DNA of 56,466 nucleotides from Acidimicrobiia bacterium (GTDB lineage: Bacteria > Actinomycetota > Acidimicrobiia > Spongiisociales > JAHEDJ01). Under the pieces are notes generated by a model, which searched no databases, had not been told where the DNA came from, and saw nothing but the letters and a program-made list of their open reading frames with translations. Shown here one piece after another: positions 1 through 56,466 of this stretch; positions within the stretch are counted from its first letter, which is position 1, and every line of letters begins with the position of its first letter. The DNA lies in contig JARGFH010000004.1 of the NCBI GenBank assembly GCA_029210695.1, positions 62,001 to 118,466 on the forward strand. Direction: 5' to 3'. The translations under genes were made by a program, and so were the position numbers.

Positions 1-685
1 TCGTCAGACGCCCGGCCCGGTCGTACAGCGAAACCACCACATGCGGTTCGATCGCGCAGTGCGCGTAGCGGGGCACCTCGTAGGTGTCTTCGAGGACCAG
101 GTCGGCCTCGGCGAAACCTTCCTCGACGTCGCCTTTGCGCGTCTTCCGCCAGTGGGCGATGTTCGTGCCTTCGTGCGGGAAGAACCATGGGACATGCGGG
201 TAGTCCGCCAGGTCGGGGTGGAGAAGTGGAGCTTCCTCGGTGGCGGCAAACACCGGATCGAAGACCGGAGGCAGAACCTCGTATTCGACCTCGACGAGTT
301 TGGCTGCTCGCTTGGCGATCCCCTCGTCACGGGCCACGACGGCCGCCACCTGTTCGCCTACAAAGCGGACGCGGTCCTGGGCGAACACGAAGCGGTCCTT
401 CATGTAGAGGCCGAACCCGAACGGGAAGTCGGCGCCGGTGACGACCTTCACGACACCCGGAACGGCTTCTGCCCTGGCAGTATCGATCCGCTTGATCAGG
501 GCGTGCGCATGCGGTGCTTCCACGATTTCAGCAAACAGCAGGTCGGGGCCGAAGTCGAAGTCGTCGACGTATCGGGCGGCTCCACTCACCTTTTCGAGAC
601 CGTCGATGCGGGTAGGGGATTTGCCGACGAAGGTGAGTTCCCGTTCATCGGTATCGGTTTCGAACGGCCGGCGGGTGATCGTCAT
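1..685 (-). CDS. Xanthine dehydrogenase/CoxL-family molybdopterin-binding large subunit (5' part only, runs off the window)
   Basis: Not in the ORF track because it has no stop in the window. Hand translation from ATG at 685 gives MTITRRPFETDTDERELTFVGKSPTRIDGLEKVSGAARYVDD...PHAHALIKRIDTARAEAVPGVVKVVTG...DRVRFVGEQVAAVVA. ATGA overlap with the 2Fe-2S gene. Confidence 0.92.
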   Translation of the reverse strand, partial: MTITRRPFETDTDERELTFVGKSPTRIDGLEKVSGAARYVDDFDFGPDLLFAEIVEAPHAHALIKRIDTARAEAVPGVVKVVTGADFPFGFGLYMKDRFVFAQDRVRFVGEQVAAVVARDEGIAKRAAKLVEVEYEVLPPVFDPVFAATEEAPLLHPDLADYPHVPWFFPHEGTNIAHWRKTRKGDVEEGFAEADLVLEDTYEVPRYAHCAIEPHVVVSLYDRAGRLT

Positions 686-1152
686 GATCGGGCCTCCTCG
701 GCGGCTGCCATTACCGCGTCGAGGATCGGCTCGTACCCGGTGCACCTGCACAGGTTGCCGGCCAGAGCGTGCTGGACGTCGTGGCGCGACGGATTCGGGT
801 TGTCGCGCAGGAGTTCGTGTGCACCGAGCACGATGCCTGGTGCACAGAATCCGCACTGGAAGGAGTTGTGGCTGATGAACAGATCCTGAAGGTTGCTCAG
901 GACGCCGTTCTCCGGAATGCCCTCCACTGTGATGATCTCGTGGCCGTCGGCCTCAACCGCGAGCATGAGGCAGGAACGGATGCTGCGGCCGTCGAACAGC
1001 ACGGTGCAAGTTCCGCAGTCTCCACGTTCGCAGCCGATCTTGGCGCCTTTTGCGCCGACCCTGTTGCGGATTACGTCGAGTAGAACTTCGTTCGGTTCGA
1101 CGTCCAGGGGCCATGTTTCACCGTTGACGATCATCGTGATCGGTAGCTTCAT
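682..1152 (-). CDS. CoxS/XdhC-type (2Fe-2S)x2 small subunit
   Basis: GCERGDCGTC...C and QCGFC...GNLCRCTGY motifs. Confidence 0.95.
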   Translation of the reverse strand: MKLPITMIVNGETWPLDVEPNEVLLDVIRNRVGAKGAKIGCERGDCGTCTVLFDGRSIRSCLMLAVEADGHEIITVEGIPENGVLSNLQDLFISHNSFQCGFCAPGIVLGAHELLRDNPNPSRHDVQHALAGNLCRCTGYEPILDAVMAAAEEARS

Positions 1153-1161
1153 GTCATCCCC

Positions 1162-2052
1162 TCAGATCAGCCGGGTTCCGTAGGCCGGGCCGGTTCCGTC
1201 GCGCCTGGCGACGGCTGCGGGGAGCCCTCGCTCCAGCATCACTTCGCAGATGCGAGCCCGGTATTCCTTGGTGGCCCGCATGTCGGTGATGGGGGAGATC
1301 GCGCCGGGGACCAGGCCGACCGCTGCCGCGATCAGCTCATCGGTGAGTTCTCTCCCGTTGAGCGTCTCTTCGACGGCGTGGGCGCGGGCCGGGATCGGCC
1401 CGACTGCTCCGAACGCCACACGGAAGTCGTTGTCTCCCGTCACCAGGACGGTGACGCCGGCCTGTGATAGATCCTCACCCTGATACCGCTGCAGTTTGAG
1501 GTAGATCGCACCGTGCGGAGGCGGGGGAATCGGGATGGATAGGCCAGTCACGATCTCTCCTCCGGCCAGTGCCGTCTTGTGCGGACCAAGGAACCACTCT
1601 TCGATCGGGACGGTCCGGGCCCCGGCCGGTCCCAGCACCGCCACGGAGGTGTCCAGCACTAGAAGCGTAGGACCGGCGTCACAGGACGGGACGGCCGAAC
1701 AGATGTTGCCGATGACGGTGGCCCGGTTGCGAATGCCGGGGGAGGCGACGGTGTCTGCCATCTCGAAGAGGATGGGGAGGTGGTCGTGAACGAGATCGGA
1801 GGTGAGGAGATCAGAGAATGTGACGAGGGGGCCGAGGAAGATGTGGTCGCCTTCGAGCGAGATTGTGTTGAGTCCGTCGATGGCCTTGATGTCGACGACG
1901 AGATCCGGGTGGATGGCATCGTCACGCAGCCATGGGACGAGATCGGTTCCGCCGGCGAGTATTCGGGCATCGGGTCCGGCGCGGGTGATGGCCTCGACCG
2001 CCTCGTCGAGCGTCGCGACCTTCTGGTAGGCGAACTGGTGGGCGATCGCCAT
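1162..2052 (-). CDS. CoxM/XdhB-type FAD-binding medium subunit
   Basis: ILAGGTDL, IRNRATVIGN and ISPITDMRATKEYR motifs. Start MAIAHQ follows a GGAGG RBS. Confidence 0.93.
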   Translation of the reverse strand: MAIAHQFAYQKVATLDEAVEAITRAGPDARILAGGTDLVPWLRDDAIHPDLVVDIKAIDGLNTISLEGDHIFLGPLVTFSDLLTSDLVHDHLPILFEMADTVASPGIRNRATVIGNICSAVPSCDAGPTLLVLDTSVAVLGPAGARTVPIEEWFLGPHKTALAGGEIVTGLSIPIPPPPHGAIYLKLQRYQGEDLSQAGVTVLVTGDNDFRVAFGAVGPIPARAHAVEETLNGRELTDELIAAAVGLVPGAISPITDMRATKEYRARICEVMLERGLPAAVARRDGTGPAYGTRLI

Positions 2053-2264
2053 CGTTGCCCCTCCTTGCCTTGTTGTTGCAGAACTCAACCTACCCGGCAG
2101 CTGCCGATTCCATCACGCTATGACGTGAGGGATCCGGGTCAACAGGGCCGAACGGCTGAATTTGCAGGCTCGTCGGTCACCGACTGGAGGGTTTCAACTT
2201 TCTCCGCAATGCTGTGTATCGAAAACCGACCACTGCATTGCGGAGAACCCGGTTTCACTGCCTT

Positions 2265-3668
2265 TCACCGCACCCCGTCCGCCAGTGCAACCACGGCTTC
2301 TGCGAAGCATTGCATCGGTGCCTTCACGAGACCGGCGCCGACCATGCCGATGCCTGGGTCTTTGTGGGCAATGCCCGTGTTGATCTGTGGTTGCACGCCG
2401 GTTCGTACCACCAGCGTGGCGTCGATCCCGACCGGGGTTCCCCGGAACTCGAGTTGGGGGATCTGGTAGGCGGGGTGCTCGGCCAGGGTGATCTCATACA
2501 TTTCCTGCGTGCGGCGTACCGCGCCGGAGGCCGTTCCACCGACGAACCCGACGATGGCCGGTGAGGCGGCCATGGCGAATCCACCCAGACCGACCGTCTC
2601 GGTGATGGCCGAGTCACCGATGTCCGGGTTGGCGTCGGCCTTGGTGAAGGCACCCAGAAACAGACCGTCCACGATCGGCGCCGGAGCAGTGAACCATCGA
2701 TCTCCGGTCCCGGAGAGGCGAATGCCGAAGTCGGTGCCGTTGCGGGCCATCGTGGTCACCAGGCTCGAACCCTCGACGCCCGACGCCGCATCCACCGCCA
2801 GTTTTCCGGCCGCCATCACCAGATTGAGCATGAAGTGGTCGTTGCTCTCGATGAACCGGAACACGGCTCCGCGCTCGGCGAGCGGCACCGACTCGTTCTC
2901 CACGAGTCCCGGCCCGAACATCCGCAGCAGCAGCGAGGTGGCAGCCCGGTTCCGATTGTGGCCATCGTCGCCCATTTGCAACGCCTGGGCGATGAGCGAC
3001 TGGAGGTCGATCGGACCGACGTACTTCAGTGTGGCGGCCACGACCGGACCGAGGACGTTGCCGATCCAGTGGAGCCGTTCGATGACCTCAGGCCCATACG
3101 CTCCGTAGCGGAGCACTTTGCCGAGCCCTTCGTTGAGCGTGGAGTAGGCAACTCCGTCTCCATCGGCGTCGCGCACGACTGCGACCGGCATCGAAGGCGA
3201 CACGATTCCCGCCATCGGCCCGACCGTCTGATGATGGTGACAAGGCGACATGGTGATTCCACCCCCGCCGGCAATCTCCTCTGCCTCTTCCGCGGTGGCG
3301 GCCATTCCCTCGTACAGCAGCGCTCCGATGATTGCCCCCTTGATAGGCCCGCTGCTGCGGTCCCAGGTCAAAGGAGGTCCTGCGTGGAGGAGCATCGTGT
3401 CGGTCATTCCGGGGATGACTTCGCGGGCGACGGCCACATCGACGAACTGCGGACGCACCGCCAGCATCCGCTCGATGGCCGTTGCGTTGGCCGCTTCGGT
3501 GCGGCCGGCCGCCGCCAGGGAGGCGAGCGCATCTGCGGTTCCGGCGGCCGGTGGCCTCCATTCCGCAGCTGCGATCGTGGTGGCCTGGTCGACGAGCGCC
3601 TGCCCGAGGATCTCGACCCCGGCGGTGGCAACGATCAGTTCGTCCTCAAGCAGGCGTTCGAGACTCAT
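2265..3668 (-). CDS. DUF1116 protein (YlbE/YahG; AllG-like oxamate carbamoyltransferase subunit)
   Basis: LLHAGPP, PCHHHQTVGPMAG, NEGLGKVLRYGA, MGDDGHNRN, RNGTDFGIR, DIGDSAITET and INTGIAH motifs. N-terminal WRPPAAG segment. Confidence 0.9.
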   Translation of the reverse strand: MSLERLLEDELIVATAGVEILGQALVDQATTIAAAEWRPPAAGTADALASLAAAGRTEAANATAIERMLAVRPQFVDVAVAREVIPGMTDTMLLHAGPPLTWDRSSGPIKGAIIGALLYEGMAATAEEAEEIAGGGGITMSPCHHHQTVGPMAGIVSPSMPVAVVRDADGDGVAYSTLNEGLGKVLRYGAYGPEVIERLHWIGNVLGPVVAATLKYVGPIDLQSLIAQALQMGDDGHNRNRAATSLLLRMFGPGLVENESVPLAERGAVFRFIESNDHFMLNLVMAAGKLAVDAASGVEGSSLVTTMARNGTDFGIRLSGTGDRWFTAPAPIVDGLFLGAFTKADANPDIGDSAITETVGLGGFAMAASPAIVGFVGGTASGAVRRTQEMYEITLAEHPAYQIPQLEFRGTPVGIDATLVVRTGVQPQINTGIAHKDPGIGMVGAGLVKAPMQCFAEAVVALADGVR

Positions 3669-5092
3669 GCTTCACCTCCCACCAATTCTGCCGCCCGGGT
3701 TGCCGCGGCCGCGTTCGAAAGGAACACCGCCGCCCCGGCCTTTTGAAGTAGACCGGCCTGATAGTCGAGGCCTTGCGGGTCGCCTTTCGACCCGCACAGG
3801 GTTGCCACGACGGCAATACCTGCCCCGCTGAGTTCTCGAATGACCGGCGCCAGTTCCACAGCCGGATCGGGATTCGCTCCGTAGCCGAGTACCACGTCGA
3901 GCAGAACCACACCGATCGAGGTGTTGGTCACGGTCGATTCGAGGCGCTCGAGTCGTACCGTCTGGTCGATCATCGGATGGGCTCGGCCTTCCGTATACAA
4001 ATCGTCTCCGTAGTCGACCAGGGACGAGCCCTCAGTCGTCTCGGTGAGGAACAGGGGTCCGATTACCGGCTCGACGATGAACCGGGCCTCGTCGCGCAGG
4101 GTTCCGCCGGAGAACAGACCGCGCAGGCCTCCCGACCTGTGATCACCACTCGCAGCCGGCCAGATCGTGAAGGTGGCGGGCTCCCTACCCAGGAGCGAAA
4201 GGACCGCGTTGGCGGCTCCTTCGAGCGTCGACCCCGGCTCCATGAAGGCGACGACGACCGGTGTGGAACAATGGGCGGCGGCGGCGCGGACGGCGGTTGC
4301 CACTTCTGTGGCCGGCGGCTTCGAGACGACCACGATCACGTCGGTGCCCGGATCGGCGTCGAGGGCCGTCAAGCCGCGCAGTGTCGACGACCCTCCCACC
4401 GCCTCAGACAAATCCCGGCTCCCGGTGCCCCAGGCGTGGCGGATTCCCACTCCGGCGTCGTCGAGGAGGCACGTGAGCTGCTGAATGCCGGTCCCGGAAG
4501 CTCCGACCAGGCTCACCGACCCCGGCCGTACGGCGTTGGCAAACCCGAGGCCGATGCCGCCCACGATCGATGTGCCGCAATCGGGACCCATGACGAGGAG
4601 ATCCCGCTTTGCCGCCTCCTCCTTGAGGAGAATCTCGTGCTCGATTGAAACGTTGTCGCTGAATACCATCACATGTAGACCAGCCCGCAGAGCTCCCATC
4701 GCTTCGACAAAGGCATAACGGCCGGGAATCGAGATCAGGGCCAGATTGGCCCCGATGGTCGCAGCCGCCGTTTCGACGAGATGCGCCGGCGGCGAGTCGG
4801 TGGGTTCGGAAGATCCCCGCTTGGCGGCGAGTGCCTCCTCGAGAACCTGGTCGGTGGTGGCGAGCGCAGCTTCGTCCACCGCCCGCACCGCCACGATCAG
4901 ATCGTTCGGTCCCACCCCGACCAACTGCTCCGGGTCGAAATGCAGATCTTCGAGGAGTGTCAGGTTGAGCTCGGTTCCCATCGCCACCAGGGCCTCCTCG
5001 ACACCCGCCGCCGTGCGCAGGACCTGGCTGGCCTGCATGAGCCGGACGGAGTCGTGATAGCGGCCCGAGTGGACGGTGATACGGTCGATCAT
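3665..5092 (-). CDS. fdrA: FdrA family acyl-CoA synthetase-like protein (AllF-like)
   Basis: YHDSVRLM, ISIPGRYA, FSDNVS, MGPDCGT, GASGTGIQ, GLFSGGTL, GRAHPMID and LLDVVLGYG motifs. Confidence 0.9.
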   Translation of the reverse strand: MIDRITVHSGRYHDSVRLMQASQVLRTAAGVEEALVAMGTELNLTLLEDLHFDPEQLVGVGPNDLIVAVRAVDEAALATTDQVLEEALAAKRGSSEPTDSPPAHLVETAAATIGANLALISIPGRYAFVEAMGALRAGLHVMVFSDNVSIEHEILLKEEAAKRDLLVMGPDCGTSIVGGIGLGFANAVRPGSVSLVGASGTGIQQLTCLLDDAGVGIRHAWGTGSRDLSEAVGGSSTLRGLTALDADPGTDVIVVVSKPPATEVATAVRAAAAHCSTPVVVAFMEPGSTLEGAANAVLSLLGREPATFTIWPAASGDHRSGGLRGLFSGGTLRDEARFIVEPVIGPLFLTETTEGSSLVDYGDDLYTEGRAHPMIDQTVRLERLESTVTNTSIGVVLLDVVLGYGANPDPAVELAPVIRELSGAGIAVVATLCGSKGDPQGLDYQAGLLQKAGAAVFLSNAAAATRAAELVGGEA

Positions 5093-5910
5093 GAGTCATT
5101 CTCCCGGGTGAGTGCAGAGCCGCCGATCCAAAGGCCGGCCGCCAGGGCGGCGCCCGACGAGTGACCGACGGCGATGAGGCGGTTCGTGGCCGACGTGAGG
5201 TCACCCCGCCCCGTCAAGGCGCACAGGACCTGTGCGAAGGGGAGAGCGACCCTGCCTCGGAGAGCGTGGCGGATCAACGCCCCCGAGAAGCTGGTTGTGC
5301 GGGTTCTGGTCAGATCGTCGAGTGGACGGATGAGGCGCTCGAAGTAGGGCAGGTGGCGGCCCAGTGCGCCGCCGAGCAGAAGGTGCGAAGCGAGCGCTCC
5401 TGCTACAACGTCGTCGCCTTCTGGAGTCAGACCCTCTCCCTTACCGAGCAGCATCAGGGAGCTACTGAGCACTGCTTCGGCATCCTCATCGGTGAGCGCC
5501 TCGAGCAGCCCCGAACCGTCTACCGGGCCGATCGTCAGGCGCAGCCTCTCCAGGTTCGTCCGCAGCTGGGACTTCTCACACCGACCGAGGGATGGTCGGG
5601 GATCGAACCAGCGACGGGCTTGCGCGGTGAGGCTCCCAACGCGGATCATGCCGTCCCCCACGGAGACGGCATCATCGCTGCCGATCCACCGCCCGAGTTC
5701 TTCCACGGCCAGCTCGAGGGCGTTCGGTAGACGGACGGCGGCGCGGTCGGACACCACGATCGCCTCATCGCCCGTCCCCATCCAGGCAGCATGATCGGAG
5801 ACGCCGAGCAAGGTGGCCGCCTGAACGGGTCCCGTCAGCAACGGTTGCAGCGCAACACTCGCTATCGCGGCGAGTTGAACGGTCGCGGCGGGAGTCGTCG
5901 ACCCGTGCAC
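5089..5910 (-). CDS. DUF2877 protein (YlbF/AllH-like)
   Basis: LLGKGEGLTPEGDDVVAG, RTTSFS and VGHSSG motifs. Translationally coupled to fdrA. Confidence 0.85.
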   Translation of the reverse strand: MHGSTTPAATVQLAAIASVALQPLLTGPVQAATLLGVSDHAAWMGTGDEAIVVSDRAAVRLPNALELAVEELGRWIGSDDAVSVGDGMIRVGSLTAQARRWFDPRPSLGRCEKSQLRTNLERLRLTIGPVDGSGLLEALTDEDAEAVLSSSLMLLGKGEGLTPEGDDVVAGALASHLLLGGALGRHLPYFERLIRPLDDLTRTRTTSFSGALIRHALRGRVALPFAQVLCALTGRGDLTSATNRLIAVGHSSGAALAAGLWIGGSALTRENDS

Positions 5911-5913
5911 CGA

Positions 5914-7005
5914 TCAGCCGTGATCGACGATGGCGATCATGGGGCCACCGCCGGAAGGACCTTGATGAAGTGCTCCGACGGACACGAAGACGGCCGGATC
6001 GCCGACCGCCGCCGAGACCACGCCACCGACCGTGCCCTTGATCTGGCGGTGATGATGCACGTCCGAGTCGTTGAGCATGACCTGGCGACGCCCGCGGACC
6101 CGGGAGGTCGGGTCGGCCTCGCACTTGCAGAACATGTTCACAACCCGGCCGTCGAGGTCTTCTGCCTTGGCCCGCTCGGGAATATCGAGACCGGCATTGC
6201 GGATCGCCTCGTAGACGGCTTCGATGTCCAGGGCGTCGTCCATGACGCTATGGCCGATTTGATACCGCCCGCCGACCCCGCGGGCGTTTCCGACGACCAC
6301 CGTCTGCGCCTGGTCGAGTTCAACACCGGACGAACATGATGCAACCGCGGAATAGAGGCTGAGGTCGTGACAGATCTGCTCGTTCGTCGGCATCTCGATC
6401 TCACCGAGCGCAACGGCGATTCCGAGCCCGGACGTGCCGTTGGAGATGTCCATGGAGCGGAGGGTCTCCTCGGTGATGACCGTGTTGCCGCGTGCCCTGG
6501 CCTGTACGATCGTCTCCATGGTGAGCAGAGGCGTTTTCGTTTGCACGTAGTGAACGTCGGCCGGATCGTCGATGCCGGCATTCTTCATGGCTCTCCGCAC
6601 GCCTTCGGCGACCTTCTCGACCATCGCCACCCGCCCGATGTCCTCGGGAAGGATCGCGTCGCTCATGGCGATTCCGACGGTGAGCCGCGGTTCGTCTGAT
6701 GGGGGCGCATCGACCCGGGCGAACACGGTCGCATGCGGGCACAGCACGCCGTCGACGCCGCCCGACCAAACCATCGGGATCTGCCCGACTTCCTCGACCG
6801 GGCGCGTGCCTTTCTCCATGAGCACTTTGCGGAAGGCTTGATCGGCGAGGATGCGGGTGAAGTCGTTCACACCGCCGTTCCCCTCGGTCTTGCCGACTAC
6901 TGCGATGACCTCATCTGCAGCGAATACACCTTCGTCGATGAGCGCCGCCAATCCGGACGCGTCCGAGACCCCTTCGAGGATGACCTTGCGTACCTCGATC
7001 GCCAT
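5914..7005 (-). CDS. bar: Barbiturase (cyanuric acid hydrolase/barbiturase ring-opening amidohydrolase family)
   Basis: [40 protein letters not shown] and [16 protein letters not shown]. These match barbiturase-type variants rather than AtzD-type (KCPLL, SRG, SGGxEHQGP). Confidence 0.88.
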
Positions 7006-7122
7006 GGCGCGATACCTCCTTCTCCGACTCTGAATCTGATCTGTCCATCATCGTCCCAACTCGTGACGCCGAATAGGGGCCTAGGTCACCGAATAGGTGA
7101 CGGGCGTGGCATTCTGTAGGGC

Positions 7123-7560
7123 ATGGATGCATTTCTGGAGGCCGCCATCGAAGAGGCACGCCTGGGGTTGGCCGAGGGTGGGATTCCGATCGGGTCGGTT
7201 CTCGTAGTGGATGGTGAGATCGTAGGCCGGGGGCATAACCGTCGTGTCCAACAGGGCAGCACTGTGTTGCACGCCGAGATGGACGCGCTCGAGAACGCCG
7301 GCCGGATGTCCGGCGCCGACTATCGCCGTTCTGTGCTCTATTCAACGTTGTCGCCGTGTGACATGTGTTCCGGTGCGGCGCTGCTGTACGGAATCCCGCG
7401 AATCGTCGTAGGGGAGAACCGGACGTTCCAGGGTCCGGAATCGTACGTGCGATCACGGGGCGTTGAAGTGGAAGTCGTCGATGATCCGTCTTGCGTGGCG
7501 ATGATGGAATCCTTCATTCGGGAGCACCCCGAACTGTGGAACGAGGACATCGGGGTTTGA
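7123..7560 (+). CDS. Cytosine deaminase, fungal FCY1-like zinc nucleoside/nucleobase deaminase
   Basis: EGGIPIGSVL, HAE...PCDMC, YGIPRIVVGEN and C-terminal WNEDIG. Confidence 0.85.
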   Translation: MDAFLEAAIEEARLGLAEGGIPIGSVLVVDGEIVGRGHNRRVQQGSTVLHAEMDALENAGRMSGADYRRSVLYSTLSPCDMCSGAALLYGIPRIVVGENRTFQGPESYVRSRGVEVEVVDDPSCVAMMESFIREHPELWNEDIGV

Positions 7561-7569
7561 GGAGGTTCG

Positions 7570-8256
7570 ATGAAGAGGATCGGATTGCTCGGCGGGATGA
7601 GCTGGGAGTCGTCGGTCGAGTACGAACGGATCATCAATGAAGAAGTGCGGTCCCGGCTCGGAGGTGTGCACTCGGCCGACCTGATCGTCAGATCGTACGA
7701 CTTTGCCGAGATCGAGAAGCTCCAGGAGCGTGGGGCCTGGGACGAAGCAGGAGAACTGCTGGCGGCCGATGCAGCTTCGCTCGAGGCGGCCGGCGCCGAG
7801 GTGATCCTCTTGTGCACGAACACCATGCACAAGGTGGCTGCATCCATCGAGGCGGCCATCACCGTTCCGTTCCTACACCTGGCGGACGCCACCGCCGAGG
7901 CCGTGCTGGCTGCCGGCGTGTCGAACGTCGCGTTGCTGGGCACGCGCTACACGATGGAGCAGGACTTCTACCGATCGCGGCTTGAGCGCCACGGCCTGGG
8001 GGTGCTGATTCCGGAAGAACCCGACCGAACGATGATCCACACCGTGATCTTCTCGGAGTTGGTCCGTGGTGTCATCACCGAGGAGTCGAGGGGGCAATAC
8101 CTGGCCGCCATCGACCGGTTGCTGGAGCGGGGCGCGCAGGGGGTCATTGCCGGATGCACCGAGATCGAGTTGCTGGTGTCATCCGGGGACCTCGAGTGCC
8201 CCTACTTCCCGACGACCCGCCTGCACGCCCTCGCCGCAGTCGATTTCGCGTTGTGA
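7570..8256 (+). CDS. Asp/Glu racemase family amino-acid racemase (YgeA/RacX-like)
   Basis: IGLLGGMSWESS, CTNTMH and GCTEI; both catalytic Cys present. Confidence 0.9.
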   Translation: MKRIGLLGGMSWESSVEYERIINEEVRSRLGGVHSADLIVRSYDFAEIEKLQERGAWDEAGELLAADAASLEAAGAEVILLCTNTMHKVAASIEAAITVPFLHLADATAEAVLAAGVSNVALLGTRYTMEQDFYRSRLERHGLGVLIPEEPDRTMIHTVIFSELVRGVITEESRGQYLAAIDRLLERGAQGVIAGCTEIELLVSSGDLECPYFPTTRLHALAAVDFAL

Positions 8257-8258
8257 AA

Positions 8259-8314
8259 CCCCGTTCTGGCGTTAGAAAGCGCGCAATTCTGGCGGGTTCC
8301 TGACGCCAGAAGGG
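8259..8314. repeat. ~56-bp palindromic REP-like element, copy 1
   Basis: CCCCGTTCTGGCGTTAGAAA...TTCCTGACGCCAGAAGGG; about 5 differences from the copy at 20162-20218; lies between convergent genes. Confidence 0.8.
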
Positions 8315-8321
8315 ACAAAAT

Positions 8322-8354
8322 GAGAGTTCCCCCGGAGAGGCCGGGGGAACTCTC
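8322..8354. terminator. 14-bp-stem hairpin, probable terminator between convergent genes
   Basis: GAGAGTTCCCCCGG-AGAGG-CCGGGGGAACTCTC. Confidence 0.6.
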
Positions 8355-8411
8355 TCCGGATGACTGGCCGGGGAAGGCCGGTGGCCGGGGGGCAAGCCAC
8401 CAGATGTGCCG

Positions 8412-10331
8412 TCATCCGGGGGAGGGGCCTGGCTCGTCCTCGGTCGAAGCGTCGTCGAGTCGGATGATCCAGAGCCCTGAGTTCATGTCACTCAAGTAGA
8501 TCAAGTCATCCTGCACGTCGACACCCCAGACCATCGGAAAGGCGGTGGCCCCATTGGGAGCGACCCAGTAGCCGACAGGATCGCGCGATCGTGGCGGAAC
8601 GAACGAGCCGACCTCAGTCGGCTGTGTCGGATCGGACAGGTCCACGATCCGGACTCCGTCCGAATACCACGAAGAGATTGCCACTGACCCACTCATGACG
8701 GTGTCGTGAATCGAGTAGATGCCATCGAGCCCGAGACCACCTGCCCCGTCGTCGCTGGATCGTTGAGTGGCGAATCCGGCTATCTCTACCGGGTTCCTCG
8801 GGTCGCTCACGTCGTAGATGTGTTGTGTGCCCCATCCTTTGGTGTGGGCGTCGTCTTCCGTCGGGTAGAAATCCTCCTCATTGACGATCAATAGTGCGCT
8901 GGTTTCGTCGTATACGCTCGAATGCCGGTTGCCTTCTCCGTCCGGGATGAATCCGATGGCACTGACGAACGTCGGCCTGGCCGGATCCTCGAGATCGAGC
9001 AGGATGGTGCCTGCGTCCCAGTGCGACACCCAGGCGGTCAGTCCACCGGAGCACAACCCGACGGAGTGGGCATGGATTTCTTCTTCGTCGTATCCCCCCA
9101 CGACAGGCCTGCCGTCGCGCCGGTTGTCCCAATCGGCCAACTCGACGGGGGCGGTCGGGTTGGTAGCATCGATGAACCTCGTGTCACCGAGTTCACGGTC
9201 TGTGTGGAGCAAGGACTGGCGTACGGTGGTCGCTACCAGCAGCACGCCGTCGTCACGTTGGACGACCGAAACCGAGTTGGCACCCTGCGTTCTGTCTCCG
9301 CTGCTCCAGGTGGAGAGCAGAGTCGGTTCGGCCACATCGTTGACGTCGTAGAAGGCCAGTCCGCGGAAGTTGTCCCGGGTCCTTCCGGGTTCGTCGTTGT
9401 TGCACAATCGCAGGGCCACAACGGCCAGGTCTCCGGAGAAGAAGGCCGTATTCACCGGGCCGACCCAGAGTGTTTCAGCGCTCGTGCCGGGGAACTCGTT
9501 TCCGTCGGCGAATGCACCGATTGACTCGGGACTCGCAGGGTCGGTCACGTTCACAACCCGGACTCCCGTTCCCGGGCAAAGGCCCGGGCGCCCCCACGTT
9601 CCTAGGTATGCAGTGTCCCCCTCGACCACGACATCGGCTGTGAAGCCGCCGCCGGGATCGAGACGACCGACCAATGACGTGTTGATCTCTTCATACTCCG
9701 GTATCCATCCCGCTCCGGACACACCGGCCAGCGTGGCAGCCGGTGCGTCTACGCCTTGCGCCTCGAGGAGATGGCCGTACGGGTTGACGGCAGTGCCGTC
9801 CGGCCGGTGGAGTTCGAAGTGGAGATGTGCCGGTGTTCCTTCGGCGTTGCCACTGTCGCCGACGAAATCGAGCAAGTCGCCCGCTTCGACAACGGCTCCG
9901 ACAACGATGCCGTCCACCGGCGCCGCACCGAGACCATCATCGGTTCCCGGGGTGTCGTTGTTGAGATGCAGGTAGTAGGAGAGCCATCCGTCTTCGTGTT
10001 GGATCACGATGTAGCGACCGGAGAGGTCGCCGATCGTGACCCGGACGATGGTTCCGTCTGCAGCCGCCACGACGGGCGTGAGCTTGTCGGCGAAGATGTC
10101 CGTTCCCTGATGGGTTCGGCCTCCGGACCGTGGCGCTCCGAACGTATCAACGTAGGAGTTCTCGCCGGCGACCGGGAAGAGGAGCGGGTAGGCCTCGAGG
10201 ACGTCGTCTTCCGGTGGTGGCGGTGTGAACTGCGCGCCACCGGTGCTGAGCATCGCGGCGATCATGACGACCGCCAGAAGTGCCTTGAGCCTATGCCCCC
10301 AGCTCACGACCTCGCTCTCGTACCCCTTCAC
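8412..10331 (-). CDS. Secreted M23 peptidase fused to an LVIVD-repeat beta-propeller
   Basis: Signal peptide; HQGTD and HLHFE M23 motifs; repeated VRVVNVTDP, IYDVSDP and VRIVDLSDP; ends YLSDMNSGLWII; AGGAGG RBS. Confidence 0.85.
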   Translation of the reverse strand: MKGYESEVVSWGHRLKALLAVVMIAAMLSTGGAQFTPPPPEDDVLEAYPLLFPVAGENSYVDTFGAPRSGGRTHQGTDIFADKLTPVVAAADGTIVRVTIGDLSGRYIVIQHEDGWLSYYLHLNNDTPGTDDGLGAAPVDGIVVGAVVEAGDLLDFVGDSGNAEGTPAHLHFELHRPDGTAVNPYGHLLEAQGVDAPAATLAGVSGAGWIPEYEEINTSLVGRLDPGGGFTADVVVEGDTAYLGTWGRPGLCPGTGVRVVNVTDPASPESIGAFADGNEFPGTSAETLWVGPVNTAFFSGDLAVVALRLCNNDEPGRTRDNFRGLAFYDVNDVAEPTLLSTWSSGDRTQGANSVSVVQRDDGVLLVATTVRQSLLHTDRELGDTRFIDATNPTAPVELADWDNRRDGRPVVGGYDEEEIHAHSVGLCSGGLTAWVSHWDAGTILLDLEDPARPTFVSAIGFIPDGEGNRHSSVYDETSALLIVNEEDFYPTEDDAHTKGWGTQHIYDVSDPRNPVEIAGFATQRSSDDGAGGLGLDGIYSIHDTVMSGSVAISSWYSDGVRIVDLSDPTQPTEVGSFVPPRSRDPVGYWVAPNGATAFPMVWGVDVQDDLIYLSDMNSGLWIIRLDDASTEDEPGPSPG

Positions 10332-10352
10332 CGTACTCCTCCTGAGGGTGTT

Positions 10353-10380
10353 TGGGGACCGGCCAAACGGCCGGTCCCCA
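10353..10380. terminator. Intergenic 12-bp-stem hairpin (terminator or mRNA stabiliser)
   Basis: TGGGGACCGGCC-AAAC-GGCCGGTCCCCA; no U-tract on the coding (minus) strand. Confidence 0.5.
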
Positions 10381-10392
10381 TTTCTCGGCTAG

Positions 10393-13300
10393 TTACGGTG
10401 TTGTCGTCGTTGTTGGCACCGGCCAGAAGATGATCCGGCGGAACCAGATGTCGTTCTCGGACGACTCCTCAGGCTTCCACGGGTAGTAGCGGGTGTACTC
10501 TTCGTCCGGGTCCTCTTCCGCCGAGATCATCGAGTGCCAGATGACGTACGCTTTCGAGCCGTCGGACGTTGCCCGGAGCTGGCATTCGCCCTGCTCCTCG
10601 GGCTCGCCCTTGGCGATATAGTCGTAGCGCCACACCGTCTCTCCGAAGCCGGCGTTGCTGTTCTCACCGCCGATCACCCACGGGATCTTGACGTACGAGT
10701 CGCCGTAGTTCTCGGAGCGGGTGTAGAAGATATCCAGAGGCCCGGACTCCGCCTTCTCTCCCGTTGAGCCGGTGGACTTGGCGTTGTCCACAGTACCCCA
10801 GGCGACAAAGAACATGTTGTCCACGTACTCGTCCTCAACGAATCTCAGGGGCGGCAACGTGGCAAGTCTACCGTCGAGCGGGTACACCGGCGGGGTGGTG
10901 CCCAGCCGTGGGTCGCCCGAGGACTCCTTGTTGCTCTTGATCTCCGAGATGTTCCGCGCCGGCTCGAAGGCGCCGGCTGCGATGAACTGGGCGGGTAGAC
11001 CCTCGGGAGTAGCCCCCATCGGGTCCAGGTAGTTCGTCATCGCCACCCCGGTTGGCACCGGCGGTAGTTCGCCGTCGGGTACCGTTGCCGGATCGTAGGT
11101 GCCGCAGATGCCTGACGGGGCATCCAACAAGACCTGGGGTGGCAGATTCCCCGAACCGTCCGGATCTGGGTTGTTCGGATCCGACCTGAACTCGGGACAG
11201 ACGTAGACACCATCCCCTGCCGGGTCGGTGGTCCAGGTCTGGCCACCGTCGAAGGACCTCCTCACGTAGAAGTTGTAGCGGTCGTTGCCGTTGCGCCCGG
11301 CCGCCCAGTTCGGCGACAGGGAGTAGGCGACGACGAAGAAGTCACCACGGATGAAGCCGCGGTGACTCCGCACATTGGAGTACATCGCCGGGCAGACCTC
11401 GGGAACTCCGTCTTCTGTGTTGAGACCGAGGACATCACAAGGTGTCCCGTCCTCATGCACCAATCCGTACGACTCGTCGCCCAGATTGGACACGTTCTGA
11501 CTCCACAGCAGCACCTTGTTGGTGCCGTACCGGTCGTCGGTCGGGTCGTCGGGCGTGTCGTCATCCGGACCGGCGTCGACCGCCAGGTCGACGTTGGCGC
11601 TGGTCAGGTTGACGTGGTCCCGGCGCTGGTAGCCGTCATTGGGATCGGTGAACACGCCGCCGCACAACCGATCGCCGGAGGCCTCACCCCAGACGTTGCA
11701 GTTGTAGCCAACTGCGCTGTCTTTGTCGCCGGTGCCGTTGGGACAGGCCGGCAAGGCAAATGTCTCGTCCAGGTAGGTCGTGCACTGCATGTTCTCGAAC
11801 GCAAACGGGTTATCCACCTTCGGATTGAAACCACCAGGATTTGTGGAACTCTTCTGTTCTGGTACCACGAACCTGCGTATGAACGCGTCCGCCGGACGGC
11901 CCTGCCCCTCCTGACCTTGCTTGTAGATGATCGCCCCGGCCGTCCTGGTGGCATCAATCTTGCTGTACGACTGCACCAGGAAGCGCGCCCGGCGGGCGAT
12001 CTCATATCTGTACTGCAGGAAGAAGTCCTCGTCGGGTAGCCACTCGCCTCCTGTCACTTCTCCGGTAACCGGATCGGTGCTCTCATCGACCCAGTAGTCG
12101 AAGTAGAGCGGGACCGGTTGACCCGGCTCGCAGGAGCATGTTGGGTTCTCCTCGTTGGTTTCGATCACGTCCGGGGTCTTGGGGTCGTCACAGTAGGTCG
12201 GGTACAACCCGCCGCACAGCGCCGGCAAGTTGACGATGTGGCCCGGAGCCACCAGATCGGGCTGGGCGAAGTCAAAGCTGTGGTACATCATGTTCTTACC
12301 GATGTCCTGCTTGATCGGCTTCTCCTGGCCTTTGTCGTCGGATTGGTCGCCGATGATCTCGTCCACGGGGTTGTCGGTTTCGTCGTGCGCTTCATCTGCC
12401 AGCGAGTGGCCCAGACCCTTTGACTCCTCGTAGGCGAGCAACGCCCAGGCGCTCCTAGTGCCGTCGGACCTGGTGTACGGCTGCAGTTGCAGCATCGGCC
12501 GCGAGGCGAACACGTCGCCGTCGAGTAGGCGGCCATCGGAGGCCACGCAGACCAGCTTGTCGGCGCCGGCCACGTTGGTGAATCCGAACCAGCGCTCATG
12601 CTCCGATGTGCCGGGCATTGCGTCCATGAAGGAGTTGGTCCCCGACAGGTCGCACAGGTCCAGGGTTCCGCCTCGATCCATGTAGTACTGGTAGTCGGGC
12701 ACGCCGTCTCCGCCGGCTCGGTACAAGCCGGTAGCGTTGTCGACCTCATCGATGTCTCGGGCCATGTAGGCATAGCGCTTGGTCCCGTTCATGTTGCCGA
12801 AGAACCCCTTGAGGTCCTCACAATTGGGGTCGCCCTCATGGTTATCCGGATCGCAGCAGGTGGCCGGATCGGCCTCGGGGTGACCGCAGAACTCTGCCGC
12901 GATTTCCTCGGGATCGATCGGTACAAACGAACCGTCCACGACCTCGGGGAAGCAGACCGGATCGTTCAAATAGGTGCTATCCGGGAAAACCGGGCAGTCC
13001 GTGCTCGGCTCCACCTTCAGCGTGTGGGTGTTGACCATGTCGTTGTCGGTGATCCGCACCGGCAGGCTGAAGGGCACCAGGACCTTGGGTCGGCCGAGGC
13101 CGGGCTTGTCGAGATAACCCTCTTCGCCCGTAGGTTCGGCGTCGGTACCGCCGCCGGGCCCGCTGGATTCGAAGTTCTCATCAACGATGTTGAAGTCGTC
13201 GTAGGAGATGAAGCTGTACCAGATGTCGGTCTTGTGGTTGGAGATGGCACCGCTCCAGCCCTCGCCGGGGCCCTTGCCCTTGCCGGGCCGCAGACCGCTC

Positions 13301-15456
13301 GGATCTTCCTGCCAGGAGATTGCGAAGCCGGCCCCGCGGGCCGAGGCGATCATCGGCAGGTAGGCGTCGCGCCGACCTGAGGTCAGACGCTCCGGCTTGA
13401 ACCAGACGATGTCGCCGAGTCGCACTTCATCGGACTCATCAATGTCCGGCGTCTCCGGGTCGTCCAGCACGGTCATGGAGGCAAACGTGCCCGCATCCAG
13501 TTCCTTCTGGGTGGCGATCACCCCGCGGGCCGTCCAGAGGCAGGAGTAGGGGATCTCGCCGATGCCCAACTCGGCCACGTCGTCGACTTCGTCGTAGTCG
13601 ACCGATCCCTGCTGACCTCGCACACCCCAGATGTCGGTGACGTAGTAGTCGTCGTCACCGGGGTAGTCGGGCTCGCATACTTCGGTGCCCTGCTCGGCGT
13701 TACCGCGGCAGTAGACCGCGCATTCGTTGACGTCTGGCGTATCTGGATTATCCGCCTCGACCTCTTCGGTCGCCGGGTCGTCGCAGGTGGTGATGGCATA
13801 GCGCGGGTTGCCGCTCTGGCAGAACTTGCTCTCCCACGCCACCAGGATCTTGTTGTCGTTGACCTTAATGTAGGGCGAGCCGGCCGTGCCGGGGAACGGC
13901 TCCTCCGTTTCCAGATCGAACGAAGACATGTCGGCCATGCGCGAGATGTTCATGCGCTTCCAGGTGGTGCCGTCGTCCCGGCTGATCGCCGTGTAGACGT
14001 CCCACGAGAAGCGGTCGGGCCAGAAGTCCTCTTTGACCTGGTCGTCGTAGATGTCGACCTTGCCCAGGTAGTTCACCAGGATCGGCTTGGCTACCTCGCG
14101 GCACTCGATGAGTGTGACCACGCACGCCTCTCCATCAACCCGGGGATCGCATTCCTCGCCGTCCGGGTCGCCGTTGAGGCGCCACTCCTCGTACGGTACG
14201 CCGAGCGTGTCGACTCCCTCGTCGTAGATCTTGTCGCCGTCTTCGTCGTAGCACAGCGAGGGATTGTCGTTGGAGCGTACGCCGGGGAAGTAGACCGGCA
14301 TCACTTCCAGCTTCTGCTTCGTCTCGCCCCAGTCTTCAGTCTTCGAGACGTTCTTGCGGAAGATGCCGCTGGCGTTGAGACCGGCTTCCAGGTTGCCCTG
14401 CGCCTCTGTCGCCGAAACCATCTCGAGGACGATGTCTTCGGGGTTCCCCTCGCACACCGCCATGGTCCCGAGAATGAGAGCTTCTATCTGCCCGTCAAGG
14501 CTGAAGTCAACCTCCGCTATTCCCTCATTGGCCTTGGCGGTATCCAGACATGCGGCCACGACGGGTCGAATGTTGATCTTGCCGTCCGAGTGATCGTTGT
14601 CCAAGCTCTGCAACAACCGGGCCATGTTGACCACACGCGGATCGTTGATGTCTGCCCCGCTGAAGAGGTCGAGCGGCGAGATCTTCTGGTCGGCCAATGC
14701 ACTTCCGAGATAGACCGAGCCGACCCATAGCTCGACCATCTCACCGGGGAAGTAGTCGAATCCACCTGAATCTTCGGTGGTACCCCAGTTCGTCGGGGTC
14801 GCGTAGGTCAAACCACCGACGGGTGAATCGATGAAGTGGCCTTTGCGGGGGTGAGCGAACTTCGTTGTGAAGACCGATCCGTTCTCGTAGACCGACGCCT
14901 CGTCGAATTCCATGACGCCGCTGGACTCTGCCACCGCTTCGTTGATCGGCATGGCGTAGAACCCGAGTTCATCGGCGACGACGGTCTCTCCAAGGTCATT
15001 GACCGTGAGGGTGACCAGGTCGCCGTGTATCGAGATGTAGCGGGTCTGGTCGCCACCCCACGAGTGATCGAACTCTTCTCGGAGGAAGCAGGACACCATC
15101 CCCGAGTCCTTCTTGTCCGCGAAGTCACGTTTGCACGGGAACTTCCCGGGGACGAGTGAGTCCTTCTTCAGCGGAGGCGGGTCTTCGCCGGCGTACACCT
15201 GCATGTCGCCGAACAGCCAGCCGTCCAACTCGGTCGCCTCGTCAAGCTCAAATTCGACGATGAAACTGTTCCTTGTATTCCAATACTCGGCGAAGCCGAT
15301 CATCGTGACGCCGTCCTCGGCCATCAGCAGCGCCGGTTGTCTGACCACTTGGACTCCAAAAGGGGCGTCGCTTTGAGCAGGCGCGCCCATTGGAATCATC
15401 ATTACGAGCGCCAGGAGGGACATCAGCACCCTCCCGCGCATGGATGAATACTTCAT
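10393..15456 (-). CDS. Giant secreted acidic, Cys-rich protein with Asp-box/BNR motifs (resembles choice-of-anchor O proteins)
   Basis: 1687-aa ORF with signal peptide and GGAGG RBS; Asp-boxes SRDDGTTW, SFDGGQTW and SENYGDSY; KPERLTSGRRDA and WQEDP motifs. Family name is from memory only. Confidence 0.7.
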   Translation of the reverse strand: MKYSSMRGRVLMSLLALVMMIPMGAPAQSDAPFGVQVVRQPALLMAEDGVTMIGFAEYWNTRNSFIVEFELDEATELDGWLFGDMQVYAGEDPPPLKKDSLVPGKFPCKRDFADKKDSGMVSCFLREEFDHSWGGDQTRYISIHGDLVTLTVNDLGETVVADELGFYAMPINEAVAESSGVMEFDEASVYENGSVFTTKFAHPRKGHFIDSPVGGLTYATPTNWGTTEDSGGFDYFPGEMVELWVGSVYLGSALADQKISPLDLFSGADINDPRVVNMARLLQSLDNDHSDGKINIRPVVAACLDTAKANEGIAEVDFSLDGQIEALILGTMAVCEGNPEDIVLEMVSATEAQGNLEAGLNASGIFRKNVSKTEDWGETKQKLEVMPVYFPGVRSNDNPSLCYDEDGDKIYDEGVDTLGVPYEEWRLNGDPDGEECDPRVDGEACVVTLIECREVAKPILVNYLGKVDIYDDQVKEDFWPDRFSWDVYTAISRDDGTTWKRMNISRMADMSSFDLETEEPFPGTAGSPYIKVNDNKILVAWESKFCQSGNPRYAITTCDDPATEEVEADNPDTPDVNECAVYCRGNAEQGTEVCEPDYPGDDDYYVTDIWGVRGQQGSVDYDEVDDVAELGIGEIPYSCLWTARGVIATQKELDAGTFASMTVLDDPETPDIDESDEVRLGDIVWFKPERLTSGRRDAYLPMIASARGAGFAISWQEDPSGLRPGKGKGPGEGWSGAISNHKTDIWYSFISYDDFNIVDENFESSGPGGGTDAEPTGEEGYLDKPGLGRPKVLVPFSLPVRITDNDMVNTHTLKVEPSTDCPVFPDSTYLNDPVCFPEVVDGSFVPIDPEEIAAEFCGHPEADPATCCDPDNHEGDPNCEDLKGFFGNMNGTKRYAYMARDIDEVDNATGLYRAGGDGVPDYQYYMDRGGTLDLCDLSGTNSFMDAMPGTSEHERWFGFTNVAGADKLVCVASDGRLLDGDVFASRPMLQLQPYTRSDGTRSAWALLAYEESKGLGHSLADEAHDETDNPVDEIIGDQSDDKGQEKPIKQDIGKNMMYHSFDFAQPDLVAPGHIVNLPALCGGLYPTYCDDPKTPDVIETNEENPTCSCEPGQPVPLYFDYWVDESTDPVTGEVTGGEWLPDEDFFLQYRYEIARRARFLVQSYSKIDATRTAGAIIYKQGQEGQGRPADAFIRRFVVPEQKSSTNPGGFNPKVDNPFAFENMQCTTYLDETFALPACPNGTGDKDSAVGYNCNVWGEASGDRLCGGVFTDPNDGYQRRDHVNLTSANVDLAVDAGPDDDTPDDPTDDRYGTNKVLLWSQNVSNLGDESYGLVHEDGTPCDVLGLNTEDGVPEVCPAMYSNVRSHRGFIRGDFFVVAYSLSPNWAAGRNGNDRYNFYVRRSFDGGQTWTTDPAGDGVYVCPEFRSDPNNPDPDGSGNLPPQVLLDAPSGICGTYDPATVPDGELPPVPTGVAMTNYLDPMGATPEGLPAQFIAAGAFEPARNISEIKSNKESSGDPRLGTTPPVYPLDGRLATLPPLRFVEDEYVDNMFFVAWGTVDNAKSTGSTGEKAESGPLDIFYTRSENYGDSYVKIPWVIGGENSNAGFGETVWRYDYIAKGEPEEQGECQLRATSDGSKAYVIWHSMISAEEDPDEEYTRYYPWKPEESSENDIWFRRIIFWPVPTTTTTP

Positions 15457-15572
15457 GATTTCCCTCCGGGGTTTCTATCGCAGCCGATTGCTGCTGAACA
15501 AGTGCCCGAATCCGGTTCCATCCGGAACCCCCTCCTGTTGCCTCCTGCCCCGGCAGGCCCTCCCGGTCGGCT

Positions 15573-15720
15573 CGGGGCGTACGTCCAACGTATGGACCCG
15601 ATGGGTCGCGCGGAATCGGGAATGTTCCCTATAAGGGTCATTCGACCCTGAAATGGCCCAATCGCTCTTGATAAGTTGAGTCCCGTAAAGCCGTATCGAT
15701 TCAGAAGAAACGCTGATACG
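15573..15720. promoter_or_regulatory. Duplicated regulatory block, copy A (divergent promoter region)
   Basis: Core 15606-15650 is 40/45 identical to 17476-17520; flanks stay in register at offset 1870; contains GGGAATGTTCCC and AGGGTC-ATTC-GACCCT dyads. Confidence 0.7.
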
Positions 15721-15784
15721 CAGCTCGAAGCACTGCTGATATGACATCTCTGTCTGGAGCATGCTCATACCCCGGGGGCGTCAG

Positions 15785-17352
15785 ATGAGAAAGCCCGCAG
15801 AAACTTCGGAGGGCCGCCACCGGCGATTCGGGAGAACCGCTCTCGTATTCGCTGCCGCGGTCCTACTTGCCCTGGCCCTGGTCGTTTCATCCTGCGCGAA
15901 CAACGGGACCGGGACGGCGACCACTGCAATTCCGACCACGACCGCCATCGACTGTGTTGCAGCCGGCACTTGCTCAGATGGATCGGACGACACGCAGGCC
16001 ACTAGTGGTCCGTCGCGGATTTGGTGACTTGGTCTCCTGCCGGACGATCCCCGCTGTGGCAGGGTTCGTGGCACTGCCTACCCCGGTCATCAAATAGCAG
16101 ACAGACCACTAGTACAACGGCACCCGCCGAGGCCGAAGGCACCTACAACGGGCTGCCGGTCGGGTTCACCGACGATGGCTACCCCTACCTGGGTGATCCC
16201 GACGCCCCTGTGTCATTGGTCGAGTTCTCGGACTACCTATGCCCTTTCTGCGGTCGCCACGCCACCCAAACCAATCCCCAGCTGATAGAGCAATACGCCG
16301 CCTCGGGACAGGTCAGATTCGTGTTTTGGGACTACCCCTTAGCCGAACTTCACCCCACCGCTCCTTCCGGACACGCCGCCGCGTTGTGCATCGCCGAGCA
16401 AGGCGCCGCCCTCTTCTGGGCTATGCACGACCAGCTATTCGCCGGCCAGAGCGAATGGACCTCCCTCTTCGACAACAGTGATTACCTGGCCGGAGTAGCC
16501 GAAGAGATCGGGGCCGATCTGGACGCCTACCAGGCATGTCTCGATTCAGGCAGGACCGTCTCGGTTGTCGATCAACGGGTCGCGCAGGCTCGCCAGCTGG
16601 GGTTCTCCGGGACTCCCGGCTTCCAGATCGTTGACAATCGCACCGATGAGATCGTCGAAGTGGTGGGTGCTCAACCGGTCGAGACGTTCGTCGCCGCCAT
16701 CGACGCGGTGATTTCCGGGGAAACGCCGGTCGCCACCGATCCGCCCGAGGACAAGCCCGATCTTCCACTCTGGGCAAGCGAGGACGGTCTGGCCCCCGAT
16801 CCCGAACGTCCCGGCTACACCCTGGCCGGGGACGCCTACCGGGGCAACCCGGAAGCGGACCTGGTCGTCATCGAGATTTCCGACTTCCAGTGCCCCTTCT
16901 GCCAGCGCCACACTCTGGAGACCCAACCTGATCTCAACGAGCAATACATCGACACCGGACAGGTGATGTGGGTGTTCAAACACATGCCTTTGCCGTTCCA
17001 TCCACAAGCTCTGGCGGCGGCCACCGCCGCCGAGTGCGCCGGTGACCAGCAGGCCTTCTGGGGAATGCATGACCTGCTCTTCGAACGGGTGGATGACTGG
17101 GCGGTCGAGCCGCCCGATACGGTGTTGGTTGAGCTCGCCGGCGAACTGGGACTCGATGAAGGGGTTTTCGCCTCGTGTGTGGGAAGCCGGACGGCCCTAG
17201 AGCGGGTAGTGGACGATCTCTACGACACCTCTGAGGTCTTCGGTTCCACCCCTACTTTCGTGGTTCTGTTCGACGGCTGGGCCTCAGTTATCGACGGCGC
17301 TCAACCATTCGAGGAGTTCGTGGCCGCCTTCGAGGAGATACCGGGGGAGTAG
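15785..17352 (+). pseudogene. Tandem DsbA/thioredoxin-domain lipoprotein gene interrupted by a MITE
   Basis: The lipobox (LVVSSC) ORF and the two-CPFC DsbA ORF are in different frames. Removing 107 bp between the CTAG copies gives one 486-aa frame (...DDTQATSTTAPAEAEG...). Confidence 0.85.
16002..16112. mobile_element. IS630-family MITE (103 bp plus CTAG on both sides)
   Basis: CTAG at 16002-16005 and 16109-16112; 23-bp imperfect terminal inverted repeats (17/23); left end nearly matches the IS630 end at 56007. Confidence 0.88.
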
Positions 17353-17442
17353 CCCTTTCTTCGACGTCGGTTGTGCCTACACGCGACCTATGGCGCTGGA
17401 TTGAGCACAAGGGTCGAACCCGGCCGCGACGTGCTCCATGAC

Positions 17443-17590
17443 CGGAGCGTACGCCCAACGCATGGAGGGCGGACCTCGCGCGGAATCGGGAATGCTCCCT
17501 ATATGGGCCTTTCGACTCTGGGATGCTCCACCGGCGTTGGATAAGCTGCAGTCGGGTTATTCCGGGCCAATTAGAAGCTCTACTGATAAG
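17443..17590. promoter_or_regulatory. Duplicated regulatory block, copy B (upstream of the kinase/regulator pair)
   Basis: Paralogous to 15573-15720. Confidence 0.7.
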
Positions 17591-17659
17591 GGGCCACAAG
17601 GCTGCCTTATGAGCCGACCGCCCGATGATCCGGCAACCGAGATATCCGGGGGGCGTGAG

Positions 17660-19498
17660 ATGACACGACCGGAAGCGGCGCCGCCGGCCGATGGTTGGCG
17701 CTTCGGTAGGGTGACTTTGGTGGTCGCCGCCCTCCTGACTGCCGTCATGTTCGGCTGGCAGGCCTGGCACCTCTACGAGTCCTCTCAAGCGGTGGCCGAG
17801 CGTGATGCCGGTGAGTGTCCGACGCGGTCCGTGGAGGCTGCCTACAGCGCCGGCGAACGACTCGACTACCTCACGGAGGAGATCGAGCACAGTCTCTTCT
17901 TGTGGGGCCCGGAGGCTTCGGCCTCGCCTCTTCCGGAACTTGGGCTCCGCTACGACGCCACCGCGACGGAACTCAACACCGCACTCGAGCAGGCGATGCG
18001 CCTGTCCAAAGGCAAGGTGCTGCTGGCCGTGGAAGACCTGGAGGCGGCAACCGGACCTCTGAACGACCATGTGACCGAAGTCGTCCGTTTGGTTTCGGCA
18101 GGCCAACCGGAGTTGGCCGCCGCCCAAATCGCCGGAAGCCAGTTCAGCGGAGTGCGGGCCGACTACTCCGATGCCCTCGGCGAGATGTGGACTGCCAGCC
18201 GCCAGCATCTCGTCGAGCAACTCGAAAAGGAGCGCAGGAGTGAGTTACTGTCGGTCGGCATTTCCCTACTGCTCTTCGCACTCGCCGTCGGCGCCTGGGG
18301 CTTGTTCATTCGCCAGATCCGGAGGGGCCAGACTCGCCTGCAGGAAGAAGAACTCCAGCGGCACCGGGCGGAGGAGGAACTGCTCCAGGCGCAGAAGATG
18401 GACGCCCTGGGTCTGATGGCCGGAGGGATCGCCCACGACTTCAACAACCTGGTTACCGCCATCTGGGGATCCGCCACCTCTGCCAAGGAACACCTCGCAT
18501 CAGACCATCCCGCTCTCCCTGCTCTCGAGCGAATTGAAGATGCCTCTGAGCAGGCGAATGGAGTCGTACGGGCACTGCTGACGTTTGGTCGGCGGTCTGA
18601 ATCCAACAAAGCGCCTGTCGAGGTCGGCACCCTGATCGACTCGACCGCTCGCATTCTCGAACCGATGCTGCCTGCGTCGGTCGACCTCGAGATCGACCAT
18701 CCGGCCGATACCTTGTTGTGGGTCTCCGGCGACGGAACGCAGCTGCAACAGGCGCTCATGAACCTCGCCCTCAACGCCAACGAAGCTATGCCGGAGGGTG
18801 GAAGGTTGCTCGTCCGGAGCTGGCTCTGCACAACGGCCGTCGACGCCGAACCGAAAGTGATGGTAGAAGTCACGGACACCGGGGAGGGGATTCCGCCCGA
18901 CATCATCGGTCGAGTGTTCGAACCCTTCTTCACTACTCGCGCCCCCGGGCACGGTACCGGCCTCGGACTCTCGATCATGCACGGCATCGTCACCGATCAC
19001 GGTGGGAGCATCCGCGTCGATTCGATACCGGGGACGGGAACTTCGTTCATCATTAGCCTGCCGGCGATTGACGCGCCCGTCGAAGACGGAACGGCCCTCT
19101 CGCCCCCTTCGGTCGCTGTTCACGATCGCAACGAACTCGTTCTTCTGGTGGAAGATCACCAGCACGTGCGCGAGATCATCGCCGAGACCCTGGAGACCGC
19201 AGGATTCCAGGTGGTGCAAGCCGCGTCGGGTGACCAGTTCCTGACGGAGTATGAGCGCCATCGCCAGGCGGTGCGGCTGCTGATTGCCGACGTGGACATC
19301 CCTCCGCCTAGTGGAGTCGACTGCATCCGACGGTTGCGATCCGACGGCGTGCAGATCCCCGCCGTCGTGATCACCGGTACGTCGGCTCCCGGCCTGGAGG
19401 AGGAACTGCGGGGATCGGCCTTTGTGCTCCGAAAGCCGTTCACGATGGCCCGGCTGGCGGACGTCGCCTCGAGCCTGGTTGAGGGAGCGGCGGTGTGA
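17660..19498 (+). CDS. Hybrid sensor histidine kinase (2 TM, HisKA, HATPase, C-terminal receiver)
   Basis: GGIAHDFNN, NLALNA, DTGEG, FEPFFTT, GTGLGL and receiver LLVEDH...DV...KPF. Start uncertain (17609 or 17660). Confidence 0.92.
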   Translation: MTRPEAAPPADGWRFGRVTLVVAALLTAVMFGWQAWHLYESSQAVAERDAGECPTRSVEAAYSAGERLDYLTEEIEHSLFLWGPEASASPLPELGLRYDATATELNTALEQAMRLSKGKVLLAVEDLEAATGPLNDHVTEVVRLVSAGQPELAAAQIAGSQFSGVRADYSDALGEMWTASRQHLVEQLEKERRSELLSVGISLLLFALAVGAWGLFIRQIRRGQTRLQEEELQRHRAEEELLQAQKMDALGLMAGGIAHDFNNLVTAIWGSATSAKEHLASDHPALPALERIEDASEQANGVVRALLTFGRRSESNKAPVEVGTLIDSTARILEPMLPASVDLEIDHPADTLLWVSGDGTQLQQALMNLALNANEAMPEGGRLLVRSWLCTTAVDAEPKVMVEVTDTGEGIPPDIIGRVFEPFFTTRAPGHGTGLGLSIMHGIVTDHGGSIRVDSIPGTGTSFIISLPAIDAPVEDGTALSPPSVAVHDRNELVLLVEDHQHVREIIAETLETAGFQVVQAASGDQFLTEYERHRQAVRLLIADVDIPPPSGVDCIRRLRSDGVQIPAVVITGTSAPGLEEELRGSAFVLRKPFTMARLADVASSLVEGAAV

Positions 19499-20148
19499 TG
19501 ATGAGCGTGTCCGTCGTTCTCGCCGATGATCACGTGCTCGTGCGGGACATGTTGCGCGAGCGCCTCAGCCGCAAGGGCATGGAGATCGTGGGACTCGCCT
19601 CATCGGGCGACCATGCGGTTGAGTTGGCCGTTGCCTCCCAACCAGACGTGATGGTGCTCGACATCGACATGCCCGGCATGTCTGCGTTCGAGGCCGCCAG
19701 AGAGGTGCGCAAGGCGTCTCCGTCCACAAGGGTCATATTCCTGTCCGCATTCGTCCACGATCGGTACATCGATCAAGCCCTGAGTGTCGAAGCATCCGGA
19801 TACCTGACGAAATCGGAACCCCCCGAAGCCATAGTTGGAGCCATCCAGAGGGTGCATCGTGGTGCAACCAGCTTCTCGTTGGCCGTCCTCGACCGGATCG
19901 TCATCGACCCGTCTGGAGCCCGGCTCGACGATGGTTCCAGTGCCCGATCGACGACGCTCACCGACCGTGAGTGGGAAGTGCTCGGGTATGTGGCGGCGGG
20001 AATGTCCCAGAAACAGATCGCCCGGCTCGTCGGAATCAGCGTCAAGACGATTCAGCACCACATCATGCACGTGATGGACAAGCTCGACATCCACGACCGA
20101 GTTGAGCTGGCGAGGTTCGCCATCCGCGAGGGGCTGATCGAGGCCTGA
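19498..20148 (+). CDS. NarL/LuxR-family response regulator
   Basis: LADDH, LDIDMP, GYLTK and LTDREWEVL...KLDIHDRVELARFA. Confidence 0.95.
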   Translation: MMSVSVVLADDHVLVRDMLRERLSRKGMEIVGLASSGDHAVELAVASQPDVMVLDIDMPGMSAFEAAREVRKASPSTRVIFLSAFVHDRYIDQALSVEASGYLTKSEPPEAIVGAIQRVHRGATSFSLAVLDRIVIDPSGARLDDGSSARSTTLTDREWEVLGYVAAGMSQKQIARLVGISVKTIQHHIMHVMDKLDIHDRVELARFAIREGLIEA

Positions 20149-20161
20149 CGGGCCCACCCAC

Positions 20162-20218
20162 CCCCGTTCTGGCGTCAGAAAGCGCGCAGTTCTGGCGGGT
20201 TTCTGACGCAAGAACGGG
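20162..20218. repeat. Palindromic REP-like element, copy 2
   Basis: Near-identical to 8259-8314; lies between convergent genes. Confidence 0.8.
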
Positions 20219-20227
20219 TCTGAGGTG

Positions 20228-20344
20228 TCAGCGTTTCTCGGCCGGGGCCGGCTCCGGCTCCGGCTTCTCCAGCGGCACCTCCGGTTCGGTCGGCATTTCC
20301 AACGGCTCGACGAAGATGACTCGCTTGCGTTTGCCTATATCCAC
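20228..20344 (-). CDS. 38-aa Pro/Glu-rich micro-protein
   Basis: GTG start after a GAGAGGA RBS, overlapping the upstream stop: MDIGKRKRVIFVEPLEMPTEPEVPLEKPEPEPAPAEKR. Confidence 0.6.
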   Translation of the reverse strand: MDIGKRKRVIFVEPLEMPTEPEVPLEKPEPEPAPAEKR

Positions 20345-21123
20345 GGCATTCCTCTCTCTTTCGACAAATGGGCTGTGATGTGGTCCAGGACCGGCGTTCT
20401 GAGCGGCTCGGACCGGGCGCCGAGTGTTGCCAGGGGGTCCCCGAATGCCTCGGCGATCAACTCCCGGTCGGTCGTGTAAACCTCCCGGTCGTCCCCGATC
20501 AACGCCAGGGATACCACTTCTGCTTGTGCGGCCCTGTACCCGTCTTCGTGCTCGACGACCTTGCCCGTCATCGCCACCAATCCGGCCGCGTAGCAACGGT
20601 CGGACTCACGCACGTGAGGTTCGAGGAGTGATTCGAACTCCTTGGTCGCGTAGACGCCGCAGCCGAGACGCCCGCACCGCTCATCCGTGTGAGGGATCTC
20701 GTCGAGGTCGGGATAGGCCGCGCACGAAGCCACGAAGGACGAGGTTTCCCATACTTGGCGTGCCCCGACCAGTTTGTTGTCGTTGAGCATCCAGAGCCGG
20801 TAGCCGAGCACAGGGGTCGGTGACCATGCTTCCGGGAACGACCGCTCGTATTCGGCGATCTCTTCGCGGGCCAGAGCGGCTACCCCTTGGCCGAATCCGC
20901 GCAGCTCGGACTCGATCACCTCGGCCCTTCGTTCGAGTTCGGCGATCTCCTTACGGATTTCGGCGAGCATGAACCGGCGACGATTGGCGGCCAGCTCGAG
21001 CCGGCTGGCAGGTGACGTGAAGTGTGCTCGTCCGTACCTCACTCGCAGCGTACGGAGACGTTGCCGGACCTCGACCGGGATGCCGTCGGAGAGCTCCGAC
21101 GGGACCGATGGAGTTGTTGACAT
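20335..21123 (-). CDS. Hypothetical protein: coiled coil plus Cys/His-containing domain
   Basis: 262-aa ORF with GAGGGG RBS; motifs VLGYRLW, C..H..C...CGVYA and GKVVEHEDGYRA. Confidence 0.75.
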   Translation of the reverse strand: MSTTPSVPSELSDGIPVEVRQRLRTLRVRYGRAHFTSPASRLELAANRRRFMLAEIRKEIAELERRAEVIESELRGFGQGVAALAREEIAEYERSFPEAWSPTPVLGYRLWMLNDNKLVGARQVWETSSFVASCAAYPDLDEIPHTDERCGRLGCGVYATKEFESLLEPHVRESDRCYAAGLVAMTGKVVEHEDGYRAAQAEVVSLALIGDDREVYTTDRELIAEAFGDPLATLGARSEPLRTPVLDHITAHLSKERGMPWI

Positions 21124-21147
21124 ACCGACCCCTCGTTTCGGGGCGCG

Positions 21148-21177
21148 ACCTTACGTCAAGCGAACATACGTTCGCAA
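21148..21177 (-). promoter_or_regulatory. SigA-type promoter overlapped by a LexA (SOS) box
   Basis: Perfect CGAAC-ATAC-GTTCG at 21161-21174; -35 TTGCGA (21177-21172), 18-nt spacer, -10 TAAGGT (21153-21148). Confidence 0.8.
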
Positions 21178-21205
21178 CTGTCCCGCGTGGTCGTTTTTCG
21201 CGACC

Positions 21206-21697
21206 TCAGGGTTTGGCGGTCGCTTCGTGGTCGAGAAGCCATTGCTTCGTGGCGAGGCCGCCGGCGAAGCCGGTCAGGGCCCCGCCGGACGCCACCACCC
21301 GGTGACACGGCACCACAATCGAAATGGGGTTGCGACCGTTGGCGGCGCCTACGGCACGGACGGCATTGGGGCGTCCAATCAGTCGGGCTTGCTCGCCGTA
21401 GCTGACGGTGGATCCGTACGGGATCCCGGCGAGCGCTTGCCAGCAAGCCGTCTGGAACTCGGTTCCTTTTGCATCAAGGGGGAGATCAAACCCGGTGCGA
21501 GCCCCTTCGAAATACTCGGTGAGTTGTGCCACGGCTCTCATCACGATCGGATGGTCCACTCCCTCTGCGGTCGGTTCGTCGATGATCGTGTGCGATCGTT
21601 CGTCGTCCGGCCAGAGCACTGCACGGAGACCCCGGTCCGAGGCGATGATGCGAAGTGGTCCGACGGGACTCGTCATGGTCGTTTCATACAGCATCAC
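21206..21697 (-). CDS. ogt: Methylated-DNA--protein-cysteine methyltransferase
   Basis: GTEFQ, IPYG, RAVGAANGRNP and PCHRV. Confidence 0.95.
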   Translation of the reverse strand: MMLYETTMTSPVGPLRIIASDRGLRAVLWPDDERSHTIIDEPTAEGVDHPIVMRAVAQLTEYFEGARTGFDLPLDAKGTEFQTACWQALAGIPYGSTVSYGEQARLIGRPNAVRAVGAANGRNPISIVVPCHRVVASGGALTGFAGGLATKQWLLDHEATAKP

Positions 21698-23088
21698 AGC
21701 TCCTCATCGTGCAGGGATGTCCATAGGTACTGGGCGGCCAGTGCTCGATGCGGGCGCCAGCGGTCGGCATACGCCGCAACGACCCGACCGGGCGGGCGGT
21801 CTTCCCCGATGAGCCGGCCGACGGCGATCCGCAGACCGAGATCCGACGCCGGGAATGCGTCGGGATGCCGCAGCACCCGCAGCGCGATCAGCTGGGCCGA
21901 CCACGGTCCGATGCCGGGAACTGCCTGCAAAGGAGACGCAACGTCATCGAGAGAACCAGCCGCGTAGAGATCGATGGAACCGTCCGCGACGGCTGCTGCA
22001 AAACCCCGGACCATGGCGAGTCGAGTTTCCGGCATTCCGATACCGTCGAAGGATGCGCCGGCCAATGTATCCGCCGGGGGGAACTGGCGGGACAGCCCGA
22101 ACGGCTCGACATCGAACGACTCCCCATATCGGTCGACGATCCGGGCGGCCAGGGTCGTGGCGGCCGCTACGGACACCTGCTGGCCGAGCAGCACCCGGAC
22201 GGCGGTCTCGAACCGGTTCCAGGATCCGGGGACCCTGAGCCCCGGCCGACGGAGGATATGCGGCTGCAGCACGGGATCGGTCCGAAGTGCTTCAGCTGCC
22301 GGTGGGTCATCGAGGCCGAACAACTGTCGAACCCGCGCGACGTCGTCGACGATGGAAGCGAACGTCGGGAGGTGGGCAACGATCTCGAGGTGTCGGCCGT
22401 CTCCGTGGTCCCCGACCTCGATGACGCCCGGGTAGCCGCAGGTGGTGGTGAGGCGCCTGTATACGCCGCCGCTGATCTGCTCGACCCCGGGCATCGCCCG
22501 CCGCTCCAGGAAGTCGAGTGCAGTGTCCCATTCGATCAAACCCTCGTATGGAATTCGCAAGCGGAGACCCCCGTCGGTGACGAGCCTGTCGGCGGCGCGG
22601 CGCCGGGAGCGCAAGCCCGTCGGGGTGAATCGGAACACCTCCCTCATCACCCTGTTCATCTGGCGGGTGCTCGTGAACCCTGCCGCCCGGCTGATCGCCG
22701 AAACCGGGAGATCCGATTCGTCCAGCAGCCGCCTGGCGAAATGGGCCCGGCGGGAACGTGCAACGAAGCTCGGACTGGCCCCCACCGAGTCATTGAACAG
22801 ACGGCGCAGGTGCCGGGTCGAGTATCCGACCCGGGCGGCGAGTTCATCCTCGGTGTGGCGGTCGAGAAACCCCTCGCTGATCAGCAGAACGGCGTGCTCG
22901 ACGACAGGCGAACCGGCCGGGTTCAGGCGTTCGGGAACTCGCTCGGGGCGACAACGCAGGCAAGGACGGAACCCGGCGGCCTCGGCTGCGACGGCGTTCG
23001 CGAACGGTGCCACGTTCTTTGGGTGCGGCGTTGCCGCACATCCGGCGCGGCAGTAGATCCCTGTGGTGCGGACTGCTTGGAACTGCAT
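21694..23088 (-). CDS. alkA: AdaA-AlkA fusion (Ada Zn domain, AraC HTH, 3-methyladenine glycosylase II)
   Basis: TTGIYCRAGC...GFRPCLRCRP, AraC HTH, LGQQVS, PGIGPWSA and DAFPASDLG. Confidence 0.92.
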   Translation of the reverse strand: MQFQAVRTTGIYCRAGCAATPHPKNVAPFANAVAAEAAGFRPCLRCRPERVPERLNPAGSPVVEHAVLLISEGFLDRHTEDELAARVGYSTRHLRRLFNDSVGASPSFVARSRRAHFARRLLDESDLPVSAISRAAGFTSTRQMNRVMREVFRFTPTGLRSRRRAADRLVTDGGLRLRIPYEGLIEWDTALDFLERRAMPGVEQISGGVYRRLTTTCGYPGVIEVGDHGDGRHLEIVAHLPTFASIVDDVARVRQLFGLDDPPAAEALRTDPVLQPHILRRPGLRVPGSWNRFETAVRVLLGQQVSVAAATTLAARIVDRYGESFDVEPFGLSRQFPPADTLAGASFDGIGMPETRLAMVRGFAAAVADGSIDLYAAGSLDDVASPLQAVPGIGPWSAQLIALRVLRHPDAFPASDLGLRIAVGRLIGEDRPPGRVVAAYADRWRPHRALAAQYLWTSLHDEEL

Positions 23089-23167
23089 GACGTGATCATC
23101 GCCGATTGTATGCGACGTTTTCGGACAGAGCCGTCCTACCTCCGAAGCTGTCCGAATATGACCGGAC

Positions 23168-24358
23168 TCAGGTCGAAGCGGACGCCAGCCGGGGGGCGCC
23201 TATCGGGAGAGTGATGGTGAACGAGCTCATGCCGTTCACGTACCGGTACGTGAGATCGCCGTCCATCGCTCTGGCGAGGCGGCGGGAGATCGTGAGGCCG
23301 AGTCCGATCGACTCAGGATGCTGACTGCCGACGTCGGACCCCTGCCACTCGTCGAAAACCGCCTCTTGCTCGCTCGGAGGGATTCCCGGACCGTCGTCGC
23401 TCACCGTGATGATCGCGTTGTCTCCAATACGGGCGGCTCGGATCTCAACTCGTGGGCCGCCGTAGCGCTCTGCATTCGTGAGGAGATTGCGGAGGATCTG
23501 TCGAAAGCGGGTTGAGTCGGCATACGCGGAGAGGCCCGACCCGTCGACGACCGTAACCGGCTTCGACATTGCCGGCGTCAACATGGCCACGACCGTGGCG
23601 ATTTCCTCATCGAGCATTACCGTGGCTCGATTCAGCCGCAAGTGTTCGGTCGGCCGAACCGCTGTGAGGAGATCCTCGACCAGGGCGGTCGCTTCGGCGC
23701 TCTCGAGCACGAGCAAATCGATTAGTTCGGCGGTTTCAGATTCTGAGAGGCCCTGGTAGTTGTCCTTGAGGACGGTGGCCAGACCATGGAGACCGGTCAA
23801 TGGAGAGCGGAGTTCGTGGCTCACGCTGCTGATGATGCGGCTCCGCAACCTGTCCAACAGGTCGAGTCGACGGGTGAGCGCGATGACGAACACCAGGCTG
23901 GCGGCTCCGAACGCAGCAATCGAGACCGCGTTGGCGAAGAACGACGGAACTCCGCCGTCTCTCGACATCAACAGTCCGGCGACCGTCCACGCAGTCGAGT
24001 AGGCAACGATCGCCAGGGCCTGGGGGACCGTCGTGATGACCGTGGCGGCGATGATGATGAAGACGAGGGATGAGGCGATGAGTGCCGGCACCTGAAGAAT
24101 CATGCCGAGGACTCCGAGCATCGAGGTGAGGGCGATGAGCGAGATGACGGCTCTCGGGTGGGTCCGTTTGCGCTCGTAGACGTTGATCGCCAGATCGGCA
24201 CCGACGACGCCGAAGCAGATCCATCGCCCAGTCGTGGACCCCGCGAACGCGACGGCGAGAATCACAATCAGCGAAGCGAGGCCTACCCAGACGCGGATCG
24301 TCAGGTAGGTCGCGGTGAGTTGGAGGCGGTATTCAACCGCCACTTTCGGTGCTCCCAT
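23168..24358 (-). CDS. Orphan membrane sensor histidine kinase
   Basis: Multi-TM N-terminus; SHELRSPLT, NLLTNA, DDGPG and GLGL. Confidence 0.9.
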   Translation of the reverse strand: MGAPKVAVEYRLQLTATYLTIRVWVGLASLIVILAVAFAGSTTGRWICFGVVGADLAINVYERKRTHPRAVISLIALTSMLGVLGMILQVPALIASSLVFIIIAATVITTVPQALAIVAYSTAWTVAGLLMSRDGGVPSFFANAVSIAAFGAASLVFVIALTRRLDLLDRLRSRIISSVSHELRSPLTGLHGLATVLKDNYQGLSESETAELIDLLVLESAEATALVEDLLTAVRPTEHLRLNRATVMLDEEIATVVAMLTPAMSKPVTVVDGSGLSAYADSTRFRQILRNLLTNAERYGGPRVEIRAARIGDNAIITVSDDGPGIPPSEQEAVFDEWQGSDVGSQHPESIGLGLTISRRLARAMDGDLTYRYVNGMSSFTITLPIGAPRLASAST

Positions 24359-24660
24359 CCCGTTCCTCTATCCACCGAGTCAACCAGGAGTTCGCGTTTG
24401 CGAACGGTGAAGGGACGTCCTGCCGCAGGTAGTCCACACTTCGTTCGTGTTTACCTCGTGCGGCTCGTTCAGCGGAGACCCGATCCAGCTTCTAGTTGTT
24501 ACTGCAATCACTATATGCGCTTCGTGCATGGATTCCAATGGGCACAGGGAGAAACGTTCGAGGGAGGGCGGCCGCCATCTACGACGTTGGCCGTGTACGT
24601 TTGGGTGTAGAGAGTCCCGGTGGTCGCCCGCCACCGGATCCCAGCCCGGAAGGGGATGTC

Positions 24661-24906
24661 ATGATCGAGAAAGATGTCACCTGCGACCTTCATCTGAGCG
24701 AGGACGACAGCGATACGATCGCTTATGCCGTCCTCAACCTTCGCGGCGATCACTTCGAAGCTGTCGGCAAGGCCCGTCGAAATCCGACGGATCCACCCAT
24801 GCCCGTCATCGGTGAAGAGCTCGCCATCGCCCGTGCACTCCAGAAACTCACGGTTGAGGTGATGGAAGCCGCGCAATCGAAGGTTGAGCTGTTCCTAGTC
24901 GGCTAG
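24661..24906 (+). CDS. DUF1876 / dsRBD-fold protein (Rv2632c-like)
   Basis: GKARRNPTDPPMPVIGEELAIARAL. Confidence 0.8.
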   Translation: MIEKDVTCDLHLSEDDSDTIAYAVLNLRGDHFEAVGKARRNPTDPPMPVIGEELAIARALQKLTVEVMEAAQSKVELFLVG

Positions 24907-24951
24907 GTGAAAAGCGCGACCGCGGGAATCCGTGCGGCTGGTCGCGGAACG

Positions 24952-26001
24952 TCAGACTTCGGGCCGCCCGGCTGTTCGTAGCCTGTCGACGATCTTCTTG
25001 ACGTCCTGGGCGCGCTCTTTCGTCGCGACGAGCACTGCGTCGTCCGTCGCGATGACGATCGCGTCCTCGAGACCCATCACTACCACCAGGCGGTCCTTTC
25101 CCCGGACGATTGAACGCTTGACGCCCTCGAGTATCACGTCCCCGGACGCTGAGTTGCCGTCGGCATCCTTCTCGCTGAGTTCCCACAGGGCATCCCATGA
25201 TCCGACATCGCTCCAGCCGGCGTCCAGCGGCACGACGATGCCGTTGTCGGCGCGCTCCATGACGGCATAGTCGATGGAGTCGGACGGACAGGCGGCAAAC
25301 GCGTCGGGGTCGAGTCTGAGCACGTTCTCTTGCACGGCGGAGGCGTTGATCGTCGCTGCCAGCGCGTTCGCCATCTCCGGGGCATGCCGTTCGAGGGCTT
25401 CGAGGTAGGCATCGGCCCGGAACAGAAACATCCCGCTGTTCCACAGGTAGTCGCCTTGCTCGAGGTAGGTCTCGGCCGTTTCGGTGTCCGGCTTTTCCAC
25501 GAATCGGTCGATGTGAAAGGCCAGACCGACCTCCGAGCCCTTCCGGATGTATCCGTAGCCCGTCTCGGGACGATCGGGTACGACTCCGAACGTGACCAGA
25601 TGGCCGCTGGCTGCGAACTCTGCTGCGATGCCAATCGCCCGGAATAGGGCGGAGGTGTCGGCGATGATGTGGTCGGAAGGCAATACGAGGAGGATCGCTT
25701 CGCGGCCGGCGGCCAGGGCGGCTGCGGCGGCGGCCGGGGCGGTGTTCCGGCCGACCGGTTCGACGATGAAGCGCGGGGACACGCCGATCGGTGCAAGTTG
25801 GCCACCGATCTCTTGCACGTGCTGCTCGTTGCAGACGACGATCGGGTTGTCGACGTCCTCGAGTTCTGAAATACGCCGGGCGGTCGCCTGAATAAGGGTC
25901 TCGGTACCGGTGAGTGAGGCGAGTTGCTTCGGGGAGCGAAGCCGCGAGATGGGCCAAAGACGCGTTCCCGCTCCTCCGGACAGGATCACTGGAACGATCA
26001 T
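24952..26001 (-). CDS. manC: Mannose-1-phosphate guanylyltransferase (no C-terminal PMI cupin)
   Basis: LSGGAGTRLWPISR, EPVGRNTAPA, FVEKP, SIDYAVME and WSDVGSW. Confidence 0.92.
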   Translation of the reverse strand: MIVPVILSGGAGTRLWPISRLRSPKQLASLTGTETLIQATARRISELEDVDNPIVVCNEQHVQEIGGQLAPIGVSPRFIVEPVGRNTAPAAAAAALAAGREAILLVLPSDHIIADTSALFRAIGIAAEFAASGHLVTFGVVPDRPETGYGYIRKGSEVGLAFHIDRFVEKPDTETAETYLEQGDYLWNSGMFLFRADAYLEALERHAPEMANALAATINASAVQENVLRLDPDAFAACPSDSIDYAVMERADNGIVVPLDAGWSDVGSWDALWELSEKDADGNSASGDVILEGVKRSIVRGKDRLVVVMGLEDAIVIATDDAVLVATKERAQDVKKIVDRLRTAGRPEV

Positions 26002-26046
26002 CGGAACACCTTCATCTCGATTTCGATGCGAACGGTAGCGAACAGT

Positions 26047-26694
26047 TCAACTGATCCGCTCCGCGCTGCGGACACCATCCTCGTTCTCGAAGAGAGCAAT
26101 GAGGGCGTCGGCTCGCTTCGGATCGATATCGAGGGTGATGATGCCGCCGTCATCCTGACCCTTGTTGAAGGCGACGTTCTCGACGGTCGGGTCGATCTTG
26201 GTTGCCAGCTTCCACAGCTTCCCGAAATGAGTGGAGTCGGAGAGCCTGACCTCGATGGTCGCCTTGCCTGCGTCGAGACGGCGGTCCATCCACGAATCGA
26301 GCGTTCGCAACCCCAGGAGGACGAGCAGGACGATCGTGGCGGAGACGGTAGCCAGTGCCGTTAGCCCTGCCCCGGCGGCCATGCCGATGGCTGCGACCGC
26401 CCAGAGCCCTGCCGCCGTGGTGAGTCCCTTGACGGTCGCACCTTCCCGGAAGATCGCGCCGGCGCCGAGGAAGCCGATGCCGGTCACGATCTGAGCGGCC
26501 ACCCGGCCCGGATCACCGTCGCGACCGAAACCCTCGATGGAGAGCAGGGTGAAGAGGGCAGCACCGAGGCCGACCAGCATGTGGGTTCGAAAACCGGCTG
26601 CCTTGCGCATGACTTCCCGCTCGAGGCCGACCGCGCCGGCCAGCAGAGCGGCGAGTAGGAGGCGGAGGGCAGCGTCGGCGAGTGGGATGCCCAC
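26047..26694 (-). CDS. MgtC/SapB family membrane protein
   Basis: GLERE, AGFRTH, RVAAQIVTGIGFLGAG and GLTTAA. Confidence 0.92.
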   Translation of the reverse strand: MGIPLADAALRLLLAALLAGAVGLEREVMRKAAGFRTHMLVGLGAALFTLLSIEGFGRDGDPGRVAAQIVTGIGFLGAGAIFREGATVKGLTTAAGLWAVAAIGMAAGAGLTALATVSATIVLLVLLGLRTLDSWMDRRLDAGKATIEVRLSDSTHFGKLWKLATKIDPTVENVAFNKGQDDGGIITLDIDPKRADALIALFENEDGVRSAERIS

Positions 26695-26695
26695 G

Positions 26696-27514
26696 CTATT
26701 CCCCCTTGAATTCCGGTGAGCGCTTCTCGAAGAATGCCGAGGTCGCCTCAATGATGTCGTGCGACTCGATGAAGGCCGAGTTGTAGAGGGCGATGTGATC
26801 GAGGGCCTCCTCGACCGTCATGTCGGCCTCTGCGGCGAGGACCCGCTTGGCCCCTTGTACGGCGAGTGGCGAGTTGGCCGCAATCTCAGCAGCCATCGTT
26901 CGGGCAGCTTCGACGGCTGCGTCCTGATCGGGGAATACGTCGTTGACCAGGCCGATCTCTTTGGCGCGAGCGGCATCGATGTCCTTGCCCGTGTAGAGCA
27001 ACTCAGCAACGTGGCCGGACCCGATGAGTCGGGGCAGCCGCTGAACCGTTCCGACGTCGGCCACCATGGCCATCTTCGTCTCCCGGATCGAGAACACGGA
27101 GTCCTCTGATGCGAGCCGGATGTCGCAGGCTGTGATCAGATCGATCCCGGCGCCCAGGCAGTAGCCGTGCACCGCGGCGATGACCGGCTTCGGGCACTGG
27201 GCGATGGACGTCATCGTCCACTGGAACCGCTTGACTTCCTCGTAGCGGGCGAGTTTCCGCGATGCATCCGAGCCTTGTCTCTGGCCGGCTACTTGAGCCA
27301 GGAGAGAGAGGTCGATTCCGACTGTGAACGCTTGGCCGCGGGCGGCGATGACGAGGGCTCTGACGTTCGGGTCGTTGGAGAGCTCCTCCATTGCCTTGGG
27401 GATGTCCTCCCAGAAAGGCAGATTCATTGCGTTGCGCTTGTCGGGCCGATCGAGCCAGAGGGTGGCGACGTGATCGTCGTATTCGATGGTGAGGACTTCG
27501 GATGTGAACGCCAT
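26696..27514 (-). CDS. Enoyl-CoA hydratase/isomerase (dienoyl-CoA isomerase-like)
   Basis: FTVGIDL, KPVIAAVHGYCLGAG and ADVGTVQRLP. Confidence 0.9.
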   Translation of the reverse strand: MAFTSEVLTIEYDDHVATLWLDRPDKRNAMNLPFWEDIPKAMEELSNDPNVRALVIAARGQAFTVGIDLSLLAQVAGQRQGSDASRKLARYEEVKRFQWTMTSIAQCPKPVIAAVHGYCLGAGIDLITACDIRLASEDSVFSIRETKMAMVADVGTVQRLPRLIGSGHVAELLYTGKDIDAARAKEIGLVNDVFPDQDAAVEAARTMAAEIAANSPLAVQGAKRVLAAEADMTVEEALDHIALYNSAFIESHDIIEATSAFFEKRSPEFKGE

Positions 27515-27752
27515 GCCGCGAAGCCTAGAGGCGCGGTGGTCGCGGTGACTAACCCGACCATGAGCGCGAAAGGTAGGTTCCATCGGCGCTGCGACCACTA
27601 ATAGCGTTCGCTAGTTTGGGGAGCGTGCCGGTCTAGTGCGTCGGCGAAGAAGAGTCGCGGAGGTTCCGTAAGGGGCGATCTCCAACAGTTATTCCTGTCC
27701 TAGCCCGTCGTCACGTTGTGGCTGGTCGAGGTTTCCAATATCGGAGGACGAA

Positions 27753-30700
27753 ATGAGAAGAAGGAAAACGCGTTCGAGTCTTGCCGTGGTAACGGTACTG
27801 GCGATGTTGATGGCGTTGTTGCCGGTAGTTGCTTTGCCGGTCGCGGCGGCTACTACCGGAGACATCGTTATCTCCGGTGTCGTCGACGGGCCACTGACCG
27901 GCGGAATCCCGAAGGCCATTGAGCTATACGTGGTCAACGACATCGACGACCTGAGCATCTACGGCGTCGGCTCCGCCAACAACGGCGGAGGAACCGACGG
28001 CGAGGAGTTCACGTTCCCGGCTGTTTCCGCTCTCGCCGGGACCTACCTCTACGTCGCGTCGGAGTCGGTTGGGTTCACCGACTTCTTCGGATTCGCTCCC
28101 GACTACACCAGTGCCGCGGCAAACGTGAACGGTGACGACGCTATCGAACTCTTCATGAATGGCATCGTCGTCGACGTATTCGGCGACATAAACGTCGATG
28201 GTTCGGGACAACCCTGGGAGTACCTCGACGGTTGGGCCTACCGGGTTGCCGACACAGGTCAAGACGGTTCGACGTTCGTGCTGGCCAACTGGACGTTCTC
28301 CGATCCGAACGCGCTCGATGGAGAGACCTCGAATGCCACCGCTACGACCCCGTTCCCCCTCGGTACGTTTGGTGGGGTGGTTGTTCCCACGCCTGCGTTG
28401 ATCATCAACGAGGTAGATGCGGATCAGGTTGGGACCGACGCAGGTGAGTTCGTTGAGCTATTCGACGGTGGCTTCGGAGCGACCACCCTCGACGGACACT
28501 CCATTGTTCTCTACAACGGATCGGATGACGTCTCATACCTCTCGTTCGATCTAGATGGCTACACAACGAATGCCGACGGCTACTTCGTCCTATGTGGGAA
28601 TACTGCGAACGTCGCCGGTTGCGACCTCGACGTGTCTCCCGATACGGATCTGATCCAAAACGGTCCTGATGCTGTTGCTCTCGTCGAGGGTGACGCAGTC
28701 AACTATCCGAACGACACGCCGGTCACAGCGGACGGCTTGATCGACGCGATCGTGTACGACACCGACGATGGCGACGACGCGGGGCTTCTCGTGCTCCTCA
28801 ACGCCGGGCAGCCACAAGTTAATGAGCGCGGCGGTGGAGACGGGACCGCGCATTCGAACCAGCGTTGCCCCAACGGATCGGGCGGTGCCCTAAACACTGA
28901 TACCTATGCGCAATACCTGCCGACGCCGGGAGCGACGAACACCTGTGTTGCGCCGACGCTCGATCTCACGATCGTTGAGATTCAGACGCCCGTCGTCGGG
29001 ACAGGCTCGCCCTTCGAGGGCGACCGGGTCCGCACGCAGGGCGTGGTGACGGCCGTGCTCGGTGACTACGTCTTCATTCAGGATGGCACGGGTCCGTATT
29101 CCGGCCTAATGCTGTTCAGACCGACTGAAGCGGTCGAGCTCGGCGACCTGGTGCTGGCCGAGGGCGTCGTCTCTGAGTACTTCGGGCTCACGGAGATCGC
29201 CGGCGCAGTCGTGACCGTGCTCGGCACTGGCAATCCCATTCCCGCTCCCGAAGTCCTTGCGACCGGAGCCGTAGGGGATGAGGCGTGGGAGTCGGTCTTC
29301 GTCAGAGCCGAGAACGCGACTGTGACGGACGATGACCTCGGGTTTGGTGAATGGATCATCGATGATTCGAGTGGACCTGTGGTCGTCGATGATCTCGGTT
29401 CATACACGTACGATCCGACGAACGGCGACGTTCTGACCTACGTTCAAGGGCCCCTGTTCTTCTCGTTCGGTGACTTCAAGATCGAGCCCAGAAGCCTGAC
29501 CGACATCGGCCTCGACTCTTGCTCGGCCCCGTTCACTCCGATCTTCGCTATTCAGGGAAGTGGGGCGGCCAGCAGCTACGACGGGACGGACGTTTGGACG
29601 GAAGGCGTCGTAACGGCCGATTTCCAGGCGAGCTCGCAGCTGAGTGCGTTCTACATTCAGGATCCTGTAGGCGATGCGGATTCGGCGACATCCGACGGTG
29701 TCATGGTCTACCACCGCGATACGTGGGGCTACGACGTGAACGTGGGTGACCACGTGCGAGTGTTGGCAGAGGTTGATGAGTTCAACGGACTCACCGAACT
29801 GACGTCGGTCGACAACGTGATCGACTGTGGAACGGGTTCAGTTGCGCCCACTGAGGTGGTTCTCCCGGTGGTCGACCCCGGCGCCTGGGAGTCCTACGAG
29901 GGGATGTTGATCACCTTCCCGCAGAGCCTCAGTATCTCGGAGTTTTTCAACTTCGATCGCTTCGGCGAGATGGTGCTGTCGAACGGCCGGCAGTTCCAGC
30001 CGACCCAGATCTTCGAGCCCGGTTCGTCGGAGGCGACAGATCTTCTGGCTGAAAACCTTCGTAACCGGATCACTCTGGATGACGGACGCGGGAGTCAGAA
30101 TCCGGATCCGGCGATTCATCCCAACGGTGCGATCTTCGATCTCACCAACCGGTTCCGGGGGGGTGACCATGTCACCAATGTGACCGGTGTGCTCGACTAC
30201 TCCTTCGGGAACTACAAGATCCAGCCGACCCAAGGTGCCGACTACGACGCCATCAACCCTCGGGCAGATGCCCCTGATGTGGGCGAAGCGTCGATCAAGG
30301 TCGCCTCGTTCAACGTGCTGAACCTCTTCACGCACCTGGACGATGGTGTGAATGACATCTGTGGCCCCACCGGACTCGATGAGTGTCGCGGTGCCGACAC
30401 GGCAGAGGAGTATGAGCGCCAGTTGACAAAGATCGTGGCCGGCATCATCGGCACCGGCGCGGACGTTCTCGGACTTCAGGAGATCGAGAACGACATCCGG
30501 GACGATGAACCGGTGTATCCGAATCGCGCCCACGATCCGGTGCTGGCACTGGTTGAAGCCCTCAACGCAGTCGAAGGCGACGGAACGTGGGCGTGGGCAG
30601 GTGAAGCGACCTACTACAACGACTACCCGGTTCGCAACGAGATCATCTACCGGACTGAGTCGGTAACCCCGATCGGGACACCGGTAGCGCTCGAGGACCC

Positions 30701-31643
30701 GGCCTTCGATGTTTCAGCCAGCGGGGACGACCCCGTCGGGCGTCCGCCGCTCGCTCAGACGTTCGCGGACGGCAACGGCGAGGTGTTCACCGTGGTCACG
30801 AACCACTTCAAGTCGAAGGGTTCGTCGTGTGGTTCACTTGGAGATCCCGACACGGGCGACGGGTCCGGGAACTGCAACTTGACGCGGGTGGCGCAGTCCG
30901 AAGCCCTGCTGCTCTTCGTTGCGGACCTTCCGGCCGCAACCCAAGACAATGATGTTCTCATCATCGGTGACCTGAACAGCTATGCGAAGGAGGCCCCGGT
31001 CAGTGCGCTCGAGGATGCTGGGTACACCAATCTCCTCGCGCTGTACGACGGTCCGGAGGAGTACACCTACGTCTTCGATGGGCAGCTCGGCAACCTCGAT
31101 CATGCGCTCGGAAGTAGCTCGGTCCTTTCGCAGGTAACCGGCACGGCTGCCTGGCACATCAACTCCGATGAGCCCGACATCCTCGATTACGACACGTCCT
31201 TCAAGAAGGACGCACAGGTTCTGCTTTACGAGCCAAACGCCTATCGGGCGTCGGATCACGATCCGGTGATCGTTGGGTTGGACCTCACTGCAGCGTCCGA
31301 CTTCGTCGTCGAGGTAGCGCCAAACAGGCTCTGGCCGCCGAATCACGAATACCGTGAGGTAGTGGTCAGTGGTACTGACGCGGAGGCGGACCTGTGGATA
31401 GAGATCCTCGAGGCCGTTTCATCCGAGTTGGACTGCTGCTACGACATGTACGACTTGCCAAGTGACGTGGTAATCACGAGCGACACGACTGTGGATCTGC
31501 GGGCCGAGCGTTATACCGAGGTGCTCGGACGGACCTACACGATCACGGCGTATGCCTGGGACGGCGCCGGTAACGCGCTCCTCACGGACGTGTTCGTGTC
31601 CGTCCCCCACGATCAACGCAACAAGAAGGTATCGAAGAATTAG
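27753..31643 (+). CDS. ExeM/NucH-family extracellular endonuclease with lamin-tail and OB domains
   Basis: Signal peptide, two LTD-like domains, OB folds, WESYEGM, ASFNVLN, LQEIEN, NHFKSKG, GDLNSY and SDHDP. Confidence 0.92.
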   Translation: MRRRKTRSSLAVVTVLAMLMALLPVVALPVAAATTGDIVISGVVDGPLTGGIPKAIELYVVNDIDDLSIYGVGSANNGGGTDGEEFTFPAVSALAGTYLYVASESVGFTDFFGFAPDYTSAAANVNGDDAIELFMNGIVVDVFGDINVDGSGQPWEYLDGWAYRVADTGQDGSTFVLANWTFSDPNALDGETSNATATTPFPLGTFGGVVVPTPALIINEVDADQVGTDAGEFVELFDGGFGATTLDGHSIVLYNGSDDVSYLSFDLDGYTTNADGYFVLCGNTANVAGCDLDVSPDTDLIQNGPDAVALVEGDAVNYPNDTPVTADGLIDAIVYDTDDGDDAGLLVLLNAGQPQVNERGGGDGTAHSNQRCPNGSGGALNTDTYAQYLPTPGATNTCVAPTLDLTIVEIQTPVVGTGSPFEGDRVRTQGVVTAVLGDYVFIQDGTGPYSGLMLFRPTEAVELGDLVLAEGVVSEYFGLTEIAGAVVTVLGTGNPIPAPEVLATGAVGDEAWESVFVRAENATVTDDDLGFGEWIIDDSSGPVVVDDLGSYTYDPTNGDVLTYVQGPLFFSFGDFKIEPRSLTDIGLDSCSAPFTPIFAIQGSGAASSYDGTDVWTEGVVTADFQASSQLSAFYIQDPVGDADSATSDGVMVYHRDTWGYDVNVGDHVRVLAEVDEFNGLTELTSVDNVIDCGTGSVAPTEVVLPVVDPGAWESYEGMLITFPQSLSISEFFNFDRFGEMVLSNGRQFQPTQIFEPGSSEATDLLAENLRNRITLDDGRGSQNPDPAIHPNGAIFDLTNRFRGGDHVTNVTGVLDYSFGNYKIQPTQGADYDAINPRADAPDVGEASIKVASFNVLNLFTHLDDGVNDICGPTGLDECRGADTAEEYERQLTKIVAGIIGTGADVLGLQEIENDIRDDEPVYPNRAHDPVLALVEALNAVEGDGTWAWAGEATYYNDYPVRNEIIYRTESVTPIGTPVALEDPAFDVSASGDDPVGRPPLAQTFADGNGEVFTVVTNHFKSKGSSCGSLGDPDTGDGSGNCNLTRVAQSEALLLFVADLPAATQDNDVLIIGDLNSYAKEAPVSALEDAGYTNLLALYDGPEEYTYVFDGQLGNLDHALGSSSVLSQVTGTAAWHINSDEPDILDYDTSFKKDAQVLLYEPNAYRASDHDPVIVGLDLTAASDFVVEVAPNRLWPPNHEYREVVVSGTDAEADLWIEILEAVSSELDCCYDMYDLPSDVVITSDTTVDLRAERYTEVLGRTYTITAYAWDGAGNALLTDVFVSVPHDQRNKKVSKN

Positions 31644-31672
31644 TTCCGAGTTGGGAGGCTGGGAGCAAACGA

Positions 31673-31698
31673 GAAGCGGGCCCTTCGGGGCCCGCTTC
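31673..31698. terminator. 11-bp-stem hairpin with UUCG tetraloop after the nuclease gene
   Basis: GAAGCGGGCCC-TTCG-GGGCCCGCTTC. Confidence 0.7.
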
Positions 31699-31710
31699 CC
31701 TGTCTCAAAC

Positions 31711-31764
31711 CCGTTTTCGCGCGGGAATCCCACCTCATAGGGTGCGATTCCCGCGCGAAAACGG
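31711..31764. repeat. 54-bp palindrome (19-bp perfect stem), REP-like
   Basis: CCGTTTTCGCGCGGGAATC...GATTCCCGCGCGAAAACGG. Confidence 0.7.
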
Positions 31765-31772
31765 AGAACCGA

Positions 31773-31991
31773 CTACTTGACGGCGAAGGCCAGTTTGAGG
31801 GTGGCGTGGTATTGCACGACCTTTCCCTCGTATACCCGGGCGGTCTGGTTGGTCACCTCGACTCCCGTTATGCCTTTGACGGTTTCCGCGGCTTTGGCGA
31901 CGCCTTGTGAGACGGCGTCTTCGAAGCTGCGATCCGAGATTCCGATGATCTCGATGACCTTGACCGCTCCGCGATCGATTGACTCTGACAT
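31773..31991 (-). CDS. Dodecin family flavin-binding protein
   Basis: KVIEIIGIS..SFEDAV...KAAETVKGI...YHATLKLAF; AGGAGG RBS. Confidence 0.88.
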   Translation of the reverse strand: MSESIDRGAVKVIEIIGISDRSFEDAVSQGVAKAAETVKGITGVEVTNQTARVYEGKVVQYHATLKLAFAVK

Positions 31992-32145
31992 TCCTATTCC
32001 TCCTGCTCAGCGTTCTCCACGATGCTAGGCCGACGCTGAACGTGCCGAAGTTCGAGTGAATCGCAGGTCGCAGACCCATCCGATCGACACCAGGAATGCC
32101 CGGAAAGGGGTTATAGAGGTGGCATATGGAGCCGACAGTGTACGT

Positions 32146-33405
32146 ATGACGCAAATGGCAAGTGCGCAGAGGCTGCGTCGAAGTGAGTCGGTGGTCAAAT
32201 TCTCCGACATCGCCCCGACGTACCACATGGTGCGGGCGTTCACCGCAGCATCGAGTGCCGGCGCGCTGGCGATCTTTGCCTCCTCGTGGAACTTTCGGAG
32301 TGGTGCCTGGCTGGCGGTCGCCCTTGCCGTGGCGGCAACCGCGGATGCCCTGTGGCAACGAACACGGAGTTCTACCGTCGTGCCCGTGCTCCGGATGGTG
32401 TTTGACGGAGCAGTGCTGACGTTGGCAGTGATTGTGATCGGTGGCCCGGCTCTGATCGCCGGTCCGTTCGCGTACCTACTGGCCGCGGCACTTCTCATTC
32501 TTCCCCTCAATCGCGCCCTACTGATGATCGGCTACTTCGCGGCGTGGACCGTCGCCGTCTACTTCTCGGCGATCACGTCGGTCGGAGGGTCTACCCGGAT
32601 GTATCTGGGAATGGGAGCAGCCTTTGTCTTCCTGGTGGCGTTGGGCATCTTGCTGGTTGCGGTCGGTGAATCGGTTCGCCGCACCCGTGCCCGCCAGAAG
32701 GCGATGCTCGAGGACGCCATCGAAGAGAACAAAGCACGAACGCAACTGCTCGCCAGCGTCGGCCATGAACTCCGTACGCCACTCACCGCGGTAGTTGGTT
32801 TCTCACAAATTCTGCGTGAAGGCAACCTACCCAAGCACGAGATCGACGATTTGATCGCATCGCTCGCCCGTGAGGCGTTCGACCTGGCAGGCATCGTCGA
32901 CGACCTCCTCGTGGCAGCGCGCGACCAGATCGGGGAGTTGTCGGTGATCGCCGTGACCGTGAATACCCGGGCGCAGGTGGCGCAGGTCCTGGAAGGTTGG
33001 GAGCAGAGCATCGGGAGCGAGATCCAAGTCACTTCCTCGTCGGAGGCGAAGGCACTGGCCGACCCAGCCCGGCTGCGACAGATCGTGCGCAACCTCCTCA
33101 CCAATGCCCTCCGGTACGGCGGGGATCAGGTACGGGTGGAGATCGGCGATGGACCGGAGTGCGTCAATGTGCGGGTATGCGACAACGGTCCGGGCATTCC
33201 TCAGGATCGATGGCAACGCATCTTTGAACCGTACGAGCGGGAAACCGGCAAGGATCAGCAACCTGCGTCGGTCGGGCTCGGCCTCGCCGTCTCACGGCAA
33301 TTGGCCCGCCGGATGGGCGGAGATCTCACCTACCGGCACAACGGTGAGAGCGTCTTCGAGCTGTCGTTGCCCCGGGCTCCGGCCATGGAAATCGCCGGCG
33401 CGTAG
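32146..33405 (+). CDS. Orphan membrane sensor histidine kinase
   Basis: Multi-TM N-terminus; GHELRTPLT, NLLTNA, DNGPG and GLGL. Start uncertain. Confidence 0.88.
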   Translation: MTQMASAQRLRRSESVVKFSDIAPTYHMVRAFTAASSAGALAIFASSWNFRSGAWLAVALAVAATADALWQRTRSSTVVPVLRMVFDGAVLTLAVIVIGGPALIAGPFAYLLAAALLILPLNRALLMIGYFAAWTVAVYFSAITSVGGSTRMYLGMGAAFVFLVALGILLVAVGESVRRTRARQKAMLEDAIEENKARTQLLASVGHELRTPLTAVVGFSQILREGNLPKHEIDDLIASLAREAFDLAGIVDDLLVAARDQIGELSVIAVTVNTRAQVAQVLEGWEQSIGSEIQVTSSSEAKALADPARLRQIVRNLLTNALRYGGDQVRVEIGDGPECVNVRVCDNGPGIPQDRWQRIFEPYERETGKDQQPASVGLGLAVSRQLARRMGGDLTYRHNGESVFELSLPRAPAMEIAGA

Positions 33406-33463
33406 GCTCCCACTCGAGCGATCGCCGCATGGGTCCGACTCACCCGGCAGTTACGCTGTCTGG

Positions 33464-34129
33464 ATGGAACTCTCCGAAGCCCTCTACACCACCCGCGCCA
33501 TGCGCCGGGTCAAGCCGGACGCCGTGCCCGAAGACGTCGTCCGCCGAATGCTCGACGGCGCCATCCGGGCCCCATCCGGCGGCAACTCGCAGACCGGGCG
33601 GTTCATCACGATCACCGAGTCCGGCATCAAAGCGCGACTCGGTGACCTGTACCGCCAGGCCTTCGCCACTCTCCAGGGCACCGTGTACAAGGAGGCCACC
33701 GAGCGCGCCCGCGCCGCCGGTGACGAGCAGGCCGCCCGCATTCTGCGTTCGTCGCAGTGGCTGGCCGACCACTTCGAGGATGTACCGCTCTGGTTCTTCG
33801 TCTACACCCGAAACGATCCCGATGGGGCGAACATCTTCCCGGCAGTCTGGAATCTGATGCTCGCCGGGCGCGGCTGCGGGATCGGCACATGCCTGACCAC
33901 CATCCTCGGCCACTTCAAGCCCGCCGAAGTGGCCGCAGTTCTGGATGTTCCGATCGACCGTGGGTGGGAACTCAAGGCTGCCGTGTCTGCGGGTTATCCA
34001 ACGGGTCGGTGGGGCACCGCCAAACGCAATCCCGTCCATCCCATCGTCTACGCGGAAAGATGGGGAACGTCCGTGCCCTGGACCCTCGATGAGCCGATGT
34101 GGGTAGAGCCTGAGGGCTACGGCACCTGA
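33464..34129 (+). CDS. Nitroreductase family protein
   Basis: TTRAMRR, RAPSGGNSQ and WNLMLAGRGCGIG. Confidence 0.88.
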   Translation: MELSEALYTTRAMRRVKPDAVPEDVVRRMLDGAIRAPSGGNSQTGRFITITESGIKARLGDLYRQAFATLQGTVYKEATERARAAGDEQAARILRSSQWLADHFEDVPLWFFVYTRNDPDGANIFPAVWNLMLAGRGCGIGTCLTTILGHFKPAEVAAVLDVPIDRGWELKAAVSAGYPTGRWGTAKRNPVHPIVYAERWGTSVPWTLDEPMWVEPEGYGT

Positions 34130-34130
34130 A

Positions 34131-34556
34131 GCGAGTGGCGGGTTGCGGGTCGCGGGTTGCGGGTTTTGCCCCCTCTGCCGAGAGGACTCGGCATCTCCCC
34201 CACGTGCCGTGGGGGAGAAACGCGTATGGGTGTTGCTGGGGGTCTGAGGCGTTCTTTTCGGGTGGCGGCCACGATGCTGTTGAGAGGAAGAACGGTTGGG
34301 TGTCAAGGACCGCATAGCGCGTTCTCCCCCCATGGAGTGGGGGGAGTCCCGAGTCTTCGAGGGGAGGGGGGCTGAGGGTGTGGGGGAGGGCGGCTGAGTT
34401 ATGTGCGTCGTGGTTGCATGTGCCCCCTCTGCCGAGAGGACTCGGCATCTCCCCCACGTGCCGTGGGGGAGAAACGCGGGTACTCGTTGCTCCACGGTTG
34501 GCCCTTCTGCCTGGCAGACTCGGCATCCGCCTCACGTGCCGTTGGAGAGAAACGCG
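34131..34556. repeat. BIME-like composite repeat cluster 1
   Basis: Heptamer tract 34131-34165; identical 58-bp units at 34167-34224 and 34421-34478; inverted variant 34319-34371; decayed copy about 34500-34556. Confidence 0.85.
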
Positions 34557-34565
34557 TCTCGGCGA

Positions 34566-35558
34566 CTAGGCGATTCCCTCCGGGCGGAACAGAGAGTCGT
34601 GCAGGCGGAGGGCGAAACGGTCGGTCATCCCCGAGACGTAGTCGATAGCCCGGGCAGTGGAGTCGGCGTCGTCGACCCGGTACGTCTCCGGCACCTCATC
34701 GGGATGATCTATGAAGTAGTCGACGAGATCGCGGATGACCCAGATGGCGGCGTGTTTCTGCCGTTCGCCGTGTGCTCCGAGATACACCCGCTCGAACATG
34801 AATTCCCTGAACCGGTGCATCACGCTCAGCACCTCCGGGCGCATGGCGACCCGGCCTTGTTCGAGCGACTCTTCGATCACCGCCCGCACCATCGTGTCGA
34901 TCCACTCAGAACCCGGTTCCCCGAACGTGTCCATGGCCTCTCCGGGAAAGTCGCCGGGTGCGATGACACCTGCCCGCAGCGCATCCTCGACGTCGTGAGT
35001 GAGATAGGCGATCCGATCGGCGAACCGGCAGAGGAAACCCTCGGGGGTGCTCGGTGGAGGATCCACTTTCCACGAGTGGGCACGGATACCGTCGAGGGTC
35101 TCCCACGTCAGGTTCAGAGGTTCCAGCACGCTCAGCAATCGAACGCTCTGCTGAGAGTGCATCCACTCCCCATCCACGTACGGCGAGAGGGCATCTTCGC
35201 CTGTATGACCGAAAGGCGAATGTCCGGTGTCGTGACCGAGACAGATCGCCTCGGTCAGGGCCTCATTGAGGCCAAGCGGCACAGCTATCGCTCGACCGAT
35301 CTGGGTCACCTGAAGCGTGTGGGTCAGTCTTGTCACGAAGTGGTCGCCCTCGGGGTTGAGAAAGACCTGGGTCTTGTGCTTGAGGCGCCGGAAGGCTTTC
35401 GAGTGGAGGATCCGATCCCGATCTCGCTCGAAGGCCGTTCGGTACTCATCCGGTTCCTCGTCAGCTGCCCGCCCCTTCGACTCAGAGGAAAGCGTCGCCT
35501 CGGGCGAGAGCAGTTCCCGCTCCCGCGCCTCACGCTCTTCTCGCTTGATCAACCTCAT
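34566..35558 (-). CDS. dgt: HD-domain dGTP triphosphohydrolase-like protein
   Basis: FERDRDRILHSKAFRRLKHKTQV, TRLTHT, GHDTGHSPFGHTGE and DYVSGMTD. Confidence 0.92.
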   Translation of the reverse strand: MRLIKREEREARERELLSPEATLSSESKGRAADEEPDEYRTAFERDRDRILHSKAFRRLKHKTQVFLNPEGDHFVTRLTHTLQVTQIGRAIAVPLGLNEALTEAICLGHDTGHSPFGHTGEDALSPYVDGEWMHSQQSVRLLSVLEPLNLTWETLDGIRAHSWKVDPPPSTPEGFLCRFADRIAYLTHDVEDALRAGVIAPGDFPGEAMDTFGEPGSEWIDTMVRAVIEESLEQGRVAMRPEVLSVMHRFREFMFERVYLGAHGERQKHAAIWVIRDLVDYFIDHPDEVPETYRVDDADSTARAIDYVSGMTDRFALRLHDSLFRPEGIA

Positions 35559-35563
35559 ACCGG

Positions 35564-35598
35564 TAAACCTAGAACCTAGAACTCAGAACCTAGAACCC
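35564..35598. repeat. Heptamer tandem repeat (AGAACCT/AGAACTC)
   Basis: 5 units; the same family occurs at 48447-48474 and, inverted, at 51354-51381. Confidence 0.75.
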
Positions 35599-35625
35599 GG
35601 CTGGTCCGATGAAGGCGTACAAACC

Positions 35626-37911
35626 TCAGACGAGCCTTTCACGCAACCGTGCAGATATGTAGTCCATGCTGGCAACGACGATGGCGATCGCCAGCATCTG
35701 GGCGGCTGCGGCCCGATACTGCAGGAGGTTGATGTTCTGCTGCAGCAAGAAGCCGATGCCACCACCTCCGACGAAACCGATGATCGTCGACATGCGGACG
35801 TTGATGTCCCACCGATACATAGTGAACGAGATGTACGGCGGAATGATCTGCGGCACCACGGCATAGACCACCGTTTGCAATCTGGTTGCTCCGGTAGCAC
35901 GCACCGCTTCGAGAGGTCCGGCCGAGATGCTCTCGACCTGCTCGGAGTAGAGCTTGGCGAGTGCAGCCGTCGTATGGAGAGCGAGGGCCAATGAGCCGGC
36001 GAACGGCCCGAACCCAACCCAGACAACGAACACAATGCCCATGACGAGAGGTTCGATCGACCTGAGCGTGTTGAACAGCGTGCGAGCCGCGTAGTAGATC
36101 ACCAGACCAACGCTCACCGACTCCTTTCGGTATGCTCGGATCGCCAGGGCCAGGCCGATGACGGTGCCGATGACCAGCGGAATCCATAAGGTCCTGGTCG
36201 GGTTTCCGATCTCGTAGAACCACTCGATGACGGCCCCGATGATCACCGCGACGATGGCACCTGCCGCCGCCGCCAGGGGCAGGTTGATGGTTCGAACGAC
36301 GCCTGCCGGGAGTCTGGTCCGCAACGAGTAGCCGAGTCTGCCTGCCAGATTGGCCAGGACTCCGGCACCCAACAGGGCGGCAATCACCACGAGGATGGCC
36401 GCCAGCAACTCGCCGATCGTGGCGATGAATCTACCCAGGAACGCGAACACGCCGAGACGGTCAGCCAGCCAACCCCCGACATTCATCGACAGTTCCGAGA
36501 GGAGATACATCACGACCGTGCCGGCAAAGGCGGCGACTCCGAGTACACCACCCCTTGTCGCCTTGATCCTTGTGGACGGCGGTTCGTCCTCGACCTCGGG
36601 AATTGCCCACCGGAAGGCGTACAGGATGGCGGCAGGGATCAGGATGACTCCCGCTAGCAGCATGAGCCAGTTGTCAACGAACAGGTCTGCGATATCACTT
36701 GCCCACCCGGCCAGAACCGCGCCTCCCAACAGCCCGGCCGGGATGGCGAGGAGATTGAGCGACAAGTTCATCACCGGGGTGCTGATGTCACGCATGAGAT
36801 TTCTGGCGGCCATGAAGCTCAGCGGTATTGCCAGCAATGTGCCGACGGTTGTGGCGAGGAACGCCAGGGCGACCGTCTCGATGATCTTGTCCCACGTACT
36901 GAGCGCATTCTCGGACAGCCTCGGCGAGAGTGCGAAGAGGTCACCAACGGCCGTCCGGTCGAACCGGTTGAGTTCCGTCGTGTCGTAGACGACCACCGCC
37001 CATTCGCTGAGGTCCGTTCCCGATTCGCCCGAGATGGTCACCTGCGGCGTCTCGGCAGCCAGGTCGGTCGAGCTGAGAACGATCTCGGCGCTGTTGCCTG
37101 TGACGTCGCCGGTGAACGTCTGCTCGAGGTCTGCGCCGACTACAAAGGGAATCTCGCCTTGCGCGGGCCCCGATCGCGGAATGCTCTCATTGCCGAAGGC
37201 GATGAACTGAACGGGATTGTCTTCAGCGTCGACGAGTGCCACCGCCCCGATCGACTGCACTCGACCGGTGGTCACGTCAATCACGATCTCCCCTGAGTTG
37301 GGGATGATCCCATCGTCCTCGACACCGTTTGCATTGGCGTCGGTCCAGACTGAAACCCGATTTGTCCACGAGCCGACTTCAGTCTTGGTTCGAGCCTGTA
37401 TCTGCTGAGGGTTCTCCGATTCCCGGGCCGGTAGCTCGACCTCGACTGTGAATAATCCATCGGCGTCGGTGTCGAAGCGGGCCAGCGTCAGCGTGATGGG
37501 GAAGTCCGAGTCGGGCACGAAGTCCAGTCCGGCCGATGTCTCGGGCTGGAAACCGTACCCTTCCACGGTGACGGTGTCGCCGGGGTTCCCGCATGGCGGA
37601 GTGACCACGATGTATGGCTCGGTCAAGTCGTTCTCGGTCGGCCCATCGGAGCAAGGAACGTAGAGGTCGAAGTTGACGAGGATATCTTGGGTGTCGAACT
37701 GGACGAGATCAGGATGTGCAAGGGCGCGCAGAATGCGGAATAGCTGTTCCCGCCGTGTCTCATCCTTGATCTGCGAGAGGTCGACCTCGGTGGCCTGAAC
37801 GCTGAAGGCATATGCAACGAAGGCAAAGGTGATCCCGAGCACGATGACGAACCAGCGCCTGGTGTGGCGTTTCTCCGTCTTCGGGACGGGATTGGCGTTG
37901 CTAGCCGACAC
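35626..37911 (-). CDS. phnE: PhnE/PtxC-type ABC permease with large extracytoplasmic and membrane insertions
   Basis: LRSIEPL, GPFAGSLAL, KLYSEQVE, EAVRATGA and RWDINVRMSTIIG; about 760 aa. Confidence 0.88.
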   Translation of the reverse strand: MSASNANPVPKTEKRHTRRWFVIVLGITFAFVAYAFSVQATEVDLSQIKDETRREQLFRILRALAHPDLVQFDTQDILVNFDLYVPCSDGPTENDLTEPYIVVTPPCGNPGDTVTVEGYGFQPETSAGLDFVPDSDFPITLTLARFDTDADGLFTVEVELPARESENPQQIQARTKTEVGSWTNRVSVWTDANANGVEDDGIIPNSGEIVIDVTTGRVQSIGAVALVDAEDNPVQFIAFGNESIPRSGPAQGEIPFVVGADLEQTFTGDVTGNSAEIVLSSTDLAAETPQVTISGESGTDLSEWAVVVYDTTELNRFDRTAVGDLFALSPRLSENALSTWDKIIETVALAFLATTVGTLLAIPLSFMAARNLMRDISTPVMNLSLNLLAIPAGLLGGAVLAGWASDIADLFVDNWLMLLAGVILIPAAILYAFRWAIPEVEDEPPSTRIKATRGGVLGVAAFAGTVVMYLLSELSMNVGGWLADRLGVFAFLGRFIATIGELLAAILVVIAALLGAGVLANLAGRLGYSLRTRLPAGVVRTINLPLAAAAGAIVAVIIGAVIEWFYEIGNPTRTLWIPLVIGTVIGLALAIRAYRKESVSVGLVIYYAARTLFNTLRSIEPLVMGIVFVVWVGFGPFAGSLALALHTTAALAKLYSEQVESISAGPLEAVRATGATRLQTVVYAVVPQIIPPYISFTMYRWDINVRMSTIIGFVGGGGIGFLLQQNINLLQYRAAAAQMLAIAIVVASMDYISARLRERLV

Positions 37912-38653
37912 GCTCAGCCTCCTTCCCGTAGATCTCTTTGAACCGCTCGTCATCGATCTCCGAAGGAGGTCCTTCGAACACGAGCCGACCCTCGTTCAGC
38001 GCGATGGCCCGGTCGGCGTAGCGATGGACGAGATCCAGGAAGTGGAGCGAACAAAGCACCGTCACGTCGTCTTCGTCGTTGATCGTCTCCAGGTACTGCA
38101 TGATGCTGTGCGCCAATACTGGATCGAGACTCGCCACGGGTTCGTCGGCGAGAATCAGCTCCGGTGCCTGGATCATCGCCCTGGCGATACCGACCCGCTG
38201 CTGTTGACCGCCCGACAGCTCATCGGCCCGGTTGTTTGCCTTCTCACGTAATCCAACTCTGTCGAGTTGCGCATAGGCGCGGGCGACGTCTTCCTTTAAG
38301 TAACGGTTGATGAGGCTGAGGGCCGGGTTGGTGTAGCCGAGGCGCCCGGAAAGAACGTTTGTGAGGACTTTGGAGCGTTCGACGAGGTTGAAGTGCTGAA
38401 AGACCATGCCGATACGGCGACGGATTCGTCGCAGGTCTTCCTGGGAGGCCGTCGTGATGTCCTCGCCATTCCAGGTGATACGCCCATCGGTAGGTTCGAT
38501 CAGCCGGTTGATGCAGCGTAGGAGGGTCGACTTGCCCGATCCGGACAATCCAATCACCGCCAGGAACTGACCATCCGGAACTTCGAAACTCACATCCTCC
38601 AGAGCTAGGACGCCACCGTCGTAGATCTTGGTCAGATGCTCGACTTTCAACAC
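37901..38653 (-). CDS. phnC: Phosphonate-type ABC transporter ATP-binding protein
   Basis: GLSGSGKST, LSGGQQQRV, DEPVASLDP and SLH. Confidence 0.92.
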   Translation of the reverse strand: MLKVEHLTKIYDGGVLALEDVSFEVPDGQFLAVIGLSGSGKSTLLRCINRLIEPTDGRITWNGEDITTASQEDLRRIRRRIGMVFQHFNLVERSKVLTNVLSGRLGYTNPALSLINRYLKEDVARAYAQLDRVGLREKANNRADELSGGQQQRVGIARAMIQAPELILADEPVASLDPVLAHSIMQYLETINDEDDVTVLCSLHFLDLVHRYADRAIALNEGRLVFEGPPSEIDDERFKEIYGKEAERVG

Positions 38654-38775
38654 AACTGCACCCTCAGTACCTCCAAGCCTTGCGGCACCATTCTGGTCGG
38701 ATGGTGATCCCAAATGCGATTCAGGCGGGGTCTTACAACCCCGCCCGAATCGGCATAGTGATCGAAGACTTCGAC

Positions 38776-39918
38776 CTAGAAGTCGTCGATTCCGTAGTTC
38801 AGAGCTTGCAGCAGCGCCCGAATGGAGTCGAACTCCGAGTCGTTCGTCGGCAAGACGTTGTCCCAGCTGTAGGCGTCGAAGGCCGTTGCAAACCCATCGG
38901 GGTCGTTGGCGGCGTAGTCGAGCAGCGCCTGAACGATCATGTCCTGGAGGTCGGCGGGGAAATCCGGACCGAAGGCAACGCCGTCGTTCGGAATCGGGTC
39001 GGACAGGCCGATGATCTTCACCTTCTCGATGACGTCCGGCGCTTCCTCCCGGATATTGCGGCGAGCATCGCGGATCTCGACATCACCACACACCAGGTCG
39101 CCTTCACCGAAGGCACCGGTGGCTTGATCAGCCGTTATGACACCACATGTGGCGGCGACGTCGGCGGTGACGTCGGCGTTGGCAGCATCGCCATCCCAGG
39201 TGTTGTTGCCGTCAGCGTCGATGGGCGGACTGTAGAACGTCGTGCCGAAATCGGCTTCGCCGTTGTACACGGCCCGGGCCACCTCAGAGTGACCGCCGGC
39301 GGCAAACGAGTCGGTGATGTCGATGCCGAGCGAGGTGAACAGGCCGGACGGGAGGAGGAATCCAGACGTCGAGGTGGCATCCGGGTAGGCCCACTTCTTG
39401 CCGGCGAGATCCTCAACCGAGTTGATGTCGCTATCGCGGGGAGCGATGAACTGCGTCCAGTAGACGTCGTAGCCGAACCGCTCCGACTTGAGCACCATCT
39501 GCACGCCGCAGAGGTCGTTGGCGAGGACATACCCGTTGGCGGGGATGAACCCGATCGTACTGTCCGGCGAGGCGCACATCTCTTCGATCGTGGCTGCATA
39601 GGACGAGCCAACGCTGACCTCGAATTCGAGACCGGTGGCGGCCGTGAGCGTCTCGTCGAGCAGTTCACCACCGGCGATGATCTCTTCTGCGCTCACCGAG
39701 GGCACGAACAGCACCTTGATGGGGTTCTCGGCCGAGCCGACGGTGACCATCGCTTCGGTCGTCGTCGTTGCCATCACGGCTTCGGTTGTCGTTGTGGCAA
39801 CCGCGGCCACCGTGGTGTCGGTTGTCTCAGCTTCGGTGGTGTCGGATGTACCGTCGCCACAGGCGGCCAGCACCAGCGTCATCGCCAATGCAAGCGCGAT
39901 CCATATGCGGAATCTCAT
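38776..39918 (-). CDS. phnD: PhnD-type substrate-binding lipoprotein
   Basis: Lipobox LAAC, Thr-rich linker, FVPS, SYAATIE, STSGFLLP, GH and IPND. Confidence 0.85.
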   Translation of the reverse strand: MRFRIWIALALAMTLVLAACGDGTSDTTEAETTDTTVAAVATTTTEAVMATTTTEAMVTVGSAENPIKVLFVPSVSAEEIIAGGELLDETLTAATGLEFEVSVGSSYAATIEEMCASPDSTIGFIPANGYVLANDLCGVQMVLKSERFGYDVYWTQFIAPRDSDINSVEDLAGKKWAYPDATSTSGFLLPSGLFTSLGIDITDSFAAGGHSEVARAVYNGEADFGTTFYSPPIDADGNNTWDGDAANADVTADVAATCGVITADQATGAFGEGDLVCGDVEIRDARRNIREEAPDVIEKVKIIGLSDPIPNDGVAFGPDFPADLQDMIVQALLDYAANDPDGFATAFDAYSWDNVLPTNDSEFDSIRALLQALNYGIDDF

Positions 39919-39995
39919 GGTGGAAATCTCCCTTTCGTGTCGCGGGCGATCTCGGAGATGCCCGTCGGCTCACAATCTAGCTATGTCGCGCCCGG

Positions 39996-40559
39996 CTAGC
40001 TACCTGAGGCCAGCCGGTTGGCCTCATCAACGAAGGTCGGCCAGTCGATGATGTCGCGGGTTCCGGGTACCGGTCCATTCCACGGCCTGACAAATCGGCA
40101 CATGAGAGATTCGGGGCGAGCCCGGTGGATTGAGACCACCTGGTGGGGAGCATCGTCGAGGTAGACATCGCAGGAAACGCGCCACTTGTCGTCCAGCATG
40201 TGCACTTCCCTGGTGGGGATCGCATGCTCGGCGATCCATGCGAATGTGTCGTGGACCGCCCAGTCGGGCTTCTGGGTGAGGATCACGATTTCGTGGCCGG
40301 ATCTGGCCAGCTTCTGTAGTGCATCCACTGCCCCCGGATAGGTTTCGAGGTGCCGGAACATGGTGGCCCCACCGTGATCCTTGGCCCAGGTCCAGAACTC
40401 GCCCATGTGGCGAAAGTGCGTCAACGACGGAATGCCGTCCCAGGCCTCCACAGCATCGAACGGGATGTCGGCGCCGAAGTCCGAGTTGTAGCGGCTGATC
40501 CAGCCACTGTTGAAGTCGGCCACAACACCGTCGAGATCGATACCGAGTCGTAGATGCAT
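39996..40559 (-). CDS. 5'(3')-deoxyribonucleotidase (NT5C, HAD family)
   Basis: GIDLDGVVADF, ILT, K...DVYLDD and RPWN. Confidence 0.8.
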   Translation of the reverse strand: MHLRLGIDLDGVVADFNSGWISRYNSDFGADIPFDAVEAWDGIPSLTHFRHMGEFWTWAKDHGGATMFRHLETYPGAVDALQKLARSGHEIVILTQKPDWAVHDTFAWIAEHAIPTREVHMLDDKWRVSCDVYLDDAPHQVVSIHRARPESLMCRFVRPWNGPVPGTRDIIDWPTFVDEANRLASGS

Positions 40560-40605
40560 GGTCCGCAGGCTAGACAGGTTTGATACGTCGACTGGAGTCG
40601 ACGAA

Positions 40606-42204
40606 TCAAACCTCGACCCACGCCAGAATCTCGGGCAAGCGCCGGCGGGTCACCCACAACGCCACGACCAATCCGAGGCCGTAGAGGAGCAGGCCCCACA
40701 CGACCGACAACCAGGCAATCAGCTGGGGCGAAAGGACGTCGGTGAAGAACAGGGCGATGGTCATTGCCGACGCCGGGATCACGAGGGTCAGGCCGATGAC
40801 GAAAAAGGCGATCAACTGCGATCCGATGGCCAGGCACCCTTGCTCACTCGACTGGGAGAAGATGTCGGTGCCCGCGTCCGGGAGTCGTAGTGGCGTAACC
40901 GCCGATACGACGTTACCGACGGCCATCTGCGCCAGGACTGCGCTGAGGATGAGCGGAGGCATGAGGGGCAGGTACCGGGCCGACCCGACGAAGAGTGAAA
41001 ACGCGATCGAAACGGCGGCTGCTTCGAGCATCAGCCCGAGGCCGGTCGCCAGGTTCTTGCCGACCACGACCTGGAATGGGCGGGCCGGAAGGGCAAAGAG
41101 GAAGCTGGCAGCCCGGCGTTCCCACCCGAACTGATTGAGGGCGATTGGTAGGCCGACGAACAACACGACGATCGGCGCCAGCAGCGGCATCCACTCCTGC
41201 TCCTTGACGCGTTGGAGTTGGGCGTCGCCGAACAACGCGGCCGCAACCAGGAACCCGAGGAAGATGACGGCTCCGGTCCACACCATGCGCATGCGTGGCT
41301 CCCTGAGGTAGTACCGGAGTTCCTTGCGGGCGACGACGGAAATCGTGGACCAGCCGAATCGCTCGGCGAGCCCACGCTCGGCGGCTCGTCTTGACACGGT
41401 GGTGATCTCCGGGGTGGTCAGAAGTCGTTGGACGATCCAATACCAGAAAGCCAGAAGGACTCCGAGCCAGGCAACCGAGAGGATAAGACCTGAGATCGTG
41501 CCCCACAGATCACCCTCACTGGCCGAGACGATTGCGTACTGCGCGCCGGCAGGTGGGAGCAACATCCGGAACGGCGACAGGGGGTACCTCTCAACCGCGC
41601 CGCCGAGGCCGTACTCGCCGATGGCCGTGGCGATCGAACGCTGAAGAAGGAATCCGGTCAGTCCCAGACCGGCGACGATCAGCATGATCACATCACGGCC
41701 GCGTTTGCCCCGGATGAGCGCGCTCACGACTGCCGTGAATGCCTGACCGCTCACGATCAGCATGGCCAGGGTCAGCGCACCGGCCACGATGGCGACGGGG
41801 GCCACCACCCAACCGGCGAAGATGACGGCCGTTACCGTCAGGATCATGAGCGGAATGATGATCGGGGGGGTTACGAAGCCGGCTGACAGGAGACCGGTCA
41901 GTAGTTGTCGGCGACTGAACGGCAACAGCGAAAAGCGGCCGGGGTCGAGAGTCTCGTCGAGCGGGAACACCACGACCGGAACCGTCGTCCACAGAATCCA
42001 CATGAGTACGGCGACCCAGATGGTGAACTCCCCGTGGGCGACTCCATCCAGGTCACCTGCGGAAGACCAGTAACGCCGCGCCAGGGTCCAGCCGCCGCCG
42101 ACGATCAAGATCACCACGAGGGGGAGCCCGATGGCGCGCTGGCGATCGTGCTTGACGCCGTTGACCAGCAGGCGCCATTTCAGCCAGACGAGGCGTTGAG
42201 CCAA
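40606..42204 (-). CDS. ABC exporter permease (actinobacterial multi-TM type)
   Basis: Many TM segments; DETLDPGRF and KELRYYLREP; overlaps the ATPase gene end. Confidence 0.8.
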   Translation of the reverse strand: MAQRLVWLKWRLLVNGVKHDRQRAIGLPLVVILIVGGGWTLARRYWSSAGDLDGVAHGEFTIWVAVLMWILWTTVPVVVFPLDETLDPGRFSLLPFSRRQLLTGLLSAGFVTPPIIIPLMILTVTAVIFAGWVVAPVAIVAGALTLAMLIVSGQAFTAVVSALIRGKRGRDVIMLIVAGLGLTGFLLQRSIATAIGEYGLGGAVERYPLSPFRMLLPPAGAQYAIVSASEGDLWGTISGLILSVAWLGVLLAFWYWIVQRLLTTPEITTVSRRAAERGLAERFGWSTISVVARKELRYYLREPRMRMVWTGAVIFLGFLVAAALFGDAQLQRVKEQEWMPLLAPIVVLFVGLPIALNQFGWERRAASFLFALPARPFQVVVGKNLATGLGLMLEAAAVSIAFSLFVGSARYLPLMPPLILSAVLAQMAVGNVVSAVTPLRLPDAGTDIFSQSSEQGCLAIGSQLIAFFVIGLTLVIPASAMTIALFFTDVLSPQLIAWLSVVWGLLLYGLGLVVALWVTRRRLPEILAWVEV

Positions 42205-42962
42205 TCCAGGCCTCCGGGTGTTTCTTCGGCACCGACCGCAGCCAGAAAGGCGTCTTCGACGCTGGTTACCTCGTAGTGGTCGAGGAGATGTTGGGGTGGG
42301 CCTTCGATGATGAGCTTGCCGTCCACCATGATTCCGATCCGCGTGCACAACCGTTCGACGAGTTCCATGACGTGGGACGAAAACACAACGGTCGAGCCGC
42401 GTTCGGTGTAGCCCTGGAGCAAGTTGCGGATCAGTCGAGCGCTGACGGCGTCGACTCCTTCGAATGGTTCGTCGAGAAATAGGACAGGGGGAGCGTGGAT
42501 CACCGCGGCCGCCAGCGCCACCTTCTTGCGCATGCCCCGGGAGTAGTCGTTGATGAGGCTGTGTGCCGCGCTCTTGAGGTCGAGCGCTTCGAGTAGTTCG
42601 TTCCGGCGTCTGGCAGCCTCTTGCCTGGGAAGACCGTGGGTGGCGGCGGTGAAGTCGAGCAGTTCGGCGCCCGTCAATCGCTCATACAGATTGAACTCCT
42701 CCGGCAATACACCGATTCGGCGCTTCACCTCGATCGGGTGCGTCCAGGTCTCGAACTCTCCGACCCCCGCCCGCCCGGCATCCGGGCGGAGCAGGCCGAC
42801 GATCATCTTGATTGTGGTCGTCTTCCCTGCACCGTTCGGCCCGAGCAGCCCGTAGAACTCTCCGGGTTGGATGGCGAAGTCGACGCCGTTGACCGCCGTT
42901 TTCTTGCCGAAGTGGCGAACGAGCCCTTCTGCCCACACGGAGGGCTTGCCGCTATCTGTCAT
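42180..42962 (-). CDS. ABC transporter ATP-binding protein
   Basis: GPNGAGKTT, YSRGMRKK, LDEPFEGVD and SSH. Confidence 0.93.
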   Translation of the reverse strand: MTDSGKPSVWAEGLVRHFGKKTAVNGVDFAIQPGEFYGLLGPNGAGKTTTIKMIVGLLRPDAGRAGVGEFETWTHPIEVKRRIGVLPEEFNLYERLTGAELLDFTAATHGLPRQEAARRRNELLEALDLKSAAHSLINDYSRGMRKKVALAAAVIHAPPVLFLDEPFEGVDAVSARLIRNLLQGYTERGSTVVFSSHVMELVERLCTRIGIMVDGKLIIEGPPQHLLDHYEVTSVEDAFLAAVGAEETPGGLDWLNASSG

Positions 42963-43114
42963 TCCGTTTCCGCTTTCCCTACGAGCACGAATCGATATCG
43001 CACAGTTGTGACATCGGCTGACCAGTCTGCCACCTGAAGAACTGTATGGCTGATGCCGGAACCCGGGTCGTAGTCGACCCCGGGCACCTATTCGGTCCCG
43101 GCTACCATCGCTGT

Positions 43115-44905
43115 GTGGAATATCAGGCGCTCTATCGCAAGTACCGGCCCCAGAGTTTCTCTGAGATCATCGGTCAGGGTCACGTCACCGAGACCCTGTC
43201 GCGCGAGGTGGTCGATGGCAAGGTTGCTCATGCATACCTCTTTGCCGGCCCGCGCGGAACGGGAAAGACAACGGCTGCCCGCATCCTTGCCAAGACACTG
43301 AATTGTACCGACCGCCAGGCGGCCGGTGAGCCGTGCAACCGGTGCGGCTCGTGTGTCGCCATCACTGAGGGCTCGTCGCTCGACGTCATCGAGCTGGATG
43401 CAGCATCACACAACAGCGTCGACGATATCCGTGACATGCGGGTGAGTGTTTCGACCGTCGCCTCGGCCGGTGGGGCCAAGCGAATCTTCATCCTGGATGA
43501 GGCCCATATGCTGTCGAAAGCGGCCGGCAATGCCCTCCTCAAGACCCTGGAAGAGCCGCCGGATCACGTCCATTTTGTTCTGGCGACGACCGAGCCGTAC
43601 AAGCTGCTCGACACAATCCGGAGCAGGGCGCAGCGCTTCGATTTTCATTCCGTGTCGATTGCTGCCCTCGTCAAGCATCTCGACTCCATCAGTGACAAAG
43701 AGGGCTATCAGCGATCTGAGGAAGCGCTCGTTTCTGTCGCCCGGCATGCACGGGGTTCGGTGAGGGACTCGATGAGCCTGCTCGAACAGGTGGCAGCGCT
43801 CGGCGAGTCCACAGTTGAAGTTGCCGGGGTGAATCGTGCGCTGGGGCTGGCGGACAGGGAAGTGTACGGCCGGCTCGGTTCGGCGGTTGCAGATCTCGAT
43901 GCTCGCTCGGCTCTCGAAATGGTGGCGACTCTCGCAGCAGAGGGTGTCGACCTTCGCCGTTTCGTGGCTGAGGCGATCGCCTTCTTCCGCGGCGTGTTTC
44001 TTGTCAAGTATGCGCCGAACCTTCCCGACATCGTCGATGAGCCGCAGGACGTGATCGACGACTGGCGCCGGATCGCCGATGAGTTGTCGGCGTCCGATGT
44101 ACTGCGCGTGCTCGACGTCATGTCGGAGGCTCTGATCCAACTTCGGGAAGGCCGGGAGGAGCGCCTGATGATCGAACTGGCGCTGCTGAAGATCACCAGG
44201 CCTGAGGTCGCCTCCGACCCGGCCTCTCTCGCCGCCCGGATCGAACATCTCGAGCAGCGAGTGAAACGGCTTGGAGCAGGTACGGCCTCCGTGATCCCGC
44301 CAACCGCCGCCCAGCCCGCCAAAGCTCAGCCGATCCCTCCATCGACACCTCCGGCACCCGTCGTGACCCCGGAGCCGGTCGTCGAGGAAGCTCCGATAGC
44401 CGACGAGCCGTTCGAAGACGTTGCGGCCGAGCAGGAGGAAGTGGTGTCAGACGCACCGTCGCCTCCCGCCGACACCTCCGGCGAACCCGGCCCCGCCTTC
44501 ACGTTCCTGGACCTCCAATCCATCTGGCCGGAACTGGTTGCCGGTGTACGGGACACCCTCGGCTCCCGAAAGTATGCACTGTTTCGAGAGGCCAGCCCCG
44601 GAGCGGTTGAGGGTTCGGTACTGGTGATGCACCTTCCCGAACATCGCACGTTCCATTTGCAGCAGCTCAAATCGGACGGCTCGGTGGCGGCACTGGTGGC
44701 GGCCAAGGCTGCGGAGTTGCTCGGCGCTCATGTCACGATTGAGTTCAGGGCCTTCGGTGATCCTCAGTTGGCAGAGGTAACGGAGCTGCCGCTCATTCCC
44801 GACAAGGACGACCTGGCTGAAGCGCCGGCGGAGGGAACCGATCCGACCAGCTTGATGACCGAGTTCCTCGGTGCAGAAGTGGTTGACGAGGTAGACAACA
44901 CCTAG
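43115..44905 (+). CDS. dnaX: DNA polymerase III gamma/tau subunit
   Basis: ALYRKYRPQSF, GPRGTGKT, ELDAAS, LDEAHML and TIRSRAQ. Confidence 0.96.
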   Translation: MEYQALYRKYRPQSFSEIIGQGHVTETLSREVVDGKVAHAYLFAGPRGTGKTTAARILAKTLNCTDRQAAGEPCNRCGSCVAITEGSSLDVIELDAASHNSVDDIRDMRVSVSTVASAGGAKRIFILDEAHMLSKAAGNALLKTLEEPPDHVHFVLATTEPYKLLDTIRSRAQRFDFHSVSIAALVKHLDSISDKEGYQRSEEALVSVARHARGSVRDSMSLLEQVAALGESTVEVAGVNRALGLADREVYGRLGSAVADLDARSALEMVATLAAEGVDLRRFVAEAIAFFRGVFLVKYAPNLPDIVDEPQDVIDDWRRIADELSASDVLRVLDVMSEALIQLREGREERLMIELALLKITRPEVASDPASLAARIEHLEQRVKRLGAGTASVIPPTAAQPAKAQPIPPSTPPAPVVTPEPVVEEAPIADEPFEDVAAEQEEVVSDAPSPPADTSGEPGPAFTFLDLQSIWPELVAGVRDTLGSRKYALFREASPGAVEGSVLVMHLPEHRTFHLQQLKSDGSVAALVAAKAAELLGAHVTIEFRAFGDPQLAEVTELPLIPDKDDLAEAPAEGTDPTSLMTEFLGAEVVDEVDNT

Positions 44906-44992
44906 ACCTGCGTCGAGCTGCCCGGTTGGGGAATCCGTCAGGTCGGCACCGAAGGGCCATCCTGAATGTCGTCTAGTGATACTCTCTCCGTC

Positions 44993-45319
44993 ATGGGTAT
45001 GAGACCTCAAGACATGCGCAAGCTGATGCAGCAGGCGCAGCAGATGCAGGAACAACTCGCCGCCGCGCAGAACGAACTGGCCGCCGCCACGTTTGACGGG
45101 AGCGCCGGAGGCGGCATGGTCAAGGCAACGGTTACGGGCTCGAATGAGGTCGTCACCGTCGAGATCGACCCGGCTGTGATAGACCCGGACGATGCCGAGA
45201 TGCTCGGCGATTTGGTCGTGGCAGCCGTCAACCAGGCGATGAAAAACGCAGCCGATGCTGCGCAGCAATCGCTGGGTGGGTTGACCGGCGGACTCGATCT
45301 CGGCGGTCTACTCGGTTGA
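44993..45319 (+). CDS. ybaB: YbaB/EbfC nucleoid-associated protein
   Basis: QAQQMQ, AGGGMVK and DLVVAAVN; dnaX-ybaB-recR synteny. Confidence 0.95.
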
Positions 45320-45912
45320 TGTTTGAAGGGCCAATTCAGCGACTCATCGACGAGTTGGCGCGACTGCCCGGGATTGGCCAGAAGTCGGCCCAGCGGCTCG
45401 CGTTCCATCTGCTCAACACAGAGCGGGCCGATGCTCAGCGTCTGGCCAGCGCCATCATCGACATGCGGGATCAGGTGCGGTTGTGTGGCCGGTGTTTCAA
45501 CGTCACCGGTGCGGAAGAATGCACGATTTGCCGCGATCTCAGGCGCGACCCAACCATCGTGTGTGTTGTCGAGCGGGCCCAGGAGATCGTCGTCATTGAG
45601 AAAACACAGGAGTTTCGCGGGCGCTACCACGTGCTGGGAGGAGCCCTTTCTCCGATCGATGGAATCGGCCCCGGCCAGTTGCGGATCTCAGAGTTGCGCG
45701 TTCGGATCGGCAACGAGGGAATCGAGGAGCTGATCGTGGCGACGAACCCGACGATCGAGGGCGACACGACTGCCATGTATCTCGCTCGTGAGCTGAAACC
45801 TCTCGGCGTGAAGGTGACGAGACTCGCAAGCGGCCTCCCCGTTGGAGGAGACCTGGACTACGCCGACGAGTTGACCCTCGGGCGGGCACTGGTGGGTCGC
45901 CGCGAGATCTGA
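45319..45912 (+). CDS. recR: Recombination mediator RecR
   Basis: [14 protein letters not shown]4 zinc finger, YHVLGG and ATNPTIEG. Confidence 0.97.
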
Positions 45913-45972
45913 CGGCCGCACCTTCCCTCCCGCAGGATCCGCCCCCGGGCGGGCGGATAGGCTGCCCGGTAG

Positions 45973-47067
45973 ATGCGCATTCTCCTTGTTGAGCCGTATT
46001 TCGGTGGATCCCACCAGGCCTGGGCCGATGGCTATGCCGGTCACAGCCACCACGACATCCATCTGCTGACTCTGCCGGCCAGGTTCTGGACCTGGCGGAT
46101 GCGGGGTGGTGCTGTGACACTCGCTGAGGAGACGGAGCAATGGGTCCGGCAGCACGGCCGGCCCGACTTAGTCCTGGCCACCGACATGCTCGATCTTCCG
46201 GCCTATTTGGGAGCTGCCAGGAAGAGCCTCGGCGATACGCCCGTTGCGTACTACCTGCACGAGAGCCAGTTCACCTACCCGTGGTCGCCGCAGCTGCGTT
46301 CGGATTTCCAGTACGCCTATGTCAACTGGGCGTCTATGCAGTCCGCTGATCTGGTTCTCTTCAACTCTGCCTTTCACCGGGATGTCGCGTTCGAACAGCT
46401 GCCGGGATTCCTTCGTCAGTTCCCGGACTTCACGCACGAACACCTGATCGACGCGGTTCGAGCCAGGTCGTCGGTGCTGCATGTCGGTGTCGACTTGCAC
46501 CGCCTCGACGAAGTCGCCACATCGAGTGGGAGCGAGCCGCCGCTGATTCTGTGGAATCAACGCTGGGAGCATGACAAGGATCCGGCTGCGTTCTTCCGGG
46601 CCCTGTTCGGGGTCGCCGACGATGGCGTCGGTTTTCGCCTGGCCGTCTGCGGGGAGAACTTCCGGCAGGTGCCTGAGGAGTTCGCCGAAGCCGAGCACCG
46701 ACTAGCGGATCACCTGATCCACTTCGGGTTTGCAGATGAGGAGGCGTATGTGCGACTGCTTCGGAGTGCCGACGTGGTTGCGAGCACGGCACTTCATGAG
46801 TTCTTCGGTATCGCGGTCGTGGAAGCCGCATACGCCGGTGCGTTTCCGGTTCTTCCGGACCGCCTGTCATATCCGGAGATCATGCCCGAATCGGTCCACG
46901 ATCTGTCGCTCTATCAGGAAGGTGAACTTCAAGAACGACTCCGCTGGGCGCTCGGGCACCCGGCCGAGCGTCGAGCTGCGGCTGCGTCCCTCAAGGTCCC
47001 ACTCGGGCGATTCGATTGGTCCGAAATGGCACCGACCTACGACCGGGTGCTGGCGGCGCTCACCTAG
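45973..47067 (+). CDS. DUF3524/GT-B glycosyltransferase (GTDC1/QTMAN-like)
   Basis: EPYFGGSH, WTWRMRG, YLHESQ, FNSAFH, WNQRWEHDK and HEFFGIAVVEA. Confidence 0.85.
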   Translation: MRILLVEPYFGGSHQAWADGYAGHSHHDIHLLTLPARFWTWRMRGGAVTLAEETEQWVRQHGRPDLVLATDMLDLPAYLGAARKSLGDTPVAYYLHESQFTYPWSPQLRSDFQYAYVNWASMQSADLVLFNSAFHRDVAFEQLPGFLRQFPDFTHEHLIDAVRARSSVLHVGVDLHRLDEVATSSGSEPPLILWNQRWEHDKDPAAFFRALFGVADDGVGFRLAVCGENFRQVPEEFAEAEHRLADHLIHFGFADEEAYVRLLRSADVVASTALHEFFGIAVVEAAYAGAFPVLPDRLSYPEIMPESVHDLSLYQEGELQERLRWALGHPAERRAAAASLKVPLGRFDWSEMAPTYDRVLAALT

Positions 47068-47085
47068 CGCTACCCTTTGAGGCTC

Positions 47086-47748
47086 ATGCAGCACGTCGTA
47101 TGGGATTGGAACGGGACACTTCTCAACGACCTCGAGCAGGTCGTGCAGTCGGTCAATGTTGCGTTGGCGTCATTCAATGCCGGCCCGATTACAGCCGACG
47201 ACTATCGAGCCGGATATACGCGCCCGGTCGTCTTGTTTTACGAACACCTCTTGAGCCGCCCGGTCAGTGATGAGGAGTGGGAACAACTCGATATCGTGTT
47301 CCACCACGCTTACCGGGAAGCACTGGCTGAGGCGCAACTGACGCCTGATGCTCTGGCGGCCATGGAGGCAGTCGACGACGCCGGCTGGACCCAGTCGCTT
47401 CTGTCGATGTTTCCTCACGATGAGTTGCTCGAGGCGCTGGCAGGGCGGGGAATCGGGGATAGGTTGGTCGCGATCGATGGATTGCGGGCAGGGAGGGGGG
47501 ACCGCAAATACGGCAGCCTCGTTCGACACCTGGAGCACGTCGCTCACAAGATCGGGACACCGCTCGATCCTACGACGGTGGTGATGATTGGAGATGCGCT
47601 CGACGATGCCGATGCTGCCGAGGGTCTCGGCATCAAGTGCGTCCTCTACGCCAGCGGATCGCACCCGCGGGCGAAGCTCGAGGCCACGGGACATCCAGTT
47701 TCAGATTCGTTGATCGAAGCGCTGGCAGTGGCAGGTGTGACCGCCTAA
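47086..47748 (+). CDS. HAD-family phosphatase
   Basis: WDWNGTL, SLLS, K and IGDALDD. Confidence 0.88.
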   Translation: MQHVVWDWNGTLLNDLEQVVQSVNVALASFNAGPITADDYRAGYTRPVVLFYEHLLSRPVSDEEWEQLDIVFHHAYREALAEAQLTPDALAAMEAVDDAGWTQSLLSMFPHDELLEALAGRGIGDRLVAIDGLRAGRGDRKYGSLVRHLEHVAHKIGTPLDPTTVVMIGDALDDADAAEGLGIKCVLYASGSHPRAKLEATGHPVSDSLIEALAVAGVTA

Positions 47749-47801
47749 CCGTCCTCCGGGTCCTCGCCTAGCTCCATACCGGTAGGCGAGGGAGCCGCCG
47801 A

Positions 47802-48383
47802 TCAGGGTTGTAGCTGAGTGAAGATCCCCTGGCATTGCGCCATCGCGGCTTGAAAAACCGGGTCGTTCTGATCGATCCCGGCACCCAGCTCGAAGAACCC
47901 GCTCATGCCGGTCGAGAAGTCGGGATCGGGCATGTCGTAGCCGTTCTCACGCATGCACGTCGTGAACTCGAGGAACGTGTCCTGTAACTCGACGAGGTCC
48001 GGCATTTGTCCTCCTCCGAACGAAACGCCTTCCAGGTACTCCGAACAGGCAGTCATCGCCGTCTCGAGTGTGGCCTGGATCTCCTCGGGAGTAGAGCCAA
48101 ACGCCATCATGTCGAGTTCATCCATGGTCAGGTTGCCCTCGGCGTCGAGCGTCGGGTCGGGGAAGTCCAGACCCTGATCTCGCATGCACTGCGAGAACTC
48201 GAGTGCCTGATCCTCGCTGAACTCAGTTTGCGTGGTTGTGGAGGTGTTGACGGGTGCAGGGGTCGTCGTCGAATTCTCGAGGGTGGCGATCCCATCGCCC
48301 GTGTCATCGCTCCCGCAAGCGGCAAAGAGCAAGGCGATCACCATGAGTAGCAGAATGTTGGAACGTCGTGTCATATCGATCAT
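47802..48383 (-). CDS. Putative lipoprotein with two FxxCMRxxG..PDP repeats
   Basis: Lipobox FAAC; FSQCMRDQGLDFPDP and FTTCMRENGYDMPDP. Confidence 0.8.
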   Translation of the reverse strand: MIDMTRRSNILLLMVIALLFAACGSDDTGDGIATLENSTTTPAPVNTSTTTQTEFSEDQALEFSQCMRDQGLDFPDPTLDAEGNLTMDELDMMAFGSTPEEIQATLETAMTACSEYLEGVSFGGGQMPDLVELQDTFLEFTTCMRENGYDMPDPDFSTGMSGFFELGAGIDQNDPVFQAAMAQCQGIFTQLQP

Positions 48384-48446
48384 CTCCTGCCGATATTCTC
48401 CCACGGGTGCGGAGTATCGGAACTTCCGATGGCGAAGACGCCGACT

Positions 48447-48474
48447 AGAACTCAGAACCTAGAACTCAGAACCT
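48447..48474. repeat. Heptamer tandem repeat (AGAACTC AGAACCT)x2
   Basis: 4 units directly after the glpX stop. Confidence 0.7.
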
Positions 48475-48481
48475 GTTGGCC

Positions 48482-49468
48482 TCAGTCGTAAACGAGGGCG
48501 CTGATCTCACGCAGCTTGTTGAAGTCGTGGCGAGCGTGTAACCAGCGGACGGATCCCGTCTTCGAACGCATCACGACCGAATGCGTGCGAGCCCCGTCGG
48601 CGAAGAACTCAACTCCGCGAAGGAACTCGCCGCCGGTCACACCGGTGGCGGCGAAGAACACGTTGTCCGACCTGACCAGGTCTCGTTGGGTGAGCACGGA
48701 GTCGATGTCGAGGCCATTCTCACGTGCGTAGATCCGCTCAGACTCGTCGCGCGGCCAGAGGCGAGCTTGAATCTCGCCACCCGTGCACGTCAGGGCCGCG
48801 GCAGCAATTACGGCCTCGGGGGATCCACCGATACCGAGCAGGATGTCAATGCCCGTGTCTTCTTCTGCGGTGGCGATGGCGCCCGAGATGTCACCATCAC
48901 GGATCAGGCGGATGCGGGCGCCGACGCGGCGCACTGCGTCGATGTACCGCTGATTGCGTGGACGGTCGAGGATGATGGCCGTGATGTCGTTGACGTCCTT
49001 GCCCTCGGCCGCCGCGACGGCGTGGAGATTGTCCTCGACCGGGGCATCGAGATCGATCTTTCCGGCCGCGGCCGGGCCGACGGCGATCTTGTCCATGTAG
49101 ACCACGGATCCGGGCGAATACATCGATCCACGATCCGAAACCGCGATGACCGCCAGGGCCCCCGGCATTCCCTGGGCGGAAAGCGTGGTTCCATCGACGG
49201 GATCAACGGCGACGTCGACCATTGGACCGTTGCCGTTACCGACGGCTTCGCCGTTGTAGAGCATCGGAGCCTCGTCCTTCTCGCCCTCACCAATAACGAC
49301 GATGCCGTCCATGTCGACCGACCGGAGGATGGCCCGCATGCCGTCGACCGCCGCCTGATCGACGCCCTCTTTGTCTCCACGACCCTGCCAGCGGGCCGCG
49401 GCCATGGCGGCGGTCTCCGTTACCCGGGCGAGATCGAAGGCGAGGTTCCGGTCGGGTGTTTCAGTCAT
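48482..49468 (-). CDS. glpX: Fructose-1,6-bisphosphatase class II
   Basis: VIGEGEKDEAPML, DPVDGT, YMDK, DGDI and FAATGVT. Confidence 0.96.
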   Translation of the reverse strand: MTETPDRNLAFDLARVTETAAMAAARWQGRGDKEGVDQAAVDGMRAILRSVDMDGIVVIGEGEKDEAPMLYNGEAVGNGNGPMVDVAVDPVDGTTLSAQGMPGALAVIAVSDRGSMYSPGSVVYMDKIAVGPAAAGKIDLDAPVEDNLHAVAAAEGKDVNDITAIILDRPRNQRYIDAVRRVGARIRLIRDGDISGAIATAEEDTGIDILLGIGGSPEAVIAAAALTCTGGEIQARLWPRDESERIYARENGLDIDSVLTQRDLVRSDNVFFAATGVTGGEFLRGVEFFADGARTHSVVMRSKTGSVRWLHARHDFNKLREISALVYD

Positions 49469-49469
49469 T

Positions 49470-50648
49470 TCAGGCCACCTTCACTATGAGCGCGTCACCC
49501 TGTCCACCGCCGCCGCACAGGGTGGCTGCTCCGATGCCGCCTCCCCGCTGCCGGAGGGCATTGATCAGCGTCACGACGAGCCGGGCGCCGGTGGCACCGA
49601 TCGGATGACCCAGCGCAACCGCGCCGCCGTTGACATTGACCTTGTCAACCGGGATGTCGAGCAGTCTGGCCGACCAGAGGGCGACGGCCGCGAACGCTTC
49701 GTTGATCTCGACGAGATCGAGATCCGAGGCGTTCATCCCTGCTTTCTTCAGTGCGACCTGGAGGGCTTCGGCCGGCCGTTCGTGCAGCGTGGCGTCCCTT
49801 CCTCCGATTTGGCCGTAGGCGATGACCTCGGCGAGGATCGGGAGGCCGGCCGCCTCAGCTGCTTTGCGATCGGCGGCGATGACTGCTGCTCCGCCGTCCG
49901 ATATCTGTGACGAGTTGCCGGCGGTGATCGTGCCATCTTCCACGAAGGCCGGTCGGAGGCGACCGAGTGACTCGGCGGTGGTCCCTGCCCTCACACCTTC
50001 GTCGGCGTCGAAGAGGATGGGGTCTCCCTTTCGCTGCGGGATGGAGAGTTGGACGATTTCGTCCGCGAAGGCACCGCTCTCGGCCGCCGCGATTGTGCGG
50101 GCATGGCTTTCAGCAGACCACTCGTCCTGTTCTTCACGACTGATCCCGAGTTGGCGATTCTTGTGATCTGAGCTCTCGCCCATCGTGCAATGGTCGAAGG
50201 CGCAGTAGAGCCCGTCATGCAACATTACGTCGACAAGCGTGGCATCGCCGAGTCGGGTACCGTTGCGCAGTTCCCTGAGGACGTGCGGCGCGTTCGTCAT
50301 CGACTCCATGCCGCCGGCCACCACGAACGACGCCTCACCGAGTCGGATCGAACGGTCGGCGAGCCCGATGGCGGCCAGGCCGGATAGGCACACCTTGTTG
50401 ATCGTGATTGCCGGGACGGTCATGGGGATGCCGGCTCGAGTGGCGGCAACGCGGGAAGTGATCTGACCTTCTCCCGCCTGAAGTACCTGTCCGAAGATCA
50501 CTTCGTCGACCTTGTCGGCATCCAGTCCCGAGCGCTCGAGCGCTCCTTCGATCGCTCTGCCGCCGAGATCCACGGCGTGAAGCGGCGACAGGCTCCCTCC
50601 GAACTTGCCGATCGCTGTGCGGGCGATCCCGCTGATGACTGCACCCAT
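49470..50648 (-). CDS. Acetyl-CoA C-acetyltransferase (thiolase)
   Basis: NKVCLSG, GGMESM, NEAFA, GHPIGATG and CGGGGQG. Confidence 0.95.
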   Translation of the reverse strand: MGAVISGIARTAIGKFGGSLSPLHAVDLGGRAIEGALERSGLDADKVDEVIFGQVLQAGEGQITSRVAATRAGIPMTVPAITINKVCLSGLAAIGLADRSIRLGEASFVVAGGMESMTNAPHVLRELRNGTRLGDATLVDVMLHDGLYCAFDHCTMGESSDHKNRQLGISREEQDEWSAESHARTIAAAESGAFADEIVQLSIPQRKGDPILFDADEGVRAGTTAESLGRLRPAFVEDGTITAGNSSQISDGGAAVIAADRKAAEAAGLPILAEVIAYGQIGGRDATLHERPAEALQVALKKAGMNASDLDLVEINEAFAAVALWSARLLDIPVDKVNVNGGAVALGHPIGATGARLVVTLINALRQRGGGIGAATLCGGGGQGDALIVKVA

Positions 50649-50717
50649 TGATCTCTACCTCCTGACCGGGAGCCTACCTGAGGTAACGCAACGTCATTCC
50701 CGGTAGTCTCAGAAACC

Positions 50718-51125
50718 GTGAAGCTCCTCAACCTCGATCATGTTGCTATCGCCGTCGCAGATCTCGACGAGGCCCTTGCCGGTTATCGACGGCAATACGG
50801 CGTCGAGCCGCTCTCCCGTGAGGTCGTCGAGGAGCAGGGGGTCGAGGAGGCGATGATTCCCGTTGGGGGTTCGTTCGTGCAATTGCTCCGACCGCTGTCC
50901 GATGACTCGCCCGTCGGCCGCTTCCTGGCGAAGAACGGCCCGGGCCTTCACCATGTTGCATACGCCGTTCCCTCAATCGACGACGCGCTGGCCCACCTCA
51001 AAGCTGAGGGAGTGCGTCTCATCGACCAGTCGCCGCGTATGGGTGGGAGGGGAGCAAAGATCGCGTTTGTGCACCCCAAAGAACTGGCGGGAACGCTGAT
51101 CGAGCTGGTGGAACTGCATGAATAG
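50718..51125 (+). CDS. mce: Methylmalonyl-CoA epimerase
   Basis: DHVAIAV, QLL, GLHHVAY, FVHPK and LIELVE. Confidence 0.9.
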   Translation: MKLLNLDHVAIAVADLDEALAGYRRQYGVEPLSREVVEEQGVEEAMIPVGGSFVQLLRPLSDDSPVGRFLAKNGPGLHHVAYAVPSIDDALAHLKAEGVRLIDQSPRMGGRGAKIAFVHPKELAGTLIELVELHE

Positions 51126-51348
51126 CGAGATCCGGATTCGCGGTGGCATTGGGCCTTCTGAGACTGCGGCGATCATGGCGGCGATTCATCAGCTCATCGA
51201 AGAGGAGCTGGCGTCCGAAGCGATGCTCACGCCCCGCAACCTCCCGACCGCCTGGGTTCGGTCGGGTCAGCGCAGGGTTGTGAGGTCCCCTCGCCACACG
51301 ACGACCGAACTGAGTATCCACGGAATCACCGATGGGCAGATGGGATAG
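51118..51348 (+). CDS. Small protein resembling an acyl-CoA carboxylase epsilon subunit
   Basis: IRIRGG....ETAAIMAAI...TAWVRSG pattern; overlaps the mce stop. Confidence 0.5.
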   Translation: MNSEIRIRGGIGPSETAAIMAAIHQLIEEELASEAMLTPRNLPTAWVRSGQRRVVRSPRHTTTELSIHGITDGQMG

Positions 51349-51353
51349 GAAAG

Positions 51354-51381
51354 CGGTTCTAGGTTCTAGGTTGTGGGTTCT
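51354..51381. repeat. Heptamer tandem repeat (AGGTTCT family)
   Basis: 4 units between convergent genes. Confidence 0.6.
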
Positions 51382-51386
51382 ATTGC

Positions 51387-52976
51387 CTATCGCTGGCGGC
51401 GGCGCAGTCCGGCTAGTTCCGGTGCTCGCAACAGCCGCGCTACCCCGACAAACACCGCGCCGACCACCAGGGCCCCGACCGCCAGCGATCCGAGAGATCG
51501 CCAGAAGCTCGACTCGGCGATATCGCCGGTGACTGAGGACACTGCCCACCAGCCGGCTATCGCCGCCAGCCCGGCCGCCACCGCGCTCCGGGTCGCCGAG
51601 ATCAGCAGCGGCCTGAGTTCGGCGGTGCCGGTCCTGTGGTACCAAATGGTGGCCATGAGCACGGTGTAGACGACCATCGCCAGCGTGCTGGCCAGTGCCA
51701 TCCCGGGCGTGCCCATCAGCTCGAAGAGCCAGATGTAGAGGCCGACTCCGACCACCGTACCGATGGTCCCCGTAGTGACGGGCACCCACATCTCCCGTCG
51801 TGCGTAGAAGCCGCGGGCGTACAGCTGATGGGCCCCCCAGACGGGGATACTGAATGCGTACGGGACCAGGGCCGCCGCTGTTCCCACCGTGGCGGCGGTC
51901 GTGAACTCGCCTCTTTCGAAAACCACTTTGACGGCCGGTTGCGATGCGGCGAGGACGGCGGCGGTGGCGGCCGCTCCCGCAAAGAACGTGTACTGGAGTG
52001 CTCTCCGCAGGGTGGCGGCCAACTCTGCGTGGCGGCCCTCGGCAAAGAGCCTGGTGAGGAACGGGTAGGCAGCCACACCGGCCGCCTGGGCGATCATCCC
52101 GACCGGCAGCATGTTGAGCCGCCGTGCCAGGCCGAGTTGGGTAATCGACCCCTCGCCTGCCCATTGACCGAAGATCCGCACGAACTGTTCATCGAGTACG
52201 GCAATCGATTGACCGAGCATGAGGGGAAGAGCCAGTACCGCATACTCCCAAACGGAAGGGTGCCGCCATGGTGTGCCCGGCATCCACCGGAGCCCGGCTC
52301 GTCTGGCTCCGTAGACCTGGAGTGAGAAGTTGCCGATGATTGCTCCGGCCAGTGCTCCGTAAACGAATCCGGCCGGGGACGGCTTGCCGATGGCCCAGCT
52401 GATCAGTCCTCCGGCGATGATGCTCAGGTTGTAGACGAGGGGGGCCAGCGCCGGAATGAGGAACTGCCGTTTGGCGTACTGCACAGCCATGAGCAGCGAA
52501 CCCAGCAGGAAGAAGAGCTGGGCGGGAGCGACGATCCTGGTCAGTGAAGCGACCTCCGTCAGCTGGGCCTCAGTGAGTCGTTTGGCAGCATCTGAAACCG
52601 GCAGCCAGTCGGACAACCTGACGAAGAGCAGATCCACGAGCGGCCTGGCAAAGATGATGGTCAGTGCGGTGAGGACCGTCATCACGAGCGTGACGGGGCG
52701 AACGACGGCTGCGAACGACCGCCACGCCCCTTCTTCGTCGTCGTCGACGAAGTAGCGGGAGAGGATCGGGATGAACGTGATGGTCATGTACCCGCCCGCC
52801 ATGAGGTAGAAGAGCAGGTCGGGAATGAAGAAGGCGGCGAAGTAGATATCGCCGGCGGCGGTTGCTCCGAGGAGGTTGGCGATGAGCAGATCGCGCAGCA
52901 GGCCGAGGACCCTGGACAGCACGATCCCACCGGAGACGACTAGTGCCGCGGCGCCGATGGTCGTCCGGCGGCTCAT
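51387..52976 (-). CDS. murJ: Lipid II flippase MurJ
   Basis: SRVLGLLRD, AFFIPD, F in ERGEFT and RGFYA; about 14 TM. Confidence 0.92.
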   Translation of the reverse strand: MSRRTTIGAAALVVSGGIVLSRVLGLLRDLLIANLLGATAAGDIYFAAFFIPDLLFYLMAGGYMTITFIPILSRYFVDDDEEGAWRSFAAVVRPVTLVMTVLTALTIIFARPLVDLLFVRLSDWLPVSDAAKRLTEAQLTEVASLTRIVAPAQLFFLLGSLLMAVQYAKRQFLIPALAPLVYNLSIIAGGLISWAIGKPSPAGFVYGALAGAIIGNFSLQVYGARRAGLRWMPGTPWRHPSVWEYAVLALPLMLGQSIAVLDEQFVRIFGQWAGEGSITQLGLARRLNMLPVGMIAQAAGVAAYPFLTRLFAEGRHAELAATLRRALQYTFFAGAAATAAVLAASQPAVKVVFERGEFTTAATVGTAAALVPYAFSIPVWGAHQLYARGFYARREMWVPVTTGTIGTVVGVGLYIWLFELMGTPGMALASTLAMVVYTVLMATIWYHRTGTAELRPLLISATRSAVAAGLAAIAGWWAVSSVTGDIAESSFWRSLGSLAVGALVVGAVFVGVARLLRAPELAGLRRRQR

Positions 52977-53827
52977 CGCGGCAGGGCGGCCTGCGCCGCT
53001 TTCAGTTCTTCGAGCACCTCGTCTGCGACGACGAGGTCGCCCCAACCGGTTCCCAACTCGAGGCCGGTTTTGTAAGTTCCGTGGTAGTCAGAACCGCCGG
53101 AAGGGATCATTCCGAACGATCTGGTCACCTCGGCCAGCGCGGCCCGCTCTTCAATCGAGTATTCGGGGTAGTAGCAGTCGACTCCGGCGAGGCCGATGCC
53201 GGCGAGGTGGGAGAAGGCCTCCCGAAATTGCGTTTCCGAATCGAGCCCCATCGTGTAGGGGTGCGAGAGGATCGGCAGGGCACGAGACCGGAGCGCCAGG
53301 TCGATCGACTCCTCGGGGGTCAGCCGCTCACGCCCAACGTAGGCAGGCCGGCCGTTGCCGAGGTACTCGTCGAACGCCGCCCGCATATCCTCTACGACTC
53401 CTTTGCGGACGAGCAGGGCGGCCAGGTGCGGCCTCCCGGCGACGCCAACTCCCGCCTCCCGGGCGACCTCGTCTGTTGTGATGTCGATGCCGAGGTCGTT
53501 GAGTCGTTCCACGATGCGATTGTTGCGCTGGGCCCGACTTTCCTGCAGGCGGTTCAGGCGGTCCTGAAGGGGTCCCGACCGGGGTTCGAGGAACAGGACG
53601 ACCAGATGGAGCGTTCCCGGTTCCCATTCGCAGGAGATCTCCACTCCGGGTATGAGTTCGATGGCGAGATTCCGGGCAGCCTCCCGGGCTTCCGGAATGC
53701 CGTCCTGTGTGTCGTGATCCGTGAGCGCCAATGCGGTCAGGCCGATGGATTGGGCCGCCTCGACGAGTTGTCGCGGCGAGTCGGAGCCGTCTGAATAGCG
53801 GCTGTGGGTGTGGAGATCGACGGGCAT
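52973..53827 (-). CDS. PHP-domain protein (TrpH/YciV-like)
   Basis: DLHTHSRYSDG, ALTDHD, GVEIS, GRPH, SHP and GGSDYHG. Confidence 0.9.
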   Translation of the reverse strand: MPVDLHTHSRYSDGSDSPRQLVEAAQSIGLTALALTDHDTQDGIPEAREAARNLAIELIPGVEISCEWEPGTLHLVVLFLEPRSGPLQDRLNRLQESRAQRNNRIVERLNDLGIDITTDEVAREAGVGVAGRPHLAALLVRKGVVEDMRAAFDEYLGNGRPAYVGRERLTPEESIDLALRSRALPILSHPYTMGLDSETQFREAFSHLAGIGLAGVDCYYPEYSIEERAALAEVTRSFGMIPSGGSDYHGTYKTGLELGTGWGDLVVADEVLEELKAAQAALPR

Positions 53828-53896
53828 GTCCGCCCGGCAGGGTAGCGACACGTGCCGCTCGTCCCGGCCATCATGGGCGGATACCATCACCCGAAC

Positions 53897-55675
53897 GTGG
53901 AGCCCCGCACGAGCACCGATCGCCCGCCATACGCACGATTCGATGACCTGAGACCGCACCGCCGTCGCTCGTTCGAGTTGTCGGACGCGGACCACCTGCT
54001 CATCGCCGGCTCTGCCGGCGAGGTGGCAGATGTGCTCGATGCCGCCGAGGCGGCGGTAGAGCGGGGAAGCTGGGTGGCCGGGTTCGTGTCCTATGAAGCC
54101 GCTCCCGGTTTGGATCCGACGCTCCAGGTGGTGTCCTCACCGGCCGGCGAATTCGACGGGTTTCCGGCTGCCTGGTTCGCCGTCTTTCCGCATCGGTCTC
54201 CGACGAGTGCAGCACCCGCAGCCGGATACACGCTGGGTGACTGGATCGCATCGGTCGACGAAAGCGGTCACGGCCACGCCGTCGACGAGATCAGGGAACT
54301 CATCAAGCGAGGCGAAACGTATCAAGTGAACTACACGATCGGCATGTCGGCACCGTTCTCCGGCAGCGCCCGGTCGTTGTACCTGGACCTCACGGCGTCG
54401 CAGGCTTGCGGCTATGGAGCCTTCATCGACGCCGGACGCTGGCAGATTGCTTCGGCTTCGCCGGAGTTGTTCTTCGAGTGGGCTGATGGCCGGATCATGT
54501 GCCGGCCGATGAAGGGCACTGCCCCGCGCGGACTGGTGACGGCCGATGATGAAGAGCATCGGCTCGCCCTTCTCGCCTCCGAGAAGGATCGGGCCGAGAA
54601 CGTCATGATCGTGGACATGGTCCGCAACGATCTCGGCCGGGTAGCCGCGGTCGGATCGGTCGATACGCCCGCCCTCTTCACTGCCGAGAAGTACGACACG
54701 TTGTGGCAGCTCACCTCAACCGTGACTGCGACGACGGAACCCGGCACCTCGCTTCTGACGGTTTTTCGGGCGTTGTTCCCGAGCGCCTCCATCACCGGGG
54801 CTCCGAAGGTGGCGACGATGGGCATCATCCGGGCTCTCGAACACCGGCCGCGCGGGGTGTATTGCGGGACCATTGGTTTTGGTGGCCCCGGTGTCGATGG
54901 CCGGCCGGAATGGGCTTTCAATGTGGCCATTCGGACCGTCCTCGTCGACGTTGAGCACGGAGTCGCTCACTACGGGACCGGCGGTGGTATCACGATCGAC
55001 TCGACCGCCGGGGGTGAGTATCGCGAGGCGCTTCTCAAAGCTGAGATCCTTGCCCGGCGCACCGCAGACTTCCGACTGCTCGAGACGATGGTGTGGCGAC
55101 CGGGGTCGGGGGTCTGGTTGCTGGACCGGCATCTCAATCGTCTCATGGAGTCCGCCTGGTATTTCGATGTTCCGATCGACGCCTCGATCGTGGAAGCTTC
55201 GATCAAGGCAGCCACCGACCGGTTGACGGCAGCGTCAATCGTGCGCCTACTCGTTGATCGGACCGGGGGGATGGTGGTCGAGGCTGGCCCGCTGCCACTC
55301 GCAGACGTTGTGGTGCGGTTGGTGCTGGACGACCGACCCGTCGATCGTTTGGATCCGCTCCTCTATCACAAGACCACGAGTCGCAGTGTCTACGAGGCTG
55401 CCCTCAACCGGCATCCAGAGGCGCCCGACGTCGTGTTGTGGAACGAAGCGGACGAGATCACAGAGACGACGGTCGGCAACCTGGCGGTATTGCTCGACGG
55501 TGAATGGTGGACGCCACCGGTCACGTCCGGCTGCCTACCGGGTACGTACCGGGCGGAACTGCTCGACGAGGCTCGGATCCGCGAACGAGTGATCTCAGTC
55601 GATGAGCTGCGCGTCGCCAACGCGATTGCCCGGCTCAACTCAGTGAGGGGCTGGGAGACGGCATTCCTGATGTAG
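53897..55675 (+). CDS. pabB: Aminodeoxychorismate synthase component I fused to ADC lyase (PabB-PabC)
   Basis: GETYQVN, SPELF, PMKGT, ENVMIVDMVRNDL and SITGAPK; C-terminal class IV domain with HKTT and GCLPGTYR. Confidence 0.92.
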   Translation: MEPRTSTDRPPYARFDDLRPHRRRSFELSDADHLLIAGSAGEVADVLDAAEAAVERGSWVAGFVSYEAAPGLDPTLQVVSSPAGEFDGFPAAWFAVFPHRSPTSAAPAAGYTLGDWIASVDESGHGHAVDEIRELIKRGETYQVNYTIGMSAPFSGSARSLYLDLTASQACGYGAFIDAGRWQIASASPELFFEWADGRIMCRPMKGTAPRGLVTADDEEHRLALLASEKDRAENVMIVDMVRNDLGRVAAVGSVDTPALFTAEKYDTLWQLTSTVTATTEPGTSLLTVFRALFPSASITGAPKVATMGIIRALEHRPRGVYCGTIGFGGPGVDGRPEWAFNVAIRTVLVDVEHGVAHYGTGGGITIDSTAGGEYREALLKAEILARRTADFRLLETMVWRPGSGVWLLDRHLNRLMESAWYFDVPIDASIVEASIKAATDRLTAASIVRLLVDRTGGMVVEAGPLPLADVVVRLVLDDRPVDRLDPLLYHKTTSRSVYEAALNRHPEAPDVVLWNEADEITETTVGNLAVLLDGEWWTPPVTSGCLPGTYRAELLDEARIRERVISVDELRVANAIARLNSVRGWETAFLM

Positions 55676-55702
55676 CTCGCCCATGAGTCCGTCCGGCTCA
55701 GT

Positions 55703-56008
55703 TGCCCCCTCTGCCTCGTGGATTCGGCATCTCCCCCGCTGACGCGGGGGAGAAACGCGACTGGGTTGTGCAGCTTGTTTTGCGTTCTCCCACCGCCGGA
55801 GGTTGGGGGGAGTCCCGGAGCGAAGCGGAGGGGAGGGGGGCTCTTGGTGGCTTGTGTTGCCCCCTCTGCCTCGTGGACTCGGCATCTCCCCCGCTGACGC
55901 GGGGGAGAAACGCGACTAGGAACTCGCGACTCGCGACTAGGAACTCGCGACTAGCGACTAGCAACTCGCGACTAGCAACTCGCGACTAGCAACTCGCGAC
56001 TAGCAACT
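55703..56008. repeat. BIME-like composite repeat cluster 2 with 14-unit heptamer tract
   Basis: Units at 55703-55759 and 55858-55914; inverted variant 55782-55840; CGCGACT/AGCAACT heptamers 55911-56008. Confidence 0.85.
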
Positions 56009-56395
56009 AGTGGTCTGTCGCGGATTCAGTGATCTGGTTGAGGGCGGCTCGTCCTCGTTTGACTTTGGCAATGATTTCTTCGGCGGTCTTGTGCCAGATG
56101 AAGGGTTTCGGGTCGTTGTTCCAGGCTTGAGTCCATAGTTCGATGGAGGCGATGAGTTGCTGAACGCTGGTGAAGCTGTCGCGGCGTAGGCGTTTGTCGG
56201 TGAGCTCTTTGAACCAGCGTTCGATCAGGTTCAGCCACGACGACGAGGTCGGGGTGTAGTGGATGTGCCACCGGTCTCGACGGGAGGGGTGTTCGAGCCA
56301 TTTGGTGACGTTGTCGTGTTTGTGGGTGGCGTAGTTGTCGGCGACGAGGTGGATGTCGAGGTCGTCGGGGACGGTGCGGTCGATGAGTTTGAGGA
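56007..56395 (-). mobile_element. IS630-family element, 3' fragment of the transposase and right end
   Basis: DNYATHK, HYTPTSSSWLNLIERWF and PKPFIW; TAG stop supplied by the CTAG target. Confidence 0.9.
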
Positions 56396-56466
56396 GGCTC
56401 ACTACGCTCAACTGACCACTACCGGATGACTTGGAAACCAAACAACCGAGTCTCCATCAAACCCAG
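56385..56466 (+). mobile_element. Probable IS3-family right-end remnant
   Basis: EFEEAHYAQLTTTG* resembles an OrfB C-terminus; GAGTCTCCATCAAACCCAG resembles an IS6110-like right inverted repeat, cut by the window edge. Confidence 0.45.

What the first reader, a model, noticed from the sequence alone, without database searches (positions are those of the whole stretch)
1..7560. Barbiturase coupled to an AllFGH-like transcarbamylase: candidate phosphorolytic, energy-conserving pyrimidine oxidation pathway
Seen: barbiturase, DUF2877, FdrA and DUF1116 form a tight operon (3-bp gap, then 4-bp overlaps). CoxM/S/L genes follow on the same strand and a cytosine deaminase is divergent. Established: oxidative pyrimidine catabolism runs uracil -> barbiturate (molybdo-hydroxylase) -> ureidomalonate (barbiturase) -> malonate + urea (ureidomalonase). 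E. coli FdrA/YlbE/YlbF (AllFGH) is oxamic transcarbamylase (oxalurate + Pi -> oxamate + carbamoyl phosphate). Inference: ureidomalonate is oxalurate plus one CH2, so this complex may convert ureidomalonate + Pi to malonamate + carbamoyl phosphate. That would replace hydrolysis and yield ATP via carbamate kinase, giving cytosine -> uracil -> barbiturate -> ureidomalonate -> carbamoyl-P. I know of no biochemical description of such an enzyme. No ureidomalonase, allantoin-pathway gene or carbamate kinase is recognisable in the window.
Basis: partly seen in the sequence, partly recalled or inferred. Interest (0 to 1): 0.9.

Follow-up and report, generated by a model that had tools for sequence, protein, structure and literature searches.

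The report
Barbiturase operon with carbamoyl-phosphate-forming enzyme
An uncultured actinobacterium carries an operon that probably oxidises uracil to barbiturate, opens the ring, and then splits the product with phosphate rather than water, which would recover ATP from pyrimidine breakdown; no such enzyme step has been described.

Summary
Window 1-7560 carries, on the minus strand, barbiturase, AllH-, AllF- and AllG-like genes (3-bp gap, then two 4-bp overlaps). A three-subunit molybdenum hydroxylase follows, and a yeast-type cytosine deaminase is divergent.

Comparative genomics supports it:
- AllF/AllG lie in the fetched DNA beside barbiturase in 36 of 53 loci.
- 13 of 15 further barbiturase genomes carry AllG elsewhere, often 17-66 kb away in one supercluster.
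- Carbamate kinase lies in the fetched DNA (1-6 kb away) in 24 of 53 loci.
- Related layouts add a xanthine/uracil permease, a PucR regulator, an amidase (candidate malonamidase), a CoA-transferase and a carboxyltransferase.
- The window's genome has one AllFGH set and no AllC/AllD/AllE homologues. Its carbamate kinase lies on another contig.

New here: a conserved GNAT-fold / thiolase-like / DUF35 trio follows the hydroxylase just left of the window. In metagenomes this trio travels with AllHFG and the hydroxylase while the ring-opener is either barbiturase or a cyclase-family hydrolase.

Against: the genome has urease and five amidases, so hydrolysis is not excluded. HyuAB and the trio are unexplained.

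Earlier notes of this scan report the same pairing in other genomes. My four literature searches found no paper on it.

The parts
1..685 (-). N-terminal part of the molybdopterin-binding large subunit of an XDH/CoxL-family hydroxylase. The gene continues left of the window (contig C126 60304-62685; about 794 aa from the ATG that overlaps the 2Fe-2S gene's stop by 4 bp).
   Evidence: Pfam Ald_Xan_dh_C, MoCoBD_1 and MoCoBD_2. The start was read from the translation.
682..1152 (-). 2Fe-2S subunit of the hydroxylase (CoxS/XdhC-like).
   Evidence: Pfam Fer2_2 and Fer2. NCBIfam hits are all below the equivalog cut-offs.
1162..2088 (-). FAD-binding subunit of the hydroxylase (CoxM/XdhB-like).
   Evidence: Pfam FAD_binding_5 and CO_deh_flav_C.
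2199..2247 (.). Copy of a 49-bp repeated element (REP-like) that forms a strong hairpin inside the 176-bp AllG-CoxM gap.
   Evidence: 41 further matches of 79-98% identity elsewhere in the genome. RNA fold of 2089-2264: -72.6 kcal/mol, z = -3.82, 0 of 200 shuffles as good.
2265..3668 (-). AllG-like subunit (DUF1116), 467 aa, with a conserved N-terminal extension of about 59 residues that E. coli AllG lacks.
   Evidence: PF06545, 306.7 bits. 46% identity to E. coli YlbE/AllG over residues 60-466. The extension aligns weakly with the C-terminal tail of E. coli AllF (hhalign E 0.0028, probability 11%). It is the only AllG in the genome.
3665..5092 (-). AllF/FdrA-like subunit, 475 aa, lacking the last ~60 residues of E. 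coli FdrA.
   Evidence: Pfam CoA_binding + Ligase_CoA. 38% identity to E. coli FdrA. 218.6 bits to PDB 3dmy. Ala lies at the position aligned with the phospho-histidine of succinyl-CoA synthetase alpha.
5089..5910 (-). AllH-like subunit (DUF2877), 273 aa.
   Evidence: PF11392, 76.4 bits. 34% identity to E. coli YlbF over the C-terminal 114 residues.
5914..7005 (-). Barbiturase-type ring-opening amidohydrolase, 363 aa.
   Evidence: PF09663 full length. 526.7 bits to PDB 5hwe barbiturase against 326.4 or less to cyanuric acid hydrolases. Asn at the position of the hydrolases' substrate-binding Arg, as in 5hwe.
7006..7122 (.). Divergent intergenic region between barbiturase and cytosine deaminase. 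By eye it holds a nine-base word twice (about 7069-7077 and 7090-7098), the second copy flanked by a short inverted repeat. Possible operator, not tested.
   Evidence: Read directly; no statistics were run.
7123..7560 (+). Yeast Fcy1-type (CDA-fold) cytosine deaminase, 145 aa.
   Evidence: 162.7 bits over residues 5-144 to PDB 1uaq and other yeast cytosine deaminase entries. Pfam dCMP_cyt_deam_1. Linked to barbiturase in only 3 of 53 loci and 1 of 17.
7570..8256 (+). Asp/Glu/hydantoin racemase family protein, co-directional with the deaminase. Membership in the system is doubtful.
   Evidence: PF01177; TIGR00035, 209.7 bits. Found beside the cluster in the own genome and in one of the 52 related loci, the nearest relative L006.

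Best explanation
The operon encodes an oxidative pyrimidine (uracil, probably also thymine) catabolic route.

Proposed steps:
1. Cytosine deaminase supplies uracil.
2. The three-subunit molybdenum hydroxylase oxidises uracil to barbiturate.
3. Barbiturase opens the ring to ureidomalonate (N-carbamoyl-malonamate).
4. The AllH-AllF-AllG complex transfers the carbamoyl group to phosphate, as its E. coli homologue does with the one-carbon-shorter N-acylurea oxalurate. The products are carbamoyl phosphate and malonamate.
5. Carbamoyl phosphate is used by carbamate kinase to make ATP. The kinase is unlinked in this genome but lies in the cluster in many relatives. Carbamoyl phosphate could also feed biosynthesis.
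6. Malonamate is processed further. In relatives the candidates are a linked amidase, a CoA-transferase and a carboxyltransferase. In this genome the candidate is the conserved GNAT-fold / thiolase-like / DUF35 trio just left of the window.

Shown here: gene identities, operon structure and conservation of the linkages. Inferred: every substrate, phosphate dependence, and the fate of malonamate.
For: 1. Barbiturase identity. 526.7 bits to the solved Rhodococcus barbiturase against 326.4 or less to cyanuric acid hydrolases. Asn replaces the hydrolases' Arg in 45 of 46 relatives (1 of 46 did not match the search pattern), as in 5hwe.

2. Precedent. Purified E. coli AllF-AllG-AllH interconverts oxamate + carbamoyl phosphate and oxalurate + Pi, and is co-transcribed with carbamate kinase AllK (PMC11326118, abstract and Discussion read). 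The window's subunits are 38, 46 and 34% identical to it.

3. Linkage.
- AllF/AllG lie in the fetched DNA next to barbiturase in 36 of 53 loci, in at least four gene orders.
- Of the other 17 loci, 15 genomes were searched whole and 13 carry AllG. In 5 of them AllG is on the barbiturase contig, 17-66 kb away.
- Around AllG in 7 of those genomes, the stretch holds AllF and AllG in 7 of 7, AllH in 6 of 7, and a divergent hydroxylase operon in 6 of 7.

4. Genome samples.
- Class: all 6 of 201 genomes with the amidohydrolase family also have AllG, which occurs in 9 of 201.
- Phylum: 19 of 22 genomes with the family have AllG, which occurs in 52 of 401. The 3 exceptions have proteins only 38-43% identical to the window's.

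5. Carbamate kinase. It lies in the fetched DNA, 1-6 kb from barbiturase, in 24 of 53 loci. It is present in 11 of the 12 AllF/AllG-bearing stretches. The family representative passes NF009007 (278 vs cut-off 266). One layout reads Bar - xanthine/uracil permease - carbamate kinase - AllH - AllF - AllG - hydroxylase.

6. Other linked genes. A PucR regulator and a permease lie between AllH and the hydroxylase. Amidase, CoA-transferase III and carboxyltransferase are in the same superclusters.

7. The own genome has one AllFGH set, no Ldh_2/AllD family member and no tblastn hit to E. coli AllC, AllD or AllE at E <= 1e-5. No known source of oxalurate is therefore evident.
Against: - There are no biochemical data, and sequence cannot fix the substrate.
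- The window's own operon has no carbamate kinase. The genome's only one sits beside an ATCase-like transcarbamylase on contig C162.
- The genome has urease and five amidase-signature proteins. A hydrolytic ureidomalonase route yielding urea is therefore not excluded. That route is the one reported for Rhodococcus (Soong et al. 2001, seen only as a citation; otherwise recalled).
- AllF scores below the NCBIfam FdrA cut-off (389.7 vs 433).
- Two barbiturase-family genomes have no AllG (L015, L057).
- Two conserved partner modules have no assigned role: ATP-dependent HyuA/HyuB (caprolactamase-like) and the GNAT / thiolase-like / DUF35 trio. The true order of steps may therefore differ. For example, AllHFG might act on an acylurea made later.
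- I could not examine Rhodococcus erythropolis itself.
- Related genomes are not independent, so the co-occurrence counts overstate support.
Confidence: 0.6

Rival explanations
1. Classical hydrolytic pathway. Ureidomalonate is hydrolysed to urea + malonate by an unlinked amidase, and urea is split by urease. The AllFGH-like complex has another role in the same regulon. One possibility is an FdrA/succinyl-CoA-synthetase-like ligase activating malonate or malonamate to a CoA or phosphate derivative that the thiolase-like / DUF35 / GNAT proteins then use.
For: The genome has a urease alpha subunit and five amidases. AllF carries CoA_binding and Ligase_CoA domains. CoA-dependent-looking enzymes (thiolase-like, GNAT fold) are in the same operon. 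A ureidomalonase activity yielding urea is cited for Rhodococcus (citation only).
Against: The only characterised AllFGH is a carbamoyltransferase, not a ligase. AllF has Ala where succinyl-CoA synthetase alpha has its catalytic His, and E. coli FdrA also has no His in the matching stretch of the alignment. Carbamate kinase lies in the fetched DNA in 24 of 53 barbiturase loci, which a urea-forming route does not explain. The best own-genome match to the cluster-linked amidase is only 37% identical.
Confidence: 0.17
2. The AllFGH-like complex is an ordinary oxamate carbamoyltransferase acting on oxalurate (or on another ureide such as carboxybiuret or triuret products). It merely shares a nitrogen-heterocycle catabolic island with barbiturase.
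For: AllFGH-type modules also occur in other contexts. One is beside allophanate hydrolase in another genome of the class (L065). Another is beside triuret/biuret genes in comammox and archaeal ammonia oxidisers (PMC12625717, passages read). The family is therefore not tied to barbiturase.
Against: The gaps and overlaps (3-bp, 4-bp, 4-bp) suggest translational coupling with barbiturase. The linkage persists through at least four rearranged layouts. The own genome has no AllC/AllD/AllE homologues. 19 of 22 genomes with the amidohydrolase family have AllG, against 52 of 401 overall.
Confidence: 0.08
3. The hydroxylase substrate is not uracil but another N-heterocycle, and the 'barbiturase' opens a related ring. 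AllHFG would then phosphorolyse a different N-acylurea. Under this reading the GNAT / thiolase-like / DUF35 trio, not barbiturase, defines the pathway.
For: In 14 of 14 metagenome loci of the second layout with enough flank, the trio, AllHFG and the hydroxylase are kept while barbiturase is replaced by a PF04199 cyclase-family hydrolase. The hydroxylase subunits reach no NCBIfam equivalog cut-off.
Against: By eye from the alignment, roughly 70% of residues are identical to the characterised barbiturase, and it shares that enzyme's Asn. Xanthine/uracil-family permeases are in the cluster. A cytosine deaminase lies next door in this window.
Confidence: 0.12

Closest known systems
E. coli AllF-AllG-AllH oxamic (oxamate) transcarbamylase with carbamate kinase AllK (Kim & Kim 2024, PMC11326118)
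   Same: The same three protein families are encoded together. Identities are 38, 46 and 34%. The proposed substrate is the next homologue of oxalurate (an N-carbamoyl amide of a dicarboxylate). In many relatives carbamate kinase lies directly upstream of AllH.
   Different: - Gene order is H-F-G, not F-G-H-K.
- The window's operon has no carbamate kinase.
- AllF lacks about 60 C-terminal residues, and AllG has a conserved N-terminal extension that may be that piece.
- The context is barbiturase + molybdenum hydroxylase instead of allECD.
- The genome has no AllC/AllD/AllE homologues.
- AllF scores below the NCBIfam FdrA cut-off.
Oxidative pyrimidine pathway of Rhodococcus erythropolis: uracil/thymine dehydrogenase, barbiturase, ureidomalonase (Soong, Ogawa & Shimizu 2001-2002; recalled, seen only as a citation)
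   Same: The barbiturase is a close homologue (526.7 bits to PDB 5hwe). A molybdenum hydroxylase is present that could be the uracil dehydrogenase.
   Different: The last step there is reported as hydrolysis to urea + malonate. Here a phosphorolytic carbamoyl transfer is proposed. Gene assignments for the dehydrogenase and ureidomalonase are not known to me, so I could not test identity with them.
Cyanuric acid / triuret / biuret catabolism (AtzD, TrtA, BiuH, AtzF), sometimes collocated with allFGHK in nitrifiers (PMC12625717, passages read)
   Same: The ring-opening enzyme family is the same (PF09663). AllFGH-type genes are linked to an acyl-urea-producing pathway.
   Different: The window's enzyme belongs to the barbiturase branch, not the cyanuric acid hydrolases. 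No biuret or allophanate hydrolase lies in the cluster. That paper reads allFGHK as an oxalurate pathway, and the word stem 'barbitur' does not occur in it (0 occurrences).
Arginine deiminase pathway (catabolic ornithine transcarbamylase + carbamate kinase); established knowledge, recalled
   Same: The energetic logic is the same: a ureido group is transferred to phosphate and the carbamoyl phosphate is cashed in for ATP.
   Different: The transcarbamylase fold and the substrate are unrelated.

Membership tests
Barbiturase (EC 3.5.2.1) within the cyclic amide hydrolase (AtzD/TrzD/barbiturase, Toblerone fold) family | Full-length match to the family model | tested here: met
   PF09663, 479.9 bits, residues 4-361 on profile 1-358; TIGR02714, 509.8 bits.
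Barbiturase (EC 3.5.2.1) within the cyclic amide hydrolase (AtzD/TrzD/barbiturase, Toblerone fold) family | Closer to the characterised barbiturase than to cyanuric acid hydrolases | tested here: met
   526.7 bits to 5hwe barbiturase against 326.4, 320.9, 308.9, 257.1 and 244.1 bits to cyanuric acid hydrolases. Note that the NCBIfam cyanuric acid hydrolase equivalog is also passed (463 vs 360).
Barbiturase (EC 3.5.2.1) within the cyclic amide hydrolase (AtzD/TrzD/barbiturase, Toblerone fold) family | Loss of the hydrolases' substrate-binding Arg (Arg188 of the Azorhizobium enzyme) that marks the barbiturase subgroup | tested here: met
   In the alignments the Moorella hydrolase has Arg at this position, while the window's protein and 5hwe both have Asn. 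45 of 46 relatives have Asn, and 1 of 46 did not match the search pattern. PMC4051656 (passages read) says the barbiturase subgroup has glutamine here. I cannot explain the discrepancy in residue name.
Barbiturase (EC 3.5.2.1) within the cyclic amide hydrolase (AtzD/TrzD/barbiturase, Toblerone fold) family | Hydrolyses barbiturate and not cyanuric acid | not testable with these tools
   Needs an enzyme assay.
AllFGH oxamate carbamoyltransferase (E. coli type) | Three subunits AllF (FdrA), AllG (DUF1116) and AllH (DUF2877) encoded together | tested here: met
   Pfam hits to all three in adjacent, overlapping genes.
AllFGH oxamate carbamoyltransferase (E. coli type) | AllF passes the curated FdrA model | tested here: not met
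   NF004760 scores 389.7 bits against a cut-off of 433. The match covers profile positions 6-493 of 555.
AllFGH oxamate carbamoyltransferase (E. coli type) | Operon with catabolic carbamate kinase (allK) | tested here: not met
   No carbamate kinase lies in the window or in 20 kb to its left. The feature is met in relatives: 14 of the 36 AllF/AllG-bearing loci and 11 of 12.
AllFGH oxamate carbamoyltransferase (E. coli type) | Genomic context that produces oxalurate (allantoin genes allB/C/D/E) | tested here: not met
   The 97.85%-complete genome has no Ldh_2/AllD family member and no tblastn hit to E. coli AllC, AllD or AllE at E <= 1e-5.
AllFGH oxamate carbamoyltransferase (E. coli type) | Catalyses oxamate + carbamoyl phosphate <-> oxalurate + Pi | not testable with these tools
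   Needs an enzyme assay.
Xanthine dehydrogenase / CoxLMS family molybdenum hydroxylase | Three subunits with FAD, 2x[2Fe-2S] and molybdopterin domains | tested here: met
   Pfam domains. No NCBIfam equivalog (xanthine DH, CO DH, 4-hydroxybenzoyl-CoA reductase and others) reaches its cut-off, so the substrate is open.
Yeast-type cytosine deaminase (Fcy1, CDA fold) | Full-length similarity to solved Fcy1 well above that to tRNA, guanine or dCMP deaminases | tested here: met
   162.7 bits over residues 5-144 to 1uaq, against 77 bits or less to other deaminases.
GNAT-fold acyltransferases (for the 250-aa protein left of the window) | GNAT fold | tested here: met
   AlphaFold2 model from a 24-sequence alignment has pLDDT 83.1. 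Foldseek against the PDB gives 170 matches at E <= 0.001, and the matches shown are nearly all acetyl/acyltransferases of the GNAT type (PatZ, Rv0998, SpeG, RimJ).
GNAT-fold acyltransferases (for the 250-aa protein left of the window) | Match to a curated GNAT sequence family | tested here: not met
   No Pfam or NCBIfam hit. No PDB sequence hit with a profile at E <= 10.

The most novel reading that the evidence does not exclude
AllHFG, the molybdenum hydroxylase and the GNAT-fold / thiolase-like / DUF35 trio form the conserved core of an undescribed, ATP-yielding oxidative route for pyrimidine-type rings. In this route:
- the ring-opener is interchangeable (barbiturase or a cyclase-family hydrolase);
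- AllHFG is a ureidomalonate:phosphate carbamoyltransferase, which would fill the place of the sequence-orphan ureidomalonase step;
- the trio is a new kind of enzyme system that converts malonamate (or an acylurea) to acetyl units.
Probability: 0.3. Interest if true: 0.85.

Novelty: new variant of a known kind. Interest (0 to 1): 0.75.

Why it matters
The oxidative pyrimidine pathway has been known as enzymology for decades. To my knowledge (recalled) its genes, apart from barbiturase, are unassigned, and its last step has been treated as a plain hydrolysis that wastes the ureido bond.

If the reading is right, four things follow:
- A candidate gene set for the whole pathway becomes available: permease, regulator, hydroxylase, barbiturase, carbamoyltransferase, kinase and malonamate/malonate enzymes.
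- The newly discovered AllFGH enzyme class gains a second substrate. That would make it a general acyl-urea phosphorylase family rather than a one-off of allantoin fermentation.
- Pyrimidine oxidation would gain one substrate-level ATP per ring and release nitrogen without urease.
- Annotation would need changing. These AllF/AllG/AllH genes now carry oxamate carbamoyltransferase names in Pfam, and NCBIfam scores the barbiturases above its cyanuric acid hydrolase cut-off.

The carriers seen are mainly uncultured Acidimicrobiia and other Actinomycetota from soils, sediments and sea water, so the route may matter for nucleobase turnover there.

Tried and rejected
- First gene calling in the high-GC loci, by longest ORF, mis-called many genes (barbiturase recovered in only 30 of 53 loci). 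I replaced it with a GC3-filtered caller and with tblastn tables.
- I first split the barbiturase loci into 'with AllFG' and 'without AllFG' and took the amidase as an alternative to AllFGH. Whole-genome searches then showed AllG in 10 of 10 of the 'without' genomes, in the same supercluster. I dropped the replacement idea.
- The first structure prediction of the 250-aa protein, with 8 close sequences, failed (pLDDT 39.5). A profile search of PDB sequences found nothing. The word-based homologue search returned only close relatives, with the 120 listed at 75% identity or more.
- BLASTP of the AllG N-terminal extension against the E. coli AllF tail gave no alignment. Only hhalign gave a weak, collinear match.
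- I considered that the amidohydrolase is a cyanuric acid hydrolase, as NCBIfam's model would name it, and rejected this.
- I considered that the linked carbamate kinase family might be another amino-acid kinase. I rejected this, although the representative is below the TIGR00746 cut-off (337 vs 358) and passes only NF009007.
- I did not use complex prediction, read laying or the look-up of sequencing runs.

Full report
**What is in the sequence**

The window is contig C126:62001-118466 of a 3.9-Mb, 97.85%-complete genome. The nearest public contigs are labelled Actinomycetes/Acidimicrobiia metagenome bins.

On the minus strand of 1-7560 lie seven genes, in transcription order:
- a ring-opening amidohydrolase (5914-7005);
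- AllH-like (5089-5910);
- AllF/FdrA-like (3665-5092);
- AllG-like (2265-3668);
- the FAD subunit (1162-2088), 2Fe-2S subunit (682-1152) and molybdopterin subunit (from about 685, running off the left edge) of an XDH/CoxLMS-family hydroxylase.

A 176-bp gap before the hydroxylase genes holds one copy of a 49-bp element. That element has 41 further matches in the genome and folds into a strong hairpin (z = -3.82).

Divergently, 117 bp away, lies a 145-aa deaminase. It is a full-length relative of yeast cytosine deaminase Fcy1 (162.7 bits, against 77 or less for other deaminases).

**Left of the window**

I fetched the contig to the left. The large hydroxylase subunit is complete there. The same strand continues with three more genes:
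- a 250-aa protein with no Pfam or NCBIfam family;
- an SCP-x-type thiolase-like protein (Thiolase_C_1);
- a DUF35 OB-fold protein.

No carbamate kinase or amidase lies within 20 kb.

The 250-aa protein has a GNAT fold. A first model from 8 sequences failed (pLDDT 39.5). A model from 24 diverse relatives reached pLDDT 83.1. Foldseek then gave 170 PDB matches at E <= 0.001, and the matches shown are nearly all GNAT-type acyltransferases. The protein-atlas look-up also named N-acetyltransferase-like clusters.

**Is it a barbiturase?**

NCBIfam's cyanuric acid hydrolase equivalog is passed (463 vs 360). A direct search of solved structures tells otherwise: 526.7 bits to the Rhodococcus barbiturase 5hwe against 326.4 or less to five cyanuric acid hydrolases.

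Cho et al. (PMC4051656, passages read) report that the hydrolases' substrate-binding Arg188 is lost in the barbiturase subgroup. In the alignments the Moorella hydrolase has Arg there, while both 5hwe and the window's protein have Asn. 45 of 46 relatives do too, and 1 of 46 did not match the search pattern. The paper names glutamine, a discrepancy I cannot resolve.

I accept barbiturase, or a 5-substituted-barbiturate hydrolase.

**How like E. coli AllFGH?**

Kim & Kim (PMC11326118; abstract and Discussion read) purified AllF-AllG-AllH. They showed oxamate + carbamoyl phosphate <-> oxalurate + Pi, in an operon with carbamate kinase AllK.

Against the K-12 proteins (locus L062) the window's subunits are:
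- AllF: 38% identical;
- AllG: 46% identical;
- AllH: 34% identical over the C-terminal 114 residues.

There are four differences:
- Gene order is H-F-G.
- AllF lacks about 60 C-terminal residues.
- AllG has a conserved 59-residue N-terminal extension.
- AllF is below the NCBIfam FdrA cut-off.

BLASTP found nothing. hhalign gave one collinear 40-column match to E. coli AllF's tail, but weakly (E 0.0028, probability 11%). I call that partly supported.

AllF has Ala where succinyl-CoA synthetase alpha has its phospho-histidine. E. coli FdrA also has no His in the matching stretch of the alignment. This speaks against ordinary ligase chemistry.

**Is the linkage conserved?**

A scan of species-representative genomes with the barbiturase returned 52 loci. 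With the window's own locus that makes 53.

- AllF and/or AllG lie in the fetched DNA in 36 of 53.
- 15 of 53 show at least part of the downstream trio, in the window's order (barbiturase, AllH, AllF, AllG, hydroxylase, GNAT-fold protein, thiolase-like protein, DUF35).
- In 11 of 53, with the hydroxylase genes upstream in most of them, the cluster continues with HyuA/HyuB. These are ATP-dependent and caprolactamase-like (533.7 and 204.6 bits, far below the equivalog cut-offs).
- Carbamate kinase lies in the fetched DNA, 1-6 kb from barbiturase, in 24 of 53. Of these, 14 have AllF/AllG. In the other 10 the kinase gene lies directly upstream of barbiturase (its match begins about 1.0-1.2 kb before the barbiturase match).

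The kinase representative passes NF009007 (278 vs 266) but not TIGR00746 (337 vs 358).

**The loci 'without AllFG' are not without it**

I first took these 17 loci as a second class. There an amidase-signature enzyme, seen only in them (6 loci), might replace AllFGH. Whole-genome searches overturned that.

- AllG is present in 10 of 10 genomes of the kinase-barbiturase type.
- AllG is present in 3 of 5 'orphan' genomes. L015 and L057 have none.
- L036 and L054 were not searched. L036 ends right after an AllH-like ORF.
- In five genomes AllG is on the barbiturase contig, 17-66 kb away. This follows from matching contig lengths.

The DNA around AllG shows AllH-AllF-AllG divergent from the hydroxylase genes in 6 of 7 stretches. 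A PucR-family regulator and a xanthine/uracil permease lie between them.

Joined, the layout is: AllG <- AllF <- AllH | PucR -> permease -> hydroxylase -> amidase -> HyuA -> HyuB -> (CoA-transferase III, carboxyltransferase) -> carbamate kinase -> barbiturase.

The amidase therefore co-occurs with AllHFG. It is better read as a candidate malonamidase. The CoA-transferase and carboxyltransferase would then be a malonate -> malonyl-CoA -> acetyl-CoA tail.

**Independent samples of genomes**

- In 201 genomes of the same class, the amidohydrolase family occurs in 6 and AllG in 9. All 6 with the family have AllG. In 5 of them it lies on the same contig a few kb away, and in the sixth a contig break intervenes.
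- In 401 genomes of the phylum, the family occurs in 22 and AllG in 52, with both in 19. One of the 19 (G442) and three more of the 52 (G217, G361, G419) are genomes flagged as unpublished. These tallies rest partly on them.
- The three genomes without AllG have proteins only 38-43% identical to the window's, so they are not barbiturase-type.

Of 17 stretches fetched from this sample:
- 12 have AllF/AllG 3.4-17.3 kb from the amidohydrolase, and 11 of these 12 also have carbamate kinase.
- One, dissected with Pfam, reads barbiturase - xanthine/uracil permease - carbamate kinase - AllH - AllF - AllG - PAS protein - Sir2 - hydroxylase.

Two caveats apply. The two samples draw on the same collection of species representatives and overlap in at least one contig (L075 equals L034 by length). 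Relatives are also not independent.

**The window's own genome**

- It has one AllFGH set.
- It has no Ldh_2/AllD family member and no tblastn hit to E. coli AllC, AllD or AllE. No known route to oxalurate is evident.
- It has one carbamate kinase (376 bits, over the cut-off), but on contig C162. There it sits in an operon with a GntR regulator, an ATCase-like transcarbamylase, two PLP enzymes and an ABC transporter.
- In five other genomes with the window's layout, a full-length kinase is present elsewhere in 4 of 5. It is in pieces with an in-frame stop in the fifth.
- The genome also has a urease alpha subunit and five amidases. The best is 37% identical to the cluster-linked amidase.

A hydrolytic, urea-forming route therefore cannot be excluded here. 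The argument 'no urease, hence AllFGH' does not apply.

**The trio and an interchangeable ring-opener**

The GNAT-fold protein belongs to a narrow, highly conserved family:
- 176 representatives at E <= 0.001 among 1.84 billion proteins clustered at 50% identity;
- 2297 sequences in the larger collection, with the 120 listed at 75% identity or more and none carrying a functional name.

A metagenome scan seeded on it kept 80 loci. My tblastn tables show:
- The thiolase-like gene follows it in 63 of 63 loci with at least 1.3 kb downstream.
- 27 loci have the hydroxylase large subunit directly upstream, as in the window. Of the 6 with at least 9 kb upstream, 6 have barbiturase and AllG and 0 have the cyclase-family gene.
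- 23 loci have a second layout: GNAT - thiolase-like - DUF35 - AllH - AllF - AllG - PF04199 'cyclase' family hydrolase - hydroxylase (Pfam). Of the 14 with at least 7 kb downstream, 14 have the cyclase-family gene and the hydroxylase and 0 have barbiturase.
- 2 informative loci have neither layout, and 28 are too short to tell.

So the trio, AllHFG and the hydroxylase are the constant parts, and the ring-opener is one of two unrelated hydrolases. From recall, PF04199 includes kynurenine formamidase and isatin hydrolase, that is, amide and lactam hydrolases.

This supports the view that AllHFG acts after a ring-opening step. It also leaves open that the second layout handles a different ring.

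**How it most likely works**

The steps are those set out in the best explanation:
1. Cytosine is deaminated to uracil.
2. Uracil is oxidised to barbiturate by the hydroxylase.
3. Barbiturate is opened to ureidomalonate by barbiturase.
4. Ureidomalonate + Pi gives carbamoyl phosphate + malonamate, by AllHFG.
5. Carbamoyl phosphate + ADP gives ATP + carbamate, by carbamate kinase.
6. Malonamate goes on to malonate and acetyl-CoA, through the amidase / CoA-transferase / carboxyltransferase in some lineages and perhaps through the trio in this one.

The chemistry of step 4 is the homologue of the demonstrated oxalurate reaction. I put 0.6 on step 4.

What I cannot explain:
- Why HyuA/HyuB accompany the cluster in many lineages.
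- What the trio does. Ideas are a GNAT-fold decarboxylase acting on a malonyl or malonamoyl thioester, or thiolase-type cleavage of a beta-carbonyl amide. Neither was tested.
- Why the window's layout has dropped carbamate kinase from the cluster.

**Prior knowledge**

Four full-text searches were run:
- barbiturase / ureidomalonase: 17 papers;
- oxamic transcarbamylase / allFGH / DUF2877 / DUF1116: 15 papers;
- oxidative pyrimidine and related terms: 1 paper;
- fdrA / ylbE / allG with barbitur / ureidomalon: 208 papers, 20 listed, the hits being chance word matches.

None found a paper that links AllFGH-type genes to barbiturase or ureidomalonate. The library lacks most subscription journals. 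The 2025 nitrifier paper reads allFGHK next to triuret/biuret genes as an oxalurate pathway; I did not read its supplements.

Earlier notes of this scan report the same barbiturase-AllF/AllG pairing on other genomes (e1-773689, e1-773690, e1-4440412), a cyanurate-type variant (e1-2640335) and a cyclase-like variant (e1-980276). These are unchecked AI notes. My own calls reproduce the pairing, the kinase link and the cyclase-type variant.

**Verdict**

The feature is real and conserved. I class it as a new variant of a known kind (an AllFGH-type carbamoyltransferase recruited to oxidative pyrimidine catabolism), interest 0.75.

Noticed in passing
window 2199-2247, with 41 further matches on other contigs of the genome: A 49-bp REP-like repeat (79-98% identical copies, often in tandem pairs about 60 bp apart) forms a 12-bp perfect-stem hairpin. 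Here it sits inside an operon, between AllG and the hydroxylase genes, where it could act as an mRNA stabiliser or attenuator.
   Followed up: partly
contig C162:1097-6609 of the same genome (locus L061): The genome's only carbamate kinase lies in an operon with a GntR/UTRA regulator, an ATCase-like carbamoyltransferase (TIGR00670, 255 bits vs cut-off 237), two PLP-dependent enzymes (threonine-synthase-like and cysteine-synthase-like) and an ABC transporter. This looks like a separate, unassigned catabolic transcarbamylase pathway.
   Followed up: partly
L110:16063-16881 and 13 further metagenome loci: A PF04199 'cyclase' family hydrolase takes the place of barbiturase in an otherwise equivalent cluster (GNAT - thiolase-like - DUF35 - AllH - AllF - AllG - cyclase - hydroxylase). 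It is present in 14 of 14 such loci with enough flank, and none of them has barbiturase.
   Followed up: partly
loci L030-L032, L037-L039, L042-L045, L056 (with AllF/AllG) and L010, L013, L041, L046, L048-L050, L055 (kinase-barbiturase type): HyuA/HyuB (ATP-dependent hydantoinase / oxoprolinase / caprolactamase family) are a recurrent member of barbiturase clusters and have no role in the proposed pathway. Their substrate is unknown.
   Followed up: partly
L065 (G184:C246), L064 (G041:C11), L063 (G033:C8): AllG-bearing genomes of the same class that lack barbiturase show other contexts: AllF next to an allophanate hydrolase; a formamidase/acetamidase and a glutamine-synthetase-like gene; and a cupin plus an AMP-binding enzyme. 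The AllF/AllG module seems to serve several amide/ureide pathways.
   Followed up: partly
window 7006-7122: By eye, the divergent promoter region between barbiturase and cytosine deaminase carries a nine-base word twice, about 12 bp apart, the second copy inside a short inverted repeat. It may be an operator. No regulator gene lies in this cluster, whereas relatives have PucR or PAS regulators.
   Followed up: no
window 8412-15456: Right of the cluster lie a 639-aa M23 peptidase with LVIVD repeats and a 1687-aa ORF. I did not examine them further.
   Followed up: no
L070 (G281:C6): A PF09663 protein only 47% identical to the window's barbiturase is followed by AllF and AllG at +3.4 and +5.0 kb, with no AllH or carbamate kinase detected. 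It may be the cyanurate-type variant noted earlier in this scan.
   Followed up: no
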